From positions 76,694,001 through 76,758,000 of the forward strand of contig NC_043004.1 in NCBI RefSeq assembly GCF_006345805.1: DNA of 64,000 bases, written 5' to 3'. The first letter of the stretch is position 1; the number at the start of each line of letters is the position of its first letter. A model generated the notes under the pieces. It was not told the DNA's origin. It saw nothing but the letters and a program-made list of their open reading frames with translations, and did not search any database. The position numbers were made by a program, and so were the translations under genes. Shown piece by piece: positions 1 through 64,000 of the stretch. Source of the DNA: Octopus sinensis. Taxonomy: Eukaryota.

Positions 1-33
1 GCTTTTGGATCCACACCCTGTAAATTATATATA

Positions 34-427
34 TTACTCTTTTACTCTTTTACTTGTTTCAGTCATTTGACTGTGGCCATGCTGGAGCATCGCCTTTAGT
101 CGAGCAAATCAACCCCAGGACTTAAGCCTAGTACTTATTCTATCAGGCTCTTTTGCTGAACTGCTAAATTATGGGGATATAAACACACCAGCATCGGTTG
201 TCAAGCGATGTTGGGAGGACAAATACAGACACAGAAACACACACACATATATATACACACATATACGACGGGCTTCTTTCAGTTTCCATCTACCAAATCC
301 ACTCACAAGGCTTTGGTCGGCCTGAGGGTATAGTAGAAGACACTTGCCCAAGGTGCCATGCAGTGGGACTGAACTCGGAAGAATGTGGTTCGTAATCATG
401 CTACTTACCACACAGCCACTCCTGTGC
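34..427 (-). mobile_element. tRNA-derived SINE family B, full length (head, CORE-like ggcaccttgggcaagtgtctt, internal TA/CA run, tail gactgaaacaagtaaaagagtaaaaga)
   Basis: A-box GTGGCTGTGTGG, B-box GAGTTCAGTCCC; many homologous copies in the window. Confidence 0.85.
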
Positions 428-1112
428 TATATGTACATCCACACACACTTTGTAACTTCTTTTGTATGACACATTATCCATTGTGTGGAGTTTTTGTTTG
501 TTTAGTGAATATACACTTTTACCAAACTCTTGAAACCTTTTGTATTTTGTTCAAGTATATGAAACCTACACCAAAAAACAAAGAGCTAGCATCTGAACTT
601 ACAGTATTATGGATATCTCTGAATGCATTTGTTTTCTTTGGTATGGAATGCTATTATATTAGTTATCAGTACTAAAATGATCTCCCTTTTAATTGAAAAA
701 AAAAGCATCTGACTTGAGTTTTAGATGAATTAACATCCTTTTCTATAATTCCTTTTTGTTTATAAATGACTGAAAATGGACTTCCATAATTTAATTTACG
801 TTACAACTTAATTAAACTGTAATGACTTACAAATCAAATTAAAGTTTCTTAAGAAGATTTTTAGACTAAAATTATTTCCTTTAGTTCTTGATATTATGAA
901 ATGGTTCAATAAGCAGTTAAAATGAATTTGTTAAATTAAATTTTATGAAGAAATGTTTTAATAAGTACTGTAAAAAGATCTTATGGAAATATTGATATTG
1001 CCTTTTGTTTATTTATTTGAACAGTGGTTTGCATCAAGTAATAAAGGAAAGATTATCATAACTTTTGCATCAGATACAGAAATTTATACATGTGTATGTA
1101 TATGTATGTATG

Positions 1113-1320
1113 AGCACAAACAAGGTTGTTTGGTCTCAACTGTGAGGCCACACTTTTCAACCATGTGGTTTCAGGTTCATTCCCATTGCATAGCACCTTA
1201 TGCAATGTCTCCTCTTATATCCTGGACCAACCTATGCCTTACGAGGGTATTTGACAAAAGGAAACTGGAAAAAGCCCATATGCACACACACACACATATA
1301 GGTATATGTGTATGTGTATA
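1113..1320 (+). mobile_element. Degenerate SINE B head
   Basis: caggttcattcccattgcatagcacctta...ggaaactggaaaaagccc. Confidence 0.6.
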
Positions 1321-1797
1321 TGTCACTTGGCTGACAAAAATGAACAGAACCTGTAATTCAAAAGGACCAGCCTTGTCACATTCTGTGTCACACTGAATCT
1401 CCCTGAGAACTATGTTAAGGGTATGCATGTCTGTGTAGTGTTCAGCCATTTGCATGTTAATTCCACAAGCAGGTTGTTTGGTTGATTGTATCAACTGGAA
1501 TGCTCATCATCATAACCAACAGAGGGCCAGGCCACATGTATAAAACAAAGTTTGCAAACTACACAACATATTTAGATCACATCTGAATTTGTTCCACATC
1601 CACTCTTGACTCATCTCTCCTCCTTTGTATTATTCAGCTCCTTGGCCTTTAAACTAAAACTTACTTAAATTTTATTATTTTTTTTGTTTTGTTTTTCATT
1701 GCAGTTTAGAATAGTTTGGATGGAGAAAGCAAAAAGAACTCAAAACTTTGTAAAATATAATTGAAATAAAGAAAACGAAATATGAAATGTTGCATAC

Positions 1798-2027
1798 CTT
1801 GCTGTTTAAATTCAGCAGCGGCTGCCTTCCCGATAATTGTCCACACAGGACGCAGACACCCAAGCAACCCTTCAAAGAAGCTGCGTTGGTTACCATCTCG
1901 ATAGCCCACATCAACTCCATTAGTAGTGTCATGTGTGGGTGTTACTGGTGCTGACTTTGGTGAAGCTGTGGGTGTACTGCTGGAGGAGGACTTGTCGGTA
2001 AGGCTGAGGTGCTCCAGCTGTAGCATG
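1798..2027 (-). CDS. MAP3K13: Second coding exon of the DLK/LZK-family MAP3K (MLQLEHLSL...SFFEGLLGCLRPVWTIIGKAAAAEFKQQ)
   Basis: FFEGLLGCLRPVWTIIGKA matches the family motif FLEGLFGCLRPVW(N/T)(I/M)IGKA that precedes the kinase domain. Acceptor tctttcctcttacag|C ATG at 2029-2028; donor CAAG|gtatgc at 1797. The phase-1 G fits the Asp/Glu that follows KQQ in the family. Confidence 0.93.
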
Positions 2028-2307
2028 CTGTAAGAGGAAAGATTACATTTACAAAACATTGAATTTCAAATGGTTAGCTTTGTATAAATCTCAGTCTAAA
2101 GGGAATATATTTACCATCTAAAATGACATGTAAGCTAAATAATATGTATTATATATAGGGTGGGAGAAAAGTAGGCATGCAGTTATAAAAGTTATAATTA
2201 CTAATAATTATTTTATCATAGAAAGAATTAGTTAAAAACAACATAGAAGCATAGATTTCTTATTCCAAAAGAGAAATAGAGAAATGAAGAGAACATTCCA
2301 CTTATAT

Positions 2308-2339
<32 letters not shown>

Positions 2340-3348
2340 TGTGTACAGTGCTCAGGTGCACTACAACTCATCTATATGTAACTGTATACCTGATTTTGTC
2401 CACTCCTGTATTAATTTCTTTGTATTAATTTCATATAATACATTTTAAAAATAAATATTTAAAATATCATTTGAGAAAAATCAGTAATGTTATGTGGAAA
2501 ATGTATCATAAGGACAAATTGTAAACCAGTAATAAGAAATATGAGTAGAAGGAAAAGAGAAAAGGTTAGCTCAATGAAACACAAGGGTTCAACCACAGAA
2601 GTTAGTGATTCGTGAATGATAATTTTATTACTAGCATTGTATTCCCAAATATGGTATCTTTGAATTCACTTGTGACATCTGTCTGTCAAATACATTCTGT
2701 TCATTATCTTCAAGCTTCCCTAATTGCAGCTGGCACTTGTAGGATAAAAACATAATCTCTTTTCTGTCACAATATGAAAGAATTTGTGAGAGTTGTCAAC
2801 ATATCTCAGTCAACCTGAAATGTAACTGAAGACAACAATAAAGAAAGGAAGGCCAGGAAAGCAGATGACTTTCAGCTGCAGAAAGTCTAAAACTAGAGGC
2901 TTTATGATTTATTACTTCCTTAAATCCAAACAATAAAGAAAGCTGGTAATCCATGATAACTAGTTATCAAGTTCTGACCACCTATAAGGGCAATAAAATC
3001 ATTATTGATAACATGTAGAGTGGATAATGTAAATAGCAAGGATCTAACAGGATTATTCTGATGGTAGACAAATTTGGGTTGGAAACAAACAAATTTTTGC
3101 ATAAATCATTGTTAATGTTTTTGAAGTGAATGAAAAATGTTGAAGAAACATTGTCTTTTTTTTTTAGCACATAGAGCAAAAGAAACATAGAAACACAACC
3201 ATCTTCACACAAAAAGGAAAAAAACATATATATATATGTAAAAAAAAGGAACACCTTTGCATTCATCAGAAGTGTGATGCTAATCAGTAATGAAACAAAG
3301 ATTGTAAAAGAAAGATGAAAAAGAAACGACCATAATGTAATAGTGAAA

Positions 3349-3602
3349 GATTGAGGCCAAGTGGTTAGGGTGTTGCACTCCTGATCACAAGATCATGGTT
3401 TCTATTTCCAGACTAGATGATGCATTGTATATGAGCGAAACACTTCCATTTCATGTTGTTTCAACCCACTCAGCCGTGAATGATTAACCTTGCAATGGAC
3501 TGGGGTCTTGTTGAAAGGAAATGTTGTAATCTTGGAGTCCTAGGACATGAGACAGTAATGCTCAGGCTTGGGGATGATGATGATGATGATGACGACGACG
3601 AC

Positions 3603-3634
<32 letters not shown>

Positions 3635-3650
3635 CGATGGCGACGACAAC
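3349..3650 (+). mobile_element. tRNA-derived SINE family C2 with a (GAT)n RTE-type tail
   Basis: ggccaagtggttagg head. Relatives at 13064-13355, 13540-13790, 23270-23500(-), 47410-47580(-), 54365-54600 and 55735-55980(-). Confidence 0.72.
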
Positions 3651-4204
3651 AGTGTAATAGATCTGTGATCCAAATTTAACAAAGAGATTGAGTAAGAGCA
3701 TCTTAACAAAAGTATTATATGTATAAGGATATTTTCTTTTTATCTCAGAGTAAGCCAATTGTAATTATTTGGACATTATGCTATTGGTAGATATAGAATG
3801 GAATTAATAATAGTTTTTGAACTCATGGTACATTGAGGAAGATGAATAATCAATAGCATAAGCAGTGAATAAATGCATTGATCCTGATTATCTGTTTATT
3901 GGTCTGTCTGAATCCTTTTGCTTTTATCTCTTATTTGTTTGCATACTAACTGGGTAAAGGACAAGATAATGATATACAAAATTCAGAAAAATAAATAATT
4001 TTACTTTTAAGAATTGGACAATTAATGTCAGCGATAAATTGCAGAAAATAACATTAAGCTACTAAAAATACAATGCTCGCCACATTGTATAACATAATTA
4101 TTACTGTCAAGATGAAAAAAAGACATTTAAAATTGTTGTGGTTTTATAATTGTCATGTTGCAATAAAACTAAATATACCTGCTAAAAATATAGTGTTCTA
4201 GTTT

Positions 4205-4410
4205 TTACTAATTTTGGCAAAAGGCCAGCAGTTTTGAGAGGAGGGGAACACGATTACATTGCCCCCCAGTGCTCAATTGGTCCTTATTTCATCAAACTCA
4301 AAAGGATAAAAAGCAAAATCGTCCTTAGCAATATTTAGACATAAAGAACTGGAAGAAACACTACTGAGTATTTTGTCTGGTGCAGTAATGATTCTGCTAG
4401 CTTGCCACTG
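4205..4410 (-). mobile_element. Degenerate SINE A
   Basis: Recognisable tail and head cores. Confidence 0.65.
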
Positions 4411-5299
4411 TATACCGTGTTCTAAGAACAAAAATAAGAAATAGTGTTAGTTACAGTATTAGATTCCAAGAGAAACTCCTTTCCTTTTCTGTAGTATTAA
4501 AGTTTGCAGCTTCCAGTAATAGACATTTTTAGCTGTGATAAGTATTTGCCACTATACTATTAATTAACAAAATGTTTTAGAGAAATATGAAATGGCATTT
4601 TATTCAAGGATTCATAGAAAAGCTTAAGGCTATCAGGAAATATAAGCAACCATTCCACTTAATTTAATGGTTTGTTGTTGTTTAGCCCTTGTCAGTCCAG
4701 GATGAGTAACCTATGATCACAGGTACTTCAATTATAATCATCTTGTCTCTCTTCTGTTTTTTTTTTCTTTCTTTAGTAGAGTGTACTCCAGACTGCAATG
4801 TTCAATGTAGACTTTTTATGAAAAAACAAAATGGTGTGGTGTGGTGTGGTTTTAGAGAGATACCACTGCTACTTTTAGCAGGTCAGATGATGATAGAGAG
4901 GTTCACCCATTATTGTTGTCAGCAACTTTACAGTCAGCCTCTTCCCTGTGATTGCTTATGTCATTCTCTTTCTCTATTTCACTGTCATCACCATTTTAAC
5001 ATAAACTTCATTGAAAATGTTTATATTTACATTGACAAAAGACCTCAGATTTATGAGTAAAAGGGGAAATAAGGCTGTATAATGTCCATACCACCTGAAA
5101 CTGCTCAGTGGGAGCTTACCTTGCCACATTTTTTTTTAAAGATATTGATACAACTATAGCAAAGATAAATTTTAAGATAAGTCAATTAGAAATATAATCA
5201 CTGACTCAAGTTTTGATATAGAAAATTATGGATGAAAAGTCTGTCAGCAGAATTTGAATAAAAAGGGAAATGAAAATCATTATCATAATAATGCTTTTT

Positions 5300-5548
5300 A
5301 CTATAGGCACAAGGCCTGGAATTAGTGAGAGATTACATTGACCTCAGTGTTTAAGTATAGGCACAAGGTCTGAAACTGGGAGTTGATTACATCAACCCCA
5401 GTGTTTAACAGGTATTTATTTTACTGACCCTGAAAGGATGAAAGGCAAAAGAGGACTTGGCAGAATTTGAACTCAGAATATAAGGATGGACAAAATACCT
5501 CTAAGCATTCTGTCTGGTGTACTAACAATTCTCCAGCTTGCTGCCTTG
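5300..5548 (-). mobile_element. SINE A with a duplicated 3' tail segment
   Basis: ataggcacaagg occurs twice about 55 nt apart. Confidence 0.72.
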
Positions 5549-5864
5549 GAAATCACTTTAATAATCTACTATAATAATACTCTTGCATTTTTCTGTCACA
5601 ACATATGAATGGGAAAGGAAGGGGTGATAGATGAAAAAGGAAGGAATGGGTGATGGCAAACTGGTGGGATGGTGAACATTCAATGCTGAAAAGAAAGATC
5701 AGTTTCAACTCTGTATGAGTGCATGTGTGTATGTGTGTGCGTGTACAAGGGAAGTTTGTGAATATATGTGAACAATGACAAGTGTATTAATTTGATTTAC
5801 CATCCATATTTATATATAGAATACTAGAATTAGCCATCACTTTTGACGGCATGGGGCCAACTAG

Positions 5865-6085
5865 TGATTTGATAATTTAAGCACAAGGCCAATAATTTTA
5901 AAGGGAGTGGGTTTAATTGATACAATAAAATTCCACTACATGACTGGTACTCTATTTCATCAGCTCTGAGAGGATGAAAGCAAAACTGACCTCAGCAGGA
6001 TTTGAAGTCAGAATGTAAAGAGCCAGAAGAAATACCACAAGGCATGTTCTCCGATGCTCTAAAAATTCTGCCAGCTTGCCATCAT
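5865..6085 (-). mobile_element. Degenerate SINE A
   Basis: gcacaaggcc...ggatgaaagcaaa...attctgccagcttgcc. Confidence 0.7.
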
Positions 6086-7024
6086 ATTTGCAACAACAAC
6101 AATAAAGATGATACAATATTGATTATATTACACTATATTTCACTCAGTATAATCTTCAGACATAATATTCCCCTATGAGTATACACATTCTTGGATAAGA
6201 ATTTTTACTTGTAAACTTTTATTTGTCATTTGGGGTTTTAACATTGTTACCAATAACGATAATGCACAAACCTAAGTGAGGCACAATGTGCACAATGTAA
6301 ACAGAAACACAAAAGAGAAAGTTATGAGACCAATCAATAGGATTAAACTATTTTCCACATCCCTAAAAGCACAGGGCCTGTCTGAAATAACAAATATCAA
6401 ATACACACACACATACACGCACACATACATGCACATATATTTATGTACATACATACATGCACACACGTACACATATATTTCATATTCAGGAAGGAATGTT
6501 CATAGAGCTGTTTACAAATTAATTGAGAGTAATAAAATTCTGCAATGTTTACGGTATTTTTTTAATATTATTTGGCATTTTTTCTTCTTTCCCTACATTT
6601 ATATATAAGGCATTTATCCAAATCTAACTGAGCATTTTCTAGTTGCTGCACAGCTTTTCATACTGAAACTTGTACTTTTTTCAGTATTGATTAGATAAAC
6701 AACATAAATCAATAATATTCACAAAGGCTGGCATAGTTTTTTTTTTCCAAAATAAAATTATGATAGCAATAATCTATTGATAGATCTGAGAAACATATTC
6801 AAACCTGGGAGTAGACTGTATTCATTGCATGGGTGTCGAGAAATAAATCATGCAAGATTAGTATTGTTTGTACTTGCATTTAGTTTTTAAATGTCTCATT
6901 AAAAATTTAACATTTTACATTGGTTTTAAATTATATTAAAACAGAATAAGATAAATAGTTATTAATTATATAAAATAGTTTGGATAGCAAAATAAGATTA
7001 TGAAGATGAGGATAATAATAATTG

Positions 7025-7580
7025 TTTCAAATTTTGGCAAAAAAACCAACAACATTAGAAGTGGGAATTGGTTGATTACATTGACACCAGTATTAAACTG
7101 GTATTTTATTTTATTGACCCCAAAAGGATGAAATGCAAGGTTGGCCTTGATGAAATTTGAGGTTAGACTACAAAAACTGAAATAAATAGCATAAAGCATT
7201 TTGTTTGATGCACTGATGGGTCAGCCCACCCACCACCTTCAATGATAATAATAAATAATTCCTTCTACTATAAGCACAAGGCCTAGAATTTGAGAGGAGG
7301 GAGCTAGTCCATTATATCAACCCTAGTACTCAACTGGTACTTATTCTATCAAGCCCATTAGCAGGATTTGAGTTTAGAATGCATAGAACTGAAATAAATA
7401 CCACTTAGCATTTTGTTTGATGCACTGATGAGTCTGCCAGCTCACCACCTTTGATGATGATAAGGAGGATTTGGAACAAAGACACAAAGCCAAGAAACTT
7501 TTGATTGACTCAGCACGTGACTTGTACTTATTTGCTTGACCCCATCAAAGCTGACTCTAGCAGAATTTGAACTCAAAATA
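7025..7580 (-). mobile_element. Head-to-tail cluster of three older SINE A copies
   Basis: Repeated caaggcc...gaatttgaactcag...ctgccagc cores separated by AAT/GAT repeats. Confidence 0.75.
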
Positions 7581-7602
7581 TAAAGGGAAGCCATAAAATA
7601 CT

Positions 7603-7816
7603 CTTTCCTACTCTAGGCACAAGGCCCGAAATTTTTGGAGAGGGGTCCAGTCAATTAGAGCGACTCCAGTATGCAACTGGTACTTAATTTATCGACCCCG
7701 AACAGATGAAAGGCAAAGTCGACCTCGGCAGAATTTGAACTCAGAACATAAAGACAGACGAGATGCTGCTAAGCATTTCATCCTGTATGCTAACATTTCT
7801 GCCAGCTTGCCACCTT
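7603..7816 (-). mobile_element. SINE A, common tail (aaaatttcgggccttgtgcctagagtaggaaag)
   Basis: Full-length; TSD 7584-7602 and 7817-7835 (17/19). Confidence 0.88.
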
Positions 7817-8651
7817 AGGGAAACCATCAAATACTATTGCGGAAGCAATTCTACCACTCACCACTCTCTCAGTCACTAACTACTCTTAACCCTCTCAGAC
7901 CTGGGCCCCTGTACCTAACTTTACTTTCCACCTGGTCCTCTGAGCAAAAAAATAAACAGTTGCATATACAGCTCAAGAGTAACGATGCAGGCAAACTAAC
8001 GAACAGAATTAGCTCTATCTTCTTTTTCTCTGTGTGTTGTTAATTACCACTTTACTGGGAATCTAGCAGAGATGATGTTTAGCCTATTCCTGTTATAGTA
8101 GGGTTATAGAGTGACAGGGTTAATAAAAATGATTTCTAACATAAGAACAAGACAACAAATTTTGGAGAAAAGTACAATTGATTATATGGAACCAGTACTT
8201 GACTGTTGCATCACTGATATTAATGCCAGCTTGCAATTTGACAGGAGTTGATTGTGCCATAACAGTGTGGAAGATATCAGTTGTATCATCAGTAGCTACA
8301 CAGAAATGTCTGCAAGATACTGCCTTCCTCTGTGGCATGACAGTGTTGCTGAGATGGTCCACAATGCTATATGCATGTAGGATTGCTCTGAAGGCCATAA
8401 CAAAAGCACGACAGGGACAGAAAGTAGCCACACTTTAAAAATAAAGAACACTACTCTGAAACACTCAGATAAAAACAGCAACCCAGTGTAAGCACAACAA
8501 GTCAGATATAATTGCATGGGATATGGAGGAAAAGTCATGCACCATTGTAGAGATCAGTAGCCCAGAGGATGTGAATGCCTATTTAGAAAATGGAGAAAAC
8601 GAGAACATCTATGGAGAACTGAGGAGAAAACTGCAGCTCTTATATCAAGGC

Positions 8652-8879
8652 AGCAAGCTGGCAGAATCATTAGCATGCTGGGCGAAATGCTTAGCGGTAT
8701 TTTGTTTGCCGTTATGTTCTGAGTTCAAATTCCATCATGGTCAACTTTGCCTTTCATCCTTTTGGGGTTGATTAAATAAGTACCAGTAACACACTGGAGT
8801 CGATGTAATCGACTTAGTCCCTTTGTCTGTCCTTGTTTGTCCCCTCTATGTTTAGCCCCTTATGGGCAATAAAGAAATA
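8652..8879 (+). mobile_element. tRNA-derived SINE family A, Tx1-like tail variant
   Basis: A-box TGGCAGAATC, B-box GAGTTCAAATTCC, tail ...tttagccccttatgggcaataaagaaata. Exact TSD cttatatcaaggc at 8639-8651 and 8880-8892 (the last 3 nt may belong to the SINE head). Confidence 0.9.
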
Positions 8880-9214
8880 CTTATATCAAGGCTATAAATC
8901 TTCATTTGTTCCTATTATTATAAGTTCACTGGGCTATATGCGAGAGAGGGAGAGAGAGGGGGGCGAGGTGAAAGAGAGAAATAGATAGAAATGTACATAT
9001 ACACTCACACATGTGTGAGTGCACACATGTACACAAACACAAGTACATTTAACCTTATAGGAAAGAAGTACTCAATACAAAAGTAAAGTGAAATCATTTA
9101 TTGTAGTGTTGAGACTACAAATGTCACTGTTCATATGAACAACGTTCATGAAACTAGCAACAGAGTAATCTCAGCACTGAGGTGTTCCTCTGTGTGTGTG
9201 TGAGTGTGTATACA

Positions 9215-9420
9215 CAGGTGTGGCTGTATGGTTAAGGAAGCTTGCTTTCCCACCACATGATGCCAGGGTTAGGGTTAGGGTTAGGGTTAGAGACTGAGTG
9301 CCACCTTGGGCATGTGTCTTCTACAATAGCCCTGGGCTGACCAAAGTCTTGTGAATGGATTTGGCAGGCAGAAAGTGAAAAAAGCCTGTTGTACATGTGT
9401 GTTTGTGCTTGTGTCTATTT
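9215..9420 (+). mobile_element. SINE B head carrying a telomeric-repeat insertion
   Basis: caggtgtggctgtatggttaag...ccaccttgggcatgtgtcttct. Confidence 0.82.
9265..9290 (+). repeat. Interstitial telomeric repeat AGGG(TTAGGG)3TTAG
   Basis: GGG runs at 9266, 9272, 9278 and 9284. Confidence 0.95.
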
Positions 9421-9820
9421 GTAATGTAAAACATACACAGCAACAAAACTGGCCAGTTTTCTCAGCTGCTGCATATGCAAGGCAAGTAGTTCTGAAACTG
9501 ACAAATAACAGGACTCTCCACTACCTCCAAGACCAAAATATTAGAGAAATTTTCCGTACCTTTTTTTCTTTATTCATGAAAAAACAAAATATTGTTTACA
9601 TACACAGAATTCTTCTTGCTTCACCATGACACTGGAGAAGTTATAAAAGTTAAAAACTCATTTTAATGTTATTAACTAAACATGGTAAATTGTCCACCCA
9701 TTTTACGATCAGAACAGACCAACCCACCCACACTCACCTTGAGACTTATCCAACTTATGCCAATACGGCAAAATGGAGATGTGATGATGATGATGATGAT
9801 GATATAGTGTAACTAGGGAA

Positions 9821-10033
9821 GGCGATGAGCTGGCAGAATCATTAACACTATAGACAAAATGCTTAGCGGTATTTTGCCCATCACTACATTTTGAGTTCAA
9901 ACTCCACTGAGATCAACTTTGCTTTTCAGCTTTCTGGGGTTTATAAATTTAGTACCAGTGAAACACTGGGGGTGATGTGATCGATCATACTCCTCCCATC
10001 AAATTTCAGGCCTTGTGCCTTTAATAGAAAGGA
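9821..10033 (+). mobile_element. SINE A, common tail
   Basis: ggcgatgagctggcagaatc head to ggccttgtgcctttaatagaaagg tail. Confidence 0.85.
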
Positions 10034-10687
10034 TATAGTAAACATAATGCTACATCATCCAACATGTCTTTTTCTGTGGTCTGAAGGTAATTTAGTTGCT
10101 ATTTCTCAAGTGGAGAATCTCTTGTTGACCAACCAATAGTTATCATTTTGTTCTTATTTTGGCAGGTATGACACCAAGATCTCGATAACTTGCATTTATA
10201 ATCCAGTTTTGGTGAAAAAGCATTTCCTATATGGTTCATATATTCCTAAAAACCTCAGTTGAAAGCCTGTTAAAACACAATTAATATTATTATACTAATT
10301 CAAAAGATTTTAATCTTAGGTTAATAAAAAAAAAAGAAAGCTTTTCTCATTTTTTTTTTACTGTTTTTGCTTACCACCATTAAGACACTTTTTTTTACTT
10401 TTCTTACCTGCTCTTCTCCTAAGTGAGGAGGGAAATATTCACTACTTCACCTAAAGCACTGTAAAACACTAGTGACACTATATAACTCGTGACTCTAGCC
10501 CACTTACGTGATGCTTGTGTGTGCCAACTGAGTGGGTTTCAGTGCTATTATATATTTCTTTCTCTCTAACTATATATAGTATATTTGATTAGAGAGCTGA
10601 TATTTTCCAAATCATTATAGATTGTAAAGCAAAGAATATGAAAAGATAGCAAAGGACTTTAAATGGTACATTCACTCTTCCTATAGA

Positions 10688-10725
<38 letters not shown>

Positions 10726-12104
10726 ACCTCACTCACTCACTCTCTTGTTTATCTGCTTGTAAGTTGAGAACTAGTTTGCATCAATAAATAAAGTTTGAGG
10801 CAATTGATTTCTGAAGCGAAATTGGTGAGCTGAAAGATATATTGATTTGTAAGTTCTGCTACTACAAATAACTAGATTGTTTCCTAAAACAACCACTATC
10901 ACAGTGGAAAGATCTATTAAACAGATATTATAGGTTGAAATCATGTTATGATCATAACATAAAATTATCAAAAATACAGATATTGTTAGAAAAAAAATCA
11001 AACCAAAATTTTCAGAAAATAACAAGATTGATTTAAACAGTTATCTACATTGTCATGTAACAGATATACACACACACACACTCTCTCTCTCTCTCACACA
11101 CACTCATATATAAACACCAACCTTATTTTTTGGATAAACAAATATGAAGTCTTATTTTTATATTCAGTTGTTGTTGTTTAGTCTCAGGCCAATCCTTATC
11201 TAGTAGACAAGATTGGCTTTGATCATGATGAAAGGTACTCTAGCCACGACTGTCATCATATTAGGGGTACCATGGACTACATTATACAATGTATCATTCC
11301 TTGTTTAATAGAAATGGCAATTTAGAAGAGTCATTATAGCATTTGACAGAATACTTTGCAGTATTTGTTCCAATCATCTGTGCTCTGAGTTCAAATCCTG
11401 CCAAAGTCAACTTTGCCTATCATTCCTTTGGGGTTGATGAATAAAAGTACCAATCCAAGCTTGTGAAGTGGTAAGACTGTAAAAACATAGGATAAGATAT
11501 CTTGTGGATTTTATTTCCAGCTCTTTGCATCTTGAGTTCAAATCCTACTGTAGTCAACCTCGATAACAGACTGAACCCGGCACTCTGGGACCTTTTGGGA
11601 AAGTTCTACATGAGCCATATTACCAGTTTGAGGATCTAGCAAACAAAAGTGATCTAATTAAATGACACTCAAGCCATAACCATCATCTTTCTCAACTACA
11701 TATAATTCTATAATTGCTTTCAAATCTTTAGTTATCCTATGTGATCACATAACTATTAATGTAGTTTTAATTTATCAGAATGTTTTGTTCATTAAGTACC
11801 ATTCAGTTTTCATGCAGAGTGGGGGAAACTTGAGTATTTTCCTCAAAGTCTTTACTTTTAAATTATCACTCCACTCAGTGTTAATTCACTTATAAACCTA
11901 TACATCTCTCTACTCATTTTTGTCTTTTAGTACAGTAAAATTATGCTTTATTCTTTACTGAAGAGGTTTAATAAGACTGAAATATGACTGGAGTTGTCAC
12001 CATACTACCTAGATCAGACTCAATTATCTATGTTAGATTTTTAAAATTAATTTTAATTAAAATTTCAGTGATGTCTCTCTTGTGTTTCTTGATATGATTG
12101 ACTA

Positions 12105-12336
12105 GGGCGGCAAGCTGGCAGAATCGTTAGTACACCGGGTGGAATGCTTAGGGGTATTTCGTCTGCCACTACATTCTGAGTTCAAATTCTGCCGAGGTCG
12201 ACTTTGCCTTTCATCCTTTCAGGGTTGATTAAATAAGTACCGGTTACACACAGGGGTCAATGTAATCAACTTAATCCATTTGTCTGTCCTTGTTTGTCCC
12301 CTCTATGTTTAGCCCCCTGTGGGCAATAAAGAAATA
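12105..12336 (+). mobile_element. SINE family A, Tx1-like tail variant
   Basis: Full head, body and tail ...agccccctgtgggcaataaagaaata. TSD gattgac at 12096-12102 and 12337-12343. Confidence 0.9.
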
Positions 12337-12551
12337 GATTGACCAATAAGCTAATGATTCATTCCCCTTAACACAGGTGTTCATTTTAATTAATAAATAT
12401 TTCTCTAATTCTTATACTGCATATGTCAACACTGACCTATTATAAACTTTTGTTGTACCTATATGTGTATAAATTTATTTTGTATAAAAAGTATTTGTGT
12501 GTGTGAGCATATACATGTGTGCAAACATGAATGCGTATGTGTTTGCTTTTG

Positions 12552-12592
<41 letters not shown>

Positions 12593-14559
12593 CAGCAAAT
12601 AGCATATGATTATATATAGCAGTTATATTCATTACTCCTGAAATCTTGTCATATTTCTCTATTCATATTTATAGATAGTCTAATCTTAGATGAAATATTT
12701 TCTATGTTGTAATACACATCCTTCTTAGTACATGAATACATTATTCACTTCCTCCTTGTTAAACTGTCACTAAACCACAACTAACAAGAGGTACTCTTTA
12801 TGATCACTAGCCCTGCTAAAGATAGCATGCAATCATCCTCAAATGACACACTACCACCTTTAAAAATAGCAGGCAAACTTTTTTTTTAAATCCAGACCAT
12901 CACAATTAGGATGTTGTTTATTCAATCAGACCTGAAACCAGACAACATGTGCTGTTAAGCAAATATATCTTGGGACAGAAGATTTCAAGGGATTTTCATT
13001 TCAAGCATTCTTGAGAATTTAAGCAGAATATACTACATATATATATATTCAGAATCTTTTAGTGAGGGTATGTGGCCTGGTGGTTAAAGTGTTGCACTTG
13101 TGATAATAAGATCATGGTTTCAATTCTTGGATCAGGTGGTACATTATGTTCTTGAGCAAAACTTCAATTCATATTGCTCCAGTTCATTCAACCATAAATG
13201 AGAAACCCTGTTATGGACTAGAGAGTAGTTGAGGGGAAACCTTGTGATTTTAGTCACTTGTACTCTGCAGCAACAGAGCAGAGATGCATGGCTTAGTAGT
13301 TAGGCTGTTGGACTTGTGATCATAAGATTGTGGTTTCGATTCCTGGACTGGGGCTATGCTTACTGTTTTTTTAATACAGGATGTGTATTACAACATAGAA
13401 AATATTTCATCTAAGATTACACTATCTATAGATATGAATAGAGAAATATTACAACAGGAGTAATGAATATAACTGCTATATATAATCATATGCTATTTGC
13501 AGGCACACACACACACACACACACACACACAGTCATGTTGCTCTGGTTCACTCAGTGGGCAAAAAATGAGAATTCCTGTGATAGACCATAGTCCTGTCCA
13601 GCAGGGAAATATATGTGTCACAGAAACAGGGAAACCAGCTCTATGAGTCTTCATGACTTGGGAAGGATTTTTATCCTTTGATCTATTCATGGAAACTGAG
13701 TAACTGGCTCTATGAGTCCTAAAACTTGAGACAGTAATGTCCAGGAGATGATGATGATGATGATGATTATGATGATGATGACGACGACAGCAACCATTTG
13801 TAGATGAGTAAACAAGGGACTAAATATCGAAGGATCACACTGGAAGGTAGTGACATTTCATTGTAATGATTCTGCCAATCTACAATTCTTTTGAGTAGCA
13901 GTACTACAAGTAGTAGTAGTAATTAGCAAGATCTTTGAAAATTCCATGTTTTGTAAGTGTTCTTATTTCTGTCTGGCAATATAAATTTATAGATCATAGC
14001 ATTGTTTCAATATGTTGCAGATTCGGATTATGTCTCCGATTTCATTCTCTAGTTAAGGCCGATGGTAGTATAACACACAAACTTGTTTCATTGTGTTAAA
14101 GATTCTTCATTATATCTTCAGTTCCATTCTATGTTTAAGCTTGTTTAAAGCGTAACGCTCAAACTTATTCCAATGTTGAAGATTTACCCCCCACACCCTC
14201 TAATCCATCATTCCCTATTGCTACCTTTAAACCCCATCCAATCTTTATAGATGTTGCCTACCTCCTCTTTTCAATCTCCCCTACCTCTTGCACAACTCCC
14301 TATACACTCTTTGCATATCCCTCACCTCTCCACACACTTAGCTTCCCTGTTACCACTCACTTCTATTCATCTTGTACCTTGAGGGGCCACCAGGACATTT
14401 CATCACTCCTATTTATCACTCCACAGCTACTACCGATTCATTTTCATTCTTTCTCCTAAATGTGAGTAATCATGTAACTCCTCCACAAGAACCTGCTCTG
14501 CCCCCATCTACTTCTCATATCTTATCTTCCCAACCCCATCTCTTAGCATAAATCTGTCA

Positions 14560-14763
14560 CCCTTCCTTAGGTTTCATAGTCATGCAAGCTGCATGGTGGC
14601 CTCATTAATGCCTGTGGCACGAGAAAAGACTCCAGTACACTCTATAAAGTGGTTGGAGTTAGGAAGGGCATCAAAGCAGACACTGGAGCAGGATGCAGTC
14701 CTTGGGCCTATCAGATCCTGCTAAACCATCCAACCCATGTCAGCATAGAACATGGACGTTAAT

Positions 14764-14795
<32 letters not shown>
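14560..14795 (+). mobile_element. RTE-tailed element (family D), preceded by a C-rich tract from about 14170
   Basis: ggagttaggaagggcatc...aaaccatccaacccatgtcagcat...gacgttaattgatgatg. Relatives at 24625-24930(-), 37300-37930, 47745-47950(-), 53810-54115(-) and 58125-58570. Confidence 0.72.
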
Positions 14796-14797
<2 letters not shown>

Positions 14798-14879
14798 TTC
14801 ATTCTGTAATGAAGGTTCTTAAGAGTGTAACACTGAAATACATCTCGTGGCAAACAGAATATTAATTGTGAATATTATT

Positions 14880-15075
14880 CCCGAGCACGCCAGACAAAAT
14901 GCTTAGCAACATTTCACCTGTCTTTATGTCCTGAGTTCAAATTTCATTGAGAGTCAACTTAACCTTTCATCTTTATGGGGTCAATAAAATAGGTACCAGT
15001 CAAGTACTGGAGGTCCATGTTACTGATTTCACCCCTCCCCTCAAAAACTGCTGGCCTTGCACCAAAATTTAAAGC
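14880..15075 (+). mobile_element. 5'-truncated SINE A
   Basis: aaatgcttagc...gagttcaaa...ggccttgcaccaaaa. Confidence 0.7.
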
Positions 15076-16006
15076 CATTATTATAAATACAATTAATAAT
15101 ACATCTAAAGCTAATTTTGGAGACTCTTTATTAAAAAAGATATTTTTTCAGATTCATTAAGTAAAGTTTTTCTCGCCTGAAAGAAAGCAGAACTGTTTGA
15201 ATTGAACCAATAGCTTCTTGTGGAAGTGAAAATGTCTAAGTGGTTAGAGTCTGACAACTCTTGGGTTTAGACATGACATTCTCTGCAGGTATTGCATGCA
15301 TTTCTTTTATATTTGCGCTGTACACTTCACTTTACTGTCTTCAGTCAGGAAAATTTACTTGTGATAGATTAACATCTTAATCAAGATCAAACATATGATA
15401 AGCACAAGTTCTTAAGAACCATCCCACACAACTTGAGACAGCTTTTCGGTATAAATATAAAGACAATAGTTACTTAGTAATCCTATAAAACTGGCTTTTA
15501 AGGCTTATTTGATACATAGATCAATGATCATTAACTTCAAACATGAAGATAAGTGTGCTTTATTTTTCAACAACTTCTAATAGATAAAGAAAATAATTTA
15601 AGTTCTTTTGTGTCTTATAGCCTTTCATGTGTTGATAGCGCTATTGTAGTGGTATATGAGTAGGAGTTTATTCTTCAGTATATTCAATGTCTTAATATTT
15701 CAAATTAAGAAAAAGCAGCTCCAGTAAACCATTTTTATCTTCTTCCTTCATTCGTTTATTCTTTTACTTATTTCAGTCATTTGACTGCAGCCATGCTGGA
15801 GCACTGCCTTTAGTTGAACAGATTGACACCAGGACTTATTCTTTGTAAGCCTAATACTTATTCTATCGGTCTCTTTTGCTGAAACGCTAAGTTACGGGGA
15901 CATAAACACACCAACATCGGTTGTCAAGCAATAGTGGGGAGGACAAACACAAACACACAAACATACAAACATATAAATACACACACACACACACACACAT
16001 ATATAT

Positions 16007-16510
16007 AAGGGGAGAATTCACAAGAAAACAGAAGATGAAGACAGGTGGTGTAGACAACAAATAGATGTATTAGTTTAATGCTCAGGAAGGGAAAAAGTCT
16101 TTAACGTTTCGAGCCTACACTCTTCCACAGAAAGGAACACAGAAAGAAACAGAGATAAAATAAAGAATGCGTAGTGGCAAGCGATCTATCATGGAGAATG
16201 CTGAACAGAGGGGTGACACAGGAGAACTAGGAAGAAGGGGAAGCGAGATAATAAAGTAGTGGTGATCCCAAAACGAAGGTGCACATGTGTATAAGAGACC
16301 ATGTATGTGCATGTGGAGAGGGCTGGTGACCTTGACGTGTGTGTGTGTGTATGTATAGGTGTGTTGATGTGGGGCTGGGAAATGCTAGTGTGTGTGTGCT
16401 GGTGTGATGCGATGTGGTGTTGTGTGGTATGGTGGTGTATGGTGTAGTGGTGTGGTGTGATGAAGTTGGGATGTGGGGGAGGCGAGAGTGGGGAAAGCAA
16501 GGGTGGAGTA
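16007..16510 (-). mobile_element. Penelope-like terminal fragment (C/A-rich stretch plus hammerhead-like motif) inserted at the SINE's TA run
   Basis: Homologous to 47050-47212; contains CTGTGGAAGAG-TGTAGG-CTCGAAACGTT. No RT or GIY-YIG ORF, so the clade call is indirect. Confidence 0.55.
16099..16134 (-). ncRNA. Minimal type I hammerhead-ribozyme-like motif (A6U variant)
   Basis: CUUU-CUGUGGA-A-GAG-UGUAGG-CUC-GAAAC-GU-U-AAAG: stem I CUUU/AAAG, stem II GAG/CUC, palindromic AACGUU in place of stem III. Confidence 0.45.
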
Positions 16511-18299
16511 AGGACAAGCTTCTTTCAGTTTCTGTCTACCAAGTCCACTCACAAGGCTTTGATCGGCCCAAGGCTTTGATCGGCCCAAGGCTATAGTAGA
16601 AGACACTTACCCAAGGTGCCCATGCAGTAAGACTGAACTCAGAACCATATGACTGGTAAGCAAGCTACTTACCACACAGCCATTCCTGCACCTTTATTTA
16701 TTTTTTTGAGAGCTAAGACTTGTATTTGATTTGGGGAACTAACAAATAAAATGATCTTTTGATTTAAATTGAAGGAACAGAAAAACACTGACAAAATCAG
16801 TAGACAAAAGTAAGACAGGAATGTTATATATATATCTGAAAAAAATATACGAAAGGTTTTGCTATATAATTAAGACTTCATTTGTATTTATGAGAGTCTG
16901 TGCCCTTATAACACAGCGGCTCTTAACAAAAATATTTATGAATGTATACACTACACACACACCTATGTATTTATATATATTAAGTACATACACACACACT
17001 TAAGTGTAAGCACTCACATGACATAAGACACAAATAAAATATTAACGAACAGTACTTAAAATACTCGTACATAATCAATGAAGGAGTCTAATGAAAACAA
17101 AAGAACAAAGAGAAAACAAACTATTTTACTATTTGTGCTAGTTATAGATAAACTATAGCAGAGATAACGTTAGAGATATATTAAACAGTAGCAATACTGA
17201 AGTATATTCCTGTTTAACGATAGCTAAGCAAGAAGGCAAAATATCTAGTTTTCTTTATCTAGGAGTTATGAAATGAGTAATCCACAAAGGGAAAATGTCA
17301 TAAACTAAAAATCTTATTTGAAAAGTAAATAAGAGAGGGAGATAGAGGGGGAGAGAGAGAAAATCTAATCTACTGAATGAATCTCGAAAATAACCTTTAT
17401 TTAAATACTTGTAACTAGCATTATTGAACTGGTCCTTACATGGAATCTCTAAGGAAAATGGGGAAGAGTCTGACCAAGAATTACCTAGTATAGAGTCCTG
17501 TAAGGGGATGCCTCGGAGGCAAGGTACACCCTAGATGAACTACAGGAAAAAGAGGAGAACGAGTATCAGAGGCCCAAGACACAATGGAAACAAGAGGGTA
17601 AAAAAAAATAACAACAAAATAATAAACACCGAGTATAAATGATAAAGACGATAAAGACTTTTTCTTTTTAAAATCAATATAATGATTATTGTCTGTTGGC
17701 CCAGATATGTTGTGCTTAAATTTAGAGTCATGTGATATAGAGAAAAGTATCAGTTGGACTTTTTTCTGCAGGTGTTGTGTAGAAGAATATATGTACATGA
17801 TCTCAAGGCTGGGCAACTGTTTAATGGGTCAAACTGAAATAAATTTTTTATGGAAATGGGAAATTTATCAATATGCTTTTATTACATATTATCAAAGTAA
17901 AAATTTAAGGTGTGTCAGTCACAATCTAAGGGAGGGATATAAGGTGTGTCAATCACATTTTAACTGTGCTATTTTCAGATTTTATGTATTTTTTGCTTCA
18001 GCAAGTTGGGCAGTAGGATAATTATTCTCTCTCTGTCTTTGTCTGCCTCTCTCTCTCTCTGTCTCTGTCTGCCTCTCTCTCTCTCTCCCCTCTTGTAAAA
18101 ATTTCAGTTTGTAACTATGATATTTGTTAACATTTATTTTTTTGTTATTGTTTTTTTATCTATTCACATCAGAGAGCCAACAAACACCATCTAATCAGGG
18201 TATATTTGAAAACCAAAGCAGATTTAACACCATTATTTAATAAACAATGCTTAAAATACCATCATTTTTCATTTCATTTGTATCACATTTAAAAAAAAA

Positions 18300-18460
18300 T
18301 AATTCTTTCTAAATTTGGCACAAGGCCAGCAATTTAGCGGGGCTTGAGCAAATTGATTATATTGATTCCAGTGTTCAATCGGTACTTATTTCTATCAACC
18401 CCAAATAGATGAAAGACAAAGTTGATCCCAACAGAATTTAAAATTCAGAACATAAAACAA
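18300..18460 (-). mobile_element. 5'-truncated SINE A
   Basis: ggcacaaggccagc...cagaatttaaaattcagaac. Confidence 0.7.
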
Positions 18461-18905
18461 AAAAAAAAAAATGAAGAAAAGCTACCACTATGCATTCATT
18501 ACACAACCAATGATTTATCCTGAGATCATTCCAAATAATAAATATTTCATGCAGTTGTTTAGATCCAATTCAACCTTGAATAAGCAGACTTATCGTCAAA
18601 GGTATTCCAACCATGACCATTTCGTCTTACATTCAGGCATTATATATCTAGTAGTACATTGTCTAATGTGCCCCTTTCTATTCAAGATGGCAGAGTTTAA
18701 TTTGAAGAGAATCTAACTGATTAAACAACCAAGTAGATATTATCTTGTTGGCAAAAGATATTTGAAGTTCATTGTTTCTGTATAATACCATATAACTTAG
18801 CATTTATAGATTGTTAACAGTTCTAGAAATTCCTTTATATATCTTCCAAATACGACAATTTCTTGATAGTGCACTATCTTTTTGAAAGTATTCCAGATAA
18901 TAATT

Positions 18906-18939
<34 letters not shown>

Positions 18940-19132
18940 TATCATCATTGGTATTTCTGTTGTTGTTGTTGCTTTGTTTTATATAAGCTGTTCCAAGTCT
19001 CAGCCAGAGACTTCAGCTAGCAGCAAGTTGGATGTTTTACTATGGATATTAGTAATGATTAGCGATAATATATTGTAGGGAAAGGAAACCAGATTCTGAG
19101 AATAATTATCATTATCATTATTATTATATCAG

Positions 19133-19343
19133 GCGGTGAGCTGGCAGAAACGTTAGCAATCCAGGCAAAATGTTTAGCAGTATTTTGTCTGTCTTTACAT
19201 TCTGAGTTCAAATTCCACCAAGGTCGACTTTGCCTTTCATGCTTTTGGGGTTGATAAATAAAGTATCAGTTGCGTACTGGGGTCGATCTAATCGACTGGT
19301 GCCCTCCCCCGAAATTTTGGGCCTTGTGTCTAGAGTAGAAAAG

Positions 19344-19378
<35 letters not shown>

Positions 19379-19840
19379 ACTGTCTTTATGTTCTGAGTTC
19401 AAATTCCGCTGAGGTTAATTTTGCCTTTCATCTTTTCAGGGTCGACAAATTAAGTACTAGTAAAGAACTGGGGTTGATGAAATTGATTTAACCCCTCCTC
19501 CAAAATTTCAGGCCTTGTGCCTATAGTAGAAAGGATTATTACTATTATTATCATTATTATTATCATTAAGGCAGTGAGTTGGCAGAATCGTTAGCATGCT
19601 GGACGAAATGCTTAGCGGTATTTCACCTGTCACTACATTCTGAGTTTAAATTCTGCTGAGGTCAACTTTGCCTTTCATCCTTTCAGGGTCAACAAAATAA
19701 GTACCAGTTACGCATTTAGGTGGGGGGAGGGCGATGTAATTAACTAGTCTCCTCCCACCAAATTTCAGGCCTTGTGCCTTCAGTAGAAAGGATTATTATT
19801 ATTATTATTATTAAATTATTATTATTATCATTATTATTAT
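19133..19840 (+). mobile_element. Head-to-tail trimer of SINE A, each copy ending in (ATT)n
   Basis: Monomers at about 19133-19345, 19378-19535 (5'-truncated) and 19569-19790. Confidence 0.88.
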
Positions 19841-20559
19841 TTTCCATTAGCATTATTATTCATTATCATTTGCATCAATTCATTTCATTTTAATGACTTT
19901 TCTACACTTCTGATATGTTCATTAATTACATTCTTCATGCAGTATCAAGTCCATATATCCTTAATTGCTATGTATCCAACATCAGCTGCTTTCTTCATAC
20001 TGTTCTGCTATGGAGATCCTTACCGCTAATTGTTAAATTAATCAGAACTATTTCTATCTTCAGTTATATGAAACCCTTTCTTGACAATTTAAGCTTCTTC
20101 TGCAATTCTTGAACAAATTATACAATAAATCCATATAAATTACATTTATAAGTTCACAATAGTACACTTGAATGCTATTATTCGGATTTAAATCCATTTG
20201 AGAATTTAGCTATATTAAAGTTAGAATTTCAGGGCTTCAGTGGACTGAAATAATTATTCAGATTATACAATTCCAATAATCTCCAGATACAGTCATGGTT
20301 TTTATGACCATTTTTCCATGCTTGTATGGATCGAACAAAGTTTACTGAGGCAAATTTTCTACAGTCAGATGCCTTTCCTCCTGCCAACCCTCAATCATTT
20401 CCGAATGAGGTAATATTTTCCCATGATACATACAGAATACTGGAAATGAATGACACTGTTTGCATGGTAATGATACTCGTTTACAGTTATCACACAATGT
20501 CAAGACAAGGACACACAAACACACACATACACACACTTACATAGATATATACATATAAT

Positions 20560-20710
20560 AGGTTCCATTCAATTTCTATCTACCAAATCCACTTCCATGA
20601 CGTTGGTCCACATGCGGCTAAAGTACAAGACTCTTGCCAAGGTGTCATGAGGTGGGACTGAACTTGAAACCACATCATTAGGAAACTAACTTCTTAACTA
20701 CACACGTATG
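20560..20710 (-). mobile_element. Degenerate SINE B head
   Basis: tctatctaccaaatccac...ttgccaaggtgtcatgaggtgggactgaac. Confidence 0.65.
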
Positions 20711-22239
20711 TCTACAGTTATACTAAAATGAAAATCCACTTGCACAAAAGTTAAATTAGTCAGAGAAAAGAAATATAATATTGCCACATCAGCTCTATGC
20801 CTTTTTATGTCTCAGCTATAAAAATTCCATGGTAAAAGATTTTCTAGCATTATGGTCGAAGAAGATAATATATAGTTGTGCCAGTTGTATACTGGAATAA
20901 AGCTCTGTATAGTTGTGTACGGGCATAAACGTGTGAAAAGAAGGCTGAATTCTCTAACCCCACCTAACATTTTGCTTACAATAAATTGGTTTATAACACA
21001 GATTTATTTATAACATGCATAGTCACTGGCTCAATTTTCTTGTGATTTATTTGTTTTAGACATTTTTATTAGTTTAACTGGAAAGTTTTATTCTAATCAA
21101 ACTATATTATTGTCACATTCATCTCCAGCACTACGGAGAGGATTGCTATGAAAGTAGTTGATTGCTAGTTTTTCAATATAGGATAGTGTGCCAATTGGCT
21201 AAGAACATTTCAGTATTTGCAATTACTTTCAGCAGTCATGTCATGTGGGGAACAGGTGATCAATAAATTGTTAAGTTGAACAAGCAGAATCTACTTTAGT
21301 AGCTGCAACCATATTGACGGGCCCAATTGCTCTATAGTTTAGCAACATCACTCCTTAGCTTAGCAGTTCAGCCATCTTTATCTTCCCTCTTTATATATTT
21401 TTCTAATCTTGGAGAACAGTAATTTTCATTAGGACATAGTGCTTTTGATAATCAATTATTTTATTTTTTTTTAAAGGAAAATATAATATTTCCCCAAATG
21501 TAATATTTTGAAAAAGAAAATCATTTTGCATTCAATATGATAACAATGCCATAAAAATTTCAAACATATCAATTCAAAACATTGACATATATTTCAAGTT
21601 AATTCTGCAATCAATAAATGTTACAGATCTGATATCATTTTTAGAAGAAAAGTATAATTTTTATAATATTCCCTGATGTCTCTCATTTCTAATTTTTGAT
21701 ATAAAGTCTATTTAAACTGAATTCTAAAGTTCTACTCTAACATTCTACAGCAAATCACAAATCATTGTCACTATAGTCCCTGAAATTCTCCAAAAGTAAA
21801 GAATAAGCATTGCTTTTTCTATTTTGATAAAAGATGTCTTCAGACAATCAAATCAATCAAAATTTCAAGAATTATAAGGCCAGAATGATGATCTTTAAGG
21901 TAGCCATAAAACGTTCTTATATATTATTTAAAAAATAACCAATAAAATAATTTTGTAAATAATTTTGTGTAGTTATTGTATAGATTGGTGATCTCAGTTT
22001 TTAAATGTATAAGTTTTAAAGGTTCTTTACAATTTCAAATCATTTCAATCATACAAAGAATTCTTTCTATATTCTTTGTCAGGTTTAATCTAAGTAAGGT
22101 GATATTTCCCCGTGACCAGACATATTTTTATGGAAGACTGATAATGAAGAACACCACTTGCATGACAGTGACGCTTCATTGCAACTGTCATGTCAAATCA
22201 AGGCAACAAGAGAGTAACACACACACACACACAGTATAT

Positions 22240-22380
22240 ACACAACAAGCTTCTTTCAGTTTCCATCTAACAAACCTGCTCAAAAGGCTATCATAGAAGA
22301 TAATTGATCAAGGTGACAAGCAGTGGGACAGAAGCTGAAATCATGCAGTTGAAAAGTAAACTTCATTTCACACTGCCTCG
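22240..22380 (-). mobile_element. Degenerate SINE B head
   Basis: aagcttctttcagtttccatcta...caaggtgacaagcagtgggac. Confidence 0.6.
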
Positions 22381-23643
22381 CTTGTGCTTTAATAAATTCC
22401 TAGGACAAAATCTGTCTTTAATAATTATCATACTTAATAATTTGATAGAAACAGTGGCAAAAAAGTCCTTAGAACAATTGTAACTTTACTAGTGTCTGGT
22501 TATTTGGTTTCACCATCAGTATCATAACCATCACTATCATCATTTTGTATCTACTTTTCTATGTTAGTTTAGTTTGTAGAGGTTTTCAGAGGTAGTGTTT
22601 TACAGCCAGATATTTTTCATATCACTAACCCACTTCACTGTATACACACATTAGAGACAATGGAAGAAAACTTGTCAAAAAAAGTTACAAAAAATACTTA
22701 GTATTTTTGATTTTGGGGGGACAAAGAAGGCTTGGTAAGTTTTTTTAAAAAATACAAAGAGAATTGGATTTTATGCATGAGTATGTGTATGTTTTGTACA
22801 CACACACGCACACACACACAGAGTTTGAGTTTATTTTGTGGTACTAAACCATCAGTTAACTGTTGAAGAATATGAAATTTTCTGGAATTCTAGTTTAAAA
22901 TTTTGTTGTACTTATGGTGAGTAGGGGACTGTTTTAGAAAACAGATATCAATCTGCATTGGATATATATATTTACAAATTGATATATACCTTTATAAATT
23001 ATATGAATATATCTATCTTCATGAATCACATATCAATAACCATTGTTCACTTAAAAATTCCATAAAAAATTACAAATTAACAAAATTTATAAAAAAAACT
23101 ATAGTTCTGCTTCTTCCTTCTTTATAGTTGTTGAGAAAATATTTCTTTCGTTGTATATAGACTAAAAAACAAATTATATTAAAGAGTAAGCATTCTGAAC
23201 TTAAGCAATATAAGTTAAAATCTTAGATCAAGTACTTATATGCTTTTTTTTTTTTCACAAGCCCTAGGATTTATAAGACCAATTTCTATGGTATGCAAGT
23301 AATTGAGATTACAGCACTTCCCTTGAACAGGATGCATATCTGTCACAGGGTTAACTTTCCAGCTATTGCCTGAAATTGTTCACAACTGAGTGGACTGAAG
23401 CAATGTAAAAGGAAGAGTTTTGTTCAATAATGCAACACATTACCCAGTCTGGGAATCGAAATCATAGCCTTGCGATTGAGAGTGCAATGTCCTTACTACT
23501 AGAACTCGAAAACCTATTGTGAAATAACCTGTTGGAACAACAACAAACAATAACATCACCATTAGCAAAAAAAAAATCATTTTTTTTTTACAGAAAATTA
23601 GTCATGTGTAAATAACAAAATTAGAAAAGCGTTATTAATTTAC

Positions 23644-23816
23644 CTATTGGAAAACTCCAAGTCTGTACTGGTGGTAAGTACATTGAGAGTACTTGGACTG
23701 TTCCGGCTATTAATAGGTTCATCCTTTTTGGGGACATCTAATACAGCAGTTTTAGTTGTCATGGCTGACCCCTCACTAGCATTGTATTCTGGAAGAATGT
23801 TTCTTTCTAATGTCAT
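23644..23816 (-). CDS. MAP3K13: First coding exon of a DLK/LZK-family MAP3K (MTLERNILPEYNASEGSAMTTKTAVLDVPKKDEPINSRNSPSTLNVLTTSTDLEFSN + 2 nt); 5'UTR part is 23817-23834
   Basis: Minus strand: acceptor ttttgcag at 23836-23835, in-frame TAA upstream of ATG 23816, 173 nt open (57 codons + AG), donor AG|gtaaat at 23643. The phase-2 end matches the 1-nt start of exon 1798-2027. The join gives FSN-S-MLQLE, resembling FENSVLQL (LZK) and FANSVLQL (DLK) as I recall them. Not in the ORF track (under 60 aa). MAP3K12 vs MAP3K13 cannot be resolved; invertebrates usually have one co-ortholog. Confidence 0.85.
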
Positions 23817-24224
23817 GATTAATATTTAGAGTACCTGCAAAACAAAATGAAAAAATACAGATAAATTAATAGTGAAAATGAAAATTAAAAACATTTAGGA
23901 AACTTCAGAAAAATTGGCTTTGAAAATTGCATAAACTTACTATTGAAAATAAAAGAAGCTCTAAATGTAGTTTAACGTTCCATTTCAAACTCAGTTGAAA
24001 TGAAGAGTTATAGGGGAAAATGGTTGGTTGTTTTATAGGATTATCTGCTACAAAATTATCTGTAATTACTCACAAGATCATTTACTACATACAATTCCTC
24101 TGTCTATTCACCTGATTCCAAAGTCTTCAGACTTAATTTTATTATATCGCTTGTGATGCCAAACTACAACACAGTGACCCTTTAGAATGCTGCTAACAGC
24201 TTAAAATAATTTTATTCAGTATTA

Positions 24225-24620
24225 ATAATAATGGTTTCAAGTTCTGGCACAAGGCCAACAGTTTTGAGAGGAGGACTTAATTATCTCAACCTTAATATTT
24301 GATTGTTATTTAAATTTTTTTTGGTCCCAAAGGGATTAAAGGGAAAGTTGGTCTAGGTGGGACTTGAACTCAGAATGTGAAGCCCTAGAGCAACAAGACA
24401 TTTTCCCAATGCTCTACCAATTTCGTCAGCTTGTCACCTTAATAATGACACTAACTATTTCAAATTTTGGTACTAGGTCAGGAATTTTAGGGAGAGTGGG
24501 GTTAGTCAATTACATCAACTCAACTGCTCAACTGGTGCGTATTTCATTAATCCTAAAAAGATGAAAGGCAAATTGATCTGAAAGGAATTTGAACTGAGAG
24601 CCAATTCTGCTGGCTTCAAT
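24225..24620 (-). mobile_element. Two tandem degenerate SINE A copies
   Basis: Two tail-to-B-box cores. Confidence 0.65.
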
Positions 24621-25304
24621 ATTAATCATCATCACCATCATTTAACAACCGCTTTCCATGCTGACAGGAGCTGGCAAGGTCAGGGGCTGCACCAAGCTCC
24701 ATTGTCTGTTTTAGTAAGGTTTCTACAGCTGAATGCCCTTCCTAATGCCAACTTTACAGAGTGTACTAGGTGCTTCTTACATGGCACCAGCACTGACAGG
24801 GTTACCAAGGACCTTGCAAGACAAAAATCTTTCAACTGGGAGTGGGGAGTGGTACTGAGGCAGGGATATGGTTCTGCACCTGTTGAAAGATTAAAGGTAT
24901 AGAGGGACAGAGATAGGTGTCTTGCTGAAATGTAAATACTATGATTAGAAAAGGATGAAGAAATAGTGTTGAGGGATAAAGTTATTGAAGCAGTACACCA
25001 TTTACAAATGTTTTTTTTTATTACACAGCACTGTTTGTAACTGACTGTCATTGGTTACAAGTTTACAATGAGGCAATCCCAAGGGCAAGAGTGATAAAGA
25101 TATGTCTGTAATTTGGTGCAAAGGATTTCATTTTCTCAAAGATTTCATTTGATGACCATTGGATTTTCACCAATGTTTACATCTTTTGCTAATATACATT
25201 GGAAATATATTAATCTCCCTGTCCCTCTATATGTATACACACACACACATACACATGCACACACACACATACACACATGCATGCACACACACACATATAC
25301 ACAT

Positions 25305-25465
25305 GATAGGTTTCCATATAGTTTCTATCACCCAAATTTCACTTATAAGGTATTAGTCACCCAAAGCTATGGTAGAAGAGACTTGCAAAGAATACCAAGC
25401 AGTAGGATTGAACTTACGAGCACATGCTTGAAAATCAAACACCTTAACCACACAGCCACGCCTGA
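25305..25465 (-). mobile_element. Degenerate SINE B head
   Basis: ...cttaaccacacagccacgcctg. Confidence 0.6.
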
Positions 25466-28217
25466 AGCAAATCAATATTTAATTTATATTATTTTATTGC
25501 CCAATACAGATTAATCATCTATATTGCTAGAAAACCATCCCAAAAACAAAAGAGAATAAAAAATAAATCATTAGCAAAAACTCCCTTTCAATTATTAAAT
25601 AAAGAGTTCTTTAGATGCTATTTGCTTTTTTGTAGATTTACCATGCGCAATATCAAAGAATTTTGTTTCTTTGAAAAGTATTGAAAGGAAATAAGCCATT
25701 TCCTTTCATTTGTCAGTACAGAACAGAATGAACATATTCTCGCATATCAATATTTAAAGCAAATTTAGAAAGTTAGCTATTAATAGATAACCTTAATTTC
25801 TGTTCAATATTTGTAAAGGTATTTGTACAATTTAATGTTCAGGAAAGGGTTCCATTGTTACTCGTCAGCTTGACCTATTAGAGCAAGATTGCTCTTTAGC
25901 ATAGAACTAGAAGGTTTAGATTCTGCTTCACCCACATATGAAGACTTGGAATTTCATTGGAATAAATAAATCCTGGAGATGGTCAGTTGACATTTATACT
26001 TCTGGCTGAGAAAAAAAGTGATTGAGTCTTTGACTTTTCTTTCTTCCCTTTCATGTGTGCGTGAGAGGGAGAGAGAAAGAAAGGGAGGATATACATGTAT
26101 GTAGACATAAATATAAGCTTATTTGAATATATATGTATGATGATGATGATAAAGATGCAGATGACCATCTTTGCTTTACAATTCTAGATTGATGTCCAGT
26201 CAATTAATCTTCTAAACTAGGGGCAATAAGACTAATGCATATTAAATTTTGATGCAAACGAATAAAATATATGAAATAAAACTGAATCTAAGTAAAAATA
26301 ACATCCTGAAGATGACAGCTCTCAAAAGGGAAATGTTTTAAATGCTGTCATAGCATGCTGTTGATATCAATGAGATTATGTTACAAGTGTTGTATGTGTC
26401 ATTAAAATAATTGGTTAAAACATTCCAGATATTTTTAATACAATTCTAAAAGGGATATATACCTAACTTGAATTAATATGATATTACTATGTATAGTTAT
26501 ATTCATGGACATACATAGGTAAATGTGTCTGCATGTGTATAACATGTTGTATAGGTGTATGCACAATAGATAGCATTACTAATGATATCATAAGCCATCC
26601 TGTTTATGTGAACGTGACAGAATTGCTTAACTGAGCTCAGATGTGTTAGTATATCATGAATAATGAATGATGGAATGGTTGATATCTCTTATTCTTGAAA
26701 ACTGCTTTATGTTCTAACAGAACTACAAAATTCCGTTTTCATTTCTTGTGGTACAAAAGGATGGTCTGGAGAGAATTAATAGATCTTGTAATAATCTAAT
26801 ATAAGTGAATATAAAGACCATAGCCTCAAGCAATGTGAATGTCCTACAAATGATAACAACAATAATGATTTCTTTCATAGGCAAATGGCCAGAAATCTGG
26901 AAGAAAATGTTAGTCGATGAAATCAAACCCAGTATTTAACTTGTACTGTATTTCAGCAACTAAATAATAATACTAAATAAAATCTAAACCATAGCTAAAG
27001 ACTCCCATTTGTAGGTCATTTTATAAAGGTTGGCATCATGTAGGATGCTACATAAAAGGAATCTGATTGGAGTTACCCATGGTGCTTAAGTGCAGCATTT
27101 TCTTTAGGGCATTTCAACTGGAGATTTTTATTTTTATAAAAAAAATCTTTTTTTGTCTACACTGCTTAGTGAGAGAAGAAGACCAAGGTGTTACTCTATG
27201 ATCTTTTCCAGGGTCTATGACACTGGTAGGAAGAAGAAAGGAAGTTATCTCCAAACTAGAAAACCTGACTCAAATGTTTGCAAGAAAGTTGACTCTGCTA
27301 AAGGTACCCATGGTCCAGTTGGTGATACTAAACTGAGAGATAAACTACTTATAACAGCCAAAGATACATTTCACTTACTTTAAATTAAAGACTTACATAA
27401 CAGTCTTTCTTACACACAAATACAAGTTCTCCTACACTTTATCTCTATTTCTTGTACACTGTATCTCTATCTGTTCTACACACTGATATAACCCTGACAT
27501 ATATATATCTTCAGCATCTACAGATATTTATATACACACACTTATAGGCTCTCACACATACTATATATGTATCACTCTCTCACATACATACTGACAGATT
27601 TTCTGCACTTTCGGAGGTATTTAAATGGACACACACTCGCTCTCACTTTTGCATGTATGTAGAATCTAACAGTAACACACACACATGCACGTGCGCATTC
27701 ACACACACACACGCACACACACACACACATCACACATACACACACACACACACAATGCCATGCATGCACACACATACACTCCAAAACACTGCTTGAAAAT
27801 ACACTTGCTCAGACACAGAGACACTGATACACTCTCACAAAGACTGTTGAACATATACTACATGCATGTTTAATAATTGACAGGTGATAGCAGAACTCAC
27901 ATATCTCCTTTTCAATAATTAATTTATCCTTTTGATTAAGATTAATCTAAAACAAGTTGTGAAAGTAAGTTAATTTAAAACATAAAGAATTATAGATTTT
28001 TGTTTTTTTCGGTATGGTGAGGAGACTTAAGTTTTCTTTTTTTCTGCTCTGGAATAAATATAGAAATATCTATTAATAGATTTAAATGCTAAATATTAAA
28101 CTGATATCTTATATTTTATAAGCAAGTCATTTATGAAAGATTTACAAAAAAAACAACAAAAAAAACAGGAAATAAACATGAGTCTAAGCAGATCTCATTT
28201 ATGCATTTCTCAATATT

Positions 28218-28613
28218 ATTTTCTATTCTACGCACAAGGCCCGAAATTTTGCGGGAGGGGGCCAGTTGATTAGATCAACCCCAGTATGCAACTGGTACTT
28301 AATTTATTGACCTTGAAAGGATGAAAGGCGAAGTCAACCTTGGCGAAATTTGAATTCAGAATGTAAAGACAGATGAAATACCTATTTCTTTACTACCCAC
28401 AAGGGGCTAAACACAGAGGGGACAAACAAGGACAGACAAACGGATTAAGTCGATTATACCGATCTCAGTGCGTAACTGGTACTTAATTTATCAACCCCGA
28501 AAGGATGAAAGGCAAAGTCGACCTTGGCAGAATTTGAACTCAGAACGTAACGGCAGACGAAATACTGCTAAGCATTTTGCCCGGCATGCTAACATTGCTG
28601 CCAGCTTGCCGCC
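28218..28613 (-). mobile_element. Composite (dimeric) SINE A: monomer with Tx1-like tail fused to a 5'-clipped monomer with the common tail
   Basis: Two bodies joined at ...gtagtaaagaaata|ggtatttcatctgtc. TSD atgcatt(tct/ttg)caatatt at 28201-28217 and 28614-28630 (15/17). Confidence 0.88.
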
Positions 28614-29395
28614 ATGCATTTTGCAATATTGTCGGGAGAAATCTTTCAGAAACATAAATGACTTTTAGAATATTGTTAGTAATAACGTGTGATTTATGCA
28701 GATTTATTTTAAGCTAAAAGTACACATACACTAATTGACAGGCACCAACAGAATAGGTTAAAAATACAAATGGTAGGATGAATGGTATGGATGCAAGGAA
28801 ACTGGCCTAGCAATTCTCTGCCAGGCCAAGAGAAAATAATCAATTTATAAGTAGAAAGAGTAAAAGATAACACTGATTCACAGTTTCCAACAATATTAGT
28901 CAATAAAACTGACTGATGCAATTTGTGATCGACTGTTAACTAACAACACATTTAACTTTTTAACAAAAATGATTTTCATGCTGTTCATTCAATGACTAAC
29001 TATTAAAGTAAATAAAAAAAGTCCTGAAACAATTTTGAATCCTATATCATCATCATCATCCTCATCATCAAGATGATGATAAAATGGCAATGACCACCAC
29101 CACCAATACCAACACCACCACCATCATCATCATCATGTCCCCTTTTTCATACTGCATTGGTTAGACAGAATGTGCTAAGGCAGATTTTCTAAGGTTGGAT
29201 GACCAACCCTCACCTGTTTCTGAGCAATGGAATGCTTCCCTACGGTTGTGCACGTTTTCCCAGAAGATTCCTAATGAGGTATTCTGTCTGTACTATAGTG
29301 ATGATGATCATTTAGAAATATTGCATGATGTAACAACAAAGAAATACAAACACACCTAGCCCCCCCACACCCACATGCATATATAGATATATATG

Positions 29396-29456
<61 letters not shown>

Positions 29457-29540
29457 GTCTATCTATCTATCTATCTATCTATCTGTCTATCTATCTATCT
29501 ATCTATCGATCTATCTGTCTATCTATCTATCTATCTATCG

Positions 29541-29576
<36 letters not shown>

Positions 29577-29780
29577 GTCTATCTATCTATCTATCTATCT
29601 ATCTGTCTATCTATCTATCTATCTTTCTATCTATCTATCTATCTATCTATCTGTCTATCTATCTATCTATCTATCTATCTGTCTATCTATCTATCTATCT
29701 ATCGATCTATCTGTCTATCTATCTATCTATCTATCGATCTATCTATCTATCTATCTATCTATCTGTCTATCTATCTATCT
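29396..29780. repeat. (TATC)n/(GATA)n microsatellite with TGTC and TCGA variant units, left flank of the Tx1 element
   Basis: Direct reading. Confidence 0.98.
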
Positions 29781-32442
29781 GCACTTCCGCCGCCGTGATG
29801 GCACCTTCGCAGCACCCTGACTTTCTTGTCGAGAGTCGTGGTAGGCTATACAGTGCCTACCTACATAGCCTACCACGACTCTCGACAAGAAAGGCAGGGT
29901 GCTGCGAAGGTGCCATCACGGCGGCGGAAGTGCGGGAAGCGATGGCAGAATGCTCGAGGGACAAATCACCGGGTTTGGATGGTCTACCCTACGAGCTTTA
30001 CAATTGTATGCCAGACTTGTTTGGAGATCTCTTGGCGGCGGTGTACTGCAACTGGCAGCAAAACGGGAGCATTCCTGGTTTTGTGAGCCGAGGAGCCGTA
30101 ACACTGCTGAAGAAAGATCTAAACAAGGGAAATGTAATAGATAACTTTAGGCCCATCACTCTGCTTAATGCAGACTTGAAAATTTTGGCCAAGGTGCTAG
30201 CCAAGAGGTTGGCGCTTGTCATCGAGAAACTGGTCGACAAGGCGCAAACATGCGCCGTGCCAGGCCGGACCATCCATGACAACCTCCATCTGATGCGCTA
30301 CATCATAGACAGGGTAGTTAACGAACCTGGCATGGGTGGGGCCCTGATCAACTTGGATCAATCAAAAGCCTTTGATAGGGTAGACCATCGATACTTGGAG
30401 GCAGTCCTGAGAGCGGCTGGTTTCGGTCCCGTCTTCCGCGGCTGGATAGCTGCCTTGTACAGAGGCATCCGTTCGGTAATTCGCGTAAATGGACATCTAT
30501 CGAGACCTTTCGACATTGCACGTTCGGTCCGTCAGGGATGCCCCCTCTCGGCGCTTCTATACGTATTGACCTCTTGAGCCACTACTGCGGAAGCTGGCGA
30601 CTCTAAGGGGCATCCCGCGAGAATTGGGATGCGGGACGAGCGTGTCTGCATACGCGGACGACGTCACCGTCATAGTGTCTAGCCACGAGCACATCGAGCT
30701 GGTCGGCGAGACACTGAAAAACTACGAAGCGGTGACAGGAGCGAAAATCAACCGGGAAAAGTCAGTGGGCTTGCGACTAGGCACCTGGAGAAACAAGCCC
30801 ATGCCGTCCACCAGCGCCTCCGTCGTGGGACGCTGGACCGACGGCCTGGTTGAGTTGCTCGGGGTCTGGTTTGGTCCGGACCTCCAAGTGGAGAAGAACT
30901 GGAACGAGATAACGAGTAGGGTGGTCACTCTCGCCCGGCAATGGGCCGAGAGGAAACTGTCCCTAAAAGGTCGAGCGGAGGTGGCGAACACGTACATCGC
31001 GTCCGTCATCTACTACCGCCTGACCGTCATACCTTGTCCCGACCCTACCATCACCAAACTACAACGCATCCTCTTTCGCTTCTTGTGGAAAGGATGCGTC
31101 CCGATGGTCAGGCGATCCATTTGCTGTCAACACCCGTTAAAAGGAGGGCTGGGCATGCCGTGGTTGATGATGCGCAGACACGCGCTGAGACTGCGACATC
31201 TCTGGCTCTATGTAGACGACGGTGAACAGGTGTGGTCGCCGTTTGTGAGGCACGCTTTCCCGCAGCTCGTCTCCATGACCGAACTGCAGTCGTGGATCAA
31301 AAAGAGGCCGAGGAAGGGCGAATGGCACCGCGAGTGTCGCGTTGCTCTCAAGCAACTCTGCCGTCCTGGGTCGACCTTAAGTGACTTCAACACAACCAAA
31401 GCATTCTATAGGGGTTTAGTGGAGGGGAGGTACGACGACGAGCTCGGGGCGAACCTGGACGTCGACGAGGAGTACCTGACCCGCCTGTTCGGGACGACTT
31501 TCGGGCCAGGGCCCATGGACAACTTCCAGAGATCCCTGGCCTGGCAGTGCTACCGAGAAGCGCTACCCGTTCGGGATAAGCTCTACAGACACGGCTCGAG
31601 AACACGGGGCCGACCTGCCCGAGATGCGGTCAGAGCGACGAAACCATTCTGCACGCACTCGTTCAGTGTCCAACAATTTCCGACCTGTGGGCTTATGTCG
31701 AACAACTGCTGTCACGTGTGGGACGAGTCGGTTTATCAGCTGAGTCTATCGTCAATATTGTCACGCCTCCTTCCTTCAAACGGGAAGGAAGAGCTATTTT
31801 CATCATCCTTGTGGCTATGGCGAAAGAATGTATCTGGTGGACGCGTCTGAAAGGATTGGAGACAAACACTTTCCTCTCTGGTCAATCTCTCATCAACTTC
31901 TTCAAGTACCACGTGAAAAGGAAAGTGAGAGTAGAGAGGCAAGTTTTGTCTAGCGAATGTTTTAAAAAAAGATGGGTGAATGTAGCAAGAATGGCACGTA
32001 TGAATGACGAAGCCACCTTGAGCATAGTCCTATGAACCCAGAAATCGAAAACAGAGAGTTGCTTATTTGCAAAAAAAAAAAAAAAAAAAAAGAAATATAA
32101 AATGTGACTTCATTGACCGAGGTTACCGTGGTCTTTTCCGCAGGCTTTTCTTTCCACGGGTAAACCTCACCTGTCCTCCCCTTTACACTTCATATTGACA
32201 TTTCTGTGATAACGATCCCTATTGATCATTTTTTTTTTTCTTTTTCCTCTCCCCCCCCCTTTTTTTTTTTTTTTTTAACCCCCCTTATTTTTGTCCTCTT
32301 TCTCTCCTTTTACGATCCCTTTTGATCGAACCTCCCCCTTCCTTTTTTTTTTTTTTTTTTTTTTTTTAATACCTTCAAAAGAAAAGCTCTACCTTGTAAT
32401 TTGTTCTATCTGTGTGCAGCCCTGTGTGGCTAATAAAGAAAC
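29781..32442 (+). mobile_element. 5'-truncated Tx1/L1-clade non-LTR retrotransposon inserted in a (TATC)n microsatellite
   Basis: RT motifs KSPGLDGLPYELY, NFRPITLLNADLKILAKVLAKRL, PGRTIHDNL, LDQSKAFDRVDH, VRQGCPLS, AYADD, GAKINREKS, LSLKGRAEVAN, GGLGMP; C-terminal CCHC knuckle CPRCGQSDETILHALVQC. 3'UTR ends AATAAAGAAAC. Clearly GC- and CpG-richer than the flanks. No endonuclease or ORF1 (truncated). Confidence 0.93.
29851..32035 (+). pseudogene. Tx1 ORF2 remnant (RT plus zinc knuckle) with two single-base frameshifts
   Basis: Removing one C at 30570-30571 restores VLTLEPLLRKL...AYADD. Adding one base near 31600-31602 restores HGS-R-NTGPTCPRC...LSIVL, stop TGA 32033-32035. I saw no in-frame stops otherwise. 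Confidence 0.9.
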
Positions 32443-32485
32443 ATATCTATCTATCTATCTGTCTATCTATCTATCTATCTATCTG

Positions 32486-32516
<31 letters not shown>

Positions 32517-32549
32517 GTCTATCTATCTATCTATCTATCGATCTATCTG

Positions 32550-32584
<35 letters not shown>

Positions 32585-32645
32585 GTCTATCTATCTATCT
32601 ATCTATCTATCTGTCTATCTATCTATCTATCTATCGATCTATCTG

Positions 32646-32696
<51 letters not shown>

Positions 32697-32814
32697 GTCT
32701 ATCTATCTATCTGTCTATCTATCTATCTGTCTATCTATCTATCTGTCTATCTATCTATCTGTCTATCTATCTATCTATCTATCTATCTGTCTATCTATCT
32801 ATCTATCGATCTAT
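32443..32814. repeat. (TATC)n microsatellite with the same variant units, right flank of the Tx1 element
   Basis: Direct reading; same strand and same interruptions as the left array. Confidence 0.98.
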
Positions 32815-35617
32815 ATACACGCACATATGCATACTATTTCTATGACTGTTCAATACTTATTCTTTCTCTTATATATAGTTACCATTAGTGGCTCTCTCCC
32901 ACTACTACCCTTCTACAAGCAGACCCTTTTCTACCCACTCTTTTAGTTACTTTACCCTGAACAAATAGCGACAATGTTAAATAGTGAAGGTTGTTTTGTC
33001 TTAAGGGATCATGGTAAAATATATCTAAAAGGTGATTAGTAAACAAATGAAGTATAGGGCTGCAAGAATTCTTCGTCTTGTCTGGTCAAGGATGTGAAAA
33101 CCATTTCTGGTGCCTGTGCCAAAAATAAAATATACAAGTGAAACACGGGTTTCTTGACCCACAGTAACTCCAAATAAGAATTAACTACTAATAGCTTAGT
33201 AGTCAAAGAACGACAGTAGGTGATGTGATGAATGACAATGGCAGGTAGTTAGATGAAGGATCAAACCAGATGGAGAGACAAAGGAGGGTGGTAGATGGTT
33301 AAAGAAAGGGTCATAATAGATAAGGAGCAATGGACAATACTGAGTAACATGATGAAGGACTGTAGTATGCAATAACTTTGAATTAGAACGGGCACAGGGA
33401 AAGGGGTCTCTTTAATTCTCCTGCATGTGATAACACCTCATGCTGGTGGCTGAAAAAATACACCCCTCATACTCTGCAAACTCTGTAAATAGGGTTAGTG
33501 ATAAGTAGGGCATCCAAATATAGAAATCCCACCAAAAAATATCCACAGCAGTTCTTTGTCTTGCAAGCCAGTGTTGCTCTTGATTTCAAGCACCTTTTTT
33601 AGTCCTTCATCAAGATACTTGCTAGAGTACATCACATCACCCACCAAGGTTATTTGCTGCATAGAGATTTAACTATCAACCTAAATATCCCAGAGAGGTC
33701 ACTCACAATGGCAGCCAGAGACCTGTCTTTAATCAGTGATACTAATCTCTTATACATATTCTATCATGCTCGAGAATGTAGTTCAGAAGTGAGATATGGA
33801 CTCTGCAGGCCATATTGTACACTTGGGGGATTCCTTTAATTCTCCTATGCAAGTCATTCTTTCTAGAGACAGCAGTCGGATAGAAAATGCACTCAATCCA
33901 CACCTTATGAAATACAAAGAACAAAGTGGCTGGTTTCCTCTATTGCTACTCCTTCCAACCTGTGCAAGATTTGGGAAAAAAAAATCAATGGTAGTAGTGG
34001 TGGTGGAAGTGGGTGGGTGGTGGCAGGTCATCATTGCTGCAACCATTGCCATTAAACTCAAGAGATTCTCTATCTTTTATGACAATTCCTCACACATCTG
34101 TTTGAGTGCCAGTAGTAATCCAGCTTTTATTTCATTATCTTATTTTTAATATGAGTCTATTTTGTTAAGAACTCTACATAATAATCATGTGTCTAACCTG
34201 AAATTTTCTTTTAGTTCATTAAACACTCTCTATTTGATTAATATTTTAAGCTTAAGCTATCTATATATATATATGTTCAATCTTTCTGTCTGTATAATGA
34301 AATAAGTTATAAGCATCTGATCTCTCCTAAGAAATTATCACAGAGCTGGCTAGTATTCCACTTTCACCACAAAATCTTGCTCTACCAACTTCCTACAATT
34401 GCTAGAATAGAATAGAATAGAAATTGCTTTCCAGTAGGATCAGTAATTACTTAGAATGACAGGCAGCTTTCCCTTCAGATTCTACATAACATTTGAAGCT
34501 TTATCAGCAAATAATAAATAGCATTCAAAATAACTTCATTTTATTGCCATCTTGATATATCTATATTTTTTATGTAAACACACATAACCATACTCTACAG
34601 ACATACATTTTTTTCTGCCAGTTATTTGAATATGCAGATAACAATAAAGCCATGATCGAAATTGTTTATAAGAGATGGGAGTAGCAGTCATGCTTGTATG
34701 CTTCATAAAACAATTTTATAGTTTCTTGGAGTTGTTCTTTCCTCAATGCACTGCATTCCATGCTAACAGGGCTTTATCTAGGTATTGCAGGCTTCATTTA
34801 TATCGATCTTTTGGTCCAATATTGCTTCTCTTCACAGCTGTATTCAACTCAACTAATACTGATTTTTATTTTACCTATTTCTATTTATCTTTTATATATA
34901 TATATATTTTTTGCAAATACTTTTGAAGCACCTTTCTTTTATCATTGACCTGGAGTAAAATAATAACAACATTTATAGGTGGAATATTTAAAGGAACCCG
35001 TTACTCAGGTAAATGACTTCAGTCAGGATTTAATCTAGCATATAAGTTGTTGTTGCTGTTTAGCCCAGATCAGCTTTAATCCACAAGATCTATGATCAAA
35101 AGCATTCCAGCTATGATCGTTCAATCTTTTTTTTTCTTTTTTCAGACATTGTATATCTTGTATGTTAACATTCAATGTGCCCGTTCTTTTTATAAGATAG
35201 CAAAATGTGATTTTAATAATATTTAGCTGCTATTTCTAGCAGGTTAATAACCAAGTAGAGGCTTCTCTGTGTTTTAACAGAAAGAGTAACATTCTAAATA
35301 AAAAATCAATAAACTATAGCTGGTTGGAATTTGAGTCTTCTTTTTTTTTAGTTATTCAGTATCTCAGAGCTCACATAAATATTGGCTCCAAGAAAGAAGC
35401 TGAATCTTTTGATGTGGATTTGATAACTTTAAGACTAAGAAACTTCAAAAAGAACTGTGAAATGTGGAGACTCAGTTTATACAATGAACTAAAAGATTTC
35501 TTTTATGTCAAGAAGCTGATGGTGAAAAGTTGTTACTTTGTAGCCCCAGATTAGTCTTGACTGAGAAGGTCTATGATCGTAAGTATTCAATCCATGATCA
35601 CACCAACTTTCTTTTTG

Positions 35618-36130
35618 AGGGAGGTGACTGATCTGAAAGTACAGTAACCAGAGTAAGAAGAGGTTGGAGGAAGTTCAGAGAGCTATTACCACTGTTAGCA
35701 ACAAAGGTCTTTCCTCTCAGAGTGAAAGGTAGATTACATGATGCTTGTGTTACAAAAATGATGCGGTAGTGTAGTGAGATATAGGCCTTGAAAGTGGAGA
35801 TCATGAGGAGGCTGGAAAGAAATGAAGTGAGCATGCTCCAGTGAATGTACAATATAAGTGTGCATGGACAACATAGTATAAATGTGAAGAGACAAAAATT
35901 GGGTATTTGAGGAATCAGATGTAGTGTGCAAGAAAGAAGACTGCATATGGATGAGGACAGCTGTATAAAGAAGTGCCGATAGCTAAATGTGATGAGGAAG
36001 ACCTAGGAAGATATAGAAAAAAGTGGTGAAGGCTGATTTCAGGACCTTGAACCTCAAGGGGGAGATGAACAAAGACCAGGAGGACTGGCAATATATATGC
36101 AGTTCTCAAGAAGACCCAACCACTTTGGTG
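35618..36130 (+). mobile_element. Decayed RTE-clade LINE, C-terminal ORF fragment
   Basis: Translates RVRRGWRKFRELLPLLATKVFPLRVKGRLHDACV...LERNEVSML...DEDSCIKKC...RPRK...VKADF with stops and indels. Confidence 0.8.
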
Positions 36131-36139
36131 AAACTGAGT

Positions 36140-36154
36140 TCTGCTAGCAATGTG

Positions 36155-36185
<31 letters not shown>

Positions 36186-36254
36186 TGTGTGTGTGTGTGT
36201 GTGTGAGCATGTGTATGTGAGCATGTGTGTGTGTGTGTTGTGTGTGTGTGTGTG

Positions 36255-36325
<71 letters not shown>

Positions 36326-36385
36326 TATATATATATATATATTATATATATATGTGTATATATATTTTTATATATATATATGTGT
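36140..36385. repeat. (TG)n then (TA)n compound microsatellite
   Basis: Direct reading. Confidence 0.95.
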
Positions 36386-36656
36386 GGTTTCATTGTTTTT
36401 CTTCTTTTTTTTTGTCATAAGTGAGTCACAAACATTGTTGTCTGTGGAGACTTATTTTTGTAGTAGAAAGAAATAGTAGTCCTTTGACTGCTATTTCTAA
36501 TATTTTTGGTATGTGGTTTAAGCAACTTGTTCCAAAAAACCCTTATTATTATAATTATATAAATTTTTACCGAATATGGTCCTTTTCCATACCGAAATAC
36601 TACTAGGTGAAATTTGTTGATTTTATTAAATTAATTATATTTCACCCTTTATCTGT

Positions 36657-36711
<55 letters not shown>

Positions 36712-37524
36712 TATGTGCACAACTAGACTCTTCACCCAGTTTCTTCCTCTAGATGACCCTACCACTCATCATCACTCAAAGTGTAGTTCTTCCTTGATAC
36801 TGTCCTTCATTAATTAATATTGTTCTCTCTGCCCACATTTTACATTGATCATACCCCTCCTAATGAGCCACCAAATTAGCTCTTCTCCTTCACCATAACT
36901 CTCTCATTCTTCTCATTTACTACACCTGCCTCTTCCACCAGTTCCCCCCACCACCTCTACCACACTTCTACAACCTACCCACTCAAAAGTCATATCTCTC
37001 TCTCTCTTGTCTGTTTCCTGTATAGTTTATCAATCAACTATTTTGCTGCTTTCCTTGCTCTTTTTTCTGCAGAATCAGTCATCTGCTTTCCTACCTCCCC
37101 AACTCATGCATCACTGGTCATTCCCCACCCCTTATCCATGATTTACTACATCCACCCACCAAACCTACCTAATCTTTACAGTAGTCACCAACCTCACCTT
37201 ACCTATTCTCTCTCCCTCGCTCTTGCAACCCACATAACTGGTTCCACCCACAGTACTAGTTCCTCTGTCCCACTCACTTCTACTCATCCCATAATTTGAG
37301 ACACCTTAATCACCACTAATTTTATATCTTTCTAGCTCTGTCTCTCTTCTAAAATGTAAGTGACCATGTAACTCCTCTATAATAAGAAACCTGTTCTGCT
37401 CTGGCCCCTTCTCTCATACTTTCACTCCTCATCAATTAGTGTAAAGCTGCCCCTTGGGATTTGTAGTCTTGCAAGCTGCATGGTAACCTCACTAGTGCTG
37501 GTGATGTAAAAATACCCAACATAT

Positions 37525-37767
37525 CTTTTCTGCTCTAGGCACAAGGCCTGAAATTTTAGGGGGAGGGAGCCAGTCAAGTAGATCAACCCCAGTATGCAAC
37601 TGGTACTTAACTTATTGCACCCGAAAGGATGAAAGGTAAAGTTGACCTTGGTGGCATTTAAACTCAGAACATAGTGACAGACGAAATATCGCTAAGTATT
37701 TTGCCCAGTGTGCTAACATTTCTGCCAGCTCACCACCTTTGCTAACGTTTCTGCCAGTTCACTGGCT
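37525..37767 (-). mobile_element. SINE A nested in an older RTE-tailed element, with a duplicated head
   Basis: TSD 37507-37524 and 37768-37785 (15/18). Host sequence resumes on both sides and matches 14560-14795. Confidence 0.82.
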
Positions 37768-40009
37768 TAAAAACACCCAGTATATTCTATAAAATGGTTG
37801 ATGTTAGGAAGAGCTGCAAAATCATACCAAAGCAGATATTGGAGCACAATGCATTTGTTGGACAAATCAGATCCTGTCAAACTACTCAACCCATGCTAAC
37901 ATGGAACATGACGATAAATGATGATGAGATTAAGAGATAGGCTTCTAGTTAGCTGATGACACCTTGATTTCATTTCACTTCACTTCTTCAGCAAATTCCT
38001 TCAGAAAAACTATGACCATCACACTTACCCATCTTTAAAAATTTACGATCTTGTTCTCAGTTATAAAAATAAAACAATATCAAGTACAATAAGCTGTGTG
38101 CCATTGTGGATTTCAAAAATTCCTTCCTGATGGCATGCTCAGATTGGTAAGTGCAGCTGGAGTTAAGTAATCATAAAATCAGCCATCAACATACACAGAC
38201 TTAACAAATATTTCTGAATTAGATACCTCATTACAAAGAATGCTTCCAATATTGCACTGCAGACAAGCAATATGAAAGTTTTTCCAAGAGCCTTACTACA
38301 TCGACTGTAGGTAGTCTGGATTTCAAAATAATACACACATGCCCCTTTATTACTATTATCATCACCATTACAATAATCAAGTTGACTCATTTGTACATGA
38401 TAGCATGAATTACAATGACTTGTATAACAGCTTTATGCTGTTATTTTGGTTACTGTAATAAAAATGCATTTTGTTAACATAACAATACCAGTTAATTGTT
38501 CTGATGTCTATTGTTTTAAGTTATTCGGTGTATTTTTGCTAAGATATCACACTTCTATTGAATATCAGGAAACGATATCTATCTTTTCTTCACAGTACAA
38601 ACTAAAACTATTACTTCACAACATTGAAACTATACATAAAGTGTTTTTAGAAAGTCATGATTAGAATTATGAAAAAGTGGTCAGGAAAACAAACACTAGC
38701 TATTCAGGAGCAAATGTAGGGAATTATTTCAGACATTGTTAAACTAGTAAGATTTGAGTTGTTAAGAAAAGTACTTTTATATGATTATGCTTATAAAGGT
38801 TACTAAATTTTTAGTAAAAATTTTGATATAATTTCAGTTTTATTTATTTGTCTATATTACTAGTATGCATTTCCATTCAGATTTAATCTCTTGAATGTAA
38901 CAGAAAAATAATTCTGTAAAATTTAAATAATAAATTTCTTATACACAGCTACAGGTTTTAGGGAAGGGTGTAGCTGATTGAATCATCCTCAGTATATCAC
39001 CAGAATCTGTTTTATCAATTGCTGAAGAAATAAAAGTGGGAGTCAAACTCTGGCAAGATTTGAACACACCTAAAGGAATATAATAAAATGACACAAACAC
39101 TGGAATATTTTAAAATTTGTGCATAAAGAAGATATTAAGTTTGCCTTAGCACTTTCATCATTCAAAATTGAATCTGGATTCCTTGTAGCCTGTTAATGTA
39201 AATATATCAATTCATTCTCTCCAAGCATCCTTAATTGCAGTTAAGATTTATGGGGCGTAAAGAGCTGGGCTTTTTTCTTTTTGAGATGATTTCATTAAAT
39301 TATTTACATGTAATTTTATTTTCCTTGCATATGATTACAATCTCAGAAACCAAGGTGCTCCTATTGAAAATTAAACAAACAGAAATTTACACCATTCAAT
39401 ATTAGTGGTATAGAAATAGCATTCATAAATTAACCAAATTTCTAGTTCAGGATGTTGATCTTAATGTCTCAGAAATCGCAATTCTCTAGCACTTAGTAAC
39501 TTGACTACATATTCAAATATATAAATTAAGTAATACTCTTCAAATGAGATTATATCATAGACAGGAAGGTGAACTCTCTCTCCTCGTGTACTCATATACA
39601 TACATTCACATCAGTTAGTTCTAATTCTATGAGATTCATAAATATGTCTAATTATGTTTTGCATCACAGATTACTACGTGTGTGAGTAGAAAACATAAAA
39701 GAAGCAAGTAATAAAATCACTTAAAATTCACAATGTACAATGAAAATTCCATCTGAGGAGAAAATGGAGAAGGAAATTTGTTCTTTAATTATTAACTGCT
39801 TTTTTAATTTTTTTATTTTTAAATAATTTTCTTTTCTTTTTTTAATTAGCAGATGAAAGTAGAAAGCATGTAATGTATAGTAGAAAGCTACAGTGAGTAT
39901 GTCCTTATGCTTCATTTTTGAAATCATGGTGATGAATAGAGTTTGTAATACTGTCTATCAACAAATTCACTTTTTTAAAATCCAATAATAAAACGACATA
40001 CTTGTTTCA

Positions 40010-40612
40010 TCGCCATCATCATTTAACATCCATTGTCCATGCTGGTATGGGTTGAATGGTTTGACTAGGGCTGGCAAGCTGGAAAGCTACACCCGACTCC
40101 AGTCAGTTTTAGCACGGTTTCTACGCCCTTCCTAACACCAACCACTCTGAGTGTGTAATGGGTGTTTTTATGTGCCACCAGCATGGGTGCCATTTGCATG
40201 ACACCAGTATCTGCCATAACTGCAGTTTTGCTCAGCTTGAAGGATATTTTTTTCAAGCACAATATAATGCTAAAGGTCTTGGTCATTGCCTCTGTGAGGC
40301 CCAACATTCAAAAGGAGCTCAACCACTTTGCCTCCATGAGGCTTAATGCTTGAAAGGTGCTTTTCATGTGTCACCTACATGGGTGCTGGTTACATGATAC
40401 CACTATTAGCCATGACTGCAATTTCACTTGGCTTGATGGGTCTTCCCAAGTACAGATTATCGCTAAAGGCCTCAGTCACTAGTCATTGCCTTTATGAGGC
40501 CCAAAATTCAGAGATCATGCTTCACCACCTCATCTTATGTCTTCCTGGGTCTACCTCTACCACAGGTTCCCTCCACAGTTAGGGATCAGCACTTCTTTAT
40601 ACAACTATCTTC
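40010..40612 (-). mobile_element. RTE-clade LINE 3' end with 3'UTR and (GAT)n tail
   Basis: EDSCIKKC*SLTVEGTCGRGRPRKT*DEVVKHDL*ILGL...KTHQAK*; ends gcatggacaatggatgttaaatgatgatg. Confidence 0.82.
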
Positions 40613-42379
40613 AAATGCATAAATCTCATTGGTCAAGCTTAAATGTGAGATAAGTCATTAAATTAAGTAAGTTAATTTAATAAAGATTTAAATTTCATCT
40701 TCTCCTCATATAATCAGAATCTCAGAAATGAAGTTATTTCCATTGAAGAACAAACAAAAGATGAAAAATTCAACAAAACTAACAATAAAAATCAAATGAC
40801 TAAGGAAGTATTTATCTTCATTTAGCTGTATTGACTTTTTCCTGATACAGATACTTGTTTAATTTTCCTTTGTTGAATTAATATAGCATACTTGAATTCT
40901 GTGCACAAAAATCAATCTTGCCAAGCAAGTAGCTAAGATAACGATAGCATATTTATTTCTATATCATAACATTTTGCAAACACAAGGGGACAGCTGAGGT
41001 GAAACTCTTGGGAAATGATAGAGAATCTAAAGTGTTTGCTTAAGATTACAAAAGTAAAAATTGAATGAATACTTGCAGAAAATTGAAGGTTCTGTTAATT
41101 AATATCTCTAGTACAAATAGGAGTTCAGTGGTTCAAGTGATGAAAGTAACCATCCTATACATTTAATTGGTTGAGTATCAAGAGAAAATCAGCTATACTT
41201 TTTCTTTCTCTGGTTACATTAAATTTGAAGGGAGTTTGCTTTAACACAGGAAAAAAATCAACAACAACAATGTTTATGAGGATTTCACTGTTTTAATAGA
41301 ATTATCTTAATTTTTGAAGTTGATTGATTTTATATGAAATCTTTGAAGAACATCCTCCTAGCCTGAAACATCAGAACTTCACCTCTCTTTACAGTACACT
41401 CACTTGTTTTATAGTTACTTTTTCTCAATGAAATCTATTATTTTTCTTTTTTTCATTGTCTATTTTATTATTGTTTTATTTTAGTTTTAAATTCAGTTTA
41501 GCATTTTGAAACCATTTATCATCTGCAGGCTTTTTTTTTTGGCTCTATCATATGTATATGCACATGTAACATGTAAGGCATAAAAGAAAACAAATGAAAA
41601 AAAGCCAAATTTTTTGCCTTTCAAGTTTATATAAAATAATCATTTACTCATAGTGGAGTTTCATTGAAGCAGTGAAGATAAAACAGTTCTCCACATTAAG
41701 TGATAACCTGATTAGAAAAGTAAAGCTGAGGGAAGTTGTATTTAGCCATACATTATATTGATATAACAACGTTACTACAAAAACTCATGCAACATAAGAG
41801 GCAAATCATGCAATCATATTTGAATGTCAATATTTTTGGAAGTTTTGTAGATAAAACATAATCATTCCTCTCTCTTTACAATTTGAATATTTCAATGCCT
41901 ACTTGATAAAAAAAACACATTATTTTTTGACTTCCTGTACATCTTTTGATAATGCCTTACCCACCATTACAATTTTGTAACAATGGCATTATTTTCTGCA
42001 TTTGTGCATACACACACACACACATACCCTACAACCAAACACCATTAAACCTATATAAATCTGCTCACTTGGTAAAGTCCAATATTTCAAGGAACACTAA
42101 TATCAGGACATCAATAACACATTTACACATGAATGGTGAAGTATGACGTCAAAGCTGACATGAAACAAAGATGGAGTGTTTATATGACTTGCTGTAAATT
42201 GTGTATTAGTTGCACTACTCAACTCATACAATTATAACAGACAGGAGATGGTTTATTTGAAGGAAACAGCTGAGATTGATGATGTTCACAACACTTTTAC
42301 TTTTGCTGACAGTAAAAGGTTATTCAAGACAACGATGGGGAGCTTCTACCTGTCAGAAATAACTCTTTCAAACCTTGAC

Positions 42380-42580
42380 ACATGACTAACAATTTTAACG
42401 GGAGGGGAAAAGTCAAGTGCATTGAGCCGAATGCTTGATTGGTACTTATTTTATCGATCTCCAAATTGATGAAAGGCTAAGTCGAACTTGGTGGTGTTTG
42501 AACTCAGAATATAAAGCCAGAAGAAATATTGCCAAGCATTTTGCCAGTCTGCTAACAATTTTGCTATTTCACCACCCCTG
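42380..42580 (-). mobile_element. Degenerate SINE A
   Basis: ggtacttattttatcgat...gaactcagaatataaagccagaag. Confidence 0.65.
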
Positions 42581-45156
42581 ACCTGTTAGAAATAATAGCC
42601 AAATATTGTATACACATCACTATTATAAAAAAAAAAGGAGAAGGACATTTTTGATAACATAGTTATAGATATAATGTGTTGGAAAGAAAGACAGGCTGGT
42701 CAGGGCTATAGATCAACTGAGTTAAAGTTTATCTGGGACTGAAGGACAATGCCAACAAAGAAAAAGAAAGGTTCTTTTCTCTGTGTAAAGTAATGAGGTA
42801 TGAAACATAAATAAAAAGAATGATGCATGGTAGTAGAACATAAGCAATGAACACCAAAGACCTGGCTTAGCTACAAAGAAATGAGCCACTATGTGTGATC
42901 TTTTGGATATGGAAAGATGATTTGTGTAAAAGACTGTGAAGGCTGATAAAAATCAAAGGTATTGGACAATGTATCTAAGAGTAGTTATAAAACAAGATGA
43001 ATGTGAAATGGTGATACACAAAAGGTAAAAAATGTGCATTCTCAGTGGATGATATGCAAGTTAAAATTAGATATAGGAAGATATGAGAATAGATAGTGAT
43101 CAGATCTGAGAATGTTGGGTCTCACAGATATTTGATCAAGATTGACTTGAGGGTTGTTAGATTGCAAAAGACCTAAAACACATGAAAATTAGTAATACAA
43201 CAATAATGATGAAAACAATATAGCTTAAATATACTTGATACTCTAATGTAACAAAACAGCTGACGATGACAATGATGATTATGATGATGATGACGATGAT
43301 GACGACATGATGGTGATGGTGGTAGTGGTGGTGGCAGTGATGATAATGATGATGGATTTTGAAAAATTGAATGTTCAATCAATGAGCTGACTGCAATTAG
43401 CTTTGGAAAACCAGTGCATCCTCTCTCCACCCTAAATGTTACAAAAATTAACAGGCTCCAGTTTCTTTTAATCCAAATATATATAAACATATATGCATGT
43501 ATGAATATGCATGCAGATTCCTTGTTAATCTTTATTAGATAGAAAGATGTTTAAACTGTGAATAATCGCCCAGCATTTTGCAATAGTGAAAAGGAAGATG
43601 TTAAAATTACTCATTTTTCATTTTTGCAATTACTTTATCATGCACTATTGCAACAAAAGAGGTTATCATTTCTAACAAACAATGATGCATGATCTAGTTC
43701 AAGTCTTGTGAAATATAATTTCATTCAAACACACAAAACAATAATCATCTTATTCATTTTTTTTCTTTTCATTTTTTTTTTCTTACCCTGAATAGTGAGA
43801 ATGCAAAAAATGAACAAATAATAACAATTGGTGTTTTTCAGACTAGAAAGAGGGAATAAAAAAAAAACCATCACTGATTTAATTAATTTCCAGCAATGAT
43901 GGTAACATGAAATAACCTTTTTGTGACTATTGTTGCTTGTGATTTTTGTAATTCAACATAGAGAAATCATTCTCCCAAAATAAATAATTGTGTCTCTATT
44001 TTGTTTGAAACTGACTTTGACATGTATTGTTCAGTGTGCGATAAAGGATATGATTAGAAATTAAATTCCTAAATTAGTAGCGAATTTACTATTTGTAGTA
44101 GTTTTTATGCAGCTTAAAGTAATGTCCCATAACACATTAGGTTGTTGGGTTATCACTGAAGACTCTCGTTCTTTTGTAGTCATTCAAAGCTGTTATGTTT
44201 TCTAGAGCCATGAAAATGATTTGGGTGAAGTATTGTAAAGGAACAAAATGTTTGTCAATTATACAGTACCTTCACAGAAGTAAATGTGTCTCCCAATACC
44301 TATTAACAGCTAAGAGGCCTGTGACATTCAGAGTTAAATACTTTGATATGGAAACAAAACAATGATGGATAGGAACTGTCAAACCTTCCTTTGTTAGCCT
44401 GGCAGCCTATTCATTCAGCCAGGTTTAGCACCTTCCATGTACTATATTCCTAAAACCAATTACTTTGAAATATTGTAAATTATTTATCTTTCTTAAATAT
44501 AAATTGAAATTTGGGACAATTTATCTTCTTTAAGCTATTTCAAAATAATAGCTATTCACTGAAAATGCAAGAATTTTTTTTTATTTTACAAAGCAATATT
44601 CTCTCGGTTTTTATCAGCATGTTAACTTTAAGCTACAGAAAAGTTATCCATAACTCTCAACCAATACCAAACTTGTTAGTGAACTTTTTTTCCAAAAATA
44701 TTTTACCGAAAGCAAGATGTTCAAATGTATAAGGAAAAAAATTTTTTTTAAATTTGATCTTTGTTAATTATAACATTGATTATCTAAATAAAAATAAAAT
44801 GAATTTAATGCAAAGAGATTGTTAGTAATTCCATATATAAAATAATTAACATTAAAAAATAGTTAAGAATTAAATGGTATTCTAACAAATGGTATATATA
44901 AAATAGAAAATATTTAACTTATACATCTTTGTTTGATTGTTATTGTAATAACGACAAGGAAAGATATAATAATTCTAATTGTAATTATATTATTTAAATG
45001 GTAATTTTAAATACATTTTAATTTGGTGCTGGCTTACTAACATGATTAGAATAGGTTTTGAAGATTTGCACCCTTTTTACCAGTGAACCAGGCAGAAAGC
45101 AGCAATTCTCAAACATATGCCTACCATCTAGAAAAAGGAGAATCACATTGGATAAT

Positions 45157-45545
45157 CTTTTCTGCTCTGGGCACAAGGCCTGGAATTTTGGGGGAAGGGG
45201 CAAGTCGATGACATCAACCCCATTACTTAACTGGTACTTGATTTATCGACCCCAAAAGGATGAAAGGCAAATTCAACCTCAGCAGAATTTGAACTCAGAA
45301 CGTAGTGACAGATGAAATACCTATTTCTTTACTACCCACAAGGGGCTAAACACAGAGGAGACAAACAAGGACAGACAGATGGATTATATCGACCCCAGTG
45401 TGTAACTGGTACTTAATTGATCAACCCCGAAAGGATGAAAGGCAAAGTCGACCTCGGTGGAATTTGAACTCAGAATGTAACGGCAGACAAAATACTGTTA
45501 GGCATTTCGCCCGGCATGCTAACAGTTCTGCCAGCTCACCACCTT
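45157..45545 (-). mobile_element. Second copy of the composite SINE A
   Basis: Same internal junction as 28218-28613. TSD agaatca(c/t)attggataat at 45139-45156 and 45546-45563 (17/18). Confidence 0.88.
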
Positions 45546-46779
45546 AGAATCATATTGGATAATGATGAACTTCTTGATATATTAGCCTGATAAAAAAAAA
45601 AAGAAAAAGACAGGAGGGTCATAGGTGGAAAGCTTTACATCTTAGATTTACATGATCAGGAATAACCAGGGGCTAAACAAAATAACAACAATCACTGATT
45701 GCGAAACGATTAAGTAAAACTAGTATTGCTGTCAGTCAGTCATACTGAAAGAAACAGAATAATGTCCTGGCTTTGTAGGTAGCAGATAGCATTAACCTCT
45801 TAATTACTATATGAACTGTGCTGTCAATTAAATAAGAGGAAGTCAAAAGTATACAAAAGAAATGAGTTTTAGATGAAGCTAATTATTGTACATGAATATT
45901 TCAAAATTCACATTCAAACACATATAGGCTGCATGAAAAAATTATTCTCTGACTGTTCAAGAATTCATTACTCACCAACACTTAGCTTTCTATTGATGTT
46001 CAAGCTGTGTCCCCACTTCTGTTTTGTACAACTGTTACTTTTACCTACACCTATTTTGTGCAACAATTACACTGGAAGCTGTAAAGATATTTCAGCTTTT
46101 TTGTGAAATTCCCTACATGTCTACATCAGGAAGTAGCTTGGTGGAACACATGATACCATGTGTCACAATTAACAGCTAATATTCGCCATTTATACAAATC
46201 AATGTTAGACAACTTGAAGGATCTTCCTACAGTGAATCTCTATCGAGGTTCTCATTTTCACAATGACCAAAATAGATGATTAACTATTGGGTTTAATAAG
46301 TGTTAATGTTGCAAGTCTATCATGGCTTTAGCATTTTTGTTCTTTAGTTTTGCTTAAACAAAAGTGCAAGTGATAAAGACTTGCTCAAGTCAATGATGGC
46401 AAACTCAGACATACCGAGAATAGTTCGGAGTCAGTACTGATGGAAATATTGGAGAATATTAAAGTGAGGTAAAAGATGAGACAAAACTCAGCAATAAAAA
46501 TGATGGGTGTTGGCATTATACTGCAATAGATGTTATCCTACATGCTTCTGCATAAAGGATAAACTATTCACCATATTTCTCAGTATGAAACCATGTTGAC
46601 TCTGATGATGGCATTAATAGTTGCTTTTGTATTAATAGTTCATCTTGGCGTAATTATAGAAACATACATAATGTAAGGGGGCTCTGAAAGGGGTCTCAGG
46701 AAGTAGCATACCTACCTTCCTGAGCTAGTTTTCCACCACAAGTCTTAAAAATCATGGTAGAGGCCTTGGTCTCAGGACC

Positions 46780-46988
46780 ACTCATGTCTACAAACTGAGG
46801 TTGGGGGTAAGCAAGGGCATGGTCCCTGTAGAAAATCCAGCTCCAAAAAAGCCTCATGATAGCAAAGAAGAATGGGTACCAGCCAGCCCAAAGGTTGGGG
46901 TGGGCTGCACCTACCTATCTCGGTTGCTATGGCATTGAGATAGATCCAGCCACACCCATTAATGGGGACAAAACTTAGATTTAAAACA

Positions 46989-47042
<54 letters not shown>
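46780..47042 (+). mobile_element. (GAT)n-tailed RTE-related element
   Basis: gggtaagcaagggcatggtccctgtagaaaatcc resembles the family D motif; long (GAT)n tail. Confidence 0.45.
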
Positions 47043-47044
<2 letters not shown>

Positions 47045-47049
47045 ATACA

Positions 47050-47212
47050 TTATCTCACTGTTTATTTTCTTGTGATCCTTTCTGTTGAAGAGGGTAGGCT
47101 CAAAATGTAAAAGAGTTTCTCACCTTCCCGAGTGTCAAACTGATACACTTGTTTGTTGTTTATACACTTGTCTACTTCTTTTGTTTTTCTATAAATAAAT
47201 TCCAACTATATA
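47050..47212 (+). mobile_element. Penelope-like terminal fragment ending in (TA)n, with a CpG-decayed hammerhead-like motif at 47079-47114
   Basis: CTTT-CTGTTGA-A-GAG-GGTAGG-CTC-AAAAT-GT-A-AAAG; downstream sequence similar to 16007-16100. Confidence 0.5.
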
Positions 47213-48334
47213 TATATGTGTATGTATATATATATATATTATCATCATCATCATATTAATATATATATGTATATATATATGTGTGTGTGTGTGTATGTAT
47301 ATGTGTGTGTATACATCCATACATGTATATATCTATATACATATACACATACATACACACACATAAAATTGGTAAGAATATTAATAAAAGAAAGGAAGAG
47401 TGAAGAGTGAGATTGAAACCCAGTCCATCGCAAGGTTACTCAGCTGAGGGGATTGAAGCAATGTGAAATGAAGTAGTTTGCTCAAGAATACAATGCACAA
47501 CTCAGCCTGGGAATTGAAATCATGATCTTACAATCACGAGTGCAACACTCTAATCACTAGCCCATGCCCCTAGTAGTTAGGGCAGTTCCTGTTTCAGATT
47601 GATGCTTAAAGTACCTTAGAAATACTGCAATCAGGACAGCATGGTCAGTGACTGAAATATATTTGATCATCAATCCACTTGATCAGAGCTGATCCATGAC
47701 TTAACATCAATAACACATTTATTGATGTTTGAATGTATAGCTGTCATCATCATTGTCATTATTATTTAATGTCCATTTTCCATGCAGGTATGGGTTGGAC
47801 AGTTTGGCTTGAGCTGGGCCACACCAGACTTCATTGTGTGTCCTGACATGTTTTCTACGACTGAATGCCCTTCCTAATGCCAACCACTTTACTGTGTGTA
47901 CTGAGTGCTTTTCATGTGGCACCAGCACCAGTGCCTTTTATGCGGAAATGACACCTGTATCAATTCTGCTGTGGTGAATGGGTCTTCTTGATTTCAACAA
48001 CAGTGTGATATGAATAATTAAATAATTATGTCTTTCCTAGTTAGAATGTAACACAAATGTTTGGAAGAAAATTACACAATTACATCAATTTTCATACATT
48101 ACTGGTACATATTCTTTCAATCTGAGGATGATGAAAGTGAAAGTCAGATCTGTTTGAGTTTTATAGAGACCATACATTGACAAAACAAGGCATTCTGTGT
48201 AGCACACTCCTATTTTGTTATAGCCACGACACCCAAAAAATTATATGGTGCAAAGATGATCAATGCAATGCACTAAAAAACTTCACAAATTATATATTTT
48301 ACCTAATCTTAAGGAATTGTGTTCTTCCTCCCTA

Positions 48335-48560
48335 CACACGCATCATCATCATCATTACAATATCCACTCTTCCATGCTTGCCTGTATCAGAGAGAGTTTA
48401 TTGAGTCAGATTTTCTATGGCTAGATGCCTTTTCACATCTTTCCATGCAAGCTAATAATTCCCCCATGGCTGGACATGTTTTCATGGAAGACTGGAAATG
48501 AATACCACTTGTATGATGGTGACACTCACAAATATTATGTGATGTCAAGAAAAAATACAT
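48335..48560 (-). mobile_element. (CAT)n-tailed element family E; relatives at 20300-20510, 22490-22680 and 29090-29330
   Basis: Shared ttccatgcttg...gcagattttctatggctagatgcc core. Confidence 0.55.
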
Positions 48561-48619
48561 GAACACACACACACACACACACATGCATGCATGCATACAA
48601 GACACACAAACCACACACA

Positions 48620-48770
48620 TAAATATACAAAGGTTTTCTTTCAGTTTCTATCTCCAAAATCCACTCACAACTACAGTAAAAGACATTTGCCCAAGGTGCT
48701 ATGCAGTGAGACTGAACCTGGCATTATGTGGTCATGAAATGAACTTCTTAACCAGATAACCATGCCTATA
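48620..48770 (-). mobile_element. SINE B head followed by (TACA)n
   Basis: ttctttcagtttctatctccaaaatccactcaca...gcccaaggtgctatgcagtgagactgaacc. Confidence 0.7.
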
Positions 48771-51700
48771 CATACATACATACATACATAAATACATACA
48801 TACATACATACATACATACATACATACATAAAACACACACATATTAGATAACAATAGCGCAATAGCATGGATTGAATAGGCCAACATGACCACATAACAT
48901 ATATGTGTGTGTGTATGTGTGTGTGTGTATTCACACATTCAGTATGTTTGCCTCTGAGATATAATTTTATATCCCGGCATGTAGGATACAAAATCTAACC
49001 TTAAAGCCATTTTCCCTGTACTTGCAGCCAGATTGGTTCCATATATATTGCTAATAAATTAAATTAATAATTCTATACACAAAATCTACTTTAAGGTGCA
49101 TACCATACGGTTATGCCTAAATGTATATGTCTGTGCACATACAGATTTAATATTTAACTATGGCAAAACTCTAATCTATATCACATGAACAATGTCAGGT
49201 ATTATAATAGACCGACAAAATCTCTTTGGAGGATTTATCAAATATTTAGTACGAGAATAGCAGATTATCAAAGGTGATGCAGGACAATGTATGTTTGAAT
49301 CTCAGTAATGACACTTAGGTAAAGCATTTTGCTATGAAATCATGTGATTAACACATCAAATACAAAACACAATGTAATTTGAGAGGTGAATGATATTGCA
49401 TTGCAAAGAATCTGTTCAGATATTGTTAGAAAAAGATGCACAAATAGTAAGTGGGGAGAAAAACTAATATTTTCTTTTAGGATGATAAAAATTATAAAAA
49501 AGTTGTATGTAAAATATTTTATTTAATAAAAATGTGTGAATTTTATATTGATGATATCACTTTTACTCAATATAAAATAGAAAATGTCTTGAAATTTATG
49601 AGAAGTTAAAAAAATACTTTACACCTAAGTAGATAATTATTCTTATATATTAAAGGACTAATTATTGAAACATAAATATATTTTTAAAAATACAGAAATT
49701 ACTGAATATTGTATGTAGCAGGTGAAGTATATTTATAAATACACCTTGGAAATATTCAAAGTTTATATATAAATTCAAGATATAAATACAGAAAGAAAAA
49801 TGTGAGAAGGAAATAGTTGTTACAGACAGATAAATTTTTCATGTGTGTGTAGGGAATAAACCCAAAAGTAGAAAGGGAAAATCAATTTAACTGTATCAAA
49901 AAGAATAAAGTAACAATGATATACCTCTCTTTATTTAATTATCAAACATGTAAAATAAAATGTTGATTCTATATCACTAAAACACGACAAAATGTTTAAA
50001 ACATTTCTGATAAAAAAAAAAATCTAAAATAAAACTAGTTACTTTACGTAAATATTCATTTAAAGAAATGTTGAGAATTATCTAAATCTTTGCCTTAATT
50101 CCTGAATTGGTTTATCATTTGATTTATGTATAAGATGAAAAAAAAAATTATTTTTCAGAATAAATTAAGCTTATTATTAGAGTTACTTCATTACTAAGTG
50201 CATTAGGAAATTAAATTTTATTTTGAGAGCATGTCATGTAATACCTTATTACCAAGTGCATTAAAAAAAATTTACTATATATTCATAAAATATCTATTGA
50301 TAAAAAGAAAAATACCCAGTTTGTTAAAAATGAAATTCATTGAAATAGCAAGTGAAATTTTCACATAGCAATAAAAACCTGCTACTCTCTACGTCTGAAA
50401 TGGTATAACCCAACTCTTTTTAAGTTGGCTGGGAGAGACCGGATCAATAAACTATTCCCAGCAAACCAGTTCTTGTTAAAGTATACTGATTGGTTAGACT
50501 GAGTTCCATGTCATACATACAGCTAAATATCTTTTTCATGGTTAGTGTGACAGCTTGTATTCTGACGAATCTTTTTTTTTTAAGTCTCACAGATTAAGAT
50601 GTCTGTTTCTAGTGTAAATAAACTGGCTTGCAAGAGATTATAAAAATAAATGGTTTAAATATAACTACCATAACAATAATAATCAGTGAAATATTTATCC
50701 ATATTATTTTTAATATGTTTAAATAATGCCTGGATAAATTAAGAGAATGGACTTAATTAAGATAAATGTTACAATTATTCAGATAATTTCCTTGAAAATC
50801 TAGTTTATAAGCTAAATTATTAATATAATTTGTTCACAATATTTACACAAATAATTATTAATGGAAATTTTTCAGCCAGAAGATATTTTTAGATTAATGT
50901 AAAATGGTATTCAAATTAGTTTCTTTATAATTGTATATAATTCAAAATTTTAAATTCATAATATGATTTCTCATATTAAAAAAAAACACAATAAAATAGT
51001 TTTATTTCGATAAATTTATCAAAGACATAAACTGTTAGATCTGTCTTAATATATAATTATTTATATGAAACCATTTTCATCTTTCACATAATTTTATATA
51101 TATGCATGTGAGTGTGTTCTATAATAACACATAAATGTAGATATTTGATAATAATTCATTTCAATTTAAATGGTGACAGATAAATTGGGTTCAATTGCCA
51201 GAAGATCAATGTTAGAACTAAATGCTGTTATTAAAAAAAAATTAAAATTTAGTCATTGTTTATAGCTTTTCCATTTTGCTATTTGTTTATTTAAGAAGCC
51301 AAGTGGCATATTTTATACAGGTATTAAATGTTTTGTTGAGTTGTAAATTTCATTCTAATATTATTTATACTTAAAAGTTATTAAATGCATTGATAAATAA
51401 AAGACATACATAAGTACCCTACAAAACTTTTATCAGTATATATAGTTTTGTAAATCTTTGAAAATTCCTGATGAAGCCAGTGATTGGACTAGATCATGGT
51501 AGCCAGGATGCTGTTAGTCCACAGGGTGGTTTAGATTTTAGTCTCAAAGTGAGGGGGATTTCTAGAGCATGAAACCTGGCATATATTTACTGAATTTGCA
51601 ATCATGTTTCTGGAATAACATTCTTGGATGTGTGTGTGTGTGAGAGTATTTATATACCACACACAACTGAAACAGTTTAAATACAAATGGCATCAATATA

Positions 51701-52324
51701 TCATACTTAACATACATAAGTATACACACTTGAAAGGCAAGATACTGTGGTTTTCATCTGAAATAAAATCTCTTATAAATAAGTTGCAATAAAAACACAA
51801 TAAGTATCAGAGTGAAACAAGAAAGTCATCCTGGTACCAGCTAGAACACCAGATGCATTTCAGCCTTCTTGGGCATTGTCAATGATGTGTACCAGTAGCC
51901 ACATGCCTAGACAAAAATTGTTGCTTCTTATGTATAGGAAACAGCTAGCTGCTGCCAGGACAATTTGAACACAGCACATCTATAAGTGATTTTCATTTAA
52001 GTTATGTGCATCGGAGTTTTGTTCAGCCTGGCAGCTATTCACATATCAGCGAATGTACTATATCCTGTCTTCTATATACTGGAGGTGAAAAATTTTGTCC
52101 AGGTTTGCTAAAACATATCATTGACAAGGCCCAAGAAAGCTGGTATGCATGCGGTATTCTTGCCAGCTTCTGCCAGGACAGTTTTTCATCTCCTTCTAAT
52201 ATATGTTGTGTTTTTGAGATAGTACATCTATTAGAGATTTTATCTCAAATGAAAACTGCAGCCTCTTGCCAGTCATCGGTGAATATACGTTAAGTATGAT
52301 ACATAGATGGCTATATATATGTGT

Positions 52325-52665
52325 GTTTTATATACATATGTAAAGTGGAGATATGTGGCCAAGTGGTTAGGATATTTGGCTCATGATCATAAGGTTGTGA
52401 ACTTGATACCCAGTAGCATATTGTGTCCTTGAGCAAGACACTTTATTTCATGTAGTTCCAGTCAACCCAGCTGGCAAAAATGAGTTGTATCTGTATTTCA
52501 AAGGGCCACACTCTGTGTTATTCTGAAACTCATTGAGAACTATGTTAAGAGTATGTGTGTTTGTGGAGTGCTCAACCACTTGAACATTAATTTTACAAGC
52601 AAACTGTTCTATTGATAGGATCAAATGGAACCTTCATTTTTGTAACCGAAAGAGTGCCAGTTAGT
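52325..52665 (+). mobile_element. tRNA-derived SINE family C (V/CORE-like gtgtccttgagcaagacacttt); partial copy at 1325-1535
   Basis: A-box gtggccaagtgg; the 3' half matches 1343-1530. Confidence 0.72.
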
Positions 52666-53048
52666 TATACATATATACATAAATAGATCAAGTCTACCAC
52701 CCAAGTAAACCATGATAGGTCTGTTCACAAAATGCAAACAACAAGGACAACTGCTGCAAGGTATTCAGTCAACTGTTCTAACAGTTACACCAATTCACCA
52801 CCCTGGATTGGAACATTTTTAACAACCCCAAAAGGAAGAAAGGTTAGCCATGATGGGATTTGAACTGAAATAAAAGCAGCATAGTATTCTGTTAGGCACT
52901 CTAATGTCTATGCCAGTTCACCAAAAATTTCACAATAAGCAAAACAAATTAGATATGTATACTCCATGCTTCTTCTTCTGATCCCACCAAATGTTATGAG
53001 AAAATGATTAATAACTGCCTCCAAGGGGACTACACACACACACACACA

Positions 53049-53079
<31 letters not shown>

Positions 53080-53083
<4 letters not shown>

Positions 53084-53106
53084 TTACCGGTTTTGATGTA
53101 TTTCAT

Positions 53107-53162
<56 letters not shown>

Positions 53163-53189
53163 ATAAAATACATCAAAACTGGTAACATT
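53080..53189. repeat. 110-nt palindrome: 30-bp arms around (AT)25
   Basis: aatgttaccggttttgatgtatttcatctt vs aagataaaatacatcaaaactggtaacatt, 2 mismatches. Confidence 0.95.
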
Positions 53190-53324
53190 AATATTTTTAT
53201 TTATATACTCTTTCATTAAATTGCCTCTTAAACAGAAATGTCTTAGACTTAATTCAGTGCTATTTCCAACTCCATCTGTTTTATATATAAACATTTGATT
53301 TGTATAAATCTCTAATCTTTTTCC

Positions 53325-53389
<65 letters not shown>

Positions 53390-55123
53390 CTTCTGTAAGA
53401 AGAGTAAATTAATTCCATGACATGATATATCACTGCTTGGAAAAGATACCACATGTATTGGTAATAGAGTGACTACTAGTGTGACAGGGAAATCACCATT
53501 GTTAGTGCTTATAGTATCTTCTTATGTCAATAATTCTAGTACTGACAGAGGCACGTTATACATTAGTAGGTTATTATGTGCTGAAAGGAATTAACTTTCT
53601 TTACTGGGTGAGAGATGAAACCAACAATGGCATCAGCTATTTATGATAAAGATGCATGCTGTTAATCTGATATATAATCATTCATAACCCTATCATAAGA
53701 CACCATATATTTCACATTCCTCATAAATTTGCCAATCATTTTTATAGAGCCAACAAAGGAGCATACATGCAAAAATAGCTGCTAAATTTCTTCAAATTAC
53801 ACCCTTCTCATCATCATTATCATTGTCATTATTTAACATCCACTTTCCATGCTGGCATGGGTTGGATGGTTTGACTGAGGACTGGCAAGCCAGGTGGCTG
53901 CCCGAGGTTCCAATCTAATATGGATACCCTTCCTAATGCCAATCACTCTGAGAGTCTAGTGTGCGCTTTTTATGTGCCACCAGCATGGGTGCCAGTCAGG
54001 TGGCACTGGCATCGACCACACTTGAATGGTGCTTTTTACATGCCACTGGCATGGGTGCCAGTCAGGTGGCACTGGCATTGGTCATGCTTGAATGGTGCTT
54101 TTTACATGCTAGACACATTACAAAATGGGTTAGATATATAAAAATGATGGGATGGTCCTGTTTGGAATACCTTTGCTTACAAGTCAGTGTTGACCTCAGA
54201 GTTAAACTACTACAACAACAATACCTGAATTTTTTAAAATGAATGCTATATTTTTGACACTACAAGTGGTAGAACATAGATATTGCCCTGAAGGAAAGCA
54301 CAACTGTGGCGTTGTTGATTAACCATAACTGAACAGATCTATGCTTAAAGGCAAAAGCATATAGCCTAGTGTTTGGAGTATTGCACCCACAATCCCAAGA
54401 TCATGGTTTCAATTCCTGGATGGGGTGGTGCGTTGCGTTTGTGAGCAAAACACTTCATTTCATGTTGCTCCAGTGCATTCAGCTGTACATGAGTAACCCT
54501 GTAACAGACTGGCATCCCGTTCAGAGTGAATGTTGTGATCTTGGTCCCTTACACACCATGCAAACTGGGTACCAGGCCTATGAGTTTCAGGATTCAAGAC
54601 AGTATTCACTTTTAAGTTCAAAGGTATTCCTGTCATAACCATTCCATACTTTTCTTTCAGGCATAATGGACCTAGTATGACATTACCCAATGTTTCCACA
54701 TCCATTTTTTCAAGTTGGTATAATTTTATATAACAAATACTTTAATACTATTTTTTTTTAACATATTGAGAAACCTTATAGAAGCTTTCTTACTAGTTCA
54801 AGCATATTGTTACTGTTGTTACTGTTTGATACTAGAGAAACCTATGATCAAAGGCATTCTACCAGTGACCATCCCATCTGTTTTCTAAGTGTAGAGAATT
54901 TCTAAGGCAGTAAAGTATAATTTGAAGGAAATTTAGGTGTTATTTCTAGCAAGCCAGATTGTTATAAAGGCCTCTCACTCTTAACAGCTCAAAACATGTT
55001 GGCATAAATAGAGAGGTATGTTTAACATAAATAATCATGAGTTAAACTGATTAGTTATTTTAGTAATTTGTTCAAATGATCAATTAAAAATTAGGTGTTT
55101 GTGAGTATGTGTGTGTGCATGTG

Positions 55124-55127
<4 letters not shown>

Positions 55128-55163
<36 letters not shown>

Positions 55164-55217
55164 GAGAAAGAGAGAGAGAGAAGGAGAGAGACAGAGAGAG
55201 AGAAAGGGAAAGAGAAA
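55128..55217. repeat. (GA)n microsatellite
   Basis: Direct reading. Confidence 0.95.
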
Positions 55218-57499
55218 GCTTAATCCCTCACACAGAACTCTGTGCCACATAATTTTCGTATTTCAAAGAGAAAAGTTTGTCTTGTGAACTGGGCACTAGG
55301 TGTGCTTTACAGCACTGATATCACTTTTCAGGTAAAGATAATAAAAACAATAATCTTACTAAATCAATTATTCAAAATTTAGAATATTTAATGAGGTTAA
55401 TTACTCAACTTGTTGCTAATAATCAAGTAAACGCCAAAAAGATAGCAGATTATCATTTAGAATTTATACTAAATAACACCAAACATTAATAAATTCATTT
55501 CACAAAAGGATGAATATTTCTACCTTTCTCATTCATGTGATTCTCAAGTGAACAAGTACCAGACTCAGACCCCCACCAAACATAACCGAAATTCCCCCAA
55601 TCTAATGGGCTGATGTAGGGAAAGTGCATCGGATTTCCTCCACTCCACTCCTTCTTTATGAATGAGAACACAAAATACCTTGCATCCATATGATTCTTTA
55701 TGATAGTAATGAGCATGTTTAATCGCCGTCGTCATCATCATCAATCCTTGGACATTACTACCTTGAGTCCTAAGACTCACGACATTGGTTACCCAGTTTC
55801 TGTGGCATATAAGTCACCAAGATCACAATAACCCCCTGAATGGGACCCCAGGCTACTGACAGCTGGAGCAATGTGGAATGAAGTGTTTTGTTCAATAATA
55901 CAATATACCATCTGGTCTAGGAATTGAAACCATGGTTGATTGAAATCATGAGCATAACATCCTAACCACTAGACCATATAGCAGCACTTTCTTTACCATA
56001 GTGTTGGACAAGTTTAAAAGATTGAAAACCATCTTAGCTCTATCAAATATAGCAATTTGTCTGGTCTGTCACATATTTCCCCTAAGATGAAGGGGCTGTC
56101 CCTTCCCATCATGAGGAATACTGCCTTCTCTTTACTAAAGAAAAAACAAAATCTGCTTTTAAAGATTTTAAAATAGGCTTCTCCCCAATTAACATAAACT
56201 TTTATTTACATATCTACAGCCATGCTAATCACATGATGTGTGTGTATGTATGCGTGTTAATGTGTCAGTGTGTTTATGTGTGAGTATGTATACACATTTT
56301 GCATTTAAGCTCCTATCATTAGAACGAAGGGGGAAATAAGCCAATAAAATAATACGTTTCATGCAGATTAAAATCAAATGAAATATTTGTTCTGGTATCA
56401 TGCTTTTACTTATTTAAGCTTCTTCTTCTCAGAGGACAAGTAATTGGGCAAGATAAAGTTCCAGTAAGCTAAGGTCAGTCGACTAGTTTTAACTTTTGAT
56501 TGAAACCATTTCATTCTACTAGAAAACAGGCATAAATAAACATTATGCAATATTCCTCTTTGATACATCCTCTTTGACCTTACACCTAAAAAACAATATC
56601 TAATAACAAGTATCATCTGTCTTCTTTCCCTTTTTATTTTTCATTTTCCTATGCTATATTTTGGTATTACCATTTAGCATTATCTACTCTCCATCATGTG
56701 ACTTATTGAATACTCCTTTATGCTGATTTCAAACTCAGAACCTTTACCTAATTTCAGTAGTAGGGATTCCAAGCTTATACCTTACCGAGTGAAAATTTCA
56801 TAATAAAAAAAAATAGGGGATTTAATGACTATTAGAAATGAACCAATCAAAATATGAGCCGGAATTGTTTCAATCTCGATGAACAAAATTGTAGAAATAA
56901 CAACTAGGAAGGTCATGTGAGTATAATGTATTTGAAGGCATATAAGACACACCTTTTCCAAAAACATGTCTCAAAAGAATCCCCTACATATGAAATAAGC
57001 CCCACCCCCCATACGCTAATTTTGTCCTTAATGCTCTTTATCCCGAGTAAGTATGTGCTGCTGAAATTGGGGTGTGTCTAATATATCCATGTACTTTTTA
57101 TGGCATCAAATATGGTAATTTCTCTTGCTCAGTCATAAATTGTTTGCCATTTTAGACAGAACGTCTAGCAGTTTACCTCTCAGTAGTATACTTTCATATG
57201 ACTATTAAAAAGCCGTGATTGTGATTATGACCTATATAAGAATGTAAGTGCATTCCTTCTATGATTATGGTGTGCAAAACAAAAAACAAAAAAACCAGGT
57301 GGGGATTCTCATGATGGATCCTCATTTCATGATTTGTTGAGAGAAGACACCCTAATTCTCCTTCTGCTGTTAGTAGCATAGTATGTTCAACTGCTATACA
57401 AAGCAATCAACTTTATAACACCTAGAAGAAATGAGCTGGCCTTCTTATATAGTTCATTATCATAGCAAAAGGTTTCCTAATATTTAAATTTATTTCAGT

Positions 57500-57800
57500 A
57501 TTTCTGATTTCTACTGTTTTGCAACCATTTGATTTCAGGTTCAATTCTCTGCACAGTACCTTGGGCAAGTATCGTCTACTATAGTCCCAGGCTGACCAAA
57601 GCCTTCCGTGTGAATTTCGTAAACAGAAACTGCATGGGAGCCCATCACATATGCAAACACACACACACACATCTTTGTTTCTGTGTTTGTCACCTCCCCA
57701 CTGCTTGACAGCCAATGCTGGTTTATTTACATAACTATAACTTAGCAGTTCAGCAAAAGAGACCATTAGAGTAAATACCAACTAAAAAATAAGTACTTGA
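57500..57800 (+). mobile_element. Degenerate SINE B
   Basis: caggttcaattctctgcacagtaccttgggcaagt...gttcagcaaaagagacc. Confidence 0.7.
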
Positions 57801-58567
57801 GTTGATGAATTTAACTAAGAAATCTTTCAAGGAAATTTTGGAAATTTTAGAAGTATTTTAATTTCAAAGTATCATGCAAGTTTAGTAATATATATTATAC
57901 AGTTCAAGATAAAATTTTGTTGAAAAATATGTGTACAAAAATATTTAATTAATTTTGTACTTGCAGAATCAATTTAATACACTGTTTAAGTTTTTTCCCC
58001 TTGTAAAACTAATTTCATTTAACTATTGCAACTGAATATGAAAATAACCACAATAGCTATCATCGTTGTCACTGCACAGATTTCATCTATTGCAGATATT
58101 TTGTTCTAATTCAACTAAAAATATCATCATCATCATCATAATCATCTAACAGCTGTTTTCCATGCTGGCATGAGTTGGATGGTTTGACAGGAGCTGGTAA
58201 GTTGCAGGGCTGTGCTGAGCTCCCATGTCAGCTTTGGCATGCTTTCTATAGCTGGATGCTCTTTCTGAAGCCAATCATTTTACAGTGTATATTGGATGCA
58301 TTTGTTTCTGTGTCACTAGGACTATATATATATATATCCTGGTGGCATGTAAAAAGCACCATTTGAGCATGACTGATGCCAGTGCCACATGACTGGCTCC
58401 CATGCTGGTGACATGTAAAAAGCACTCACTATACTCTTGGAGTGGTAGGCATTAGGAAGGGCATCCAGCTGTAGAAACTTTACTACTGGTGCAGCCTCTT
58501 GGCTTGTCAGTCCTCAGTCAAACCATCCAACCCATACCAGCATGGAAAGCGGATGTTAAACGACAAC

Positions 58568-58619
<52 letters not shown>

Positions 58620-58859
58620 CCCACTCACACACATATGCAATGAGAAATCAAAATAAACATCTCTTACTTTCAAATGATTAAATTAATATTAAAGATTAGT
58701 TTTATCTCCTACATTTATCAATTTTAAAAAATCTTTACTTTTTTCAATTTGAAGAAAATAATTAGTATAAAAACATTTATTTCTTTAGCAAAATAGATTA
58801 ACAATCACAACTCGAAGTTATAAAATAACGATAATGCTAAGAAGAGGTTTTAAAATTAT

Positions 58860-59073
58860 GGAAATAATAATAGTTTCAAAATCTGGTACAAAGTCAGTAA
58901 TTTCAGAGAAGAGAGTAAGACAGTTACATCAATTCCAGTACTCAACTGGTATTTATATTATCAACCCCAAAAGGATGAAAGTAAAGTTGACCTTGCCAGA
59001 ATTTGAACTCAGAACATAAGCATTTAACCCAGTATGCTAACAATTCTGCCAGCTTACTACCTTAATGATGATG

Positions 59074-59122
<49 letters not shown>

Positions 59123-59336
59123 TAGTTTCTATATTTTTTTAATGTTTTTCATTTAATAATAACCCTTTCTATTAAAGGTACAAAACCTGAAATTTTGGGG
59201 GAGGGGTAAGTCAATCACATCGACCCCAGTGTTTCATTGGTACTTAATTCCTTGGTGGAATTTGAACTCAGAATGTAAAGACAAACGAAATGCTGCCAGC
59301 TTGCTGTCTCAATAATAATAATAGTAGTAGTAATAA

Positions 59337-59396
<60 letters not shown>

Positions 59397-59400
59397 TAAT
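58860..59400 (-). mobile_element. Two SINE A copies embedded in (AAT)n arrays
   Basis: Cores at about 58860-59065 and 59160-59312 (the second has internal deletions). Confidence 0.75.
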
Positions 59401-59550
59401 ATTAATTTCTATATCTTTTAAATGTTTTTTTATTTATTAATAATAATGAGTTAATTGTATACATAAGCTCATCATCACCATAATCAGCATCACTATAATC
59501 ATTAATATTGCTATTATTATTATTGCTGTTATTATTATTATTATTATTAA

Positions 59551-59586
<36 letters not shown>

Positions 59587-59605
59587 CATTATTATTATTG
59601 TTTTG
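59311..59605. repeat. (AAT)n and (ATT)n arrays in opposite orientation
   Basis: Direct reading. Confidence 0.9.
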
Positions 59606-60149
59606 TTAGTAATGACTATTATTTTAAGCGGTTTTTTCCCTTGAGTATAAAGTTGCTTTAGTAATACTGAGACACTTGTTTGTTACTGTGTATATAATAG
59701 ACAAGCTCTTTTGCGAAAAAGCTTTCTGTCTATACTTCCTTCATTGTGGTTACAGTTCTTAATAAGTAGTGTGTAATTCCATTATTCTAAACTGTTACAG
59801 TAGTACTAAGTAGTTTACGACAAATAACTTCACTTTCAAATAAGATTTCCTAGATATTAGCCTTTTAAAATAACAATTTAGCTTGACATTATTTCATATC
59901 ATTTGACATATAAGGAAGTCATGGATTTTATGCAACCTATATAAATTTCAGTATATGTATATAAAAGCTATACAAATATACATGCTATTTAGGAAAATAA
60001 ATATAATGTTTATAGTATATGAATATTAATATTGAGTTATATGGACATTTTAGTCTGAAACTTCTACTGATTGTGACATTTCATCCTTACAATAATTTAC
60101 AAAAAATATTTATATAGACGTGCTTTTACACACTTATACATCTACATGT

Positions 60150-60849
60150 ATGTGTGCATGTATATATAAATATATGTATATATAATATGAATATATATCA
60201 TATGTATATCTCATACATATATATATGAATATATATCTCGTATATACATACATAAATATATAATGTATACAATATATATAAACATAGATATTGTACACAC
60301 ACACATACAATCATAAACACCTATATATATATATATGAATATATGTATATATATATGCATGGATATGTGTCTGTATACATACATACATATATATACATAT
60401 ATATATACATAAACATACACACACACACACACATATATGTATATATATATATGTTGTTTGTATTTATGTATAGTTATATATGAAGACAAATGGAATGGTC
60501 ATTTAAATCATTCAATCAGAGTATTTCATTTAATTTTGCAAAGAAAAGGTTGACAGTGACTTTGATATTTCACCAGTTGTCGGTGAAATTTTGGCATCAC
60601 TGTTAACATTCCTTTTCTTTGCAAAATTAGGTATATATATATATATATATGTGTTTGTGTGTGTGTATGTATGTAAATATATATGTATGTATATATGTGT
60701 GTGTATATATATATATTTATCTTGCAACACAAATTCATAAACATATATGTACGTAGGTATGTATATGTACACACACACGTATATATACATAGTTATAGAC
60801 ATTGATGTGTATATGTATATATAGATACATACACACAAATATATGTATG

Positions 60850-60881
<32 letters not shown>

Positions 60882-61260
60882 AAGATGGTGATGATATTAT
60901 ATATATATATACACAGATATACATATGCGTGTGTGTATATGTATATATATGTGTGTGTGTGTGTGTGTATGTATGTATCTATATCTATCAATCTCTCTCT
61001 CTATATATATATATTAGATAGATAGATATAGATACAGATATATATACATATATATATACACACGCACACACACACATGTATATATATCTGTATATATATA
61101 TATCATCATCATCCTTATATATATATATATATATACATACATATAATTGTGTGTATGTGCCTATATATACATATGCACATATACACATCAATACCTACAG
61201 CTATGTATATATGCACGTATACACATATGTGTGCGTACATGTATGTATAAAGAGATACAT
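60150..61260. repeat. About 1.1 kb degenerate TA/TG/CA low-complexity tract around a 150-bp unique island
   Basis: Direct reading. Confidence 0.9.
60531..60629 (+). other. 99-nt imperfect hairpin (pre-miRNA-like or tiny MITE)
   Basis: 19-bp perfect outer stem, 4-nt bulge, 10-bp stem, 2x2 loop, 13-bp stem with wobbles, 7-nt loop. Confidence 0.6.
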
Positions 61261-63428
61261 AAATGGAAATACACAAATAGCTAGTCAGACAAACAGACTA
61301 CCTGACAAATGGATACCTAGATACAAAATTTTCAGATTTTAACTAATTATGGCAACCAAAAATGAAAAAAGGCAATAAATATAACATCGGTTTATTTTAA
61401 CAAAACTCTTTTTTATAGGAAATTTATGACATTAATGCCTTCCCTACAGACATTAAGACCCTTAAGTAATTAAAATATTTCCAAACAAGAACTGAAACTG
61501 TATCAACAGTTCAATTTATATTTTACACAGGCCAGAGATTATTATAACATGTCTATCTTGCAAGATATCTAACCTTGAATTGAATTCTGAACAAAATTTA
61601 ATTATGAATGTCTGCAAAAACCATATTATTCAGAAATAAGACTTGGATATTTTAAATAACAAAGGAATCTAATTAAAGACCCATTTTATTTTTAACTCAG
61701 TAATTAAATCTATGAATGATGAGGGATATGATTTCCTCTTACCTGAGCTGATAGTTCATAATCCGAAAGCGAATCAATCATGTGACAACATAATAAGCAG
61801 AGTGTATTTAACAGGAGAAATATGAGTAGCAATAGTAAATACTAGGCTTACAAGTAACAATAAGGGAGCATAAATATAGTGGGGCTTTGTTTTTGTTGTT
61901 GTTCATTTGAATTTTAATGGGAAAAGGAAGAAAATCCAAAGCAAAATCATATTAATTCTATGCTACCAGGTTGGTTGGGAAAGCGAACAATAGTAGCCGC
62001 TGAAGCAGTAGTCCTAGTTGCTGTAACCGTAATGGTAGCAGTGACAACAACTCTGGCACGTGTGCATATGGGGCTTTGTCTAAAGTCTTTCATGCATCCA
62101 AGTGATGGGCTCCTATTAACAAACTGGATTGATTTAAAAGGGAGAAGCAGACTCTATGTATATAGCTACATCATCAGTGCCTTCCTTGATTATGTTTATC
62201 TCTGTAAACAGTTATGACAACTATACGGGTAGTGGTGACAATGAATATCAGCAACAGTAAGGAATGCTCAGTAAGCTCAAGAGCATGTATGATTATAGTG
62301 GTAAAAGTAGTAGAAGCAATAGAAGGAATGATATTCTTAAAGAAATAGTTTCAAAAAAAATTATGCTGGTTACAATGTTGTTGGTAGTGGTGCTGCTGGG
62401 GATGGAAATAACAATAAAAATTATTCTGGAAGTATTGAAAGAAGAAACAATTAAGATATGAGCTAAGATGAATATAATGATAATAATTACTGCTAGTATT
62501 TTGGTTAGCTTTCCTTATAGTTATAGAAAAATATAAGAGATGAGCACAAGGTGTAAAGCTAGGTTTTTAAAGAACATTTATTTTATACTTTTAATTACGT
62601 ATCATTTGATGAAAAAATTACACATGAGTAGATCTATGCCTTCAAGAAAGGCATGAACCTCATAGTAATATGTAACAGGTCAGGTGTTGGAGCATGTGCC
62701 ACTGCAAGTGCATTTCTGCATTCACTGTTTGTCAGTATATTCCTGGGTCCTCCCAGGCAACCCATTGAGCAGAGTCTCATTCAGTCCCCATCTCTGTGAG
62801 ATACCTCCTCAGCTGCTGTGACCATGTGGCATATGGTCGACCAACACAAGTTGCCAACCCAGCTGAACCCTCAGTGAAGACAACATGGTAAGCAGCATTT
62901 AACTCGGAAAATCAAGCAACATGGCCAAAGAGTCAGAGCTGGCACTCCTGAATCATACAATGGACAGGATGTATCACCCTTCAAAAAATGTTGGGCTTCA
63001 TAACTATGTAACAAATCAATTTTAATATTGTTGGAAACAAATATTTATTTATATTAATCAGGATGTCATATTGTTGGAATGGACAAAAATTATTAATTGA
63101 TATATGAACACACCAAATTCTAATTTTGTAGATATTTATCTTACTTAGTTTAAAATACGTGAAATAATAGGAAACAATAAAACAATGAAAATAAAAAAAT
63201 GAAACATTCCATAAAGTCCAGTATTTAATTATTTTAAATTGATACAGAACTAGGTTAATTTTAATACTAGTCAAAATGTGAGTTTTTCATTGCTATGAGA
63301 ATTAAAATTTAATTGTTTTAATCTGCATACAAACCACACATACACACACAACACATTATGTTATATGTATATAGACATAAACAGATAGATATGAATACAT
63401 GTGAATATATTTGTGTGTGTGTGTGTGT

Positions 63429-63460
<32 letters not shown>

Positions 63461-63464
63461 CATA

Positions 63465-63620
63465 TACATGGTTAAGAAGTTCACTTCCCAACTATGTAGT
63501 TTCAGGTTTAATTCCACTGCACAGCAACTTGGTCAAATATCTTCTACTCTAGCTCTGGGCCAACCAAAGTCATGTGAGTGGATTTTGTGCACACAAACTA
63601 AAAGAAGCTTGTCACATACT
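63465..63620 (+). mobile_element. SINE B head
   Basis: atggttaagaagttcacttccc...gggccaaccaaagtcatgtgagtggattt. Confidence 0.68.
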
Positions 63621-64000
63621 TACACACATACAAGCATATAATATATATGTCAGTGCACACATGCACACACACACATGTATGAATGTGTATGTATATATAT
63701 TTGTATGTGTCTGTGTGTTAGCATTTGTTTTTTGAAAACTGGTAAGTTACAACCAGCGATGTTGCATTTTCCCTATCTGCAAATCATCCACTGGTTTTGC
63801 TTTTTCAAAGATGTGTAGAATATGAAATCCCTTACTAAAAACAAACAAACAAAATAGCCGAAACAAAAAAAGATATCGGTTAACAACAAGAAAAGCATCT
63901 GGCTATAAAAAACATTGCTTTAAAAATGTATTTGTATAGCCCATGCAAACATAAAATGACAGGAACATGCGTGTGTGTGTGAGTGTATTAATGTTTGTTT

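Follow-up and report, generated by a model that had tools for sequence, protein, structure and literature searches.

An octopus SINE subfamily shares its 3' tail with the 3' terminus of an L1-superfamily, plausibly Tx1-like LINE

The window analysed here (the whole stretch of 64,000 nucleotides of Octopus sinensis DNA) contains a SINE subfamily, the A-tail SINE, whose last ~50-60 nt appear to have been taken over from the 3' end of a LINE family in the L1 superfamily, plausibly of Tx1 type. The best explanation, which we hold to be likely, is that the A-tail SINE is a stringent-type partner of such a LINE and that tails were exchanged between related LINE lineages. LINE-dependent, stringent-type propagation is the best reading because of the LINE relatives found in octopods, the species-matched tails of Argonauta, the covariation of the hairpin stem and the absence of poly(A). 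The first-pass annotation had compared the SINE tail with a single LINE copy; the homology to a LINE 3' terminus stands, and the match is to the LINE family rather than to that one copy.

The window SINE is ~210 bp long and gives 27 blastn hits, representing at least 20 copies in 64 kb. It is a short non-coding element with many dispersed copies, TSDs of 7-19 bp on the full-length ones, and a layout consisting of a putatively Pol III-type head with A/B-box-like motifs, a CORE-like body and a 3' tail. The A-tail subfamily is present as two solo copies and as the 5' unit of two composite copies. The span first proposed for copy 1, 8639-8892, runs from TSD to TSD and the SINE itself occupies 8652-8879. 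The solo copies are as follows.

8652-8879, forward strand: A-tail SINE copy 1, of the family defined by blastn and MAFFT (at least 20 window copies)
8639-8651 (5') and 8880-8892 (3'): TSDs of copy 1, identical 13-mers (13 bp, CTTATATCAAGGC)
8817-8879, forward strand: LINE-like tail of copy 1, with hairpin GCCC-cttat-GGGC at 8855-8867 and end AATAAAGAAATA; 30/41 to the LINE end
12103-12336, forward strand: A-tail SINE copy 2, tail at 12275-12336; 31/41 to the LINE end
12096-12102 and 12337-12343: TSD of copy 2, GATTGAC

When the four A-tails are compared without gaps to the last 41 nt of the window LINE (32401-32441), 30-32 of 41 positions are identical. The three values given by the first-pass annotation were reproduced exactly (30/41 for 8837-8877, 31/41 for 12294-12334 and 32/41 for 28385-28425 on the reverse strand), and a fourth A-tail, which it did not list, lies at 45324-45364 on the reverse strand (31/41). 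Sliding the LINE 41-mer along both strands (127,920 positions; mean 10.8, sd 2.9) yields these four A-tails as the only window matches above 25/41, the next best being 25. Likewise, a degenerate 20-mer of the tail, with up to 3 mismatches, is found 5 times in the window vs 0.12 expected, namely at the four SINE A-tails and the LINE end, and nowhere else. In 86 kb of octopod DNA, all 17 tail-motif matches are located at 3' ends, 3 of them of LINEs and 14 of SINEs, two of the latter being internal in composites. Furthermore, gapped local alignment of the A-tail to LINE 3'UTRs places the matches on the 3' termini, over 50-60 nt, for the window LINE (z 7-10), the LINE of JGI contig L004 (z 5-9) and Argonauta LINE2 (z 5.5-8), each with 0/300 shuffles. 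Exact-pattern scans for the tail in viral and metagenome contig collections found nothing, and protein-guided scans of metagenome and genome contigs gave only 32%-identical relatives or nothing.

In the shared module a TCTGTGT box, rich in pyrimidines, precedes a short hairpin with a 4-bp stem and either CTTGT or CTGTGT as its loop, and a AATAAAGAAAT(A) end closes the module. The stems are those described earlier, AGCC/GGCT at 32418-32431 in the LINE and GCCC/GGGC at 8855-8867 in the SINE; equally, neither the LINE nor the A-tail SINE has a terminal poly(A), as had been observed. The pair thus displays the terminal 3' homology between SINE and LINE that characterizes stringent-type pairs, and not the poly(A)-dependent relaxed (Alu-like) pairing with L1, since its members have a specific tail in common and lack poly(A). 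We also considered whether the LINE end might be a stray piece of a SINE, and rejected this: its likeness to the SINE tails amounts to only 73-78%, no SINE body accompanies it, and in LINE relatives of other species the tail occupies the same position.

The window LINE and its surroundings comprise the following features.

29388-29780: (TATC)n array, 5' flank of the LINE (TRF)
29781-32441, forward strand: 5'-truncated L1-superfamily, plausibly Tx1-like LINE (Pfam RVT_1; translation)
32381-32441, forward strand: 3' terminal module of the LINE, with TCTGTGT box, hairpin AGCC-ctgtgt-GGCT at 32418-32431 and end AATAAAGAAA
32444-32814: (TATC)n array, 3' flank of the LINE (TRF)

This LINE copy encodes a reverse transcriptase and a C-terminal CX2C..H..C zinc-finger region (translated motif CPRCGQSDETILHALVQC), interrupted by two frameshifts; it is 5'-truncated and has no endonuclease domain. 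Its stop codon is found at 32032-32034 and its 3'UTR at 32035-32441. Relatives that are 65-73% identical to it in protein carry RVT_1 and zf-RVT, and the full-length relatives display Exo_endo_phos (APE, PF03372), RVT_1 (PF00078) and zf-RVT (PF13966). The best match among solved structures is human L1 ORF2p (E = 9e-69), R2 following at 5e-16. The LINE therefore belongs to the L1 superfamily by its APE, RT and C-terminal Cys-His domains, as seen through its full-length relatives. Assignment to Tx1 is plausible. A related lineage (P0177, 44% identity) is clearly target-specific, with 5 copies having like flanks over ~100 bp on each side, and target-specific insertion is a Tx1-like trait. In cephalopod repeat surveys the L1-type class listed is L1-Tx1 (PMC13282606, PMC8967140). 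As to microsatellite context, the window LINE has (TATC)n on both sides, the L004 LINE is followed by (ATT)n, and the Argonauta LINE copies lie outside microsatellites. A reading of the two (TATC)n arrays as one long duplication was rejected, their 94.6% likeness being uninformative since any microsatellite gives that.

The 3' module is conserved beyond the window. LINE relatives from Argonauta hians and from the JGI contig carry the TCTGTGT box and a 4-bp hairpin with loop CTTGT, followed by AATAAAGAAAT. Among LINE copies 65-73% identical in protein, the 3'UTRs have diverged and the terminal ~35 nt are shared; in the alignment of four LINE copies the invariant columns concentrate in these last ~35 nt. 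The sample of this lineage from outside the window amounts to 4 LINE ends, and one relative (L008) is without the A-rich end. In 22 kb of Argonauta DNA the tail motif occurs 12 times vs 0 expected, at 2 LINE ends and 10 SINE ends, the latter representing at least 3 SINE families. Moreover, the Argonauta SINE tails are 71-88% identical to the Argonauta LINE tail vs 53-68% to the octopus LINE tail.

The hairpin was examined for covariation, and the 4-bp stem is supported. Pairing is observed in 85.6% of cells vs 65.8 +/- 3.2% in shuffles (0/500) and 19-46% in slid controls, with double (compensatory) changes in 3 of the 4 stem pairs. The stem variants are AGCC/GGCT, GCCC/GGGC, GGCC/GGCC and AGGC/GCCT; since they are drawn from few tail classes, this covariation reflects few independent events. 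On RNAfold the energies of the tails are no better than those of shuffles (z -1.2 to +1.0), hence it is the covariation that carries the hairpin.

From these comparisons we infer how the LINE could mobilise the SINE. In the classic stringent mechanism, the LINE ORF2 protein would recognise the 3' module on its own RNA and thereby start target-primed reverse transcription at an A/T-rich nick, and a SINE RNA with the same module would be used in trans. Tail exchange would then have moved the SINE between related LINE lineages. Given that the window LINE lies inside (TATC)n and that the A-tail SINEs do not, showing no strict target, a close relative is a more likely partner than the exact window copy or its subfamily.

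Besides the A-tail, the SINE family displays a common tail, which is the more frequent one in the window: a C-rich tract, a GGCCTTGTGCC hairpin and an A-rich end, often followed by ATT repeats. The first-pass annotation had assigned the two tails to two different LINE machineries, and this did not hold up. On MAFFT the common tail aligns to the A-tail with the same hairpin position, loop and register; it is a tail of the same kind in diverged form. Among LINE 3' ends it is most like that of a sister lineage in the same L1-type LINE group, known here from LINEs of cuttlefish and of assemblies ERZ21867824 and ERZ25071366. It shares an exact 17-mer, GGCCTTGTGCCAAATTT, with the 3' region of the L009 LINE (z 6-8), and in the loci compared its 11-mer is confined to LINE 3' termini (L009/L010 and cuttlefish L014). 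In the window this 11-mer gives 15 matches vs 0.38 expected, those at aligned copies lying in common tails. No LINE other than the single L1-type fragment described above was found in the window to account for the common tail, and none of the remaining long ORFs there has a Pfam hit. Extrapolating from the LINEs of cuttlefish and the two assemblies, the partner of the common tail would be the sister lineage. In ~190 kb of DNA of the host carrying the sister LINE lineages, no octopod SINE was found. For the sister lineages of the two assemblies, a cuttlefish LINE with 62% identity was noted.

Two unrelated machineries, the A-tail being taken from Tx1 and the common tail from another clade, for instance RTE or Dong-R4, are nonetheless worth weighing. 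ATT/TAT-type repeat ends, which often close the common tail, are found in LINEs of the RTE type and in other stringent ones. Recent LINE activity in octopus has moreover been reported for RTE and Dong-R4 (PMC9115989, PMC13282606). However, the joint alignment of the tails with their hairpins in one register, together with the best match of the common tail to L1-type LINEs related to the window LINE, speaks against separate clades, and the L1-type relative L004 itself ends in (ATT)n. The TSD lengths show a trend in favour of two machineries, 17-19 bp vs 7-14 bp: the A-tail solo copies have 13 and 7(-10) bp, two Argonauta SINEs with the LINE-like tail 14 and 12 bp, and the common-tail copies 19, 18, 17 and 18 bp, but also 12-13 bp (copy at 9828) and ~12 bp (copy at 42564). 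The contrast in length drawn by the first-pass annotation is hence accurate for the copies it used and does not extend to all copies, the difference by tail type not being significant (Mann-Whitney p = 0.11). Furthermore, TSDs of both tail types open with similar A/T-rich sequence (ATTAT, ATAT, AGTATT). Two unrelated machineries are thus unlikely, and the data suggest two related lineages of one LINE group rather than two clades.

Since the common tail resembles the 3' end of a sister lineage, tail exchange most likely took place between related LINE lineages. The earlier statement that family A swapped its tail needs revision as worded: among the 10 SINE ends in 22 kb of Argonauta, 10/10 have the LINE-like tail and 0/10 the common one, and consequently the A-type tail may be the older of the two. 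More broadly, it is quite possible, if somewhat short of probable, that cephalopod L1-Tx1 LINEs are stringent as a group (3' hairpin and AAUAAA-type end) and that two related lineages of them, not the RTE or Dong elements on which attention has centred until now, drove the CORE-SINE expansion of octopus, reported as 4-11% of the genome. If so, the turnover of SINE subfamilies would track the exchange of tails between LINE lineages, and octopus would offer the first L1-group SINE/LINE system of an animal to be defined by a structured tail that both partners share.

The composite copies raise a further alternative. In each, a full A-type unit with an internal A-tail is fused to a second unit, from its position ~58, which ends in the common tail. 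They are listed here with a representative common-tail SINE.

28218-28613, reverse strand: composite SINE 1, internal A-tail at 28383-28445; 32/41 to the LINE end
28614-28630 and 28201-28217: TSD of composite SINE 1, 17 bp
45157-45545, reverse strand: composite SINE 2 (the same composite), internal A-tail at 45322-45380; 31/41
45546-45563 and 45139-45156: TSD of composite SINE 2, ATTATCCAATrTGATTCT, 18 bp
7603-7816, reverse strand: representative common-tail SINE, tail ...ccaaaaatttcGGGCcttgtGCCTagagtaggaaag
7817-7835 and 7584-7602: TSD of this common-tail SINE, 19 bp

The A-tail could accordingly be a relic, once derived from a LINE, the copies, or at least the composites, having been moved by a LINE that reads the common tail; it would then carry no information on the machinery at work now. 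Indeed, 2 of the 4 A-tails are internal, and each whole composite, ending in the common tail, is flanked by its own TSDs (17 and 18 bp). With the composites propagated in this way, the A-tail can be a passenger. Yet the two solo copies stop exactly at the A-tail, with the TSDs directly next to it, and wherever a TSD can be read in Argonauta, the SINE terminates with the LINE-like tail. A relic is therefore improbable.

Sequence likeness alone carries no direction, and the composites show that template switching or fusion happens in this SINE family, so that the transfer might conversely have gone from SINE to LINE, the LINE lineage gaining its 3' end through recombination or template switching. 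However, LINE lineages only 45-62% identical in protein, cuttlefish included, all end in a hairpin and an AATAAA-type end. The scarcity of SINEs reported in decapodiform cephalopods (PMC8967140) and the presence of one tail on several unrelated SINE heads in Argonauta both fit an origin in the LINE, and we regard the reversed direction as very improbable. Finally, a chance or low-complexity likeness between two A/T- and pyrimidine-rich ends can be dismissed, for although the tails are short, biased in composition and both contain AATAAA, the best chance match in the 127,920 positions is 25/41 against the 30-32 observed, the motif exceeds expectation in the window and in Argonauta (5 vs 0.12 and 12 vs 0), and each match sits at the 3' end of an element.

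The principle of SINE/LINE pairs with shared tails was established in the 1990s and the octopod pair is an instance of it. As in UnaSINE1/UnaL2 of the eel and other stringent pairs (Ohshima et al. 1996 and Kajikawa & Okada 2002, as cited in PMC3747384), the last tens of nucleotides are shared by SINE and LINE, with a stem-loop (conserved in those pairs, supported by covariation here), no poly(A) and the rest of the LINE 3'UTR free to diverge. Those pairs differ in that their LINEs come from the L2, CR1 or RTE clades and the octopod one from the L1 superfamily, that UnaL2 ends in TGTAA repeats unlike the octopod LINE, and that dependence was established there by experiment and is deduced here from sequence. 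Within the L1 clade, pairs are described for ZmSINE2/3 with LINE1-1_ZM in maize and sorghum and for SINEX-3_CR with L1-1_CR in Chlamydomonas (Ohshima 2012, PMC3472496). These likewise share a 3' end of ~50-80 nt with an L1-clade LINE, and the plant tails (ZmSINE2/3) possess a hairpin backed by compensatory changes; however, they belong to plants and algae and keep a poly(A) end, whereas the octopod pair is animal and has a AATAAAGAAAT-type end in place of poly(A).

A SINE tied to a Tx1-clade LINE has been proposed in crocodilians, where SINEU was attributed to Tx1-Mar (Kojima 2015, PMC4494074); for the octopod LINE, Tx1 is only plausible. Tx1 relatives target microsatellites or other repeats, and the P0177 lineage related to the window LINE also inserts target-specifically. 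Nevertheless, SINEU was linked through the target preference in common with its LINE, and a LINE whose 3' tail matches was not found, whereas the octopod link is the shared tail. SINEU heads are moreover snRNA-derived, and a strict target is not seen for the octopod A-tail SINEs. Alu or B1 with mammalian L1 resemble the present case by an L1-superfamily driver and A/T-rich target sites, but mammalian L1 recognises only poly(A), which the specific shared tail replaces here.

Among the retroelements of octopus genomes SINEs make up the largest class, and a link to genome rearrangement and to neural expression has been proposed and debated. A named LINE partner tells which LINE activity timed the SINE bursts, and the hairpin with its A-rich end is a testable RNA element. 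L1-group LINEs that apparently recognise a specific 3' structure rather than poly(A) are few; the octopod pair contributes an animal example and bears on a question put by Ohshima (2012), namely whether the L1 group was stringent in its recognition ancestrally.

The octopus SINEs OK, OR1 and OR2 were reportedly described by Ohshima and Okada in 1994. OR1 or OR2 has been called a CORE-SINE (PMC4824008, PMC4758252), and surveys place octopus SINEs mainly in tRNA-Core or 'unclassified', without a named LINE partner (PMC13282606, PMC8967140); octopus is likewise absent from the 58-pair SINE/LINE table reproduced in PMC3747384. The window SINE resembles OK/OR1/OR2 and the 'tRNA-Core' SINEs of RepeatMasker surveys in being octopod, very abundant and CORE-like in the look of its body, and by description it is probably of the same family. 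The octopod pair may already be recorded in Repbase or Dfam. In the head of the window SINE, ARAGORN found no tRNA, and Rfam gave no tRNA match for the copy 12103-12336 even at E<=10; box-A/box-B-like motifs are recognised there by eye only (GCTGGCAGAA..., GAGTTCAAATTC). The body (...TTTCATCCTTTCGGGGTCGATAAAATAAGTACC...) shows some likeness to the ~60-bp CORE central domain of CORE-SINEs, which is a lead only.

The interval 8639-8892 corresponds to a single SINE copy (8652-8879) enclosed by two 13-bp target-site duplications (TSDs, CTTATATCAAGGC). This ~210-bp SINE gives 27 blastn matches in the window, representing at least 20 separate copies, and a MAFFT alignment of 20 copies displays two types of 3' end. 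The majority end in "...cccctcccccaaaatttcAGGCcttgtGCCTagagtagaaaagat" or the variant "...tgctGGCcttgtGCCaaaatttgaaa..at", often followed by ATT/TAT repeats (common tail). Four copies carry a LINE-like tail (A-tail), "...tttgtctgtccttgtttgtcccctctrtgtttaGCCCcttgtGGGCaataaagaaata", and were located in the alignment as follows.

8652-8879, plus strand: A-tail SINE, solo copy 1
12103-12336, plus strand: A-tail SINE, solo copy 2
28218-28613, minus strand: composite 1, A-tail on its 5' unit
45157-45545, minus strand: composite 2, A-tail on its 5' unit

Given the diagnostic body positions that these copies have in common (GGTTGAT versus GGTCGAT, and cagttacRcact versus cagttgcatact), they form a real subfamily. 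Elsewhere in the family, an additional, partial head precedes the full head of one copy (37564-37790, minus), and another copy has a 54-bp tandem duplication inside its tail (5302-5408). A sub-threshold Rfam match to HOTAIRM1_4 on the SINE body (12220-12317, minus; 19 bits, E = 1.2) probably stems from a CORE/MIR-like sequence within the Rfam family and carries no meaning in itself.

The first-pass annotation had aligned the last 41 nt of the window LINE (32401-32441) with three SINE tails, and a recount gives exactly its identities of 30/41, 31/41 and 32/41, while the fourth A-tail (45324-45364, minus) matches at 31/41. When the 41-mer was slid over both window strands (127,920 positions, mean 10.8, sd 2.9), only the four SINE tails reached 26 matches or more, the best unrelated position having 25. 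Furthermore, a search of the window with a degenerate 20-mer from the tail, allowing 3 mismatches, gave 5 hits against 0.12 expected: one at the LINE end, the others at the four SINE tails. The stems described for LINE and SINE tails are both found, and both elements lack a poly(A) end. The match between the SINE and LINE tails is real and far above chance.

The window LINE (29781-32441, plus strand) codes for a reverse transcriptase (Pfam RVT_1) with a CX2C...H...C motif (CPRCGQSDETILHALVQC) downstream, in a reading frame with two shifts and a stop at 32034; the copy is 5'-truncated, lacking an endonuclease domain. The nearest database relatives, in an NCBI assembly, Argonauta hians and two JGI contigs, are 65-73% identical. 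Full-length relatives (~1150 aa) combine Exo_endo_phos (PF03372), RVT_1 and zf-RVT, and one of them aligns with human LINE-1 ORF2p over residues 6-854 (E = 9e-69; best R2 protein 5e-16). Given these domains and this match, the window element is an L1-superfamily LINE. L1-Tx1 is the L1-type class in cephalopod repeat surveys (PMC13282606, PMC8967140); the evidence for the Tx1 label is indirect, namely this survey class and target-specific insertion by related lineages. The first 69 nt of the element (29781-29849) are a 99% inverted repeat of 29865-29933, with 15 nt between the arms, which looks like a 5' inversion/foldback as from twin priming in L1 insertions. Inside its 3'UTR (32035-32400) are 21 consecutive A (32072-32092), a number of long T and C tracts and two occurrences of acgatccc(t)tttgatc; the 3'UTRs of relatives have none of these features, which may be due to slippage or internal rearrangement.

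The tail is found in other members of the LINE family. In L001, a 22-kb Argonauta hians locus, one LINE copy has a 3'UTR ending in "...ttctgtgtcAGCCaggtGGCTaagaaagaaattt" and an adjoining short, 5'-truncated copy ends in "...ttctgtgtcGGCCcttgtGGCTaataaagaaatctat"; the LINE of a JGI contig (L004) ends in "...ccGGGCCcttgtGGCCaataaaagaaatc" followed by (ATT)n. Another relative (L008) has no A-rich end, its contig ending 29 nt further on. When the terminal ~150 nt of four LINE copies are aligned, invariant columns are concentrated within the last ~35 nt, the remainder being diverged. Gapped local alignments of the A-tail, 50-60 nt in span, fall on the termini of these LINE 3'UTRs with z of 5-10 (0/300 shuffles). 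The Argonauta locus displays the tail motif 12 times, against 0 expected: at 2 LINE ends and at 10 SINE-like 3' ends from at least three families, of which one is homologous to the window SINE in its CORE-like body and two or more have tRNA-like heads of other kinds. SINEs with the LINE-like tail extend over 1475-15309 of this locus; the element at 1952-2100 is short with a tRNA-like head, and two copies stand in direct tandem at 14800-15310. The Argonauta SINE tails are 71-88% identical to the Argonauta LINE tail versus 53-68% to the octopus one, and octopus A-tails are 74-79% identical to the octopus LINE. One LINE tail across several SINE families, together with lineage-wise co-change of SINE and LINE tails, is what a functional partnership predicts.

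A putative dependence of the SINE subfamily on this L1/Tx1-type LINE family, as first proposed, is well supported by these sequence comparisons. Tail sharing between SINEs and LINEs with stringent recognition is long established (review PMC3747384), and L1-clade pairs are known in maize and sorghum, with a hairpin tail, and in Chlamydomonas (PMC3472496); the octopus pair is a further case of an established principle. The crocodilian Tx1-dependent SINE was inferred from target preference (PMC4494074) and not from tail sharing, whereas the octopus link is a shared tail. For the octopus SINEs OK, OR1 and OR2 ('tRNA-Core'), no LINE partner is named in the literature searched.

The window LINE subfamily itself is probably not the exact driver, since the A-tail SINEs lie outside (TATC)n. 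This LINE is flanked by (TATC)n arrays (29388-29780 and 32444-32814) carrying similar TGTC and GATC variants and 94.6% alike, a value uninformative for a microsatellite. These flanks could represent insertion into a microsatellite, as by some Tx1 families, or a coincidence; alternatively to the non-driver reading, the microsatellite position would be incidental.

The first-pass annotation further proposed that the family had swapped tails and is moved by two different LINE machineries. MAFFT places the common tail against the A-tail with their hairpins in register, and the best match of the common tail is a sister L1-type LINE lineage (45% identical in protein), not the window LINE lineage. 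The 3' end of the sister lineage, placed by comparison of copies L009 and L011, reads "C-rich tract, tttttGGCCtYgtGCCaaatttgtat...acaataaata"; this type of end is also found in L012 (50% identical to P0007) and in L014, from the cuttlefish Acanthosepion pharaonis, a LINE that shares 62% identity with the sister lineage. SINE copy 18455 and L009 have an exact 17-mer in common (GGCCTTGTGCCAAATTT), with z scores of 6-8. Within all loci fetched, the 11-mer GGCCTTGTGCC is confined to sister-lineage-type LINE ends; it occurs 15 times in the window against 0.38 expected, those at aligned copies falling in common tails. No octopod SINE was found in ~190 kb from one ENA-assembly host. By extrapolation from sister-lineage ends in cuttlefish and the ENA assemblies, the common tail would derive from a related L1-type LINE, which fits better than two unrelated machineries; the proposal is toned down to a pair of related lineages within one LINE group. 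Only the LINE-like tail occurs in the Argonauta sample, so the A-type tail may be the older of the two.

A hairpin in the shared tail is likely, not proven. Across 27 aligned tails (alignment A2), 85.6% of cells show pairing of the 4-bp stem, versus 65.8 +/- 3.2% in shuffles (0/500) and 19-46% in slid controls, and 3/4 stem pairs are changed on both sides (AGCC/GGCT, GCCC/GGGC, GGCC/GGCC, AGGC/GCCT), a covariation drawn from a handful of tail classes. RNAfold tail energies are not below those of shuffles (z -1.2 to +1.0); the program lengthens the stem by pairing UCU to AGA and UGU to AUA in the flanks, between the conserved TCTGTGT box and the AATAAAGAA end.

TSD length had been taken to differ by tail type. 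The TSDs measure 13 and 7(-10) bp in the A-tail solo copies and 19, 18, 17 and 18 bp, plus 12-13 and ~12 bp, in common-tail copies, while two Argonauta SINEs with the LINE-like tail have clear ones of 14 and 12 bp; the contrast is not significant (Mann-Whitney p = 0.11) and the argument is dropped. TSD starts tend to be A/T-rich for both tail types (ATTAT, ATAT, AGTATT, AATATT), and several common-tail copies are located in ATT repeats, as related endonucleases would give. Both composites join a full A-type unit to a second unit starting from position ~58 through an identical junction, "aaagaaataG|gtatttcatctg", a structure consistent with a template switch to the 3' end of an A-type SINE RNA. 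Separate TSDs (17 and 18 bp) enclose the two composites, which were therefore amplified as a unit via the common tail, the A-tail being an internal passenger. The composites are a dimeric SINE subfamily spread as a unit, and they warn that the presence of an A-tail is no proof of its use.

Tx1-like behaviour is displayed by related lineages. P0177, a third lineage with 44% identity to the window LINE, has many near-identical copies, also in head-to-tail arrays, whose flanks are alike over ~100 bp on each side and which are therefore inserted into one repeated target; within this family, this is target-specific insertion as in Tx1. In L017, a 144-bp tRNA-like SINE (14181-14324) stands exactly between a LINE end and that LINE's usual target, with a tail similar to that of the LINE (GGCCTTGTGCC...aagttaattccag versus AGGCCTCGTGCC...aagttaactccag); a second copy in L020 (2486-2625, minus) is flanked by a TSD of 13-14 bp. 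SINE and LINE here look like another tail-sharing pair within this LINE group, suggesting that SINEs with shared tails generally accompany the group in cephalopods. Related full-length LINEs also stand in head-to-tail tandem in several loci of the ENA assemblies ERZ21867824 and ERZ25071366 (L009/L010, L012/L013, L016, L019 and L021-L023), with a period of 6596 bp in L009/L010.
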